A stretch of DNA of 64,000 bases. Origin: Setoptus koraiensis (Eukaryota; Animalia; Arthropoda). Where the stretch lies: contig CM106586.1 of NCBI GenBank assembly GCA_048013815.1, positions 19,716,001 to 19,780,000 of the forward strand, read 5' to 3'. The notes below the pieces were generated by a model, which was given only the letters and a program-made list of their open reading frames with translations, ran no database searches and was not told the DNA's origin. Positions 1 through 64,000 of the stretch are shown piece by piece; positions within the stretch are counted from its first letter, which is position 1, and every line of letters starts with the position of its first letter. The position numbers were made by a program, and so were the translations under genes.

Positions 1-1185
1 TCCTCTAGCGGATCCTCAGATAGACACAATAGAGATGGCAAGTCCAGGAGTAGTAGGAAGACACAACACAAATCACGATCATCACACAAAGAGACAACAC
101 AACAACAGCAGGGAAGCAGATCGCCATCAGCAAATGACAAAAATTCAAAGGCCACTGGCTCGGCATCTAAATCTAGGTCAAGATCGGCTAGTGGTTCGCG
201 GTCAGGCTCAAAATCGCCATCTCGTTCCTCTAGATCACCGCACGGCGGTGGTTCCCCATCACGCAGACGGTCGTCACGTTCTAGTTCTCAATCGGGTTCA
301 AAAAGCCCACACTCTAGAAGTCGATCGCGCTCTAGGACATCATCAAGATCTCGGAGTCGATCACCCTACCGGCGCCGTAGGGGTAGCCGCAGTAGAAGCC
401 GCAGTAGAAGTCGTAGTCGCAGCCGCAGCCGTAGTAGAGGCATCAGATCACACCATCGTTCGCGTTCACCCAGAAGTAGACGGGGCTTCAGACCGAGCCG
501 TCCTTACAGAGGAAGATTCGCTGGTAGTAGTTATGTCGGACGAAGGTATATCAAGGGAGGAGGCGGCGGCGGAAGAGACTTGCGAAGACAACGTTCCCCG
601 TGGTCTCGTAGACGTAGAACGCCATCATTTTCACCTCATCGTCGCAGAAGAACTCCGTCACCCATGTCTCCACGTAGGAGACGCAGTCCTCTCATGTCAC
701 CTAGACGTCGTATGATGTCACCTCGTAACAGGTCGCCAATAGGTCAGGACGATCGTATGTTAGATTCACCGAGAATGGCACAAAGTTTACGCTCTGGTAT
801 GCCTCATGATCACATGAATCGTCTTCTAGCTAATCAGGATCATCAGACTACTAGATCATTTGATCGAATGGCTCCCATACAGAGAAGCCCAATGCTAAAC
901 CAAGATCCAGGTTATGACACATCATTGGCCATGCGACGTTCCCCAAATATCCTACATTCAAAGACAGACGGTACCGTATCTGCACATCCACTACTACAAG
1001 CGAATTCGAGCGGACAAACGGTGCCAAGCCAGCATAGTCCTGTTGTACCTAGTAAAAGGAAGAAGGAACACAAGGACAAAAAGAAGCACAAGAAACATAA
1101 GAAACACAAGAAGCACCGAGAAAGCCCTAGCAAGAAGAAGAAGCATAAGAAACACAAGAAACACAAAAAACACAAGACCCATTGA
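1..1185 (+). CDS. 5'-partial SR/RS-rich nuclear protein (SRm160/SRRM1-like C-terminal half) with K/H-rich tail
   Basis: Frame 1 is open from base 1 to TGA at 1183-1185, which is longer than the ORF track's 580 start. It reads SSSGSSDRHNRDGKSRSSRK...RSRSRSRSRSRSR...RRRSPLMSPRRR...KKHKKHKKHKKHRESPSKKKKHKKHKKHKKHKTH*. RS dipeptides, RRRSP repeats and a KKHKKH tail are typical of speckle/splicing coactivators. The exact orthologue cannot be determined without the N-terminus. Confidence 0.8.
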   Translation, partial: SSSGSSDRHNRDGKSRSSRKTQHKSRSSHKETTQQQQGSRSPSANDKNSKATGSASKSRSRSASGSRSGSKSPSRSSRSPHGGGSPSRRRSSRSSSQSGSKSPHSRSRSRSRTSSRSRSRSPYRRRRGSRSRSRSRSRSRSRSRSRGIRSHHRSRSPRSRRGFRPSRPYRGRFAGSSYVGRRYIKGGGGGGRDLRRQRSPWSRRRRTPSFSPHRRRRTPSPMSPRRRRSPLMSPRRRMMSPRNRSPIGQDDRMLDSPRMAQSLRSGMPHDHMNRLLANQDHQTTRSFDRMAPIQRSPMLNQDPGYDTSLAMRRSPNILHSKTDGTVSAHPLLQANSSGQTVPSQHSPVVPSKRKKEHKDKKKHKKHKKHKKHRESPSKKKKHKKHKKHKKHKTH

Positions 1186-2037
1186 AACGGCACCTTATAT
1201 ACTAACTTTAATTTGAATAAAGTATTACATCTCCTGTCAGAATAGATTGACAGCTTCACACAGTAAAGTAGATATCGCTTGGATTCCAAGTTGCTCAATT
1301 TTGGACTATCGCTTAACTATCGAGTGCATTGTTTTATTAATTTCACATCCGATTCGATCACTGATATTCTTTATAATAGTCAAGAATATAGTCTTGAATA
1401 TGTGGAAAGTTGCCGCAAATTTTAGTTGCATTCAATCTAGGTAAAAGTGAGTTTACGATACTACAAAGTTGTAGAAGAGTTAGTATTTCACGCGAGTCTT
1501 GAACTGCGTAAGATGTTTCCAATACCCTTACACATGGTTCAAGAGAAATCAGACAGGGCGGCGCTACTCAGGTGCAAGAGAGTATCAGTCGATCGATAAT
1601 AAGCATTGCACCCCCTTGCGCTAAAACGCGCGCAGAGTGTGCTAGAGCAATCAAAAAAAGAAAATATTTAATGAAACACGCTGCTTTCCGCTTGACATTT
1701 TTGGGCGATGCAAGCGCCCCTGGCGGATTTTTTTAGACAGGGTTTAGGACAATTGGAGAAACCTCACACTTTACAACGGAGTTATCGGGCAACATCACAG
1801 AATGCATGCTGGTTGTGTAGCTTCGTAGGAGAAAATCACAATCGATCAATGAATTCTTTTTATCAACATATGTTGTATCGATCAGCATGACAATTAGGAG
1901 ATTTTTGTCAACGGATTAATACTCGTGTATGTTCATCCTCATATTATCTAGACATAGATCTATACATGTATATAGATGTAGATTAGTCAATCACCTAGAA
2001 TACAATATTTGCTCATCGAAAGTGACATTCTATTATT

Positions 2038-5000
2038 ATGAACGCAGTGCCTCGATTCACCAAGCACGAATATCTCGGAAGTTCATATTATGTTAAAAAT
2101 GACGAATACGATGAATACATATCTACTGCCAAAGCGCACATATTACACTCGGCCTTCAAGAAGAAATTGTTGGATCTGCCAGCTGAGATCCGAGAAAGTA
2201 AACCCGAGCCCGACCTACCAAACCGTCGATTGAAGGTGATCAACCTGAAGCAATATTATCGCCATCAGAGGCATCACCATCACCACCACAATCATCATCA
2301 TCATCATCGCAGCCATGGAAATGATCGTCACCATGGCCACAATCACCACAATGGCAACAACAATCACGCCCACCATGACAATTGTCATTTAGACATTGGT
2401 AGCGATTCAGACATAGATGTTAGCGATTCCGATCTAGATGATAGCGACAATGATATGAGTGCAGTTGCAGAGTTGCAGAGAAAACAGGCCCACCCTTACC
2501 GGCTTCACAATGAACTCTGGTATAATGACAAAGGCGAAATGAACGATGGTCCCGTGTGCCGTTGCAGTGCCAATGCTCGCAAAACCGGAATTAGGCATGG
2601 CATTTATCCTGGCGAAGATCATCTGAAGCCGTGCGATCCTCACTCTAACAATGCGGACAGACTTTACCATTACTTGTTAGTTATAGAACCTATGTCGAAC
2701 TATGTCACGAAATTTCCAACTAAGATTAGTCACGACAATCATTACTATGAATTCGAAGGATTCTCATTACTTTCTCACTCACCATTAGAAAATTTGACTC
2801 CATGCAAGATAATACGTTTCAATATTGAATACACCATCACTCTCGTACCGGATGTAGTTCCTAATAATTTCACTATTCAAGCCCTAGATATGATCCATGA
2901 ATACCTTTACAAAGAGATTCTAGAGCTGGTAGATCTAGATTGGAAAGCCTCTGGAGATCAAAATGGATGCCCAAGGTTTCACCTCTATCCTAGGTTCTGT
3001 CGAATGAATTCATCGGAAGTTAAAGAAATACTAAATATCGACGCCATCATTTCTTACTTAATACAAGAGTTTGACCTCCTAATCAATGAACCTAGACTTA
3101 ACGAAATCAAAAGCATGTCAAAGGAGGAATGGCTGGAATTTACAAAACGGTACAAAAACATGATTGTGACGGCTCCTGGCATGAAACCGGCCGCTCTCAG
3201 AGTTGACAGGATAGATTGCGATGATAGCAATGAGGAAGGCGCCAAAGCATCTGGAAAACCCGTTATAGTGCACTTTGGATCGAGGCCACCTCAATTGAGC
3301 TACGCTGGCAATCCTAAGTATCATAGAGCCTGTAAAGATCTACAAAAGTTCAGACATCTATTAGCAAATAAGCCCAAGGTTAGTTTCGATGACAGGCAAA
3401 CACTGTGTCTGAAGGAGGAACGCCTGCAGGAGATGAAGGGCAAGGGAGATTTGAAAAGAGACACAACGGTAGTACTTGGGTGTGAGGGGTTCTACACCAC
3501 GGGGTTGCTGTGTGATGTAGTCCAGCATGCGATGCTCATGCCTGTTATAGTATGCCATATCAGATTTCACCAGTCTTTGGTCAAATTGGAGGAAAAGATC
3601 AATTATCAATTTAGGGACCGCTATCTGCTGCAATTAGCCTTAACCCATCCATCATACAGAGAAAATTATGGCACCAATGCCGATCACGCCAGAAACGTCC
3701 TCACTAACTGTGGTGTCAGGCAGCCTATCTATGGTGACAAGAAGATTCATTTCCAGAACACTAGAAAGCGTGGAATAAATATGTTGATAAATATTATGTC
3801 AAGATTTGGTTGTGAACAAGAAACCATGTCTAACATTAACCATAACGAGCGACTTGAATTCCTAGGTGACGCCGTGGTCGAGTTCCTATCATCCATCCAT
3901 TTATTCTTTATATTTCCAGACTTGGAGGAGGGCGGACTAGCAACGTATAGGGCGGCACTTGTTCAAAATCAACATTTGGCTGTTCTAGCAAAAACCTTAG
4001 AACTGGACAGATATATGCTTTATGCGCACGGATCAGATTTATGTCACGACCTCGAACTCAGACACGCTATGGCCAACTGCTTTGAGGCTTTGATGGCAGC
4101 TCTATTTCTTGATGGAAGCACAGATATAGCGGACCAAGTTTTTAGCAAAGTCTTATTTGGCGATGACGAACATTTGCTCAACACATGGGTGAATTATCCG
4201 AAGCATCCATTGCAGCAGGAATATCCTGACGGAGACCGTCACTTGATTGAAGACGTGGATAGATTGCAAAAATTGGTGGAGTTTGAGGATCTGACCGGGA
4301 TAAAGTTCAATCACATTAGACTGTTAGCTAGAGCATTCACTCATCGTAGCATAGGTTTTACCAATTTAACTCTTGGAACTAATCAACGTATGGAGTTTCT
4401 AGGCGATACTGTTCTGCAATTAATAGCTTCCGAATACCTATATAAGTACTTCCCTGGTCACCACGAAGGTCATTTGTCCTTGTTGCGTAGCTCTCTGGTA
4501 AACAATCGAACTCAATCAGTAGTGTGCGACGATTTAGGTATGACTGAATTTGCCTTTATAAACTACATGAAAGGCGAACTGAAGACCAAAGATCGAGCAG
4601 ATCTTCTGGAGGCTCTACTAGGAGCTTTATACGTTGACAAAGGTTTGGAAGTGTGCCGAGTATTTTGTCAAGTGTGTTTCTTCCCTCGTTTGCAAGATTT
4701 TATCATACATCAGAATTGGAATGATCCAAAGTCAAAATTACAACAATGTTGTTTGACGTTGCGTTCATTGGACAGCTGCGAGCCGGATATACCCATATAT
4801 AAAGTAATAGAGACAATAGGACCTACTAATACAAGGGTTTATCGCGTTGCTGTTTATTTCCGAGATAAAAGACTGGCCAAAGGTGACGGACACAGCATCC
4901 AAGAGGCCGAGATGTCTGCTGCCACCAATGCCTTGAATCAATCTGCCGATTTATTTCCCCAACTGGATTACCAGAAGAAAGTATTAGAGCGACTAAATAG

Positions 5001-5211
5001 GAACTCTGCCAAGCGACCAAGACTACACAACAACATCAACAACAACAGCAACAACAGTAACAAGGGCAACAACAGCAACAGCAACAACAGCGATAACAGC
5101 AGCAGCAGCAACAACAGCAACAACAGCAACAACATCAACAACAACAGCAACAACAACAACAACAACAAATCTCCAAGCTCTATATCTGGAAACTTCTTAC
5201 CACTAATGTGA
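2038..5211 (+). CDS. drosha: Drosha (ribonuclease III class 2, Microprocessor catalytic subunit), intronless, 1057 aa
   Basis: HPYRLHNELWYNDKGEMNDGPVCRCS...GIRHGIYPGE central-domain motif; two RNase III signatures (NERLEFLGDAVVEF, NQRMEFLGDTVLQL); dsRBD (DPKSKLQQCCL...PIYKV...GPTNTRVYRVAVYF...LAKGDGHSIQEAEMSAA). Confidence 0.98.
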   Translation: MNAVPRFTKHEYLGSSYYVKNDEYDEYISTAKAHILHSAFKKKLLDLPAEIRESKPEPDLPNRRLKVINLKQYYRHQRHHHHHHNHHHHHRSHGNDRHHGHNHHNGNNNHAHHDNCHLDIGSDSDIDVSDSDLDDSDNDMSAVAELQRKQAHPYRLHNELWYNDKGEMNDGPVCRCSANARKTGIRHGIYPGEDHLKPCDPHSNNADRLYHYLLVIEPMSNYVTKFPTKISHDNHYYEFEGFSLLSHSPLENLTPCKIIRFNIEYTITLVPDVVPNNFTIQALDMIHEYLYKEILELVDLDWKASGDQNGCPRFHLYPRFCRMNSSEVKEILNIDAIISYLIQEFDLLINEPRLNEIKSMSKEEWLEFTKRYKNMIVTAPGMKPAALRVDRIDCDDSNEEGAKASGKPVIVHFGSRPPQLSYAGNPKYHRACKDLQKFRHLLANKPKVSFDDRQTLCLKEERLQEMKGKGDLKRDTTVVLGCEGFYTTGLLCDVVQHAMLMPVIVCHIRFHQSLVKLEEKINYQFRDRYLLQLALTHPSYRENYGTNADHARNVLTNCGVRQPIYGDKKIHFQNTRKRGINMLINIMSRFGCEQETMSNINHNERLEFLGDAVVEFLSSIHLFFIFPDLEEGGLATYRAALVQNQHLAVLAKTLELDRYMLYAHGSDLCHDLELRHAMANCFEALMAALFLDGSTDIADQVFSKVLFGDDEHLLNTWVNYPKHPLQQEYPDGDRHLIEDVDRLQKLVEFEDLTGIKFNHIRLLARAFTHRSIGFTNLTLGTNQRMEFLGDTVLQLIASEYLYKYFPGHHEGHLSLLRSSLVNNRTQSVVCDDLGMTEFAFINYMKGELKTKDRADLLEALLGALYVDKGLEVCRVFCQVCFFPRLQDFIIHQNWNDPKSKLQQCCLTLRSLDSCEPDIPIYKVIETIGPTNTRVYRVAVYFRDKRLAKGDGHSIQEAEMSAATNALNQSADLFPQLDYQKKVLERLNRNSAKRPRLHNNINNNSNNSNKGNNSNSNNSDNSSSSNNSNNSNNINNNSNNNNNNKSPSSISGNFLPLM

Positions 5212-6554
5212 TACAAGGCAACGATAAATAGTAGCAATAATAATAAATAATAAAAGATACTGTGGCAGTCGCGGTTGCAATCGCGAATTGATATGAGAAG
5301 AATAAAGCGTAGAAGAATGATTGGTGGCTCCCGTGGTGCCGTGGGACGCCAGTGTATGCTCACTAGACTAGATGATATAGTGTGGTGGCCGGTGATTAGT
5401 ATTGAGTTGAGCACCAGAATAATAAGATAAAAAGCGTACTTAACCTATTGCGTGTGTGGTGTGACCGTAGCATAACGATGGTGAGACACAGCGAGAGAGT
5501 GAGTGGCGTTGGTTTGCATTTGTTGGCCGCCGATCGAGATGATATCTCGTTTGCAACGTCGGTTGCAGAAGCGAGCGGCCAGTGAGCTGCCCGGCGCGTT
5601 CTGACGGAATATCTATCCGTCCAACAAGTGATCAGTTCGGACCTTGAGTGAGTTGTGCGCCGCTGCATCACTTTTGCATAACTTTGGCTTTGGCATCAGT
5701 GGAGGACGCGATAGGAAAGATGGCCGAGTGTCCAAGTGGTGCAACAGGTTGGTATCGTCCATCGCGGTTCACTGAACGACTAACGAGTTCCCACTGCCAG
5801 TCTGCCAGTGGCAGTTTGGCTGTTGCACCATCCGCACTAACTGCAGTTTGGGCATCATCTGCACCATTTGCACCACTCTGACCATTGGCACCATTCGCAG
5901 AATTGGCACCGTTGGCACCGTCTGCAGTTTGCGTAGTGTCTGCACCGTCTGCAGACTGCAGTTTGCGCACTGTCTGCACCGATCTGCGGCGCGTTGTGTG
6001 CAGTGTGTGTCGCGGCAGTTTAGTTGCGGCCATTGTGGCAGTGGGCAGTTGCATCGCGACGGCGAGTGGTAAGTGGAGCTGCAGGCTGCAGCAGCAGCAG
6101 CATCGGCTCGCAGCAGCCACAGCGTCTTGAAGACGAACAATTTTTTGTTCTTGATTCTGGGCTGCATCGCGGTGCAGCACCACCAGTGCTGCGACAGCAG
6201 TGATAGCGTTATCGTTATTGTTTTGTTATTATTGCCATCGCTATCACACTGTTCACCTACGTCGGGCCAATAGCATCGGACCCTGTCGCCATGGATACAT
6301 AACCAGCCCGTTACATAACCACACACATTCATCACTATTATTATTACTATTATCACTATTACTATTATTATTATCACTATTATCATTATTGCTGCTATTA
6401 TTATTTCATCATTGCTCGACCATCAGTATTATTAGTATTATCAATTATTGTCGATCGTCGCGACTAATAGGCACAGATTTGATTGGACATTAATTTTTTA
6501 ATTTTTTTAACATGACGACGCTGTCATTGATTCAGTAATTGGACAAAGCAACAA

Positions 6555-8279
6555 ATGGACACAGCAACAGGCACAACGACTGCGGCTCTGTTGTGGGCCG
6601 CACTGTCGCTGGCCCACGTACTCATGGGCGCCGCGTCGATGCCCCAATCGCCCATCGCCGGCCAGTCGTCGGCCATGGCAAGCGGCTCGTTCTTGGACGA
6701 CAGCAAATGCCAGCGTCTGCAGATACCATTTTGCGACGGCGTCGACTACAACGACACCATATTTCCCAACATTCTCAATCACGCCAATCAACAGGAGGCC
6801 TCGCAGGAGATCAACATATACTGGCCATTGTTAAAAGTCAACTGTTCCAGGGACATTCAGATATTTTTGTGTTCGGTGTTTGCGCCAATATGCTACCACG
6901 AAATAGAACATTTGCCCCTGGTGCAACCGTGCCGCTCACTGTGCGAATCGGCCCGTTCAGGCTGCGAGCACCTCATGACACAATTCGGCTTTCCCTGGCC
7001 AGAGACACTGGCCTGTGGCCGGTTTCCCGATTACGAGGTGGACAAATTGTGCGTCGGCCGGCCCAGCTACAACCAGTCAAACAGCAACAACCACGCCGAC
7101 ACCAACCAACTGGCCTCAAACAGACACAATGGTCCGGACCATGTGCCAAACAACAACCTGACCGGCTTCGGCGCCAACGCAAACTCTCAACGAGATCTCG
7201 AATTTCAGTGTCCTGAAAATTTCAAGACGCCGCCCGGTTACGATTCGCACGTCATTCAATTGAATGGCAAAACATACAAAAATTGCGGAATACCCTGCGA
7301 CAATGTCCTGCTCAATAAGGACGACACCGTAACGCTGCGACAATTCAACGGCCTGCTGGCCTTCGTTGCGCTAGCGGCCACTAGCTTCACCTGTGCCACA
7401 TTTCTATTCCTGTCCAAGCGATTCAGGTACCCAGAGCGGGTTATTATTATTATTGCCTTCTGTAATCTATTTGTTGCCATTTGTTACATTATTGGATTCT
7501 TCATGGACGATCAAATCGCATGCAACGAACCATTTGCGCCCCCAAAGTCCATACAAAATATCAAAATGATTCGCACGGTTACGCGCGGCAATAAAAAACC
7601 CGGCTGCACATCACTATTTATGGCCCTATATTTCTTTGACACGGCCACCTCGCTCTGGTTCCTCATGCTCGGCATCAGTTGGTTCATGTCGGCCGGCCTC
7701 ATTTGGGCCACCGAGGCCATTGAGCGCGTCTCAAACATGTTTCACATTGTCACTTGGTCCATATCGGGCCTACTAACAACAACACTGTTGGCTCTCGGCG
7801 AAATAGAGGGCGACGTCATGTCGGGCGTGTGCTATTTGGGATTCTGGAAAAAGGACTACATTTGGCTGTTTGTTGTATTGCCAAAATTGTTGTGTTTAGT
7901 TGTAGGACTGGTGCTTATATTGGCATCGTTTGTTCTATTGTCAAAAACAAGAAAAATTCTCAATCAAGAGGGAACAAAAACAGACAAACTAGAGAAGCTC
8001 ACATTGAAAATATTGACATTCACCTTTTTATTTACAATACTATACTCCATCCAGTTAATCTCAATCAAGCATGAGTACCAGAATCTCAACTCATGGCTCA
8101 CTGCCTGGCAATTGAACATATGCAAAAGTAGAGAGTACTCTATACCGTGCCCATCAAAACTTATGAGCCAACCCATGACGCCCCATTATTCTACTTTTCT
8201 ACTCAAATATGCATCAGTTCTTTCAATAGGAATCGTCTCTTGCGCTGTCAATTGGTGTAAATTCAAAATAAGAAGATGA
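6555..8279 (+). CDS. fz: Frizzled family receptor, Fz1/fz-like, intronless, 574 aa, truncated C-tail
   Basis: Signal peptide; 10-Cys CRD (CQRLQIPFC...YNDTIFPNILNH...CSRDIQIFLCSVFAPIC...PCRSLCESARSGCEHLMTQFGFPWPE); linker FQCP...CGIPC; RFRYPER; WATEAI; GDVMSGVCYLG; ICL3 GTKTDKLEKL; seven hydrophobic segments. The subfamily call is from recalled resemblance to insect fz. Confidence 0.92.
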   Translation: MDTATGTTTAALLWAALSLAHVLMGAASMPQSPIAGQSSAMASGSFLDDSKCQRLQIPFCDGVDYNDTIFPNILNHANQQEASQEINIYWPLLKVNCSRDIQIFLCSVFAPICYHEIEHLPLVQPCRSLCESARSGCEHLMTQFGFPWPETLACGRFPDYEVDKLCVGRPSYNQSNSNNHADTNQLASNRHNGPDHVPNNNLTGFGANANSQRDLEFQCPENFKTPPGYDSHVIQLNGKTYKNCGIPCDNVLLNKDDTVTLRQFNGLLAFVALAATSFTCATFLFLSKRFRYPERVIIIIAFCNLFVAICYIIGFFMDDQIACNEPFAPPKSIQNIKMIRTVTRGNKKPGCTSLFMALYFFDTATSLWFLMLGISWFMSAGLIWATEAIERVSNMFHIVTWSISGLLTTTLLALGEIEGDVMSGVCYLGFWKKDYIWLFVVLPKLLCLVVGLVLILASFVLLSKTRKILNQEGTKTDKLEKLTLKILTFTFLFTILYSIQLISIKHEYQNLNSWLTAWQLNICKSREYSIPCPSKLMSQPMTPHYSTFLLKYASVLSIGIVSCAVNWCKFKIRR

Positions 8280-9277
8280 TTACTAGATCAAAACAACGAA
8301 TTTAAGACAATATGGCAGCAAAAAGATGACACGGTATTATCAGAACGGTGGAATTTATATGTAAATATGTAAATAATCTAGAAATGAATCAAACAATTAT
8401 ACAATAAATAATATATAGCACCGGTTGTGTACGATTAACATAAATCTTTCCACTCCACCTTCTAAGGCTCCTTTGGGTTGAAAGGCTCACCTGTTGAATA
8501 GTTGGCATCATTTCAAAATTTTAAGGAATTTGCTCATTCGGGCTTACAACGGCGCCACAAGTCACCCTTCGACGGGCACGATCTGGATTACTTTGGCAAT
8601 ATTCGAAAGCTTCGAAGCCAGTTGCTGCGGAATCGCCAGCCCTAGTTTGAATATCAAAACAACAACATACATGTAGCGCGGGGTTCGACCACGATATATC
8701 ATGATGAAAGAGCATATTTTTTAATCATTACAAGCTTTTATTAAGTCGTTGTATCGGTTATTTTTGACTATTATCAAACAGGGTTTCTTTCATTACAAAT
8801 TTCTTAATAGACAATATAGGTAGTGCAGTGTATATAGTAGTGTAAGATCAAAATGAATGGCTTTTGTTGCAATAATAGAAGCAGTGAAGGAAAACAAGGA
8901 AACGAGGAACAGGTAATGTAGTTTGATTGGAAATCTACAACAGTTACAATTGTACTTGTTGCTGATAGAGATTTGGAAACAAACTCAGAATAATAACCTG
9001 TTGCTATTTTACAGCAGCGTTGTTGTTACAATCTGTTGTTATAATTAATGAGCATAATCATAACAATAATTTGTGTCTACTGTATTATGGCTGCAATGAA
9101 GTTGTGCTGTTGCACACTATACAATAATTTTATCCGTATGTAGATAGATCTGATAGATTTATAATAATTACAAAAAGGGTCTCAGCTATATTTATATATA
9201 TTTAGATATATCTTTGTTGCTATGTTTGTTGTTATTGTTGGTATTGTTGCCGTTTGAAACTCATTTCAGCTCTCTCA

Positions 9278-10309
9278 TTACTTTCCTATAGCAGCTCCCT
9301 TGCCGCCCTTTCCTGCCAAAATAACACTCTTAGCGCCGGCCGCTCCACCTTTCTTGAAGGCTGCCTTACCGAAGGCTCCCTTCTTGAATCCAGCCTTGGT
9401 GGCACCGCCAGCAGCAAAGCCTTTCGCGCCTCCCTTGGCTCCCTTCTTGAATCCGGCCGCTCCGGCTGCTCCCGCGAATCCTTTCTTGGCCACGAATCCC
9501 TTGCTGGCTCCGCCGGCCGCTCCGAAAGCTGCTCCCTTGCCAAATTTGAATGCAGAATCATGATGGAATGCCTTGATGGTACCGAAGGCCTTCTTGTGTC
9601 CGGCGGCGAAGCTACCGAATTTTCCGCCCTTCTTTCCGAATTTGGCCGCGTAACCTGCTCCACTAGCGAAACCTGCCTTCTTGCCGCCCTTCTTAAAACC
9701 GCCGGCCGCTGCCGCGGCACCCTTGGCGAATCCCGCTTTCTTGCCGGCCTTTGCCCCGAATCCGGCCGCTCCCTTGGCGCCCGACTTGAAGCCTTCAATT
9801 GGCACGACCACGATCAAACGCACGCAGATTATAGACGGGGGGGGGGGGGAATTAGTGATTTATGTTTTGCAGCAACGCCGCTTGGACTTTAGGCAAAATT
9901 GGTCATGGTCGGTGGTGCCACTATACTTACCGGCCGCTGCGCCTTTCTTGAAGCCTCCCTTGGTTATGACGGCGCCCGCCTTGCCGCCGCCCACGGCCCC
10001 AGTTTCGGCGACGCTCAGATCTCTCTCGCTGGCCGCGCCGTCTAACGGGTCTCGCAATGACAATTCCTGCAGACTCGATTGTTGCTCCAATTCTGAGTCT
10101 GATTGAGCAATTACTAAATTCGATATGATGATGCTGACGCCCACGACGGTCAAGACAAATGTCTAATGAATTGCGTCATGAACAACAACGACAACAACAG
10201 TGAGCGATTAGTCGGGCTTCATTTGAGCACACACAACTAACACGAAATCTGTTTGGCTTTGTTGGCAGTCTTGGCTACTTACCGTGGACAATTTGGTTAG
10301 TTTCACCAT
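9278..10309 (-). CDS. Secreted Gly/Ala/Lys/Phe-rich repetitive protein, 3 exons, 257 aa
   Basis: Exons 10309-10283, 10162-9931 and 9792-9278 join in frame (774 nt) with GTAAGT donors at 10282 and 9930, TAG and AAG acceptors, and a CTAAT branch site near 9850. Product: MVKLTKLSTTFVLTVVGVSIIISNLVIA (signal) - acidic QSDSELEQ...DLSVAET - (GFKKGA/GGKKAG)n. Confidence 0.85.
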
Positions 10310-13300
10310 GATGAGGCTAGATTTGTTGATTGTCTAGCAGGGTTTGAGTGTTTGTATTGATGTCTACACGGTGCTGCACGGCTGGCCCCTGAGTGGATAT
10401 TTTTTCTTTCTAGAATCTGGCGAATTGGCACGAAATATGCTATTAATATTACTACTATATATGGCGCTTGATATTGATATGATTGCGGCCGCCAATAAAT
10501 CTCATCGGATCAGATGAACGAGCCGACCAGTGTGTGATTTCTCTATTGGTTACTCTATCGATTTACTTACTGTTCAGTGTGATTTTGATATTGAGTGCAA
10601 TATGATTGTGGCACCAAATGGTCACAACTAGTGGCGAGTTTGTCAGATTAAAACTAATGGAAATCTTGCACACTTATAGAAACTGTTGAGCCGACAATTG
10701 TTTGATTGTTGTTGAATTGATACAAAAAAAGTGCACACCAAAAGCTTTATATAGTGACCATAAAAAAGCTGGTCGCCACAGTGTGTTAACATGCCTCGTG
10801 CAAGATCACTCAAGGAACAAAGCAATAGGTTTTAGTTGCAAACAAGCAAGCAGCCAGAAATTTAGAGATTTATCGGGAACAACCAGCCAGTAGAGGTCAA
10901 GTTGACATTGGCCAAGAAACGTTACGTTGTTATGTTATGGCTGCCACTGGAAACCTGTCCACAGCATACATACACAAAGCTAAAATGGGCGCCTGTGTTG
11001 ATGCTTGAATAGTTTTGCAGGTTGACAAAAATAGACAGCGGAGCGACAGTGGCAGCGGCTAGTGGCAAGACAGCAGATATTTGCAGCAAATATCAGTGAC
11101 AATATTGTCTGTTGTTGTTGTTGTTGTTTATTACGGATAAAATTCGCACGAAGGAAGGAGCCATGGTTGGCAGTGCCGAGAAACGAGCGCCGCACTCGAT
11201 TGGCGTCGCTGTTGTCCCGGCGAGCAGAGACAGAGAGTGGCGTTTGTCATGATTTGCATGATCAACACAGAAGCGGAAGTCAAGGTACTCTAAGCAAAGC
11301 TATTAGCATACTATTAGCCGACACTAATTGAGATAGCAGCCTAATGGCAGTAATGTGAGCCCGATAGTTGCCACAACTACCTGTTGGTGTGCCACCGGCA
11401 ACAGGTAGTTTTGGCTGCTTTCGACTGGCTGCTTTTGACTGGCTGGCGCTTCTTGCTGCCGAACGCAATTCGGCCGGTCTGCGTGCCAATTGCGTATCCT
11501 CCAATGGCCCCAAACTGTCTACTTGCCGGTAGCGGCCGGGCGAGCGAGCGAGCGACCAGGCATGCGAAGAATTGTCGATAATTCTCGAGAAAGTGATAAT
11601 TTCCCCAGAAATTGTCAGCTTACACAGACTGTGCAACACAGACTGTGTAGTCAGCAGCCAGCTAACATGACAGGTGAGCTGCTAATGGGCAGCTAGTGGA
11701 ATTAATTAATTGAGATAGCAAATTATTGATAGAGAGATAAGAGAGCTGACGCTAGAGAGATAACTGATTGCTGGCGCTGCTATTTGTGTCTGTGCGCCAT
11801 TTTGCTGTTGCAAAGTTTAGCCCCCGGTGTGGCCACTTGTGTGGATAAATTGATAATTTCCGCTTGACACAAATAAGCGCTACACAAAGAGAAATACAAA
11901 GAGACCATTCTGACACTATTTTGAGCATGATGATTATCGCGAAGCGGACAAGTCGGCGACACGCTGTTGTCGTCTGTGTCCGTTGTTTACATTTGCTTGC
12001 ATTATTTGAAGAGATTGAATGGTCGCTGGCAGCCAATTGAATGGAGTAATTAAATTAAGAGGACCGAGATTAGCGCCACTGTTGGCGTTTAACTGTTTTG
12101 CGCTGTTGTCTCGCAAGTGGCCAGTTACGCTGGACAGTGTCCAGTGGCTGTCGCGTAAGTGCCGCTGAACGTTAATGCCGGCCACTTGACAGGATGCAAG
12201 TGCTTCAGTTGCAGTAAATCAATCTTGTTCACCTGTTGAGCTGTTGTGCACCGGCAGCCCAACAGACGGCATCAAACAGACAAACGGTTAGTTGGGCAAG
12301 TGAAAATGATGGCGGCACAAAGGGGCTGTTGATACAATTTCGCAGTCTGGAATTATGCAGTCATTAAGTTTTGGCGCGCGCCAGTGCATTTGCGAGCCAA
12401 CTTTGCGAGCCAACTTTGTGAGCCAACCCTGCGAGCCAACTCTGCGAGCCAACGGGACAGGTTACCTGAGAGGCTCTCATCGTTGTTATCGTTGCTGTTA
12501 GTGCGATTGTGAAGGGGTCAGTGATAATAATGACGATAATGATAATAATGATAAAACAACAACAACGGCAACATGTATCCATGTTAAGTTAGTTAAGTGG
12601 CCACTGGCGAGTGTGATTAATTGTAGTGGACAGGCCATTTTTAGCAGCGGCGACGGCCAGTTGCCAGTTCATGTAACGGATAGGCTGATTTGGCTCAATT
12701 CGGAGCAACAGTGTTGCCGCTTCTGACCAGCATCAACAACTGTGCAACTGTGATTGTTTGAGTGGTTGCATTGTCGCTAGTTGTCGCTGTCACTGTTGTC
12801 GCCGTCACTGTTGTCGCCGTCACTGTTGTCGCCGGCACAAGCGAGCAATCGCAAACAACAAACATCGCTCACTGCGCTCATGTGGCCCGTCTCACCTGAC
12901 TCACCTGTGCGCCAAGCTGGCTGTCGGATGCCTAGGCGACTAGACAAAGCCTGTGTGTCTCGATTAGGCGCAACAAGTGCTCAGTTAGATTGAATTAGAG
13001 TGACCGTTAGAAACAGTTGGAAACCGTCAGAAAGAGTCAGAAATGGCGATGCTTAAAATAGCCGCCGTTGTGCAAAGCTGACCGATGTGTGTGCGCAATT
13101 AAATGATTGCGATCGCGCCATAAACACGAATGGAGCGATTGTCACTTTCACTTGCTGTTGGCCGCTTGTTCGGCCACTCGACAGTGTTCAGCTGGTCAGT
13201 GCGATGGTCAGATCTCTGTTTTGTTCAGCTGGTCAGCATTATGTTGGCTGTGATTGGCGTGATTATCAATTATGACAATAAACTTTTCTCTGTGAGCGCG

Positions 13301-15890
13301 ATCCGCACCATGAGCTTGTTAGTTGGCTGATGCACTCTCTTTACTAAATATTTAAACGCTTTTCACTAAATATTAGCCTGTGTATGAGCGTTATCATGTC
13401 GACTTTCTCATGCGAGTTAGCCGAGCCGCCCGGTCAACAGGGAACTGATGTCAGCTGATGTTAGCTGATGCTAACTGATGAGGTGACCATATGACTCATG
13501 ATATGAGTCATGATATGAGATCACACACACGAGATATGTCTGATAAACATATGATAGTTACATCACAATTCACAATGGAGTCGCAGCAGTTGTGAGACAA
13601 ACAAACAACGCCGCTCAGCTGCTGGCCGGCGTTTCTGGGTCGCCGGTTGGCTCGTTGGGCACTTTCTCAATTTGTGGAGCGTTTATCTGCGTGAAATAGA
13701 TTCACCTGGCGGCCGTAACAGTTGGCTGTTGGCGCGGCTCGCCAATCTCGCCAAACCAACCGGATCTAGACCGATCCATCTGGCCACTCTGGCCGATGCC
13801 GGCCGACTGCGATTTGCCGACGCGGCGCTGTCCGACTGCCACTCAACATGATGCGGCATTATGAAATATGTTTGCAATGAATCGGCCTGAGGTGGCGCCC
13901 GTTAGGCCGTGACTGGTCGGCGGCTCGCATCGCCTCGTCCATCCCAATACATAATCCATCTCAATACATGCCATTGAGCAATGATAACGGTCTGGCCTGC
14001 CACTGCTAGGTTGCAGTGGGCCGACCAATGAATTGTCAGTTGGCCGCCAGTTGGCCGGGTTGGTGGTCAGCGAGGCGCACAACACAACGGCCAGCGCCGT
14101 AATCATGATGTGATCATGATGTGATCATGAGGCGATCATGAGGCGATCATGAGGCGATCACAAGGCGATCATAAGGTGAGCGCAACAGGCCGCGATGCCG
14201 ACGCAAACCGCTAGACGCAAATACAAACACAAATATAAATACAAACCAGCCGACAGGTGCATTGTAGCAACCGTTGGACAACAACAACAACAACAACCGC
14301 AGCACCAACGAAAGCAACAACAACAACGTGACGCCGCTGTTGTCTAATATTGCGCCGGCCGGCCAAATATTAGACAACCGATGCGCCGATTAATCACGCC
14401 GAGCGCCGGCTGGCCGGCAATGATTGCGTTTGTGCGCTAATCTCCCACGAATCCTATCCGACAGCGTCCAGCGGACCTATCCAACAGCGTCCAGTGGAAC
14501 CCGGCCGCATCCAGCGGCATCCCGCAGCAGCAGTGGCCACTTTCTTGGCACTGAGCGAGCCCAGTGGCGGGCTCCAGGGGGCAGACGGAGTGCGTGAACA
14601 GCTTATTACGGGCCGGCCGGCCGGCCGCCATAAACATACCCGTCGCCCGTCTGGCCAACTTTCCACTGCGAGCGCCGTGATTTGCCCGTGTGTGTGTGTG
14701 TCTTGGCAATTGCAAGTTGGCCATTCCAACGAGCGCCAGCGAGTGTGATTTTGTTTGATTTGCTGCCCGTCCGTCCGAGCGTTCGCATTCGTGTGGCCGG
14801 CCGTCCGGTCGGCGGAGGCTCGCCGGGCCGGGCTCGCCGAGCCACCGGCCAACCGAGCCACCGGCCAACCGAGCCACTGGCCAACCGAGCCACCGGCCAA
14901 TCATGAGAATCACGCATAGCATGGCATGGGCATTATTGTGTGGCGAGCGGCGCTTCGAGAAGCTCCGAGAGTCTTATTAAAAGGACGGGCGTCGATAATA
15001 ATTGATTTGATGAACTCTGGCCGCTGATGAGCAGCAACACATTTGCCTCGTCGTCTTCATCAGGCCGCTCCATTCAAGCGAGCGGCGTGCGGATAATTCT
15101 AAGTTTAGAGAATTTGCGTGCCTGCCGACCGGCCGACTGGCCGGCGAGCTCATTGCGGGCTCGCCGCTCGGCTGGCTCCGCGACTCGCTTGCCGCCGCCC
15201 GACTGACCGAGCCCGCAATGAGCCGGCCAGCCTGGCGCTGCTGGCCGCTGCTAACTGATGCCGGCCGCTGCCGGCTGATGCCGGCCGATGCTGGCTGATG
15301 GATCGGCGACGAAGCGTTCCGCTGCCCGTTAGCATAAGCCCGTAACCGCCGAGCGCCGATCGCCGAGCGAGCGCCGGCAACAGGTGAACCCTGCGTCGAG
15401 CATGTTGTGTGATGGACAGTGATTGACCGTTACTTTCTCCCTCTCTCCTGTCGCTTCTTCTCTGCAGTCTCGGCGTGTTCGCCGCGGCGCCGCTCTCCGC
15501 TGGCCGCAACCGTGTCGACAAAAGAGCGCTCGTCATCTGCCAACAGCAACAACAACAGCAACAACAACGACAGCAACAACGACGGCAACAACAGCAACAG
15601 CAACAACGGCAACAGCAACAGCGGCAACAGTGTGCAGTGACCGGCCAAAGAGCCAGTGGTTGTGGCCAATGGCCTAGGGCCAACGAAAGCGCTCGCCGCT
15701 CGGGTACAATGGCCAGCCGACAACGGCCGCCGACAGCGGCCGACAACGCAACAAGTGGGATAATCATCATGATGAGACGCCGATGATTGCTCGCCGGGCT
15801 GCCGCCGAAAGTGAGCCGGCCGCTTGCACTCGGGCCGCGCTCGTTGGCTCATTTGCTCGGCGGCTCGTCTGGCCAGCCAACTGCAAATGC

Positions 15891-16000
15891 AAACTGCGGC
15901 AAACTGCGGCAAACTGCGGCAAACTGCGGCAAACTGCGGCAAACTGCGGCAAACTGCGGCAAACTGCCGCCAACTGCCGCCAACTGCCGCCAACTGCCGC
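15891..16000. repeat. 10-nt tandem minisatellite AAACTGCGGC x7 grading into (C/A)AACTGCCGC x4
   Basis: Directly visible; 11 consecutive 10-nt units. Confidence 0.95.
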
Positions 16001-16250
16001 AAACTCGAGCTTCGCGCCGCCAGCCACCAGTTAATCTCTCTATTACGAAATTACGGCATCACAATGGCCGCATTCACGCCACCGTCTATCGCCACTTGAT
16101 TATTATTATGTAACTCGCGAGTGAGTGTTGCGCTCGGCGCTTGCCAAACGCTTGCGAGCGGCCAATATTAAATGAGCGAGCGACCAATGATAATCACACA
16201 TTCGTGCCACATTATTCGCCGCCAATGCCACTCTCGGCGGTTCGCCGTCA

Positions 16251-16334
16251 GCGTCGTTGATTCGGCGTCGTTGATTCGGCGTCGTTGATTCGGCGTCGTT
16301 GATTCGGCGTCGTTGACTCGGCGTCGCTGATTCG
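16251..16334. repeat. 14-nt tandem repeat GCGTCGTTGATTCG x6
   Basis: Directly visible; the last two units each carry a single substitution. Confidence 0.9.
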
Positions 16335-18463
16335 ACGAGTCGGCGATTCTGCGAGTCAGAAGCTCTCCGCTCGCCGGTCTGTGGTCGCGCTCGCCCGACT
16401 CCGCTCGCCGGACCCTTCTCGCCACAAGGTAGCGCCAAAACTGGCGCTAGAAGCGGCCAACCGCGCACAGCGAGCCCGTCGGTCAGTTGTGCGCTAGGCC
16501 CGTTGTCCGGTCGGCCCGTTGTCCGGTCGGCCGCTCGGCGCAAGCCGCAACCGCACCGAGCGAGGTCACGCTGGCGCGGCCCGCAGAGGCGACTCCGATC
16601 GAGAGATCGGCCGCTAATGAGCGGCGCGCCGACGGCTAGTTGAGCGCAGCACTGTCAGCGAGCCATTGACACACGATGACAGCGACACACGATGACAGCG
16701 ACACACACACACCTGATGACAGCACAGGTAAGGTGACACTATTGTTGTCAGTGTGAGTGTGCGGTCAGCTGACCGCCACAAGTGGATCAAGTGGCATCAC
16801 CGTTTGCGTTGTGTGTTATCGGTCAGATGCAATCGGAGCACCACTGACCGATGATAAGTTTGGCTCTGCTTGCTCTCAGTCAGTGTTTGTCAGTGTGCCA
16901 TGGAGCTTGCCAGCGAGCTTGCCAGCGAGCTTGCCGGCGAGCTTGCCAGCGACACACACACACAAACTGGCGCACACTCAGCGAGCTTAATGAACGGGCC
17001 ACGCATGCCCGCGATCCAAATATGTTGTTGTCGACTTGTTGTTGTTACGCAATAAGAATATATTACGCAATAGACAACCAATAATGGCGACCGTTACGGC
17101 AAACATTGTGCAACGATGCGCCGGACAGCGATGCGATTATCCGGCCGCCTGGGCGATTATCCAGTGCGCGCATTCACTGTGCCGGCCCGACCGACAGCCG
17201 ATAATGTAATGCACAACACATTATATATAACACATTATATATTACATAATATATAACACATTATATTTGGCATGCAGTATAACTGGTATGCAAACAACAA
17301 TGTAGGTTACCGGCCAGATGCTTATATCCGTCGGCGGCCGGCGGCCGGCCGACGCAAGGCCAACGGAACCCATTGGCGCATTCCATTAGCGGGCACTGGC
17401 ATTTGGCAGTGGCAGACGGGCAGACGGGCCGACAAACAAACGGCAAACAGGCGGACGGACGGACGGACGGACGCTCGTTTAAATGGCGTATTAATTTGGC
17501 GTTATGCTCACATTATGGCCAGTCTAATTTAGAATTCAATTTGGTGGTCAAGTTTACGCCGGCAACTGGCCGGCTGAGCGTCGCTGCAACAACGGCAACC
17601 AGTGGGCAGGCTGTATCAATTAATTGGCCGCTGGACAATTGCCGCTGAATTGCGCCGATCTAAATGTAAACAGCGCCATGTTTCAGCGCTTCGGCCGGCC
17701 GCTATTCGCTGCTCGCTGCTCGCCGCTCTCTGCTCGCCATTCGGACTCGCGGACAGCGGACGGCGAGCAGCGGACGGCGGCTAGCGAGTTGCCAATGGTC
17801 AGCACCGAATGAAGAGCAGCGGATGGCGAGCAGAGAGAGAGAGAGAGGAATAATTAGCCGAGTTGTTGTCTGGCTGTTGATTACATAAACAGCGCACGGC
17901 CGGCTCATGACTGACAGTGGGCGAGCGAGGGATCATTTTTCATTGGTGCAACGGCGAACGCTCTTGTTTCAATGGCTCTCTCACCTGTGCGATTTGGCGC
18001 ATTTGGCATTTGGTGGCCGTTAGTCGGTGCACTGGCAACCATGCAACAACCACCCATCAGCTGACCGGCCGGCCGGCCGGCCCAGTAACTTTGCTGGCTT
18101 GCGCCATTACGTAACGTTATCAGTTATCGGACGGTGTTGGCCGTGATGAGCATGGGCAAACATAAATCAAGTGTCCACCGTTATCGGGCGACGGGCATAA
18201 CCGGGCCGACTGCAACCGAGCCACCGATCGAGACCGAGCGACCGATCGAAAGCGAGCGAGCGATTGAGACCGAGCGAGCGATCGAAAGCGAGCGAGCAAT
18301 TGAATCGCAGTGAATTGAATCGGCGAAATGTGCCGAACGATCAATAATCGCACAGTTTAGCACGGTCGCCCTTGTTTATTGTCGAGTCACCGAGAATGTC
18401 GAGTCGCCCCTCTCGGCGCGGCATCGTGCGCATCGTCTCGCATAACTCGTTATAAGCCGCATA

Positions 18464-18510
18464 ATGCATTACGTAAGTAATGCGTTACGTAAGTGATGCA
18501 TTACGTAAGA
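18464..18510. promoter_or_regulatory. Triple TTACGTAA (PAR/vrille-type bZIP consensus) at a 16-nt period
   Basis: Exact TTACGTAA at 18469, 18485 and 18501. RTTAYGTAAY is the established PAR-bZIP/E4BP4 site. Function is inferred. Confidence 0.5.
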
Positions 18511-21500
18511 GTGTGTGTGTGTGTAAGGCGCGGATTATATAATATATTGCGCCTGCGTTGCATAACGTCATCATGTTATTAACATGTGATACCGGCAATT
18601 GATGGATGGCAATCGGTTGGCGCCGGTGACGCTCGGGCCGCGTCTGTTGCCAACAACGAAAACGGCACATGAGTCATGACCTAGCTCGGTAATAAGCCGC
18701 CGATAATAATGGAGAGCAATAATTAAATACTCTCCGGCTGCAAGCCGGCTGATATTAATATAATATATGGCGTATAATGTGCAATATATATTATATAATA
18801 TATATTATATAATATATATTACGTATGTAGTATTAATAGCGCAGCGTGGGTAGGCGCTTCTCCTGGCCGCCGGTCGCCGTTTGCAGTTTTGTTGAGACGG
18901 GCTCGCTGGCCGGCCGCTCCGCTCCGCTGAAACAAAGCCGATGCGGCCGAACTGATCAGGCGAGCACAACAACAACAACAACAGCGCCGGCAGCAACAAC
19001 AGCAACAACAACAGCAACAACGGCAACAACAGGTGCATTTGCATATGCAGATGGGCGCACTGATTGGCCGGTCAGTCGGTCGAGGCAACGGCGCGCACTC
19101 GACTGGCGGCGGCGAATATGGAGCACGGTCAGCTAAGTCAACAGCGCCGGCAGCGCCACCAGTTTATCGTCTCTAAGGATGTTGAGCTATTTAGAGGTCG
19201 CCACTCTGCTCCCAGCAACAACAGCGGCAACAACAACAACAACGGCGGCAACAGCAACAACGGCGGCAACAGCAACAACGGCGGCAACAGCAACAACGGC
19301 GGCAACAGCAACAACGGCGGCAACAACAGCAACAACAACAGCAGCAAGCGCATTTGCATGGGCCGCTGGCTGGACGGTGCAAGTGCGAGTGGTCACTGGC
19401 ATGGCAACTCTTTGCTTGTTTGTGTTGCGATTGCGCAATAATTGTGTGCGATACGCCGGGCCACAATCGCGTCTGACAATGCGATGAGATGACGCAATAC
19501 AAGCCTCATATGAGCAGCACATGTGAGCACTATGGACACTACGAACAATATGAGCACTACGAACAATATGAGCAATATGAACAATATGAGCAATATGAGC
19601 CAGAGTATAAATAAATGCAAGATATAAAATGTGCGCAATTAAAGCGCTCGAATGGCCGAATGGCAATCGAATTAGCGCTGGCAAATGTCGCTTGGCGGCT
19701 CGCTTGGCGGCACGATAATTGTGCTGCGTAAACATTAGGTAAATATTGTGCAAACATAACACACAGATACATGCAGATTATCATTGTTATTGCTATTATT
19801 ACCTGCACAGTTGGCGCATCCCGGCGCATTGTGGCGCATTGTGGCGACGACAACAAGCGCCACTAATAATAGACGGGCCGAGATATGATTACAGGTTGCT
19901 TATGGCCAACGGAGCCAGCACAAGCCAGCAACAAGTGGCGACTAAGCGACCAACAAGTGCACTGGACACTCCAGCCAGTTAGCCAGTTAGCCAGTTAGCC
20001 AGTTAGCCAGCCTGTTGGCCGGCCAGCGAAGCTGGTGGGCGCATTAGCTAAGCTAATATTGGCTCAACTGTCCGTCGCGGCGGCTTCGGCCGCCCGTCCA
20101 ACTGCCAATGGCGGCCAGAGCATTGTCTGCCGGCGAGGCCAGCCCAATCTCGATTGCGCTGCTGCCAGACAATTGTCGACAAGAGGCCCATTGTGCCGAG
20201 CAAACATAGCCCCATTCAACTTATACGACCGCTCCGAACAGTCGTGTGCTCGCCGGCGCCGCTCACTTTTGCTGGTCGACCGTTTACCCGACCGTTTACC
20301 CGTCCGTTTGCCCGTCCATTTGCCCGACCGTTTGCCCGTCCGTTTGCCCGTCCATTGATCCGTTCGTTTGTCCGTTCACTTGTCCGCAGCGCGCACACTC
20401 GCCGGCCGTGTCCGGCGGGCTCTCTCGCGAGCCTCTCACAAGAGCCCTCGTGTGGCGGCTCAACACGGCGCAACAATTCATATATACATTACGTAATATC
20501 ATATAATGTAATATCATATAATGTTGTATTATAAAATGTTATATTACATAATATTGTGTGCGTCAAGCGGCCACTCTCGAGCGAGCCCGCATAAGCTTGT
20601 TTGGCCGCGCCGCTGGCGAGCCGCAGCGGCTGGCGGCTGGCGAGCTGCAGCGAACGAGCCGTCGGCGGCGAGCGAGCACGCAGGCGTTGCGGGCAACGGT
20701 CAACAGCAACGGTCAGCAGCAACGGTCAACAGCAACGGTCAACAGTAACGGTCAGCAGCAACGGTCAATAGTAACGGTCACTAATAACGGCGCGGCGCAG
20801 CGCTAAAGCCGCTAACTGGCCAGACTGATTAAAGTGAATGAATTGGGCAGCGAGCGAGCAAGTCGGATACTGTTGGCATACTGACTCGCTGCTCACACTG
20901 AGCCTCATGCGAGCCTATGCGAATGCGAATCGGCAGCGGGCTAAAAATAGCCACTGGCCAGCCGGCCAGCTTGCTGTGGCTAATTCTTCTCTTTCTTCTC
21001 CTTGTTCAGCCTCAATCCGTGTCCCGAAGCTACGGCTCGGCTCGACAGCGATCGCTCGCTTATTTAGTTAACTGCTTATCCAGTTATCCCGTTATGTGCG
21101 CTGTCCAGCCGTCTCGTTACCGCTGCTCCTGGGCTGTCCGTTCGTTTGTCCGTCCGTCCGTCCGTTTGTTCGTTTGTCCGTCTTCGCTCCGTCTTCACTC
21201 TGGCGCCGCTCGGTCTCCGCACTGGCGCCGCTCGGTCTCCGCACCGGCGCCGCTCCGGCTGCGCTCGCTGGCCGCGCCGAGCCACTGGACCAGCCAGCGG
21301 TGGATGCCAGCGACGTTGGAGCAGCGAGCCAAAGTGCACAGATACACAGCTACAGTTGCGGCCGCGGCGGTCCGAGCGGAGCGATCCGGACCGCAGCGGT
21401 CAGCCGACGGGAGTCGGCCGATCGGAGCGGCGCCAATGTGAGCCGACGCAAGTCGCCGTGAGCCGACGCAAGTCGACGTGAGCCGGCGTGAGCCGATGCG

Positions 21501-22138
21501 AGACTCGCTTCGGCCACTTGCAACAGGTTGCCACAAAAAGGGGAAAGCCCCTATATCCTTCCTGACGAGCAGGCGAGAAGGCGAAACGGCGAAAAGAAAC
21601 GGCGAACAGAAACGGCGAAAAGAGACGGCGAAAAGAGACGCCGAAAAGAAACGGCGAAAAGAATTTGCGGCCATTGTGAAAGCAGCAGCGAGATGCAGCC
21701 CGGCATCGTTTCGAACCGGACTCTCGCTAATCACAGTTAATCACAGCCGAGCGCCGAGCGAGCACACTCACCTGGCCAGCTCCGATCACCTGTCAGTCGG
21801 ACAGTCGCACCGTCGCACCGTCCAATTGAGAGTCACTCACTCGCAGGCAGCAGCACCGCGTGCACCCTGCAACTTGCATCTCATTGCGTCACCATTGCCA
21901 GTCACCATCGCCACTCGCCTCTGCCAGTCGCCATTACGTAACCATTGCATCACCGCTCGCACTCATCAAGCAAGTCGATAATCAAGAATAAAAGTCGATA
22001 ATCGAGAGCAAAAGTCAACAATTGAGCGCGAAAAGCCAAAATTCAAGCGCAAACAGCCAACGATTGAGCGCAAACAATCCGAGACAAAACAATTAAATCC
22101 AATAGTTAGCAAGATCGTCCGCACCAGCACCAGCAGCA

Positions 22139-25100
22139 ATGTCCAGCCTCCGCAGGTGCCCCGTGGCCGCGCTGTCGGCGGGCGCCCGACACCCGAGCCA
22201 GGCCGGCGACAAGTGTCAGACGCGGTCAGATTGTTGTCAGCGACACTTGGCCGCCCCCACGAACACACTTGACATATCCACCTCGACACAACAATGCCGA
22301 TATCACACGACATGGCGCGACATGCGGCCCCAATTGGGGCACCGTTGCAACAAGCAAACAAAACTACAACAACTCAGCAACTATCCACTCAGCCGAGCTT
22401 GCACAAGTCGGCCCAACGGCGGCGCCGCCACCAATCATAGAAGCCGGCCCGCGCTGCTACTCTCAATCGGTGTCATAATTGCCTGCTGTGTGACAATTGG
22501 CGCCGCCGACCCGTCGAGCGGCCCCATGTCGAAAGCGGCCAGCGCCGGCCCGCACGACGGCTCCTCGGCTGCGGCCCCCCATTCGACGACACCAGCGCCA
22601 TTGCCGACCACACTGGCCACAGTGGCGCCACCACATCCGGCGGAAGCCGGCAAGCAGCAGCAGCAGCAGGACAAGGCGGCCAGCCGGCAGCACGCCACTC
22701 AGCCAACCGTTGACAGACAAATTCAGGCGCCCTCTAACGGCGCCGAGCAGCCAAGCCCGAAACAACAAACCACGGATCACAGCGCCACCAAGAAGCTGCT
22801 GCAGCAACAACAACAACAGCAGCAGTACCACAAGAAACAGCAGCAAGTGGCCGCCAATCTCGCCAAAAAGTCCCATCTGGCCAGCCAGGCCGGCCAGGGC
22901 AAGCCGTCCGCGGCGGGCGCCCCCAAGCCGCATCAGCACCATCATCACCAGGAGGAGCCCGCGGCGGACAGCGGCGCGCTATCGGCGGCGTCGGGCGTCC
23001 GCGAGCGGCAAATGTCGTCGCCGGCCGAGCCGTCGGGCAAGTCCGCGGCCGCCGGCGAGCCGGCTGACCAAGCCGCGGCGGCGGCAACGGACAAGGCGCC
23101 ATTTGTGGCGAAAGCGGCCACGCACACTCAGGCCACAAATGGGTATCATCAGCAGCACAAGTCATCGTCACTCAGAAAGTTCCTACCGTCGTTTTTATCC
23201 TCGCCATCGGCGCCCTCTACGGCGCACAACTCAAACCACAACAGCAACAACCGACAGCAGGTCCGCTCCAGCGCGGGCCTGGCCTCGTCGCTCATCAGCT
23301 CGGCCGCGGGCTCGCTCAGGAACCCATTCAAGGCGTCCGCCTCGACGCCGCTCAACGGCATAGCCAAGGCCTCGTCCGGCCCGGCGCCCTACTTTGTGCG
23401 CAAGTCCGGCGTTGACCGGCAGAGCGGCGGACTGGCCGCCTCGCTGCTGTCCAACCCGTTCGGTTTGGGCATGCTCTTTGCAGCGCCCTCTATCCTGCCC
23501 TCGCTCATTCTCACCCCGCTGGCGCTGGCCGGTCTCAGTCCGGCCATGTCGGCCATCAACAATTTCTTTGGCGACGACGACGAAACTCCGGCCGCCGGCG
23601 CCGCATCGTCTACCGGCGGCTCCTCTGGCGGTGGACCGCTGAGCGCCCTGGCATCGGGCAATTCGCCCTTCGCTCAATTCCTACAATCGGCGGGCGGTTC
23701 CAGCGCTCTGTCGTCGTCCAGTGGCGGCGCCAGTGGCGACAATGCGCCCTCGCGGGCACAAAAATTTGCCGCTCAGGCCATGCAAACACTCTTGGGTCCG
23801 CCAACAAACACGGAGAAGCCCCTATTTAATCCGGGCATGTTTGCCAACAGCCAGGGCATAGGCAACGCAATCGGGTCCCTGTCATCGGGCAGCGGCGGTT
23901 CGTCGGGCGGTGCGGGCTCGTCGTCGAGCGCCACCGGCTCGTCGTCGTCCAGTTCGTCTTCGTCGTCGCCCATGCGAAACCTGTTCAATGGCAACTTTAT
24001 GCAAGCGGCCGCCAGCGTCATTTCGCCAACGTTTGCCGCGCCCCCGTCGCTGAACTCGGGACCCGGTTCCGGCTCGCAGTCGTCAGGTGAGTTCATCAGC
24101 ACTAATTAACTAATTAGCTCATCAACCGATCAACTGATCAGCTGATCAACTAACCTATTGATCAGTAAACTAATTGACCGATTAACTAATTGACCTATCA
24201 ACTGATTGACATTCGCACACCAACGAACCATTCCGCTAATCGCGCAGGCTCCGACGAGGACTCTGGCCTCATGCAAATGGCCTCGAACGTCTTCGACAAA
24301 ATGGCCAGCTACATGTCGCCGGAAAAGGACACGCCCGCTCAGGCTTCCGGAAGTTCATCGGTGGCGGGCTCGTCTGCGGGACCAACGTCGACGCTGTCCG
24401 CTCTGGCCAGCCTATCGTCCATGTCGCCGTTCCAGCTGACCTCGTTGCTCATGTCGGGCAATCCCGGACCAACGGGCGCCGGCTCTAGCTCGTCGTCGAG
24501 CTCGCCGGCCGCCTCTTCGTCGGCCGGCTCGGGCTCATCGCGGGCCGGTTTTCTGTCGACACTGAAGAGCATGTACGAGCTGTTTAGCTCCAGCTTGAGA
24601 CGCCAGGAGGTGCAAACGGGCGTGGCCGCCAATGGTCAAAACAATGGCGAAAACAACGAATGTCAGCAACGGTTGATATGCGAATTGCACCAAAAGGCCA
24701 TGAACAATAAATTTGTGCGCCGATCCATTCAATCAAACATAATGGAATTTATCCATCAGAACAGCGACTCTAAATTGATGCAACAATTGCAACAGCAATA
24801 CGCGCAACAACAGGCCCTCAGTCAGCCCAATGTGCCCATAACGGCGCAATCGATTCAGGCTCGCGTCGACCAAGACGCCAAGTCTTATTTGGAGGATTTC
24901 TTCAAGGCAACCCGGCAGATAAATGGAGGCGAGCCCATTAATTGTAGCGCAATGTTCACAAAGTGCACCTCGAGCGCCCTGTTGTCGGCCGCCGTTCAGA
25001 TGGACCCCGCGGTCAACAACAAGGCCATGAGCAAATTCTCTAGCTTGATGAAGAAGATGCGCTTCAAGTCGTCGCAACAACAACAGCAACATTGGAAGGG

Positions 25101-25746
25101 ATCTAAGCCGTCGTCCGTGCAACAATCTCACCTGCCCGCAGTCGCCAATCAGCAGCAAGCGTACATGTTGGCGCAACCGTACGGCATTCCCTCGGATTAT
25201 CTGCAAGTGTCCAGCCGGCAACAACAACAACAACAGCAGCAGCAGCAGCAGCCATTGACGCCCGCCAACAGTTTGAAGATTATGCAACAAATGTTGCTCG
25301 CCCAACAGGATATGGCCAATCAGCAACAGTTGCAACAGCAATACAACCAACAAGTGGCCCAATCGAAGCAGATGCAACAGCAGATCCAAAACTACAACGA
25401 CTACGCCAACCTGCAGCAGCAACAACAACAACAACAACAACCTGTTGGCGCACAACAAATATCCACCCTCATTGGCTACACTCAATACAATCAACCTACA
25501 GCGATGGTTCCTCAGCAACAACAGCAACAGCAGCAGCAACAACAAGACACCGGCTACTCACCTGTTGTGCAAAACGCCCAACAACAACAACAGCAACAGC
25601 AACAAATGCTCACCACCAATTTGCCCGTGCAGTTCTATTCGACCGGAAGCGGCAGCGTCAGCAGCAAGCCAATCGGCAGCGACCAACAACAACAGCAACC
25701 ACAATCCACCTACAATCCGCCAGTTATGCACAACAGCAACAGGTGA
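22139..25746 (+). CDS. Large secreted low-complexity (A/S/G/Q-rich) protein with a DM4/DM12-like cysteine module, 2 exons, about 1087-1148 aa
   Basis: ORFs 22139-24109 and 24190-25746 join through a phase-1 intron at 24087-24247 (CAG|GTGAGT ... CTAAT..CGCAG|GC). Hydrophobic signal ALLLSIGVIIACCVTIGA; the start could be ATG 22139 or 22322. CQQRLICE...Y...A...G...C..F..C at 24661-24966 fits the arthropod DM4/DM12 pattern as recalled. Confidence 0.8.
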
Positions 25747-27151
25747 ATCGACCGCTGACGTTCGTAGACACGCCGTGTTTGTAGATTAGCCGACCGCTGA
25801 AACTGGATCAAACGGTCTGGCGAGCGACCGTTTGGCCCCCGGCACCGTGGCAACACGCGCACACAAACAAACCAACAAACAAAAGTACACTCACTCCAAA
25901 CGAACCGGTGGGGCCCGCTCGAAGCGTTGTCGTCATCAATTGCATGCAATACATTATTCGCTACTTAGTTGAACATCCGGTGCAACATCCGCATTCAATG
26001 AGCCAATTCCAGTGCATGCTATGCCAAGACAAATAGTGTGCATTGACGAGTGACGCTGGCACGTTAGCGAAATCTTGTTGGGCCCCCCTGCGACAGCCAA
26101 CCATGTGATCAAATCGTTTTGGCCATGCTACCACAAAAGAATGATGCCATGCTAATTAATTTAATTAATTAACGCGTCTTCATTGTACAGTGCAACAGAC
26201 ACCAACAACTGCCACCATCGACTTGCATGAACCGACCGACTGACATATACATACATTTATATATAAATATATATTTTATTATTATTATAATTATTATTTT
26301 TATGACTACTATTAATATTATTATTTTATATATATCTATGACTATATATAGATAGGAGTCGCTGAGTAGTGGCAGTTACTGGCCAATGTTTATAAGCGAT
26401 CGACACGGAGGTGAGCCATTGAGTGAGCCAAACAGTCACACGGGGTGCCGCCTTCGTCGGTCGGCCGCTCGAGCAATTGAGCTCAACATTGATCTTGACC
26501 AAATTGTAGCTAAAACAAACTTCTATGTCCCCCTATGTGTGTCCAAAGATTTTAACAGAGATTTCAACAGCTAAAAAATCAATCATCAATTCTAAATAAA
26601 AGCAAATCATATCTATACAAAAATTGTATAGTGTACAAATATCGTGTCAACTTGATCGTCCAATCACTCGTTCCACAGTGACCCTTTCGAGAATCTCAAT
26701 TTGAGATATATCAGAGGCAGAGCTCAGTGAACCAATTGACAAGATTGCCAGCTGTCCGGTGTGTCCGTCAATGTCACACTATATTTTGTTTGGCATTACG
26801 TAAAATGTGACGACAAACAATCTGATCTATGCGGTCGCATCAACGAACCAATTAGCTGTTCTTGCAGCCACAATAACTTATTGTCATCAAGCACAATGGC
26901 ATTTGTCGCGCCATGAATATTGATGAGCAATCAACAATAATCGACAAATAACTACGTCAGCCATTGCACCTGTCAGAGGTTGCATAAATCCGATGTGTGT
27001 GCCAATCTGCATAACATGTCAGAATGCATGATTTATGAAATAAATAATAATAAACAGACAGATAATTTGCACGATTAACGCTACCTCTTTCATCATATCC
27101 GATTCGTGCCGTATCGGTGTTTGGGATCCTGTCGCATCATCATCAGACGAG

Positions 27152-27158
27152 TATAAAA
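27152..27158 (+). promoter_or_regulatory. TATA box of the small secreted peptide gene
   Basis: TATAAAA lies about 185 nt upstream of ATG 27339 and is followed by an A-rich UTR-like stretch. Confidence 0.5.
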
Positions 27159-27338
27159 ACAATGATCAATGTGCAAGTTCCAGCACACTAATCAAATCAA
27201 TTCACAAATCAATAGACAAGACAATACAATCGATCAAAAGACAATTAGCAAAAAGCTCGCCTAAGCAACAAATAAGCAATATCCTCATTTACAATACATC
27301 ATTTGTAATACTATACATACATAATAAACTGTGAAATC

Positions 27339-27788
27339 ATGAAGACATCAGCAGCAACCATTGTGTTGGTCTTGTCAATCAGTTTGGCCATGATTGTGAC
27401 ACCAACAATCGAGTGTACGTGCTCACTGGGTCTACTGCAGCAACTTGTCTCGTCGATATTCGGCCGTGGCGGAGCCCAGCAACAACAATTAGGCCAAAAC
27501 GGACAATCGGGCCAATATCCGTATCAGGGCATGAACGGCCTGAATGGCATGAACGGCCTGAATGGTTTGTTGAATGGTCAGCAGCAGCAGCAGGTGCCCC
27601 GATTGCCCTCAATGAACGGTCAGCAGCTGAGCAATGGACAACAAATGAACCAGTTGCCGGCCGGTGGCGGATTTTCGAATGGGGCCTCGGCTACCGGATT
27701 AGGGGGGCAATTGTCGGCGACCAACGGAGCCGCTCTGCCAGCTTTCGGCTCGTTGAATAACGGTGCCGCCACTGTGCCCGGCCTGTAA
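27339..27788 (+). CDS. Small secreted Q/N/G/L-rich protein, 149 aa, unknown function
   Basis: ATG in good context; signal peptide MKTSAATIVLVLSISLAMIVTPTIEC; MNGLNG repeats; upstream TATA. Confidence 0.8.
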   Translation: MKTSAATIVLVLSISLAMIVTPTIECTCSLGLLQQLVSSIFGRGGAQQQQLGQNGQSGQYPYQGMNGLNGMNGLNGLLNGQQQQQVPRLPSMNGQQLSNGQQMNQLPAGGGFSNGASATGLGGQLSATNGAALPAFGSLNNGAATVPGL

Positions 27789-28843
27789 TAACATCGACAA
27801 TAACAATAAGTTAGTTGTCGAGATTCGCCCAGAATGGTCAGTTGCTCACTTGTTATTTGTATACATTGTTGACATAGAGTGCTATATCGGATCGGATTTG
27901 CTTGGATCCAGCAAACGCAACGTCTACTCACACAATAAAACAGTTTACTCACAGTTTGCTACTCTTGCATAATTTGACTCCCACCCCATCATTATTCGGT
28001 TGACAACTGAGCCGCAATGTAGTCGCGCGACCATACCACACTAATTACAATTGCAATTACTAGTCATTCCTAATATAACTAGTCAGACGGGCAGCGCGCG
28101 GATACTACACTGGCTTGCCTTTTATGCGGCTTCGTTGCCTTGGTCCTATTACGTAAAACTATCCGGCTCTTGCGAACACAGCGTCTCGACGCATCCATTG
28201 CCCGTCGAGACACTATGTTTGTAACATGAGTTACTAATCAGAAATTGACTATTTTTTAGTGACCATCGATTATTCATATTTTCAGCCATTTTCACAACAA
28301 GTTGTCAGCGTACATGTGACCTATCTACGGATCTGGAAGAACGGCTTCTGGCGCACTAATTGCGCAAAGTAATCTTGATATCTTCAGTTAGAATTCTCGT
28401 CTATTTTGCGCACATTACTGCGCCAGATTGAAGCTCGCACAAAACACTTGTTAACGTCGTACGTCGCATCTACACCCACATACAGCCATACCAAAAAGGT
28501 GTACAGTTGTCGTGATGAAGCCACGCAATATACAACAAAATACTTGAAAAAAATATATACAAATATGAAGTATAAATACATTATCATGTTATGCCACTCC
28601 TCAATGATACATTGCCGCATCTCCTAATATTATTGCTAGCCATTTGTTACATCCACTCCTCCTAGCCCAAGTCCCGTCGTAATTCACGTTATCGTTATTG
28701 CCGGTGGTACACGGTCACAAGGACATCTTATCGGCCCATCGTAACTGAGATAAGATGATACTTTGTTTTGTCCAATCGCCTTATTAATTTACACTTGCGG
28801 CACAAACAACAGCAACAGTCTACTACTATCTAGAGTGGAAAGG

Positions 28844-29713
28844 ATGGCCTCACCGAAGCCAGGAGGTTTTGAAAATTTCGATTGGACGGCCTATTTTGGA
28901 TCGTTCGAAAGAAGAAAAGCGCGACCAGTGGACGAGAAAGCCTTGGATTTGAGCTCACTGCAGCCGTATATCGATGAGAAAATAGTTAAGCATTTTCTCG
29001 AGGAAGGAAAAGAGTTGCTGGCCAGAGTGAAGCAGGACGGATATGTTCGTGTCACGGGGTTGACGGCGGACAAATCGCTCAAGGCTCTCTACTATGACAA
29101 CGAGGACGAACCCCAAACTGGAAACGCGGCCCACCATAGAAAATGCGTGGCTGCCTGCGCCTACTGGGCAATGACTAGAAAATACACTAGTCAAACTATA
29201 AGGGATAATTCCAAATATGTCATCGGATTGCCGCCTGTGGTTTACATGGACGCACAAATAAAGAACTCTCTGGCCAGTCATTATGGCCTGCCCTGGTCCA
29301 CTGATCTGTACTATGTAATGAATTCCGGTTTAGAGTACATGATCCAGGAGTTTCCTTTGCAAACAACGGCTCTGTTGGCCTGGCGAGTATACCGGGGCGA
29401 ATACAAACTGGATAATAGTGAGAGAGGATTCTCCAGAGAGATGCGCCTCGTCATTGATTATCATTTTTCGCGAGCCAAGGCATTGAATCAGTCGAGACAG
29501 GAATACTTCAACAATCTGAAAGATCAAATCAAGGAATATATTGTCTATTTAGCCAAGGTACCACTTGTTCCGGAAATAAGTCCCGAGAAAACTTCCGATA
29601 AGACTTCCGAAAAATCTCGTGACAAAAGCCAACAAAGAGCGAGGACATATAAACCCATTCCAAGGCGATCCTCAAACCTGGAGGATTTGTTGTGTTGTTG
29701 TATATGTATGTAA
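28844..29713 (+). CDS. Intact ORF (289 aa from ATG 28844) resembling a bunyavirus (emaravirus/orthobunyavirus-type) nucleocapsid; candidate endogenous viral element with a C-terminal CCCICM
   Basis: NSLASHYGLPWSTDLYYVMNSGLEYMIQEFPLQTTALLAWRVYR reproduces the spacing of the NxLA ... GxE-x6-P block described for emaravirus N. GNAAHHRKCVAACAYW sits where the first N-x-x-S-x-N-x3-A motif is expected. No introns; AATAAA near 29965. The comparison is from memory, not a search. Confidence 0.65.
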   Translation: MASPKPGGFENFDWTAYFGSFERRKARPVDEKALDLSSLQPYIDEKIVKHFLEEGKELLARVKQDGYVRVTGLTADKSLKALYYDNEDEPQTGNAAHHRKCVAACAYWAMTRKYTSQTIRDNSKYVIGLPPVVYMDAQIKNSLASHYGLPWSTDLYYVMNSGLEYMIQEFPLQTTALLAWRVYRGEYKLDNSERGFSREMRLVIDYHFSRAKALNQSRQEYFNNLKDQIKEYIVYLAKVPLVPEISPEKTSDKTSEKSRDKSQQRARTYKPIPRRSSNLEDLLCCCICM

Positions 29714-30422
29714 AATAGCCAGTGGAAAACAAATATCTCACAATTGTCTGTCAATTCCAACCAAGGGTGGTTCCGGGGATCGATCCTGAATCATGAATTG
29801 AATATTACCTTGTCCAATCTAACTGTCTCGTTGTCAGTTTAACTGAATTATTTAAATTAATAATGTTTTACCAAATATCTTGTCAAATATGCTTTCGCAA
29901 CTGAATTTTTAACACAAAAAACCTCACAAATGTTCTTTGATTACTGATGAAATAGAGCAGATAAAATAAAATAAACAACTCACCAGCTTTAAAAAATGAT
30001 CTCTAAATTAGTGCATGTTTGCCTGTGCGATTCATTCAGCGACGTGCGCATTATTTTGGAAATGCATGTTGATGAATCTGTGTAATTCAATCATAAATAA
30101 GGCAGTGGGCAGCCGCCCAACGGGCAAGAATTTTGCGGGCAGTTGTCATGCCGCACCGTGCACGCGCACACACCCACACAAATCCGCGCCGCGCACTACG
30201 CCTTATTTGAACCCGCACAGGCGCCAGTGACCTGACAAAATATAAAGTATTGCAAATTCTCCCGGCAACCTTTTAGTTGGCTAGCGCCAACTAAAACAAA
30301 GGAAGAGCCCAGTTTAGTGGGTTATTGTCCGGAACACGCACCACGCCCAATTTGGGTATTTTGGGTATTATTGGGTAGTGTATTGTGCCCTGATACTAGA
30401 ATGGGTATTCCGAAAGTGCGGA

Positions 30423-32070
30423 AATTCTTCGTTTGTTCGAGGGGCGTAGTTTGATGTTCGATGATCGACGTTCGGTGATCACTATTCGAACTTCGAAATT
30501 CAAAATTCGAAATTGTTGATCGCTGTTTCTGTTTCCTGTTCGGTGGGCGTAATTCAATGTTCTCACTCACTATCACTCATCAAAACAAAAACAGGTTGGG
30601 TGGCTGGGATCTCTTCCTTCCTTGGCATTTTTCCCCTCTCTCCGTCACTCTATTTCTCACTCTGTCTCACACTTTCTCTCTCTATTTCTGTCTATTTCTC
30701 ACTTCTATTCTTAAGGTGCTGGACCCGGAAGTTTCCGCACTTCCGGACTAACTTTTCCGGTCTATTGGGGTCAAGATGTACCCGTACCGGAAGTTTCATC
30801 AAGATCAGGGCGGGTCGCTATTCGCTACACTAACCGATCGCCGTTCATGATTCATATTCGCCGGATGTAGTTGGATGTAGGATAGTCGATGTTGGACGGT
30901 CACTAATACCTTCCAAAATATGTTTCGCCATGCCCAATCTACAACTTATGGACTTGAACTATAACAGTATCATCACCCTGCCAGCCTCTTTCACTGTGAT
31001 GCCAAAGCAGCGTTTTGTCTATCTCGATTGCAATCGGTTACATTCTCTCCCCAGAGATATCGGAAATCTAAGACCGTTAGAAGAGCTGCATTTGGTCTTC
31101 AACAAGATTAGCGAAATTCCCTATTCATTCAGGGAATCAGTAAATCTTAAAGTCCTGGACATGCGCTGCAACCCAAGATTCGAAATTGATGATCGTCATT
31201 TCTGTTTCATGTTCGATGGACAATGTTTTATGTTCGATAGTCGACGAATAGGTTGGGTAGCTGGGATCTCTTTCCACCTTGGCATTTTTCCCCTCTCTCC
31301 GTCACTCTATTTCTCACTCTTTCTCTCTCTATGTCTGTCTATTTCTCACTTCTATTCTAAAAGTGCTGGACATGCTCTGCAACCCAAAATTCGAAATTGA
31401 TGATCGCCGTTACGGTTTCGTGTTCACCGGACGAAGTTTAATATTCGATGGTCAAAATTCAGGGGACTATTCGAACTTCAGAATTCAAAATTCGAAATTG
31501 ATGATTGACGTTCCTGTTTGATGTTCGGTGGACGTAGTTTAATGTTCTCACTCAATATCTCTCGTCTAAAATAGGTTGGGTGGCTGGGATCTCTTTCACC
31601 CCTGGCATTTTTCCCCTCTCTATATCACCCTATTTCTCGCTTTGTGACTCCCGATCACTCTATTTCTCACTCTGTCTCACTCTTTCTCTCTCTATGTCTG
31701 TCTATTTCTCATTTCTATTCTTGAAGTGCCAGACATGCGCTGCAACCCTGAATTCGAAATTGATGATCGCCGTTTCTGTTTCGTGTTCGGTGGGCGTAGT
31801 TCAATGTTCTCACTCACTATCACTCGTCCGAAATAGGTTGAGTGGCTGGTATCTCTTCCTCCCATGGCATTTTTCCTCTCTCTCTCCATCACGCTATTTC
31901 TCACTCTGTCTCACACTTTCTCTCTCTATGTCTGTCTATTTCTCACTTCTATTCTTAAGGTGCTGGACATGCTCTGCAACCCTAAATTCGAAATTGATGA
32001 TCACTGTTTCTGTTTCATGTTCGGTGGGCGTAGTTTGATGTTCGATGATCGACGCCGAATAACAGAGACA
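30423..32070. repeat. About 4 dispersed-tandem copies of a 230-360 bp unit (AGGTTGGGTGGCTGGGATCTC + CT-rich tract + KVLDMxCNPKFEIDD-coding segment)
   Basis: The AGGTTG(G/A)GT(G/A)GCTGG motif recurs near 30593, 31250, 31572 and 31835. Each is followed by a CT-rich tract and GTGCTGGAC/TGCCAGAC near 30716, 31363, 31726 and 31960. Confidence 0.85.
30930..31250 (+). pseudogene. Leucine-rich-repeat gene fragment (about 4 LRRs)
   Basis: PNLQLMDLNYNSIITLP / FVYLDCNRLHSLPRDIGNL / RPLEELHLVFNKISEIP / VNLKVLDMRCNP follow LxxLxLxxNxLxxLP. There is an in-frame stop at 30831 upstream and the frame runs into repeat DNA downstream. Confidence 0.6.
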
Positions 32071-32144
32071 TGCTCAAATCAATTCTATTTTCATATTCAT
32101 TGAACACAATACATGATAGCATGTAATACTCGAAACATAGACTT

Positions 32145-32236
32145 GTCGAGATTTTGTACTGTCGAGATATTATACTGTCGAGATTTCATACGTCGAGATA
32201 CTGTACGTCGAGATTTTGTACGTCGAGCAAACGTCC
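32145..32236. repeat. Six 15-16-nt units GTCGAGATTTTGTAC(T) ending in GTCGAGCAAACGTCC; possible subterminal array of a foldback/Mutator-type element
   Basis: Units start at 32145, 32161, 32177, 32192, 32207 and 32222. The transposon origin is inference; no partner end was found. Confidence 0.6.
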
Positions 32237-32726
32237 CTGTCCCCTTTCAACTGAGTGGCTACGGGACAGTTGAAAGAGCATCACAAAAGTTTGCACCACA
32301 AAATGAGTGCATTTCATAGTCTCTCTCTCTCGGCCTTTGTCTGTCTTCTATTACTTTTTGTTTTCCTTTTGTCTCTTCCATTTTTCTATCTTTTTTGTTT
32401 GGCTTTGATGGGTGCTAGAAAAAGACTGATCAACGTGATTCGTTGATCAGTCTTTGCCTACAAAAAGAATCAGCCTACAAAAAAGATAGAAAAATGGAAG
32501 AGACAACAAGAGAACAAAAAGTAAAACAGTCCAGAGAAAAGCTGCAAGAAATATTGCCGAAGAAGAGGCCGGAAGAGAGACGATTCACCCCCTTCAAGTT
32601 AATCAATTGGCCGTGGCCTACATAGAGATGTTGGAGTCGATTATAAAAAGTAAAAAAGGAGTCGACGAGTTTATGGAAGAGATTGGCCCGAGAGGAAATA
32701 CGGAGTTGTTTTCAATGGATGTCAGT

Positions 32727-33060
32727 CTCAGTGTCGAAGTTCATAGAATTTGCAAACGAGATGGAACAAACACCGGAACTAGAGAGCTATGCGACAACCA
32801 ACATAATCAACGAGTGTTTGGATAGTTTTGAAGGCGTAGACGATGTGAGAGATATGAAGAAATTAGTTGAAGCACTGCAAGCATCATATTCTGTGTGTGA
32901 GAGCAAATTCATTTCAAAAAAATGTTTTACTTTTACAGTCGCAGGGTGCGTTTTTTTTGTCCACCCAAAACATTACGGAAGGACCATGGATTGCTTCCAT
33001 TAACTTCAGAGATATTTGGTGAGAGTATTTTAACATTGAGTATGCAAATAGAATGGAGAG
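32727..33060 (+). pseudogene. 3' portion of a paralog of the 33183-34259 orphan gene (frameshifted, lacking its 5' end)
   Basis: SVSKFIEFANEMEQTPELESYATTNIINECLDS...LVEALQASYSVC aligns to SVSKFIEFANEMEQSPELDSETTTKIIEECLNS...LVEALSEFHSVC. After a frameshift in the A7 run near 32916-32922 it continues MFYFYS...DHGLLPLTSEIFGESILT. Confidence 0.85.
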
Positions 33061-33182
33061 CAAAAACGAGACCCTTTGATGGCGAGAGCTCGAAAATGTT
33101 CAAGCCCTGTTTCTATTTATATCATATCATATGAATTATATGAATAAAAGCCTCATATCATGCACCAAGTGTCTCAGTGCGC

Positions 33183-34259
33183 TTAGTGAGATTTATGTTT
33201 CAGCTTGTCCAAACCTTTCTTGAGCCAGGCTGTTATTGAATGATGATCTTCCGGATCGTCTTCGTGCGATTTGTAATTGCATTGAAGATCAGGGTCGATG
33301 TCATTGAATTGATCAGCCAGTTCAAAGACCTTTGGCGCTGCATGCTCCTCAAATATCACCAAGTCTTCGTACATTTCTAATGGGAGTGTTGTCAAACGTG
33401 TACCACGACAATATTGAATAGTTTTGAGCCAGCGTCTGACTATTTGACTATTCTTCAATTTGTCATCGATAACATGGTTGGTGTCGCTGGCCCTGAAACC
33501 ATGGATAGCTAACCTCTCAATAGGATGGGTCGAGCTTTGCGCGTAACTATCTATCAATTTGCATGATCGCTTGAGATTCAAAAACTCTTCTCTCTCTCCG
33601 TCGGCGAGAATGTGATGGCTCGAACAGCCAGTCGCCAACGTTCTATCTTCAATGAGGCTCTCTGGTAGAGCAACTTTTGACGGATCGAAACACTCATAGA
33701 TCGTTTCACGGATAAGTTGATCATTCTCCACAACATCGAGGCTCTGTTTAACAGCCTCGTCTGATCGTTCTGCTTGCTCTAATTTTGTTTCAAGGTTTCT
33801 TTTGCAGGTTAAAACGACCTGACCGAATATGTTAAAAGTTAATCGGCGCAATCCATGTTCCTTTTTCTTATCTACGGGTACATAACTATATCTGCTCAGA
33901 CGATCGTAGTAAAAATATAACATTTTTGTGAGAGGCTCATCTCCACACACAGAGTGGAATTCGGACAACGCCTCAACCAGGTCTCTCAAAGCTCTCACGT
34001 CTGTCACGGCTCCTCGACTGTTCAAACACTCTTCGATTATTTTGGTTGTCGTCTCGCTGTCTAGTTCTGGTGATTGTTCCATCTCATTAGCAAATTCGAT
34101 GAATTTTGACACTGAGTCGAGAGATTTTACTCTGTCTATGCAAATTGTTTTCGATGATGTCCACAGTGTTCCCTCGCCATCCGCGGCTGAGCTGCCAGGC
34201 AGAAAACCACCGAAGACGCCGACGATCAGTAAAAAGTATGAAACTTGTTGTACCGACAT
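33183..34259 (-). CDS. Orphan secreted Cys-containing helical protein, 358 aa, intronless
   Basis: Signal peptide MSVQQVSYFLLIVGVFGGFLPGSSA; upstream TATAAAAA (34343-34336 on the minus strand); long uninterrupted non-repetitive ORF; no family recognised. Confidence 0.85.
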   Translation of the reverse strand: MSVQQVSYFLLIVGVFGGFLPGSSAADGEGTLWTSSKTICIDRVKSLDSVSKFIEFANEMEQSPELDSETTTKIIEECLNSRGAVTDVRALRDLVEALSEFHSVCGDEPLTKMLYFYYDRLSRYSYVPVDKKKEHGLRRLTFNIFGQVVLTCKRNLETKLEQAERSDEAVKQSLDVVENDQLIRETIYECFDPSKVALPESLIEDRTLATGCSSHHILADGEREEFLNLKRSCKLIDSYAQSSTHPIERLAIHGFRASDTNHVIDDKLKNSQIVRRWLKTIQYCRGTRLTTLPLEMYEDLVIFEEHAAPKVFELADQFNDIDPDLQCNYKSHEDDPEDHHSITAWLKKGLDKLKHKSH

Positions 34260-34867
34260 GTTAATCTGAATTTGTATCTAAGAATTAGTGAAAGACTCAC
34301 AACTTTTAGAATAATATTGCGGCTAATCTCATCCCTTTTTATAGCAGATAAAAAATGTTCACTTAAACAAACGACAAAGGAAAACTCTATTTTTAGATTG
34401 CGATATTATCACTCGATGAGCATGAGCATTATGAGAGGCAACATTCCAAATATTTTAGAAATTTTCAATCGGAAATGACGATTCTGTTTGGAACTATTGA
34501 AAATAGCTCTTGTTGAACAGTTTTCATCACTTGTGATACATGGAAACTCCACGAAAATGAAATGTTTCGGCCTCTATTCTGACTGAGTTGGAAATTTATC
34601 ACAATGATATTGTGATGAAATGTTGATATCGCAATCTAAGAACACAGTTTTTCCATGTGGTGAACATTTTTTATCTGCTATAAATAAGAATGAAATTGCC
34701 GGCCGTATTAAATTTATTCCAAAGGTTGTGTCTGAATTATCATCCATTTAAGTGGAATGAAAAGATCATTCAAACATAATCTTTGGAATATATAATCATG
34801 GAGTGACACTCATTTAATTTTTTCGACAATAGTCTTCTACAATTCTTCGATGCAAATTCAGCTTAGC

Positions 34868-35014
34868 ATGTCAGTACAACAAGTGTCATACTTTTACTGA
34901 TCGTTAGCGTCGGTTGCTTTCTGCCTGGCAGCTCAGCTGCGTAAGGTGAGGGAAAACTGTGGACATCATCGAAAAGAATTCGCATAGACAGAGTAAAATC
35001 TTTCGACTCAGTGT
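34868..35014 (+). pseudogene. 5' fragment (first ~50 codons, plus duplicated promoter from ~34626) of a paralog of the orphan gene, in inverted orientation
   Basis: ATGTCAGTACAACAAGTGTCATACTTT...CTGTGGACATCATCGAAAAGAATTCGCATAGACAGAGTAAAATCTTTCGACTCAGTG closely matches the gene's start but has a 1-nt deletion and a TAA. The promoter (GAACATTTTTTATCTGCTATAAA, GATATCGCAATCTAA) is mirrored at 34336-34406 versus 34626-34685. Confidence 0.9.
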
Positions 35015-35347
35015 AGTGATCGGGGGAGGTATATCCCCCCGAAATGAAACGGAGAGGTGGGAAGGTCTTCCTCCTGCCCCCCCAAAATGAAATCGGAAAG
35101 GTCATCCCCGTTCCAGTTTCAGCTAGTGTCGGAGAAAACACTTGTAGAACAAATCAATGCAAGTATTGATGAAATCTGATATCATCTGAGAGCCCTGGCC
35201 TGTGTCTTTGATTTATACTGGAAGGGATTGGGGACCCCCTGTTTTTTTCGGCAGGTAAAAATGCCTCCCCGGGAAGCGGGAGGCTCTCAGCTCCCGCTGC
35301 CCGTTTCGAAACGAGGAGAAAAACCTCCGAACCTCCCCCGATCACTA
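35014..35347. mobile_element. 334-bp MITE with perfect 17-bp terminal inverted repeats (TAGTGATCGGGGGAGGT), hAT-like termini
   Basis: TAGTGATCGGGGGAGGT at 35014-35030 and its exact reverse complement ACCTCCCCCGATCACTA at 35331-35347; internal direct repeats CCCCCC(G/A)AAATGAAA; no coding capacity. The two 8-bp flanks do not match each other. Confidence 0.8.
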
Positions 35348-35793
35348 GATTCGCGTGCGTTTTCAATCATCAAGCAACAGTCTCGATCGATGTGCAATTT
35401 ATCAATTGATGAAGAATCCAAAAGGCAGCCCTCTCCTACACTGTGGAAAATAAAATAAAAAAAAATCAAAATAAAATCCAGTTTAAACAGTGCAGCCAAA
35501 TCTTTTATCATGCAGCGTCAATACTGTGCGATGTGTGTACAAGCATTCATGCGATGAATGGCCGGAAGAGGCTCGAGTGACAACAGCGCCTATTTTAAAC
35601 GAAATGTTCACTTGTTTTTCGGCATATCGTCAATGTCGATGAGATATTCGAATCCGGTTAGAAACGCGTTTATGGTTATCTCGATAGATGTAGAGCGATA
35701 TGTCGGACAGCGAGGTTTAGACGACGCGTATAATCTATCAAAAAGCACGAGCAAAAAGCACGATCAAAAAGCCAACTGGCGCGAGCACAACCA

Positions 35794-37611
35794 TCATTGC
35801 AGCTTTATTCGGCCGATAAAGTTGTTCATAACGGACAATAGATACAGGTAACGGTGTGTAGTTGATGTTTTGGCGTCTGTTTCGTTGGGGCCATTTGAGT
35901 GAACTGTATTATTCGAAGCAAAACTGTTCTGCTCGACAGGTGACGACAAGCTGGTCGCGCCAAGCTTGATAGTGTCGGCTGTGGGCAGCAGTAGTTCTCG
36001 AAGTTCAGTGGTGGTTTTCCACACGGAGTTCTTCTTGGTCGATTGCAACGAGCGCAAAACATTTCCGTCCTTGTCAAATTGAATGGCGATACCGTGAGGA
36101 CACATGACGGTGCCCAACTGCCACACGTTCCGATGGACGTATCCGAAGTCGGCAATTGTGGCCGAACGCAAAACGCGCTGTCCCAAAAACTCTATTAAGC
36201 CAGCCGACATGGAGGTGATTTTGAGAATTAGTCGCGCCACAATTGGCTGCTCCAAGAGATAATTGATGACGGTAAATTTGCCCTCCTCCACCAGGGCACA
36301 ACCAGTGCCCACCCAATAGGTCTCGCGGTGCGGGTCGGCGCCCCGTTTTATATTGTCTGGCCAGCCGGGCGACCAGGCAAACAGTTCGGTGGTGCCCTCT
36401 TTTGGGCCGTCAACATAATGTTTCAGTATTCGTGCCGAGCCAAACTCGTTGATTAGAAGCGTCTGACGATCGTCCATTAGCTCGATGCCATTTGGAAATA
36501 TAATTTTGCGCCCGCTATCATCGACGAAATCACTTTTCGTGTCATTATTATCGAGTCCCTTCGGATATCGGACAGTCGTAATGTCGTTCAGAATTGTTAT
36601 TTGTTGACTGTGCGTGTCATAACGTAACAGCCTGCCGGTGGCCTCATGCTCCGACATGGAAAACACAAACTGTCTAAATGTCCACTTGGCGCTAGCGTCA
36701 GTGAGATAAATAATGTCGCCACCATTTTGGCCCCCGTGCCAATCAACCGCGAGATCGTCTACGAGAAGAATGCGCGAATTGTTTGTTTGTTTCAGCGATT
36801 TGTGCGACTGTCTGGCGTCTATCAACAGGGCAACTTGTCGCATTTGTTCAAACGCCATCGACTGGGCGCCTTTTTCGAGGGATAAACCGGCGGGCACCAT
36901 GGGCTTTTTCAGGTCCACACGTAACAGGCCCATCATTGGGTCCACCACGTACAAGTAACTCTCGTCGGGCGACAACCGCAAGCCTAGAGGGCGCGAACAG
37001 CGCGAATACAACACGCGCTCCGGCGAGTACCTCGCTTGTTCGCCATACAACTGCACGTCGTCGTGACAAAAACTGTTATAGTTGTTGTTGTTCGTTTCCG
37101 GTTGCGAGTCGATGTGATCGGCTCGATTGGCCCGATAAAGTGTCAAGTTGCTATTTAGACTGGCCACCGTTGTAATTGTGTCCCTATGTGTGTCAACGTA
37201 CACGATAAAGCCACCCTCTACGCCTGTGTAAAAGTTTCCGGACGCGTCAGGGGCCGACGCCTCCGGTCCGTTGAATTTGCCCCTGAACAATATTTCCGCT
37301 TTGTCGAGCTCGTCGTTGAGTGCCAAATTTTCAACAAACAATGGCTTTTTGATGAAATAAGGCGGCAATCTGGGCTCAACTTGAGGCAGAGGCACATAAT
37401 AAATCACTATGAGCAACAATGGGCTTGCCATCAAAAACCAGCTCAGCTTATTGATGGCACGAATGCGGTCGGGAATGTTCGATCTTGCCATGTTCACATA
37501 CAAATCAGGTTGTGCAGTGTGGGTGTTTTTCAGTTGAGTCCACTGGTGCTTTCGGTCACTTTTTTTGTCTTCATTGAGTGTTCCGTTGTTTCTCGTCACA
37601 TCGATCGCCAT
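35794..37611 (-). CDS. Strictosidine-synthase-like / adipocyte plasma membrane-associated protein (APMAP/hemomucin family), 605 aa, intronless
   Basis: ATG at 37611 (the track's TTG start follows a TGA). Type II anchor LSWFLMASPLLLIVIYYVPLP; GPEA...FYTG; CSRPLGLR; IYLTDASAKW...EATGRLLRYD; FPNGIEL; PGWPDNI. Confidence 0.92.
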   Translation of the reverse strand: MAIDVTRNNGTLNEDKKSDRKHQWTQLKNTHTAQPDLYVNMARSNIPDRIRAINKLSWFLMASPLLLIVIYYVPLPQVEPRLPPYFIKKPLFVENLALNDELDKAEILFRGKFNGPEASAPDASGNFYTGVEGGFIVYVDTHRDTITTVASLNSNLTLYRANRADHIDSQPETNNNNYNSFCHDDVQLYGEQARYSPERVLYSRCSRPLGLRLSPDESYLYVVDPMMGLLRVDLKKPMVPAGLSLEKGAQSMAFEQMRQVALLIDARQSHKSLKQTNNSRILLVDDLAVDWHGGQNGGDIIYLTDASAKWTFRQFVFSMSEHEATGRLLRYDTHSQQITILNDITTVRYPKGLDNNDTKSDFVDDSGRKIIFPNGIELMDDRQTLLINEFGSARILKHYVDGPKEGTTELFAWSPGWPDNIKRGADPHRETYWVGTGCALVEEGKFTVINYLLEQPIVARLILKITSMSAGLIEFLGQRVLRSATIADFGYVHRNVWQLGTVMCPHGIAIQFDKDGNVLRSLQSTKKNSVWKTTTELRELLLPTADTIKLGATSLSSPVEQNSFASNNTVHSNGPNETDAKTSTTHRYLYLLSVMNNFIGRIKLQ

Positions 37612-39737
37612 TGATATTACTCGTTCAACCAACAATCACGGTAGTCAAGGTAACCAGTTACAACTTCTTGCCGCCGGCATATCTCACATACATAATTTAT
37701 ACATGCTTATTTCGTGTAAACTACAATTGTTTTTGTCGATTGCCAGCATCTCGTCAGACTGTTGAGGAAAAACGTCGATCGCATTGGTGCCATGGTTACT
37801 CCATGTCTTTTTTTTTTCTTCTGTCTCTCATGAAAGTATTTTTGAAATCCGACACTCGCTATAAACTCGCTTTGGCAACCCTCAAACTCCGTCTAGAGCA
37901 TGGCTGGCAGCATTGCGTCTTGACTGTTTTTAGCGCTGATGCAAAATGAACAACAAAACTGACGTTCATCGATACTTATAAAAAGCTCTCCCCCCGCTCG
38001 TCCAAGGTAGGCCGGGTATTGTAAACGCCCCGTTGTTTTTCGTGTTGACCCGAACAATCGAGCCGGGTCCCAGCAGTCTCTGGACGATTCTTTGAGCTGT
38101 GCTGCAGTGCCATTCTGGTTGATTTCGGCCAACTGAGCTTGCTCGATGTATAACGCAACAGCTCTGGTGCTAATACAATCGACCATTATGGTGGATTGGC
38201 GTGCTTGTCCGCGGGCACCCGGACAATCCGCGATGCAAGGGCGATACTTGCATATAAGCGATATATCAACTCTTTTCTGACATGTCCACGGTCTTGCAAG
38301 CTATGTGCGGATTATCCGATTGTGTGACGTGGTTGGCTCGATCTCGGCGCCCTGTCAATTGTCGCTCTCTCTGTCTATCTCTATCTCTCTCGCGCTCACC
38401 ACAAGTCTTTGGCATCAGTGCAAATATTGATTCAACGAAACTTTTTACATGTGCAACATTGTTAGCATGGAAGCAATAAAAAAGTTACTTTCACCTGAGT
38501 CCTTCTCTTTGTTTGTCTGTCCGCCAACACACTTGTGTTTTCTGCTTGTCTATCGCTGACAGCTCACTGTTACGTGAACAACACATAAGAAGCTCTCCAG
38601 CTAGAGAGTAAAAGCTCTTATCGCGATATCCATTTTATACATGCATCATTTTCATAATGTACCCAATGACTTTGACATGACAAGCTACGTGTGATGGCTG
38701 ATTCAGAGCTAAAAGTATCAGCAGCAATGTCACATGTCGGTCTCACGAAAAATCATTTAGTGGTTATCTACCGTAGCACTTAGGCAAATTGGCCTTTTTG
38801 CTACTTTGAACTCGCTATTTACTAAATAGTATTTAGGCCAAAACTACCAGGATACGTCTTTTAGACCATATTTGTTTCATTGAGAACATCAGATTTCAAC
38901 CTTTTCTGTTTTAAAAACAAAAAAATAAAGTATTTTCTCATGAATCCCTCCATGACATAGTTCAACAAGATGTCGAATAAGAACGTCAATTCATGAATTT
39001 ACGGGAGTGAGGGATATTTTCTCACCACGGGCAGCTCCCATCTCAACCCCCGTCATAGACCTGGGCTGGTTTCCTCCCGTCAATTTTTCACCTGATCACT
39101 AATTTTGACTGGCAAGAACCGAAAAAACCGTAAAATCGTTTGCATCGCATAAAAACTGAATTTGAGTAGTTTCAAGCACCGAATCTGTTCTCCCTACTGA
39201 TCAGCGATCGAAACAATGCACAGCTCTTGGCATGTGATCGGTATTCATCGATGGGAGAGTTGTTCGTTGGTGATTTACTTTCCCTTTAACTTTAATTGCT
39301 GTGTGACAATTTTAATGGGTTCGCACAAGGTGGTGAATTGTGACAAAAACAAAGATGATTCGCTGGTATCCATCAGAAGTGTCTGTTTGTGAACTCGTAG
39401 TCCCGACACAAAGTCGCTAATTTTCTCTTGATGAAGCTTCAGTCATCTTGCCCAAATATTCTCCGGCTCTAAATTGTTTGTTTGTTCTAACATCTCATTG
39501 TTACGAATTTGAAATATGTGTGAATTTGTGCCACTTGCATCCGTCCAACCATCCAACTAAGACTAGGTTTTTAGCAGAGAATAAGCTACGGTATTAAAGT
39601 TATCCTAGCCTTATGTGAAAGTATTACCACCAGTAGCAAAACTTGCTAACTATTAATGCTGTTTTACAGCATAATCGGCAATTCATTGAGCGAAACTTGT
39701 GGTAGCCGGTCAAGAAAATCAACATAACATTGCTACG

Positions 39738-41359
39738 ATGAACGGGATTCTTTTGTTGGTCGGTATTTTAGCATCATTTATTGCTACATTTATAATCAAG
39801 AGGCATCTTCTTATCAAGAAATACGTACAAGGCAGTCACATCCCTTTCTTAAAGCCCAGAAGTTACATCGTGGGTAGTTATAGGGATTTAAATACATCCA
39901 AAGAATCTATTGCGAATAGAGTGGAGAAATATTTCAGATTAAAAGGAGACACTTATGGCGCATTCTTGGGAGAAATGCCCTATGTTTTCACAAAAGATCT
40001 TGACCTTTACTGCAAAATATGGGTCACAGACAGCCACAAGCATATTGACAGGCCGTTCGTTGGGGCCTACACAGGCTACAATGATGTGTCACTTTTGCAG
40101 GCCGAGGGTGATGTTTGGCGAAAAACACGTCGAGCAATCGGATCAACCATGACGTAAGTTAGCCGGCTTCAACATTTTTTTTAGCATGATCATGATCAAT
40201 TCCTTATAGTTATTGATAACACAAAATTTCCCACAGACTATCGAAACTGAAGCTGGCAAACGTAGAGAGGGACGTCGAATATTGTCTCAATAAACTGATG
40301 GCCAGTTTAGAGAGACGATCGATGCAAGTCACAAGTGATGATAAGGTTCAATCACAAGAAACAAAAAAGAGTTCCGTTACGGTAGAGTGTTCTAGCATGT
40401 TCAAGAAGTTTATTATGGATTTATTCATGAATGTAGCCTTTGATAGACCCGATCAGATTGATTATGATGCCGATGACAACGAAATTATCACCAGCGCTGT
40501 AAACATTATGAAGAAGAGCTACAGTCCGGCTGTCATGTTGACATTATTTATACCTCAGTTGGCGCCTTTTTTACGTATTGTAATTCGACTATTTAAACTG
40601 AATCGTTTTGTTCAGTATTTGTATGACATTGTCGATACCATAATCGCTAAGACTGAAGAGGATCCCAGATTAGGCCAGGCAAGAAGCGACAGAAGAGTGA
40701 TACATTCATTGTTGGATTTGTATAAGGGTGGTCGTCTCACCAAAGACGAGCTTCAATCTAACGTATTTTTTATGCTTATGGCCGGTTGGGACACAACAAG
40801 TGATTCATTGACTGCCTTGATGTGGCAGTTAGCTATGCATGCCGATGTTCAAGAAAAGTTGCGCAATGAAATAATGAAAGATGGCGTTGAATCTGATTAT
40901 CTTTCCTGGGTTATGAAGGAATCACTTCGGTTGAACCCGCCAGTTACAACTGCGCGCCTGATCAACGAAGACTTCCATTGGAAAGGATACAGGATGATGA
41001 AGGGCATGGTTCTCATTATGCCCACCTATTCATTGATGAGAGACAAAAGGATCTGGGGCAATGACGCCGATCAATTCAAGCCAGAACGCTTTGATTCAAA
41101 CAACAATACACAGCAGCATCCATATCAGTATGTTGCGTTCGGTTTGGGGCCGAGAAATTGCGTTGGATACCATCTGGCAATGATCGAAATGAAAATGACC
41201 ATTTGCAAAATATTGATGAATTACACAATTCAGGCCGCACCTAACACGCCAAAAAGCTTGATACTAAAAGAGGGCACAGGTTCGGTTTTCTTTATCAACA
41301 TATTAAAGGACAAAATGCCATTGGAGTTCGTGCCACTGCACATCACGAATGATGATTAA
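39738..41359 (+). CDS. Cytochrome P450 (CYP-A, CYP3-clan-like), 2 exons, 512 aa
   Basis: Exons 39738-40153 and 40237-41359 (AC|GTAAGT...ACAG|A). N-terminal TM anchor; WRKTR; MAGWDTTS; KESLR; PERF; FGLGPRNCVG heme motif. Confidence 0.95.
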
Positions 41360-41966
41360 TCAGTAGACGCAGCGGTCAGTTGAGTACCGATGAAGGAAAA
41401 GAAAACAATAATAAAATAGTATAACATGGAATTTAAACTAGTTCTGAAATACTCGATGCATCATTATCTGATCTAGCATTTATTTGTCTTGCATCTATCA
41501 ACCCAACTTTTCCGATGCCGCCGCAAGAGAGAATCTAATGTCCACCGGCTGACATGCATTCATTCTTTCTTCCAAAGAAAGAGTGTCAGAAAAATTTTTA
41601 CCGGCACTCTTTCTTCGGTGCCACTGATTTCCTCATAAATTGATGCAAAGAAAAACTTGTTGTGCTAGCCGAATTATCCACAACTTGTCGCCGGCAAGAG
41701 AAGTACCAATATCTGTTTCTACAGACACATAGATGATTTGTCTCATGCAATTACGCAGTAATTATCGAGATTGAATATATTCATCAACAAGGGCATTCAA
41801 CGAACAACGTACATTAAAACGCAAACCATTGAATTCTAGTGAGCATATACAAAGAAGAATAATGATGATAATATCTCATCACTTCATTGAATCCACAATG
41901 TTTCTCGAAATGTGTCGCGAAATTCTTCACCGCTCGAAGATAAGAAAATCTATATCCAAACTGCAC

Positions 41967-42491
41967 CTACCAGTGTGAATCCGCTATACTAGCGAACCAG
42001 TCGTCGTCGTCGTGTTCTTTCAGAGACTCTGGATCAGGTAGTGGCTCATAGTTAAGATCGGCGATCCAAGCGAAGTCATGATGGATTCTCCGATCATCTT
42101 CTTTAATCTTCTGCCTCAATTTTTCGATCTCGTCTTTATGAACCTCCTTGTCTTTAGATTCTAAAGAAAGTATTTTGCGATACATTTCTCTCTGTTCCAA
42201 TCTCAAATCTTGGATTGAATGTCGAGCTGCGTTCATTTCATCGTTCCATTGTTGATCTCTATCAAGATCGCTGTAGTCAATTTTCTCATTTGCTGGTCTA
42301 GTGTAAACAAAGTCATAGAGTAGTCTCTCATCGTCCCAAGGCTTCTTTCTAGAAATTTCGTGCTTGAGTTCCACCAAGCCCTTCTGGACAAGTTCGTCGA
42401 AGGTGTACGGTTCCCAATCTGCAAGAGCATTGACAAACTCTTGAATGAAAATCGCACCTAGTACCAATAATGCTAATGTGTATGCTGCCAT
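41967..42491 (-). CDS. Orphan secreted, highly charged helical protein, 174 aa, intronless
   Basis: Signal peptide MAAYTLALLVLGAIFIQEFVNA; D/E/K/R-rich body without Cys; no family recognised. Confidence 0.8.
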   Translation of the reverse strand: MAAYTLALLVLGAIFIQEFVNALADWEPYTFDELVQKGLVELKHEISRKKPWDDERLLYDFVYTRPANEKIDYSDLDRDQQWNDEMNAARHSIQDLRLEQREMYRKILSLESKDKEVHKDEIEKLRQKIKEDDRRIHHDFAWIADLNYEPLPDPESLKEHDDDDWFASIADSHW

Positions 42492-43115
42492 TTTATCGTT
42501 TTTAAGAGATTACTCATCAGCTCTTGAGGACTTTTAGAAACATTCACTTGTCACTGCAATTTCTGATATGATTTCGGTCATATTTCAGTTGTGATCAGCT
42601 ATGTGATTGGTAAAATACAAAACTGAAATGTAAAAACACGAGTCCGTTCGAACAGCTAAAATTAGAAACTCAAAATCTACTCTTGTGACATGTAACTCTA
42701 TTTAAGCTGTAATTTAGTCACCAAAAACCACACGCGACGAATTTGATGGAGAAGGTCTCTCAACGAATTATCGAATATTAGTCAAACTCTTCACTGTTTC
42801 TCACAATGTTAAAAGGTTCATTCATTATCAATTTAATTGTATGATTGTTCGATATGCTAATCAGAAATCAGTCTAGATTATGAGGGTGTTGAAAGTAACA
42901 GGTGTAAGGATGGGGTCTGTACACTGGTGGTCCCAAGTATACGAGCCAGATGATTTTCCTAGATGACATTTCTGCTCATAGGTATGAATATTTACGCTTG
43001 TGACCTTCCTACGATCTCATAAGCATCACTGATTATGGTTATTACGTGAAAATTTCATTCACCAGAGAGCAACTCTATTTCAATTCTTCGCTTAATATTT
43101 TTTATTGATATTTTT

Positions 43116-46026
43116 TTATCCGTCATTGCAATCTGAGAAGGCGTCTGACTCTGCATCAGTGTTAGTTTTACCATGTTGAGATGTTGCCTCAGAGGCCTGT
43201 TGGCGTGTTTTCCGATATAATTGAGCTTTGATTATATGCTCAATCGTGTTCCCGAGTGGATATTCAAAGATGACACACATTATCAGCGAGATAACAACAG
43301 AAATGGAGCCTGTTCCAAACATACTGGTGAGCATAGCCTTACCATTTGCCGCTTCAAATGCTTCACTGTTCGACACGATATCTATGATTGGATTATGAAA
43401 TAATAGAATTGACAAAGATGCGCGCGATATGGGCAAAAATATCCTGAGTGTGAACAGGGAAGAAAAACGATCATAACCAATGGCGCAAAAGAATAGGGCG
43501 ATTGCTGCAAAAGAACAAAAGGCATTCATGGACATGCTGTGGAATAGAGCCAAAACAAAGCGTTGCTTGGGTTCATTCCAGCTACCTTGATAATTTAAAT
43601 AGTGGCTGAATAGGTAATTGGGTAGAGTGCCGAAAGTGGCCATCGTGACGAGGAGAAGAATTGTAAATGAGTGCGCCTTGAAGGAGCTTACCAACCAATG
43701 GTTGAGTTTTCTCTTGAGGCTCTCATGACGTTCACCGGCTACTTCCCTCGCGAACCAAGCCGCAGTTGTGCTCTGTATTTTCGCCGAGGACCCACTGGTC
43801 GAAAATACCATCGTTTTCATTGACCATTGGTCGATCGTGAGCTTGCCTCTGTTGTAACGGTGTATGAGGTGCCCGACGATGAGGCCCATGAAATAAGGTG
43901 CGCATCTAGTGAAGGCCATTGTGTGATAGTAGTGCCAGACTTCAAACAATGTTTCAGTATAGGACAACCTGAACAAGTAAATGAGCTTGCCAAGTGGTGC
44001 CCACATCAGCGTCCAGATGCCATTGATTAGACCGAATAAAATGACGGCCAAGCATACTAGATATCCTAAATTTTGTCGTTTCGAAATAAGTATTAGGAAT
44101 GGCGCTGTAATGAGTGCCAACTGAAAATCTGTTGCCAGATACCAGGCGGCGCCGGCGCATTGCAAATTCATCTGCCGAAAATTATTCAGCAAAAACAAGG
44201 CCAACCACCAGGGCTCTTGGTGACAAATTTTAGCATGCGACACATTGGAAGTGCCATAGTCCCATAGAGGTCCGTGGCCTGCTGTTCTGTGGGTGGCCTT
44301 CAATGTCCAAATAACTAGCAACAGCATCGGCACTACTCGCAAATATCTGCCTGTGGTTATCGCAATCCAATTGATGGGATTCTGGACAAATCTGTCACCA
44401 TTCTTAAACAACAGCAACGATGTCAATAGTCCTGTGATGATGAGAAATGTGTTGAGCATAAATTGGGGAAGAATCCCGAGATACGAACTGCCGGTAAAAT
44501 TGAGAGTTTCTTTCAATTCGACGGATGTATAAGCTGACCTTATCATAAGCATGCCACAATGACCAAATACCACGAGCAGCATGGCTATTCCTTTGACTCC
44601 ATCCAAAAAGTCAATTCTACGATGTCTCTGTTGGCTCGATGAAACAATTGTTGCGCTGGCGTCTTCGGACTGATCGTCAACGAAAAACAATTTTCTGCAA
44701 TTGTTTATCACTGAAAATATGCCAATAATAGTGGGTACACGCTTGGCCTCTTCTGCCAATCGCAGCCTTTTTATTTCTCGATTTTGATTGAAGCGTCTTC
44801 GGAAATATTCAGCTTGCATTTTTTCTCTTAACAAACGTTCAGAAACTGTTGCGAATTGTTCCTGCGGACTATCATCATCGTTTTGGAGTTGCGCCGTGAT
44901 CAAATTCACCATTTGCGACTGTAGCTCTCCCTTCTTTTCTTCCTTTATTCTAGAGTTGTTGCATAAAATGAGATAGAAATGATACAAGCTACAAGTGCCA
45001 ACAATCAACAACCAAACAGTTATAAAAATCATGTATGAAATATATTCCGGATTGCTGCTTGCATCGAGCAATTTTGATTCTTTGTGCGGCAAACAATACA
45101 GCGAAGACATGTAAAGGCCCTTGTCGTGCCGAGGACCAAAGTTGTACAAAGCCAATTTTAATATTTTTTCTCTGTGATACTCGTAGCTAAACGAATCGCA
45201 AGTATCAGGAAGGCATAATCCAGTTTTGATGACCATGTTCCTCTCATAGAAACTACTATTCGGCCATTCTGGATAACGGAAGTGACCAAAACAATAGTGC
45301 ATGGGAACAGTTTCCATAAGTTAGCTGTCGTTGTTTGGCGCCGTCGTCGATTAATTTCTCGAGTAGATTGCTCGTATGATCATCTGACATATTTAGGTGT
45401 CCATCTTTTTGTTGAACGCTGCCGTCGGGTAAAATCAATAGCTTCGAGTTCATGCATTGCGCATAATTGCCCAACCAGATCAATTGGGATTCGTATGCGC
45501 TGACTTCCGGCCGACCAAACGAGTCTAATATACGCACCAAGTTAAGATTGGTCCCTCGCGATATATGTGAGGCTCCTGTTTCTGCCGATGATAACATATA
45601 CTGCAAGTGTTGGCCGCACAAACTTTGATTAACCCTCGGACTACTGGCGAGCTCTTTTTCTCTTAGCGAATCGTAGAAAGTCAATTGATTGTAACCTAAA
45701 CCTTGAATGTATAATACAAATTTGGCGTGTACAGTTTTCACCATGTAACTTGTTGCATTCGTAATATCTCGAAGCAAAACATTCTTTTCATCATTCCTCA
45801 ACCCAACAACCAAATGATCGTTTAATTCGTTCTGATAAAAGAAATCGTCTAAGTCCGATAACAAAACATCCGTTTCGGGTTCGCCATCCAGTGTAATGTT
45901 GAGAGCTATCGGGTTTACAAAAGGTCCGATATTCAGGTGAGCCTCGATGAGCAATAATTCTTGACAGATTGTCCAGACTGTCAAGATGGCGATTGACAGT
46001 GTTGAAAGGGCCAATGGGGATTTCAT
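43116..46026 (-). CDS. Nose-resistant-to-fluoxetine-6 (NRF-6)-like O-acyltransferase, split into two overlapping frames
   Basis: ORF 46026-45256: signal peptide, ILDSFGRP...WLGNYAQC. ORF 45317-43116: HYC...TGLCLPDTC completing the NRF domain, then an acyltransferase-3 domain (FLDGVKGIAM...VVFGHC, FLIITGLL, RYLRVVP, WYLATDFQL, FTRCAPYFMGLIVG). The two frames are offset by +1 around 45319-45258. Confidence 0.85.
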
Positions 46027-46899
46027 TTTGGCGAATTTTTCATTTGTTTAGTTACTTGCCATTCTGTTTATATCATTCAATATTGTCAATCAAAGAATTT
46101 ACAGCTGAATCAATTCCTGATTGTGTTCTGATTGCTCAAAAGTGAGATTCCCGCCAGACTGCGAGTAGATGTACGAGAGATAGGGAGAGAGAGAGGCTTG
46201 AAGACAAATTTGAAATTTCTGACACCTGCAAAATGAGGGAACAGTTTTCTATCAGGCGTTCGACATCTATGCCTAGTTTGGAGATTTTCTTTGGAAATCA
46301 GTAGAAAGAAACTCGCTGAGGTAGGCAACATAAATAACTTAGCATTCAAACGAACGGGCTGTCAAATAAATTTAGTGAACAGGTAAGCTGCTAGCTCTAG
46401 ACATATTTAGCGAGAAATTAGTTTCCAAAATGTTAAGAGTCGTCACTCAGTCAATATTAGTCCGTGACTAAGCGAAAAGATGATATACAGTCTCGGATAT
46501 TTTTTCCGCAATAGACAACAACATCCTGATTGAGCGCAATCTAACCAATAAAAATCTATTTTATCATTGGACACAAGTAAGTACATCTCAAACGAAACTA
46601 TCTGTTTGTGTCATGTTTTCCTGCAATTGCATGCGAACGCTACTTAACAACAGCGCTCTTCAATGAACTGTGAGTTACTGCTGACGCTAATTACTGAGAT
46701 ATTGTTGTCTTACCTTAAAAGAGTGCCTTGTTTCAGGGTCGGCGGTGGTATTTCGTTGTCCACATTTTCGGCTGATTCTTCACAAACTCCCCCCCCCCTA
46801 GAACATCGCTGGCCTGAGCTGGCATACCGAGCTGAAAGTAGTTGGGATGAAGACATGCAAAAATTGAGAATTAATTAATCAACTTCATTGATTGAAAAG

Positions 46900-48596
46900 A
46901 TGCCCATTCCAATGTCGTATTTGGGCCTTTCATATATTTTGATGCTGGCAAGCGTTGTTGCATCAATTATCGGGGCTTTTATAATCAGGAGACAACTTAT
47001 CTTCCAGAGATATATCAAAGATACCGGCATACCATTCGTTCCAGTAACCAGCTATATTAGTGGCAGTTACAATTTATTGGTGACATCGAAACAAGCCCAC
47101 GTGGAGAGACTAGAAAAATATTTCCAATCATTGGGAGACACCTTCGGTTTTTTCATTGGGGAAGTGCCATTTGTCGCGACAAAAGATCTAGATCTCATTC
47201 ATAAAATTTATGTGCAAGATAGTCATAAGAACATCAACAGACCACACGTTGGAGTAACGGATGAGTATAAGGACGTGTCACTATTGCAGGCCCGAGATGA
47301 TATTTGGCGGAGAACCCGTCGTGCAATTGGCTCAACGATGACGTAAGTTTGTAAGAAATCTTGCTGCATTTTAGTAATCGTGTATATACTTATCTGATCA
47401 ATATTGGATCGTTAAATCTATTTTCTTGTCGCCTAAATGTTGCAAATTAAAGACTGTCCAAACTCAAGCTGGCCAATGTAGAGAAAGACGTTGATGATTG
47501 TCTGGACAATATGATGGCAAGTTTGGAGAAAAGAATTGAATCGCAATCCAATACCAATGATCAGCAATCAGGAGAAAAATCATCAACGGAAACAGTCTCG
47601 GTTATCCTAGATTGTTCAATTCTTTTCAAAAATTTTGTCATGGACACATTTTTGAATGTTGCATTCGATCAACCAGATCAGATTGATTACACTAACTTAC
47701 GTGGAAATAAGCTCGTTATCAATGCCACAGACATTGTCAAAAAAGGTCACAATATCGTAGTTGTTTGGACACTTTTCATTGTGAGGTTGACAAGTCTAAT
47801 ACAGGTGGCAATGAAACTGTTCAGAATTAATCATTTCAGTCAATATTTGAATAGCAGACTAGAAATCATCATTGAAAAAATGACGAGTGGCAGAAATCAA
47901 CTAGATGGTGATGAACAGCGTGAGAGAAAAAAAATGATACACTCTCTATTGGATTTGTACAAAGAAGAGAAACTTACCAAGAACGAGCTTATGGTAAATA
48001 TGTATTTCATGCTCATGGCAGGCTGGGACACAACAAGCGATTCCTTGACCGCACTAATGTGGCAACTGGCCAATAACAGGCCTGTCCAAGAGAATTTACG
48101 CAAAGAATTGATTAAGGACGGCATTGATTCATATTATTTACAATGTGTAGTCAAGGAGTCACTTAGATTGATGCCGGCTGTTACTACTGCACGCGAAATC
48201 GCCAAGGAATTCAAATGGAAAGGATTCACTTTTTTTGAAGGAATGGTCTTGTATATGCCGCCTTTCAATATAAATCGTGACGAAACTATTTGGGGCAAGG
48301 ATGCGGCTCAATTCAAGCCGGATCGTCATCAACAGGACCCACATCACCCGGCACAGAATTTGACATTTGGCTTGGGCCCGAGAAATTGTGTTGGTTATAA
48401 TTTGGCTATGCTCGAAATCAAAATGGTTGCGTGTCGAATATTGTTGAGTTACGACATCAGATTGTGTGAGAGTAGCCCAAAAAAGTTGTCACTTAAAACG
48501 AGCAAAGATACAATTTGGTTTCTGAATATTGTGCAAGATCCCGTCGAGCTCAACTTTGTGCCCCTGAGAGCCACACAATCAGAGGACACAGTGTAG
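46900..48596 (+). CDS. Cytochrome P450 (CYP-B), 2 exons, 528 aa
   Basis: Exons 46900-47342 and 47453-48596, with the intron at the same position and phase as CYP-A. WRRTR, MAGWDTTS, KESLR, KPDRH, FGLGPRNCVG. Confidence 0.95.
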
Positions 48597-48834
48597 CCAC
48601 AGAACTGATTGGGCAGACATGTTGCGTTCAGACAGGAGAATGATGGCTAGTTTGAAAAATCGATTTAGTATTCATCACACGCAAAGCAATCAGCAGACAA
48701 ACAAACGGAAACACGAAATAAACATAAGACAGTTTTCGGCAGATTTTTCGAAATTTTTCTGTTTTTTTTTTTCTAAATTTTTTTTTCGAAATCTTTTTGT
48801 TTTTTTCTTCGAAACTTTTCTTCTTCGAACTAGA

Positions 48835-48999
48835 CTAGACTTTGGGGGCGCTTCTGCGCGATTCATAAGCCACCTTTGCTAGGTTCGTGAGTTTTTTCGC
48901 GTTTGCCTCGCCTGTTGCGGCCACCATGTTTGCGAAGATGCCGCCGGAAATGGCCAGAAGTTGGTGCGCTCCGTCCGACTCCACCATGACGCCGGCGTT
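48835..48999 (-). other. Possible 3' end of an unidentified coding sequence cut by the assembly gap
   Basis: 55 open codons from the gap edge: NAGVMVESDGAHQLLAISGGIFANMVAATGEANAKKLTNLAKVAYESRRSAPKV*. GC-rich, coding-like codons, unlike the surrounding DNA. Confidence 0.3.
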
Positions 49000-49001
49000 C
49001 A

Positions 49002-50235
<1,234 letters not shown>

Positions 50236-50519
50236 TCCCGACCAGTTCCCTAGCTGCCCAACTTGCGCAACTCGAGCCAGCGAACGGCGCGTTCCTCCTG
50301 TGTGGCCGTTCGTGCCATGCGACGCGCTCGCGTCCGTCGATTCAGCTCGATTTGATTTGATTCCATGCGATCCGATTATTAGTGTGAGGCTCGGTTTGTT
50401 TGGCGCACGTTGCCAAGCGATCGTATCCCATTGCCGGGCCGGAGCGACACACACACGCCAAGTGACGTGAATACATTTCGCTCGTCATTCGCGCGCTCCA
50501 TTCGTGTGGCAGTCGCTTA

Positions 50520-52061
50520 CCCTTCGTGGAGCCTAGAAGTTACATCGTGGGTAGTTTCACAGGGTATAGATCAACAAAGCGGCAATCTGATGCGGAAATA
50601 ATGGACAAATATTGCCGAATAAAAGGAGACACTTTTGGCGCATTCTGCGGAACAACGCCATTCGTTTTTACGAAGGATCTCGACCTTCTCAGCAAAGTAT
50701 GGGTCACAGATAGCCACAAGCATATTGACAGGCCATTCGTCGGGTCTATAACAGGTTACGTTGATATGTCGCTTTTGCAGGCCGAAGGTGATGTTTGGCG
50801 AAAAATACGTCGAGCAATCGGATCAACCATGACGTAAGTTCAATATTTTTTTTAACATGATTATGATCAATTCCTTATAGTTATGATGCATCGCTTGATA
50901 TATCCAATTTATCAACTCTATCACAAAATTTCCTACAGACTATCGAAACTGAAGCTGGCAAACGTAGAGAGGGACGTCGAATATTGTCTCAATAAAATGA
51001 TGGCCAGTTTAGAGAGACGATCGATGCAAGTCACAAGTGATGATAAGGTTCAATCACAAGAAACAAAAAAGAGTTCCGTTACGGTAGAGTGTTCTAGCAT
51101 GTTCAAGAAGTTTATTATGGATTTATTCATGAATGTAGCCTTCGATAGACCCGATCAGATTGATTATGATGCCGATGACAACGAAATTATCACCAGCGCT
51201 GTAAACATTATGAAGAAGAGCTACAGTCCGGCTGTCATGTTGACATTATTTATACCTCAATTGGCGCCCTTTTTACGTATTGTAATTCGACTATTTAAAC
51301 TGAATCGTTTTGTTCAGTATTTGTATGACATTGTCGATACCATAATCGCCAAGACTGAAGAGGATCCCAGATCTGGCCAGGCGAAGAGCGAGCGACGAAT
51401 GATCCATTCATTGCTGGATTTGTACAAGGGTGGTCGTCTCACCAAAGACGAGCTTCAATCTAACGTACTTTTTATGCTTATGGCCGGTTGGGACACAACA
51501 AGTGAATCATTGACTGCCTTGATGTGGCAGTTAGCTATGCATGCCGATGTTCAAGAAAAGTTGCGCAATGAAATAATGAAAGATGGTGTAGAATCTGATT
51601 ATCTGTTCTGGGTTATAAAGGAGTCACTTAGGTTGCACCCGCCAGCAAAGACTGCGCGCCTGATCAACGAAGACTTCCATTGGAAAGGATACACGATAAT
51701 GAAGGGTATGATTCTTATTATGATGACGCGTTCATTGATGAGAGACAAAAGGACCTGGGGCGATGACGTCGAGCAATTCAAGCCGGAACGCTTTGATTTA
51801 AACAATAACATGCAACAGCACCCACATCAGTTTGTTCCGTTCGGTTTGGGGCCGAGAAATTGCGTCGGCTATCATCTGACAATGATTGAAATGAAAATGA
51901 CCATTTGCAGAATATTGCTGAACTACACAATTAAGGCCGCACCTGACACACCAAAAAGTTTAGCACTTAAAACAGGCGCGAGCTCAATTTTCTTTGTCAA
52001 TTTATTAAAGGATGAAATGCCGTTGGAGTTCGTGCCACTGCACATCAAGAATGATGAATAA
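50520..52061 (+). CDS. Cytochrome P450 (CYP-C), close paralog of CYP-A, missing its start codon and TM anchor as assembled
   Basis: Homology starts at PFVEPRSY (50520). Exon ends 50833, intron 50834-50938, exon 50939-52061, with all catalytic motifs intact. An in-frame TGA at 50463 and no ATG precede the homology. Confidence 0.8.
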
Positions 52062-52466
52062 TTTGCCGGTGCAGCAATAAGGGCAGAGAGGTACCGAACG
52101 AAAACAGGACATTAATAAAATAGCATGAATCAGGAGGTTCAAATTATTCAATGCATCATTATATGCATCTTCATCTGAACAATTATTTGTTTGCTTATTT
52201 ATTGCATCTCACGACTATTCGGAGATGCAATGCTCGTCAGATCCTGCAGTGGGGATGTTATGTTCGCCAGCCGACATACACTCCCAGAAACAACCTTTCT
52301 TTAACAGTTTTTCTTTGGTGCCACTGATTTCTTCATGAATTGATAAAAGGCTGTCAAATAAATTCAATCAGTGGCTGAGCAGCTTACTTTGGGCATTTTT
52401 AGCAAAAAATTAGTCTTCAAAGTTTCGAGAGTCTGAGCCATTTCACTCACGATTGCCAGTCGAACT

Positions 52467-52580
52467 AATTACACAATTAAAATTGCGCCTGACGTACCAA
52501 AAAGTTCACCACTGAAAGCGGGCAAAGGTTCAATTATTTTTGTACATATGTTAATGGACGAAATGCCATTGTTTTTTTAA
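52467..52580 (+). pseudogene. CYP 3'-end remnant (fourth copy)
   Basis: NYTIKIAPDVPKSSPLKAGKGSIIFVHMLMDEMPLFF* aligns with CYP-C NYTIKAAPDTPKSLALKTGASSIFFVNLLKDEMPLEF. Confidence 0.8.
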
Positions 52581-53416
52581 TCACAGGAATCCGCGTTATC
52601 TCTTTTAGAAATCACTTGTTATGGCTGATACCAACATGGAAGTATTTTGAAGGATTTAGATTGTGAAGTCGGACAAGGTAGCTGGTGCAAAGATGTGTGA
52701 TGATTCCACGATGGAGGACTCTTATATACTGTCCAGGGGATTTTCCTCTCGGGCTCGCAAACACATTATGACATCTGTTGCATTCATGATTCAAAATTGA
52801 AATTTTCAACCGATCAAATGTTAAAAAGCCAATCTGTTGATGCTAGCTCACCTGCCGGATGGATTCCACCAATTTCAGCAATGCAGCACTGGCTCGATTG
52901 TACAGAAAATAGTCAGTTTACAGAGGAAAGAACGAATCTCTACGAATAACGCGGCCGGCACAATATCTTTTTGGAGACAAGCAGAAACTCTCAGTATAAT
53001 CCGGCGTCCGCGAGAAATGTTGCTGCTTATGGAAGAGTCTTAGAAAATTTTCTGAATGATCATCTTCCGCATCGGTCATCATGATACACGAGAGTTTGCG
53101 CGGTTTAGCGAGGAAAAGATTCGGTTCCGGACAAATTTCGCCCGAAGCTCATATTTGGCAATGATAACAAGTACCTTTCATCGTCTTAGTTATTTTTTTT
53201 TTTTCGTTTATTTGAACTAACAAGACAGTGCTGGACAGAAAGAAAATTTTTGTTGCTTTGTTCGTTCGTTTGTCCGACATTGTTTGTGTGAGTGTTTGAT
53301 ATTTCGTGGCTGATTAGCTAGTGATTGTCGCAATTGTGATAGATACTAGATCTAATAATCATCGAAGCACTTGATCAGTTGATTTGTGGCAATAATTTGC
53401 GATCATGACGCCATTT

Positions 53417-56400
53417 CTATCTCATTGAAATTTGACTAGTTGTTGTCGAATCATTGGTTAGAGATGTTGCTATCGGCGGTAATCTGGTGTTATTGCACTC
53501 TCTCAAAATATTGTCCATATTGTCTTCATCGGCCACCACGGTTGATATTATGAAATCATCGTCGATCAAGGCAGACGACGTTTGTCGCGATTGCATGTCC
53601 ACATCGTTGTTCATATCAGTTATTAGAGAGTCTCTTTCATGTTGCTGATGATGATGGTGGTGCGATGTCAGTGTTATGTCATTTGAGATCGGCCCGAAGT
53701 AGCCATCGGCTTCGACGGGTGGCCCCACCGAATTGTCGTCGGGTAGACGACTGTTTGACATGGTCAATGAAATTGTTGATTGGTGTTGGACTGTCGTTGT
53801 TGGCGCTTGCTGGTGGTGGTGGTGCTGGTGGTGATGATGGTGCAGCGCATAGATGTCATTATCATGGGGTCGTTCATACGCGTTGTGCTTGTTGATTTGA
53901 TCATTTAATTGTTGCAAATGCTCCAGCGAGCTTACCTGGTTTGTTGCCGGTGGTTGTGATGGTATGGATGTCGTCCAATCGTCCACGTGAGCATGTGACG
54001 CAAGCGGCTGAATTGACATGGGTGAATTACTGTTTACGATCGTATCAACATTGTTGTTGTTGCTGTTGCTGCTAATATTGGCTGTTAATTGTTGTTGTGG
54101 TTGACTAGTTGTCGTATTGTACGACAATTGATTGCGTTGCATCTCGAGTTGCTTGCTGTTGTTTGTTATATTTCCGCCCATTTCCAGGGAGAGTTTTCTG
54201 CTTTGCTGCAACGGCATTCTGTCGGAAGTGAGCCTGGCGTGGGCGTTCGGTTGCCTGTTGTTGTACGAGGTTGGCTTAATATCGGACTCGCAAGAGATAT
54301 TGTCATCTGCAAGGTACTGCTGATGATGATACAGCTGATTGCGTCGGTGCAAATTATTGAATTGAACCTGCTGGCCAGACAATGGTGGCGACAAATAATT
54401 TTGGTGCTGTTGTTGTTGATGTTGTTGGTGTTGATGCTGCTGCTGCTGATGGGACAAGTGACGATTAGCATACAATCGTGTGTGCGATTGTTGTTTCTTG
54501 TTTTTATTGTTGCTAAAGGAATTGGCCATGTTACGCAATCTAGTGTGTCCGTGTTGCTGCTTGGTCGCTTGCGGATGACGCAATTTTAGGTTTCTAGTTG
54601 TTGTGGTCAATCTTGTGTTTGTCATTGTTGTTGTGCGCGCTGAGATGCTCGCTGGCGACGCGCTAGTAACGGTAGTAGTTGAGATTGTTGTTGTTGTCAT
54701 TGATTGGTGGTCCGGCAAGCTTCTGGCGTCCAGTGAGGACAGCTTGCTGTTGTTGTTGTTGCCCGTTGGTGTTGTTGTCAAACATGAATTCACATCTGTA
54801 TCACTGGTCAATATTGCTGCCTTTTCACTGGCCTCATTCTGTCGTTGGTGATGCTGTTGATGCTGCTGCTGCTGCAGTAGCTGAGATCTCACATCCAATC
54901 TGTTTATTCGGACATTCTCATTATCTTCATTTATAACGAGATCTTCTTCTAGTTTGAGATTTGATCCACGATGTCGCCGCTGTCGACGCTGCTGCTGCTG
55001 GCCGCCCCCCGTGCGACCACTGTTGTCGCACTCATTCTGGTCACCTGTCTGATTGTCAGTCTGGTCATTTCCGGTACCGTCGTCGTCGTCATCGTCGTCG
55101 TCGTCATCATCGTAATCGTCTCTGCCATCGTCATCCACTCCTCTGTCATCATCGTCATCTTCGTCGTCGCCGTTATCTCTATTGGCGCCATTGTTGTCGT
55201 TTCTATGGTCGTCATCATCATCTTCGTCTTCGTCTTCGTCATCGTCGTCGTCGTCATCATCGTCCGAAGCATCGCTATTTGTCGACGGCGTAGACGACAA
55301 CTGACCCCCGGTAAGACTGTGCGAATGACTCGAAGCGCCATCTACGTCCCTCTTGAGGCGCTTCTCTTTGGCACGACGATTCTGAAACCAAACCTGAACA
55401 ACTCTCATGTCCAGTCCAGTTTCACTACTCAATTGCTCTCTAATATGCCTAGCTGGCTTTGGCGAGCTCTGATAGGCTAATTTGAGCGTCTCCAATTGTT
55501 TGGCCGTTATAGTTGTTCTTGGCCGCTTAGACGAGCACTCTACAGGACGGGAAGCAAAACAAAAAATGACGAACAATTTAAAACAAATTTTGAATTAATT
55601 ATCGCTTATTATTATTGTTTGTTATGATCGCTTATTTTCAGGGGAATATCTCCGAAAATGTTGCCCATATATAGCTTACCTCGCTGCTTGGCGGCCTCGT
55701 AATCGGCCTTGCAAACAAGCCTGTTGTCCTCCATGAGATAAAACTCATCACCGGTATTCAATTGTTGCTTACATATAATACAATCAAAACAATCCAAATG
55801 ATACACGTTCTGTTGTGCTCGCCTCACCTGAGTAGTGGGCGCTATACCTTGTTCGCAATGAGCGCAACGTGTCTTGGCAAAACGACGGAAGAAATGATCG
55901 CTGCAGTAGGGCCGATTATTTCTTATATAACATTTCATTGTTAGCCTATCCTGACAGTCTGTACAAACTAGACAAGCTTTAATATCCAGTGCCATCAACA
56001 ATAAGAGAGATTAGTTTTGTTTTCCGAAGCTTTTTTCTATCGCTCACACAACTCCATCAACTGTCTCGAATCATCTAAATACTCACATGAATGCCAACAC
56101 GAATGGTGTTGCTGATTATCATCACAGGCCAATTTAAATATAAAGCGATCCATTATTATACCATCACATCCTGAACACCTTGGTAAAGTTTCTACATATA
56201 TGGCAAACATTATTGTAAAAGCGGAAGTCAAGTGAAAAAGTTTTGATTGTTAGGCAACGGTGTTAAAAAACGATTTCACCGCTATTTTTTATTTCGGTGA
56301 GACATGTCGTCAACTTATTAGCATATTACTCCCGCTAGGTGCCGTCCAAATGAATCATGACAGTCTAATCAATATATTGCTATTGATCAGACTGGACGAT

Positions 56401-59400
56401 GCGACAAATATGCCCTACAAAAGTTGGTTTCGGGGGCTTTTTTTATCGATTTCTGGTTTTCGTGCTTGTTACAGATACAAATAGAGGGTCTAATTTCGGA
56501 AAAAAAAACAAAGCAAAGTTTCCATTTTTTTTGCCGAGGTGGTGCCCAGGAGAGTTCAAAAAGGCATCATGGAGAATTACCTTGTTATTTATTTCGATTT
56601 CTAATTGAAAATATGGTGGCATTGATCAAATAATCAATCAATTAATTGATGGAAACTCTCTAAACGTGTTTGCACGCACTCGAAATAGAAATGCGAGTGC
56701 AGAAAATTTGTTGTCGCTTTTCTTTCAATGATTTTTTTCGACTGTCCCTCTGACAGTTGAACGCAACATAACTGCTGCTTCGCCCGTTATGTGCCCCGAA
56801 AAAGAGAGATTGACATTTTTAACTTTTTCATACATTGAAGAAAATTGCAGCGCCAAGCTAAAAGATTTCAGTTACCGGAAGTCAGGAAAATTTGCGGCCA
56901 TCATCGAAAATCTCTTCTTGAAGTCTGGAGTGATCTATAGCTCATAATTACTCTTGAGCCGCGCTCGAAATCAAAATAATCAGTCGATGCTCTTTTTGAA
57001 GAGGACATTTGACACTGACTCGATTATAAAGCTGAACCAACAGCTCGATATGATGCAAGCGAGATTTGCATTCTATCACTGGTAACACAATTGCAGCGGA
57101 CAGTAGATTTATAAAATTCGGTTATATAACGCAAGCGCACAAATGAATGATGATTAGAAGAGAGAGAGCGGCCTATATTTATATATAAATATATGTATGA
57201 ATGTATTTATTTATATGTGAGCTTGTCCTATCATTGTTCATCGCGCCTATAAGTTGTATGTATGGTCTTGTTGATGTATGCTGGTGCCAGTAGCTGGCAG
57301 CGAGCCCGATAAGCACTAAGCTAGTGCCCACTATTATGTAATGGGCCAGTATTATCGCATCAATGTTTATATAGATCCACTACTGGCTAGTGGTGGTTAG
57401 TAGCTGTTAGCGGGCCCCAGTAGCAAGAAGGAAGCACTTCATGTGATTGGTTGAGCAACACTAACTGAGCACAAGCGAGTAGTGGCATTTTAACCGTTAT
57501 GTGGGGATCACATGAGGCCAGCAGACACACATAGATGCGTAGCACGTGATCGATAAGAATAAGTTGTAGTGAGTGAAAGGCAAGTGAACAAAACAATTTC
57601 AATTGATTGAAATACATACGACGACGACGACGACGGCGGCAGCGGCCAACAACGGCCAACAGCGGCCAACTGTATGGGCACGAGCTGCAGCTTAATGGTT
57701 GCGTAATCAAATTAGCTAATGGCTTCTTGTCGTCGCACAAGGCTCAAGTCAAGCCAAAAGGCAGAGCGAAAGAACTGGCCAGCTATAAGCTTTAACTTTG
57801 CTGTATTGGTTGTTGCTCAATGGCACACTTAAACACGAGCAACAAACAAACAAATAACTATAATAACAAACATTTATTATATATGAATGTATTGATCGCG
57901 ATTGGCGAAGCATTCGAGCATTTTAGCATTCGCGAGTACACCTTGTGTTGGCATAGCTGTGCAAGTCGTTGCAGGGGCCCCAAAGCGAGCGCCGTCTTCG
58001 ATCGGTTCTCACCAGCGCGCGAGCTCAAGTGCACAGCATACATCTGTGCGCATGTATATTGCGGCATGCACATTGCCTGCAAAGTGGGCAGCGGGCTGCA
58101 TTTATGCCATTTATCCGGCTCGCCGGCTCGCGAAACGGGTAAATGGATAAACGGAACCACGAGAGATAGTGATGGGACCGACCACCAATCAATTATGTGT
58201 GTGTGTCGCTGGTGGCGGCCTCTATCCTATTAACATATTCGCCATAGGTCCCACTTATGTTTATCCACTTCATCTTGAGTGTGCAAGTGTGCACTTATCA
58301 TCGTGGGATAGAGGCCCGCTGCCATTACGTAACGTGCTCGCTTATAACTCTCACGACCGACAGTACAAGTCGCTTCTGGCGCATGTAAGATGCCTGCTAA
58401 GTACATGGCCGTAATAACATGGATGAGAATATATCGATTTGTCGTTTGTGATATCCCTCATTAGAGCTCACCTATTATACATTTATTGGCGGCTGGGCTG
58501 CCACTTGTGCGATCGACCTGCCCGAGTGTTTTGCACAGTGTGCCTGCTGCCCGACACTGTCAATCTATAAACATATCCGCCGGGCAGCGCCACTTGTCGG
58601 GGAAGGGGGATCCCCTCGAGTGCAAACGATCATCGCACCACTGATACGTGCTACTTTGGCCGCTGTCAAGAATGGCGCACGCGACCAGAGCGACCATAGC
58701 GATCATGGCGACCATAGCGACTATAGCGACTTTCGCGACTTGTGCACGCGCGGCGCACAGGCAATTCGCGCTAGAAGCACACGCCATAAATTGTGCCCCT
58801 GGGAACGCTCTCGGTCAATGTTGCGCATCGGCCACAGTGAGCGAGCGAGCGAGCGATGGAAGGCAAAAAAGAAACACTTTGCTAAAAAAACTCTTCGCCA
58901 ACGCTTCACTTAATGCGCAATAGTCGCCCGTTTTTTCCCCTCTCACCTAGCGCCGGTCCACTAGCCACCGGATTCACCCGTGTCTGTACCTGCGGCGGCT
59001 GCTGCGACTGCCCCGGCGCGCACGAATGTGCACATTGGGGCCCGATGGGTCGGCGCAGCGAATCACGCCAACGCGCATATCGTATAGCATGGCCAATTCG
59101 CGCAATAGCACGGCCAATTCGCGCAATATCATGGCCAATTCGCGCATCAGCCGCGTATAGCCGCGCATAGCCGAAGCCGAGGATACGCGAATTGGTGATA
59201 TCTGCGCGCGTGCCCACGAGCTCAACGGGACAAGGTCGCTCGTCCGGTTCATGCTATTATCAGATGCGCGGGGCAATAATGAACTATTTCGTGCGACAAC
59301 TGTGTGATCCCGGCGATGCGAGGGACAACAATCGGGATCACAGGGAGATTAGCGCCGGAGCGGCTCGCGGGCCCGGCGCCCAGCAAAGATAACGGCGCAG

Positions 59401-61465
59401 TTTTTGTGGAGTTGCGAAAGAGATTAACGGACGCTGGCATTAGTCGGGTACACGGTTAATTCACATGTAGTAACTGTTAATTCACACGACCAGCGACTTT
59501 AACCACCGTCGAGGCACTCGCATCGCTCGCCTGGGCACCATTTGCTCGAGCTAGCGGCGCATCCCGGCGCTCGTTTTATTTCCCGCGGGTTTTCGTATAA
59601 TTATAGCGCGATCGCTGAACGCCATACACGTATATATAACTTATACGGCATGAATGAGCGGGCAGCTTGACAAAATTTGTATGTATACCCTTGCGCATAT
59701 ATCCGAGCGGACATGGCACGGCCAGTTATATCACACGCTCGTGATATAATGCGCGGCAAGCATGTGATATAACTGCAAGACCGTGTACGGGGCGATATGG
59801 GCCAATATGGGCCGACATTCGGGCCGAATGGACCCAAAACACGCACACGTTTTCGCGGCGATGACCAACGGCTCGTGCAAGCCGGTGTTATACGATGTTG
59901 TCACGATGCTATTTTAACGCCAGGTAGTGTCGCAACAGAGCGAGCCTAACGTCCGGTTTGTACACTGCGGCGCCACATGTGCGCCTGTGTTCGTGTTACA
60001 CTGGATGCGCCGGCCGGGCGACTGACCGACGGGGCGCCGCGACGAAACTGCCCGAGAGCGACCAACTGACTGGAGAGAGAGTAACTCGAAGGGCAATCTA
60101 GAGCGACAAATATCCGCCCGGGCGGCAGCCTTTCGCTCTGGTCGCAAACAACCAGAGGCCGCCGTGTATCTTTTGTGGGCGCCTCTCGTCGTTGGCTCGC
60201 TCTGGTCGCTCTGTCCGGTCGCCGTGCAGATTGACGATAAGCGTCCGATTGCGTGACTGTCGCCGCTCGGGTCTCTCTCAGGAGTCAAAGTAGTCACTTG
60301 AGGCTGACCTCGGACAACACAAATTGTCGTCTACTTGAGCGCTCTCTCCCGTTCGCTCTAGCCACTCTATGGCCGCTCTCTGGCCGCTCTCTGGCTGCTC
60401 TCTGGTTGCTCGCACGAGCCTCAGGTGAGTCAATATCAGCGACGAGATCAAATTTTGGCCGGCTTTTGTTGGTTACTTTTGCTGGCTGGCTGGCTGGCCC
60501 GCTCGGCGGCACAGTTACAGCGGCAGCAGCAGCAGTCATAGTTGTGCCAATGGCGACTCGGTGCAGCGAGCGGCGCAAGATTTGCGCGACCCACAGAATG
60601 AATTGAATCAAGCACGCGACGCACTAATCCAAGTCCGACGCAAATGAAACTCTAGCACGTGCTGCTACCACCGCAACAGTGACACGAGTGTGCCAGCGCG
60701 CGTCCACATAATATTATATGGGCAAGTTACGTAATATGTGAGTGTGTGTGTCGTCGGACTGGAGCTCTCGCCAAAGCTCAACTGACCAGCCAGCACTCAC
60801 AGTTGCAGTTGCTGTGACGCTCCACGGCTCAAGAAACAGCCAGACAACTGGACAGAGGAGCCTCAATTAATATTTGGCCGGTCGCCTGTCTGGCCGCACA
60901 TATTCGCGTATGTGACTGTGAACGGTGTTTGCGTTGACTTTCGGATTGTGTAAGCGCCGGACGTGCGCTCGCAATTGGCCCGGCAACGGGCACAACAAAA
61001 GGCGCCCCAAAAAACCACTGTGTCAACTGATTGAAGTTTGTCGCGTAACACGTGGCGCCAATTGATCACGCCTAAGCGCCGCGCACGCACCCACGCGCCA
61101 CGCGGGCCCCACAATGGGCGCCGCTGTCCGCCTGCTGGCGTGCCATAGATCACATGTATCATGTGATCTATGGCACGGCCAGTGACAATTGTGAGCGAAT
61201 GGCTAGTTGAAAATGCGCGCCGGCACATGGTTTAAAACGGGCGGTTCACGCTGGCCCCACGCACTGACTCACAGTGTGATAGGATAGGATGGGCGATCAG
61301 CAGGGGCCAATTGACGATTGCTGGAAAAAATGCAAATATAACTGCCGAGAATAGCTGACAGACAGTTAGTGAAACTGCCGGCGTTGTGGGCTCACCTTGA
61401 ATGGCTTTGTTGTTGATGAGTACTGAGAAGAGGTGCTGCTTGCTCGACGATTCTGTTTGGCTCAT
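53417..61465 (-). CDS. Lim3: LIM-homeobox transcription factor Lhx3/4 (Lim3); 3 well-supported exons plus an inferred first exon, about 864 aa
   Basis: Exons 56191-56087, 55976-55680 and 55539-53417 join in phase 1 (GTGAGT/GTAAGC donors, AAG/TAG acceptors). They give LIM1 (CSGC...DRFIFK...WHSSCLVC), LIM2 ([27 protein letters not shown]...[19 protein letters not shown]) and the homeodomain [16 protein letters not shown]...[36 protein letters not shown]. Exon 1 (61465-61396, MSQTESS...AIQ G|GTGAGC) fits the phase across a 5.2-kb intron but is inferred, with lower confidence. Confidence 0.9.
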
Positions 61466-62097
61466 GTTGCTGTTGGGCTCGCTTGAGGCTATCACAACTT
61501 CATTGAGATTTGTTTCAGAGGATTTGTTTCAGAGGATTCGTTTCAAAGGATTTGTTGCAAACTGTGCGATGCTGCGGCTGCGGCTGCTGCTGCTGATGCT
61601 ATTCGTTGCTGTCTTGCGTGGTTCACTTGAGATGAGTTAATTAATTAATTTGTTCCAATGATGTTTCAATGATTGTGTGTGTGTGTGTGTGTGTGTAGCG
61701 CAATGCTGGCTTGGGTGCTGGCTGGCTGGCTGGCGTCCAGTGCTGACCGTTACGCCGCGATGACGGCCGATTAACGACGGGCGACCTGTTGATGTCGTTG
61801 TTGACGAATGGGTGCCGTCGGCACACGCATTAGCACATTAGATAAAGGTGGCATAATAACGCGCACGGCCAGAGACGACAAGTCGTAACGGGTGATCAAT
61901 GGCGATGCTCGATCTTGAAAATCAGCGCAGATCACATTTGTTGCACACTTGACACAATTAACGGCATCACCTGAGTTACAATGCGCGACTCGGCTCGTCT
62001 TGGTTGCTCGGCTCTGCTCGTCTCGTCTTGGTTGCTCGGCTTCTCGGCTCGGCTGCCCGGCTCGGCTGCCCGGCTCGGCTGCTAATCGTTCGGCCCT

Positions 62098-62232
62098 ATC
62101 ACGAGCCCTATTACGAGCCCTATTACGAGCTCTGTGATGAGCCCGATTATGAGCCCTGTTGAGCCCTATTAAGAGCCTTACTGAGCCCTATTAAGAACTT
62201 TATGGAGCCCTATTACGAGCCCTATTATAAGA
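62098..62232. repeat. Degenerate 12-nt tandem repeat (GAGCCCTATTAC-like)
   Basis: About 10 imperfect units directly visible. Confidence 0.75.
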
Positions 62233-64000
62233 CTGGCTAAACTCACAATTGTCAGTGGCTGATTAACCGACAAAACGATTCTGTCGTCTGTGTGACGGGT
62301 ATACGCCGGCGAGTGGCGTCTGCTCGCGACTCGAGTTATCTATTTATTTCGCTCGCAAGCCTGGAATGTTAAATCTCGTTCGAGTTCTCTCTTGTGAATG
62401 AAATGTTGAAATCGCTTGAAATATCAATGTTCGCACAGGCTGATAACGATGGCTTGAAAATTGAATGAAATTGTTGCAATGGTAGTAGCCGGGCTTGGCA
62501 AACGTCGCTTGTTGCTGGATATTTGATATGACGGTTGCCTCTTGCGCGGTGCTTGTTAGCAGACTGTGTCGAGCTGGATGAGAGTTGTTTGTTGTTGTTA
62601 TCAAATGACGTGCATAATTGTTGTCGGATACACTCAAACAAACGCACACACACACACACTCACTCGAACAAACAGATCAGCAACAACAGACGGAGGAAGA
62701 ACGAAGAAAGTGATCTACAAATTCATTTATATTAGACAATCTCAAACAATTTGTGTAAATCACACACACACACGGCGACTCGAACGAGAGCGACAGCAAG
62801 CCAAACAGATCAACTTGTTTCGCTTACAAACAACCTGTCAAGCTGCCGTTTGCCAATGCCGTCGCTGCTGGCTCGATGCAACCACCGACTACCGTTGCCG
62901 CACCTGTGCGAACGCTGTGAATAACAGGATAAGTGATGCCCAAAAGCTGATAAATCAGCAGCTCGACTTGTGGCTGGCGCCCGAATGAGATGATTTGTTT
63001 TGTTTGTCGATGGTCGTTGTTTGTCGTTGGCTGTCACTGTCGCTGTTCGCTCGTTCGCTTCTTCACCTGTTCGCTGCTTCACCTGTTTGCCTGTTCGCTT
63101 GTTCGGCTGTTCGCTTCTTTGCCTGTTCGGCTGTTCGCTTCTTTGCCTGTTCGGCTGTTCGCTTCTTTGTTTCGTCACTTGTTCGCTTCTTTGATTCTTC
63201 GCTTGCTCGCCTGTTCGCTTGTTAGTCGCTGGCTGCCGGTGGCTTATGAGTTCCTTGACTCGCTCGCTGGTCTTGGCATGTGTGGTGCCATACATGTACA
63301 CACTTGTGAATTGTTGTTGTTTGCTTGCGGTTTAGACGCACACACAGTGTTGTTGTTGATGGGTCGCTTGTCACATCGTCGAGCGTGTCGATTGAGATAA
63401 TTGAGCCGGGGGTGACACAGTGGCAGCGCCCGTCATAGGTCTCAATGTGTTTGTCTGGATCTGTCTGTTCGTACGAATCTGCTTGCTTGCGACTGTCGCA
63501 ACTCCAAAACTGATTTGACCCCACTGCCCGTTGCGGCCGACATTCAAATGGCCGAGCGCTATTCGAGTGTGGATATCAATTTGTGTGCCGCGATATATAA
63601 CGCGGCGCGCCACGAGCCACAATATGTAACCAGCGCGGCCTATAGTCGCGTACGTGCTGGCACACTTGCACAACAAGACGCTGGTCACTTCGCGCGCGCG
63701 TTGGTCCCCTGTATCTATATAGCGTGTGTGTGTGTGTGCATATAACGGGCACGTAGCGGTAATGCGCGCGCGCGCGCGCGCAAACCAGAATAGCGGCGCA
63801 TGTGCCGTCCGGTCACTTACAAGTTGTAAGTTACAACAACCGCTGTGGGCCTTGGTCGCTGGCAACTAAACAAATTGAATGAGCCAACTTGATCTCAAGC
63901 GCACAGTTGACACAGGCAGCACGCGCTGCCCGACGACACGAAGACGAAATGACGGTGCAAATCGCTCGATCAATGGCGCTCGCCATCCATCAATTTGTTT

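What the first reader, a model, noticed from the sequence alone, without database searches (positions are those of the whole stretch)
28844..29713. Intact bunyavirus (emaravirus-like) nucleocapsid-derived gene with an added C-terminal lipidation tail: candidate domesticated viral gene in a probable virus-vector mite
Seen: an uninterrupted, non-repetitive 289-aa ORF with NSLA (29264) - SHYG - 13 aa - GLE-YMIQEF-P-LQ (29327-29362) - TTA - LLAWR - VYR, preceded by GNAAHHRKCVAACAYW. It ends in a 12-nt-period stutter (EKTSDKTSEKSRDKS), a basic patch and LLCCCICM*. Known: emaravirus N proteins carry NxxSxNxxxA, NxLA and GYEF / GxE-x6-PxE motifs, orthobunyavirus N has a related NP(L/I)A..G..W...PG.E block, and emaraviruses are transmitted by eriophyoid mites. 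Inference: a negative-strand RNA virus N gene integrated, kept its frame and gained a CaaX/palmitoylation-like tail (C-I-C-M plus upstream Cys). Such a protein could tether to membranes and trap or poison viral ribonucleoproteins as a host restriction factor, or affect vector competence. The motif match is recalled spacing, not a computed alignment.
Basis: partly seen in the sequence, partly recalled or inferred. Interest (0 to 1): 0.88.

Follow-up and report, generated by a model that had tools for sequence, protein, structure and literature searches.

The report
Lipid-tailed viral nucleoprotein gene in mite
A mite chromosome carries an intact copy of the RNA-wrapping protein gene of an unknown relative of mite-borne plant viruses, ending in a cysteine-rich tail predicted to anchor it to membranes, and the mite likely keeps it as its own gene, possibly as a decoy that would jam the assembly of incoming viruses.

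Summary
Observation confirmed. The 289-aa ORF (28844-29713) is a bunyaviral nucleoprotein (N) of the fimovirus/peribunyavirus fold: Pfam Fimo_NCAP above cut-off, family profile to fig mosaic virus N E=2e-11, structural Z 15.1. It is integrated: one contig from another study joins it to a host gene at single-copy depth. The host is an acariform mite, probably eriophyoid. It is only 16-20% identical to emaravirus N and belongs to a cluster of ten unnamed N-like proteins, at least six on 5-25 kb contigs, so probably also endogenous. New here: a 66%-identical homolog ends in the same CCC-I-x-M tail after a poorly conserved linker; the other eight lack it. The viral C-arm helix is not predicted here but is in a tail-less relative. 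Best reading: a domesticated, lipid-anchored N decoy (about 0.4 for the full antiviral mechanism, about 0.6 for domestication). Main rival: young insertions of a virus whose own N ended this way (about 0.28). Synteny, dN/dS, transcription and lipidation are not shown. The scan's earlier notes hold nothing like it.

The parts
28844..29713 (+). Intact intronless ORF, 289 aa, derived from a bunyaviral (fimovirus-related) nucleoprotein gene
28844..28942 (+). aa 1-33: N-terminal arm-like segment (FENFDW..YF); 22 of 33 identical to P0002, and similar words occur in P0003; that it is the N-arm is inferred from position
   Evidence: FMV N-arm described in PMC10269810
28943..29557 (+). aa 34-238: two-lobed N core; keeps basic residues shared across the family (K63, R69, K77, R99, K100, R181)
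   Evidence: 150 of 205 identical to P0002
29123..29152 (+). Emaravirus N block 1 equivalent N94-x2-(H97)-x5-A103; 2 of 3 residues match
29264..29362 (+). Emaravirus N block 2 equivalent N141-L143...G162-E164...P171-(Q173); 5 of 6 residues match at the published spacing
29558..29647 (+). aa 239-268: proline-containing, low-confidence linker where FMV N has its C-arm helix; holds the in-frame 12-nt stutter and is 17 aa longer than in P0002
29648..29710 (+). aa 269-289: conserved tail YKPIP..SSN..EDL.CCCI.M, ending in a CaaX-type box (C286-I-C-M, 29699-29710) with two adjacent Cys (284, 285) as candidate palmitoylation sites; lipidation is predicted from motif only
   Evidence: 16 of 21 identical to P0002; Cys at -4 in 2 of 133 stored proteins, these two
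28571..28576 (+). TATAAA 273 nt upstream of the ATG; candidate promoter element, consensus match only
29965..29970 (+). AATAAA about 250 nt after the stop; candidate poly(A) signal, consensus match only
27339..27788 (+). Upstream neighbour: Q/N/G-rich ORF with a signal-peptide-like start, taken as a host gene; on the same 3172-nt contig as the N ORF in run X3

Best explanation
This is an intact gene, integrated in a mite genome, for a bunyaviral nucleoprotein fold whose C-terminal arm is predicted to be replaced by a flexible linker and a cysteine tail; the mite likely domesticated it as a lipid-anchored decoy that would bind viral RNA or nucleoprotein at membranes and block assembly of related viruses. 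Steps. (1) Shown: N fold and motifs, integration beside a host gene at single-copy depth, open frame, and a second protein that conserves both core and tail but not the linker. (2) Inferred: a cDNA of the N coding region was inserted (no viral termini remain) in an ancestor shared with the carrier of P0002, and selection has kept it. (3) Predicted from motif: C286 is prenylated, and C284/C285 are palmitoylated, tethering the protein to the cytoplasmic face of ER/Golgi or plasma membrane. (4) Inferred from structure: it keeps the basic RNA groove and an N-arm but cannot donate the C-arm that drives N-N polymerisation. It would therefore join a growing ribonucleoprotein and cap it, or hold viral RNA on membranes. 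Steps 3 and 4 are untested.
For: Fold: Foldseek top 7 are FMV N, then La Crosse and TSWV N; VIA Z 15.1 to FMV N, 12.4 to orthobunyavirus N, at most 4.4 for unrelated rows. Integration: X3 contig 27198-30369, depth 139.7 against 132.5 for the next contig, 1 differing letter; the one listed change in the ORF, 29188 T>A, is a third-position Thr codon change, so silent. ORF pieces are near-identical in runs of 4 studies other than the possible source (X3, X5, X7, X10). Constraint: identity to P0002 is 150/205 in the core, 2 of 13 aligned in the linker, 16/21 in the tail (tail vs linker p=0.001 with boundaries chosen by me). The 17-aa length difference keeps the frame. Columns conserved in the other eight relatives are more often identical, 45/52 vs 102/148, p=0.017. 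If the 30% divergence had built up neutrally in hosts, 3 of 1000 simulations would stay free of stops. The tail is restricted to the P0001/P0002 clade (100/99). AlphaFold gives no helix after aa 237 here but a 25-residue C-terminal helix (259-283) in tail-less P0003, folded from the same ten sequences. In orthobunyavirus N the C-arm is described as the main driver of oligomerisation (PMC3675483, passages); in FMV N it is a 33-residue amphipathic helix (PMC10269810). GC3 0.51 and CpG ratio 0.96 lie inside the host-gene range of the window, 0.43-0.66 and 0.77-1.21. Precedents: ground-squirrel EBLN inhibits bornavirus polymerase (as cited in PMC10636211); a CaaX box targets OAS1 to viral RNA-rich membranes (PMC7612834); FMV N agglomerates are wrapped by ER (PMC10269810).
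Against: Orthology of P0001 and P0002 is not shown: the DNA around P0002 could not be read, so there is no synteny and no dN/dS. All the conservation patterns would also arise during viral evolution before two separate insertions. No free-living virus of this group was found, so its natural C-terminus is unknown. The tail's LEDLLCCCICM could be a short hydrophobic C-arm on a long linker: without trimming, VIA aligns the model out to residues 269-279 against the C-termini of orthobunyavirus and TSWV N, though at pLDDT below 50. Both predicted C-terminal regions are low-confidence. Block 1 Ser and block 2 final Glu are not kept. At 16-20% identity to emaravirus N, co-assembly with known plant viruses is doubtful, so the target would be an unsampled virus. 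The best-studied insect bunyavirus N capture, odin, is transcribed only antisense and did not clear its virus (PMC6620529).
Confidence: 0.4

Rival explanations
1. Young, possibly neutral insertions. P0001 and P0002 are separate captures from two related, unsampled mite viruses whose own N already ended in CCC-I-x-M, either as an unusual C-arm or as a viral lipid anchor. The frame is open because the insertions are recent.
For: Captures of this virus group look frequent: of nine relatives, six lie on contigs of 5-25 kb and three on 2.1-2.9 kb, against 1.2-1.4 kb for an emaravirus RNA3 (PMC12596537). P0007's cluster has four intact copies within a few substitutions, as expected of a young insertion. 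Near-zero variation across runs gives no proof of selection. The conservation pattern follows N structure, which viral evolution also produces.
Against: Eight of ten family members lack the tail. A viral N without a C-arm helix should polymerise poorly (PMC3675483). No viral terminal motif is left in the window (1 match at 2 mismatches, 2.28 expected). Base composition is host-like, though the source virus's composition is unknown. I recall no lipidated bunyaviral N (recall), and one search listed none.
Confidence: 0.28
2. Domesticated, but not antiviral: a membrane-tethered, sequence-independent RNA-binding protein used in the mite's own cells, for example to localise or store RNA in the germ line or salivary glands.
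For: Same evidence of constraint and tail as the best explanation. Co-opted non-retroviral elements with cellular roles exist: human EBLN-2 is mitochondrial, bat EBLN binds RNA, and planthopper ToEVE14 affects development (PMC10636211, passages). Thirty per cent divergence from its only close homolog would erode a fit to any one virus.
Against: No expression or tissue data. The N-arm-like segment is conserved (22/33), which fits retained N-N contacts better than lone RNA binding (inference).
Confidence: 0.22
3. RNA-level element: the locus serves as a piRNA/siRNA template against the cognate virus, and the open frame and tail are incidental.
For: It lies about 500 nt from a high-copy repeat cluster (30238-32230). 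An eriophyoid has PIWI/AGO3, Zucchini, Armitage and Maelstrom (PMC7738191, passage). Odin is antisense-only.
Against: A small-RNA role needs no full ORF, in-frame indel or conserved terminal residues. TATA and AATAAA-like words flank the sense strand (consensus only).
Confidence: 0.08
4. Assembly artefact or contaminating viral sequence.
For: None found.
Against: An independent run carries host gene and ORF on one contig at the depth of its flank. An RNA virus segment would not appear at single-copy depth in such a contig.
Confidence: 0.02

Closest known systems
Fig mosaic emaravirus N (Fimoviridae; PDB 8AX4/8AXF; Pfam PF25629)
   Same: Two-lobed core, motif blocks at the same spacing, best structural match (Z 15.1, 205 aligned, rmsd 4.4)
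   Different: 16-20% identity; encoded in host DNA without viral termini; the 33-residue C-arm helix is not predicted, and a linker plus CCC-I-C-M tail stands in its place
odin, phasmavirus N captured by the phantom midge Chaoborus americanus (PMC6620529; parts 1 and 3 of 6 read)
   Same: Arthropod capture of a bunyaviral N coding region, fixed in populations
   Different: odin is tandem, close to its living virus and transcribed antisense only; here the copy is single, belongs to a different bunyaviral fold group, and has a C-terminal motif shared with a 66%-identical homolog
Endogenous bornavirus-like N (ground squirrel EBLN, human EBLN-2, miniopterid bat EBLN; as cited in PMC10636211)
   Same: N-derived host ORFs acting at protein level: dominant inhibition of the virus, new localisation, or retained RNA binding
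   Different: Mononegaviral N in mammals; no lipid anchor described in the passages read; function shown there, untested here
Prenylated OAS1 p46 (PMC7612834, passages)
   Same: A C-terminal CaaX box brings an RNA-binding antiviral protein to membranes holding viral RNA
   Different: A cellular dsRNA-sensing enzyme with no homology; analogy only
Planthopper NlToEVE14 (PMC10636211, passages)
   Same: Arthropod non-retroviral EVE co-opted as a protein
   Different: Totivirus-derived, with a developmental role shown by knock-out

Membership tests
Fimovirus nucleocapsid family (Pfam PF25629) | Score above the gathering cut-off | tested here: met
   30.5 bits vs 27, aa 32-184; 9 of 10 family members match at E<=0.1
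Fimo/peribunya/tospovirus N fold | Two-lobed core superposable on solved N structures | tested here: met
   Model pLDDT 76.8; Foldseek E 6.8e-6 to 8axf; VIA Z 15.1
Fimo/peribunya/tospovirus N fold | C-terminal amphipathic arm helix for oligomerisation | tested here: inconclusive
   No helix after aa 237, 5 Pro in 51 residues; control P0003 shows helix 259-283; both regions low pLDDT
Emaravirus N | Published conserved blocks N-x2-S-x5-A and N-x-L...G-x-E...P-x-E | tested here: inconclusive
   7 of 9 residues at exact spacing; S and last E not kept
Genus Emaravirus (as source virus) | Placement inside the genus by RdRp/N phylogeny; multipartite genome with conserved termini | not testable with these tools
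   No named emaravirus N sequence was stored for a tree; identity 16-20%; terminal motif not above chance in the window
Non-retroviral endogenous viral element | Contiguity with host DNA at host depth in independent data | tested here: met
   X3 contig 27198-30369, depth 139.7 vs 132.5
Domesticated (co-opted) EVE gene | Intact ORF | tested here: met
   the only listed change inside the ORF is silent
Domesticated (co-opted) EVE gene | Orthologous, syntenic copy in another species with dN/dS below 1 | tested here: inconclusive
   66% homolog on a 12.8-kb contig whose DNA could not be read; none of 3 other-organism or same-study runs gave a piece in the ORF at 80% likeness
Domesticated (co-opted) EVE gene | Sense transcription and translation | tested here: inconclusive
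   No holder is on record as RNA; a guessed-RNA run holds a 241-nt piece inside the ORF; contigs give no strand
CaaX prenylated / palmitoylated protein | Cys at -4 from the C-terminus, aliphatic a1, Met at X, upstream Cys pair | tested here: met
   CICM and CIFM, each preceded by CC; motif rules from established knowledge
CaaX prenylated / palmitoylated protein | Actual lipid modification and membrane localisation | not testable with these tools
   needs metabolic labelling
Eriophyoidea (host) | Placement with named eriophyoids | tested here: inconclusive
   Drosha groups with 11 unnamed proteins (SH-aLRT 100), apart from named Tetranychus, Brevipalpus, Halotydeus, Leptotrombidium and Astigmata; 27 of 120 listed hits used; no named eriophyoid listed. 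The intronless 3.2-kb Drosha ORF fits genomes with 75-84% intronless genes

The most novel reading that the evidence does not exclude
Gall-type mites have repeatedly captured N genes from an unsampled, mite-resident sister lineage of the plant emaraviruses. One capture, shared by at least two species, swapped the polymerising C-arm for a prenyl/palmitoyl anchor and became a membrane-bound chain terminator of viral nucleocapsids: a restriction factor built from the virus's own coat and aimed by a lipid, a design I found no report of among endogenous viral elements.
Probability: 0.35. Interest if true: 0.88.

Novelty: new variant of a known kind. Interest (0 to 1): 0.72.

Why it matters
Protein-level co-option of non-retroviral viral genes in arthropods has few proven cases (PMC10636211). 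This one offers an unusually direct test, because the proposed innovation is a four-residue motif. The group of ten N-like proteins is also a fossil record of an undescribed fimovirus-related lineage, at least in this case inside a mite genome. That bears on whether emaraviruses descend from mite viruses and replicate in their vectors, a question still being probed by titre studies (PMC13102888, abstract). If antiviral, it would be a candidate determinant of which mites tolerate or carry such viruses.

Tried and rejected
No whole genome is held for this window, so paralogs and other viral segments elsewhere in this genome are unknown; within the window there is no second N-like copy. DNA around relatives: 2 scans of viral contigs and 2 of metagenome contigs found none, so there is no synteny and no dN/dS for P0002. 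Runs X12, X14 and X16 gave no piece in the ORF at 80% likeness; this says nothing about more diverged orthologs. Expression: no RNA holder is listed. X10 (a guessed RNA run) covers only 241 nt of the ORF and short repeat scraps in 27100-47099. X7 and X10 show almost no depth on the high-copy repeat at 30238-30771 (0-0.45, against thousands in X3 and X5). That pattern would suit RNA libraries, but missing cover proves nothing and I do not count it. X7 differs at 11/353 and 5/381 letters in upstream pieces, against 1/491 and 1/373 in ORF-overlapping pieces; the upstream contigs have depth 3.3 and may hold errors or another haplotype, so this is not counted either. ESM Atlas gave no usable hit for P0001 or P0002. 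Single-sequence PDB search was not significant (8ax4 at E 0.12); the profile was needed. Complex prediction (homotrimer) was not available, and the wide VIA search and the VIA run on the P0003 model could not be queued. The family tree resolves only P0001+P0002 (P0009 left out of 94). Rejected: cellular-family origin (no cellular match above Z 4.4); contamination; a described emaravirus as donor (identity too low). Literature: listings of searches show no paper on fimovirus-like elements in mite genomes or on a CaaX-tagged endogenous nucleoprotein. I saw titles and abstract starts only, and the library lacks most subscription papers. The A. lycopersici genome paper has 0 uses of 'viral' and 3 of 'virus' in its main text, and the F. 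perrepae preprint has none; their supplements were not read and could list such genes. FMV N RNA-contact residues are in a figure and a supplementary alignment that I did not see, so groove residues are inferred from family conservation.

Full report
Observation. The + strand holds an open frame from ATG 28844 to TAA 29713, 289 aa. The conserved blocks published for an emaravirus nucleoprotein (PMC6603204, passage) fall on this protein at identical spacing, 7 of 9 residues, with the same 47-residue distance between blocks.

What it is. Pfam Fimo_NCAP matches above its cut-off (30.5 bits vs 27, E 3.2e-7). An exhaustive HMMER search of 1.84 billion representatives returned 9 relatives: P0002 (71% over matched stretches; 66% by BLASTP), P0003 (39%) and seven at 23-32%. 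All are unnamed and come from run assemblies. A profile of the ten hits fig mosaic virus N as the only match among 177,635 PDB sequences at E<=1 (2.2e-11). The AlphaFold model (mean pLDDT 76.8) matches FMV N first, then La Crosse, TSWV, Leanyer and Schmallenberg N. VIA gives Z 15.1 for FMV N, 10.6-12.4 for orthobunya- and tospovirus N, 5.7-6.8 for hantavirus N, and at most 4.4 for unrelated chains. In BFVD, ranks 1-24 are all bunyaviral N, emaraviruses mixed with peribunya-like viruses. Identity to FMV N is 16-20%, so the donor was a relative of the fimoviruses, not a described emaravirus. I could not build a tree with named viral N proteins.

Where it is. The window encodes Drosha, Frizzled, P450s, an NRF-6-like acyltransferase and a LIM protein. 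After one atypical insect entry at 52% identity, the best named Drosha hits are acariform mites at 68-71%. A tree of 27 of the 120 listed hits puts it with 11 unnamed proteins (SH-aLRT 100), apart from all named mites. With an intronless 3.2-kb Drosha and the reported intron poverty of eriophyoids (PMC7738191 passages; bioRxiv 10.64898/2026.08.24.746826 part 1 and passages), an eriophyoid is likely but not shown. Eleven of 17 listed runs, from 6 studies including the possible source, hold the stretch or part of it. In X3, from another study, one 3172-nt contig runs from 27198 to 30369 across the upstream ORF and the N ORF at depth 139.7, against 132.5 for the adjacent contig, with one differing letter. 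The listed change 29188 T>A, also in X7, is silent. The element is therefore integrated, single-copy and widespread in this species. No viral terminal motif remains, and GC3 and CpG are inside the host-gene range.

The tail. P0002 ends CEDLICCCIFM where this protein ends LEDLLCCCICM. Identity is 22/33 in the N-terminal segment, 150/205 in the core, 2 of 13 aligned positions in the linker (with a 17-aa in-frame length difference) and 16/21 in the tail. Only these two of the ten family members, and 2 of 133 stored proteins (120 of them Drosha homologs, so a weak background), have Cys at -4. By established rules, C-a-a-M with adjacent upstream cysteines is a prenylation-plus-palmitoylation signal; this is a motif prediction. 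In FMV N the C-terminal 33 residues form an amphipathic arm that docks on the next protomer (PMC10269810, parts 1-3 of 6). In orthobunyavirus N this arm is called the biggest driving force for oligomerisation (PMC3675483, passages). Our model has no helix after residue 237, whereas tail-less P0003, folded from the same ten sequences, shows a helix at 259-283. Both regions are low in confidence. Family-conserved basic residues K63, R69, K77, R99, K100 and R181 are kept.

How it likely works. A viral N cDNA was inserted and kept open, and the arm was replaced by a linker and lipid anchor. The product would sit on membranes, where FMV N is reported to gather against the ER, and would bind viral RNA or accept a viral N arm without passing one on, capping nucleocapsids. 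Precedents are EBLN inhibition of bornavirus polymerase (cited in PMC10636211) and CaaX targeting of OAS1 (PMC7612834, passages). Confidence is 0.4 for this whole chain and about 0.6 for domestication of some kind.

Against. The flanks of P0002 could not be read, so orthology is open. If the divergence had arisen neutrally in hosts, only 3 of 1000 simulated frames would stay free of stops, but divergence among viruses before two separate insertions explains the data equally. Captures look common: six of nine relatives lie on 5-25 kb contigs, and one has four near-identical intact copies. No free virus of the group was found. The hydrophobic tail might be a short C-arm. The closest precedent, odin, is antisense-only (PMC6620529, parts 1 and 3 of 6). 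Transcription is not shown: no holder is on record as RNA, and one guessed-RNA run has a 241-nt piece inside the ORF.

Novelty. Endogenous N genes and a few co-opted ones are known. Listings of seven literature searches showed no fimovirus-like element in a mite genome and no lipid-anchored endogenous nucleoprotein. The scan's own notes hold nothing similar. Verdict: real, a new variant of a known kind, interest 0.72.

Noticed in passing
proteins P0003-P0013: Eight further unnamed fimovirus-like N proteins on contigs of 2-25 kb, too long for most to be viral N segments; probably a wider set of endogenous copies from an undescribed virus lineage. Hosts unknown. P0007's cluster has four intact copies that end right after the core, without any C-arm.
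   Followed up: partly
window 33183-34259 (-): 358-aa ORF with a signal-peptide-like start and no Pfam match. Depth in X3 is several times single-copy, with many diverged contigs, and partial copies lie at about 32700-33000 and 34900-35010: an expanded orphan secreted family, a candidate for salivary proteins.
   Followed up: partly
window 30238-32230: Cluster of 100-200 nt repeat modules, very high copy in runs X3 and X5 (up to about 400 times single-copy depth in X3), interleaved with a leucine-rich-repeat fragment at 30930-31400.
   Followed up: no
window 32326-32549: 73-nt inverted repeat (82%) enclosing a 20-nt near-perfect hairpin at 32416-32460; MITE-like.
   Followed up: no
window 35794-37611 (-): Intronless strictosidine-synthase-like (hemomucin/APMAP-type, name recalled) gene of 605 aa.
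   Followed up: no
window 39738-52061: Tandem cluster of three cytochrome P450 genes; 40298-41359 and 50883-52061 are near-identical and flank an assembly gap and T-rich run at about 49000-50080, so one may be a haplotype or assembly duplicate.
   Followed up: no
window 2038-5211 (+): Drosha is a single 1057-codon ORF and forms the deepest branch of an unnamed long-branch mite clade.
   Followed up: yes
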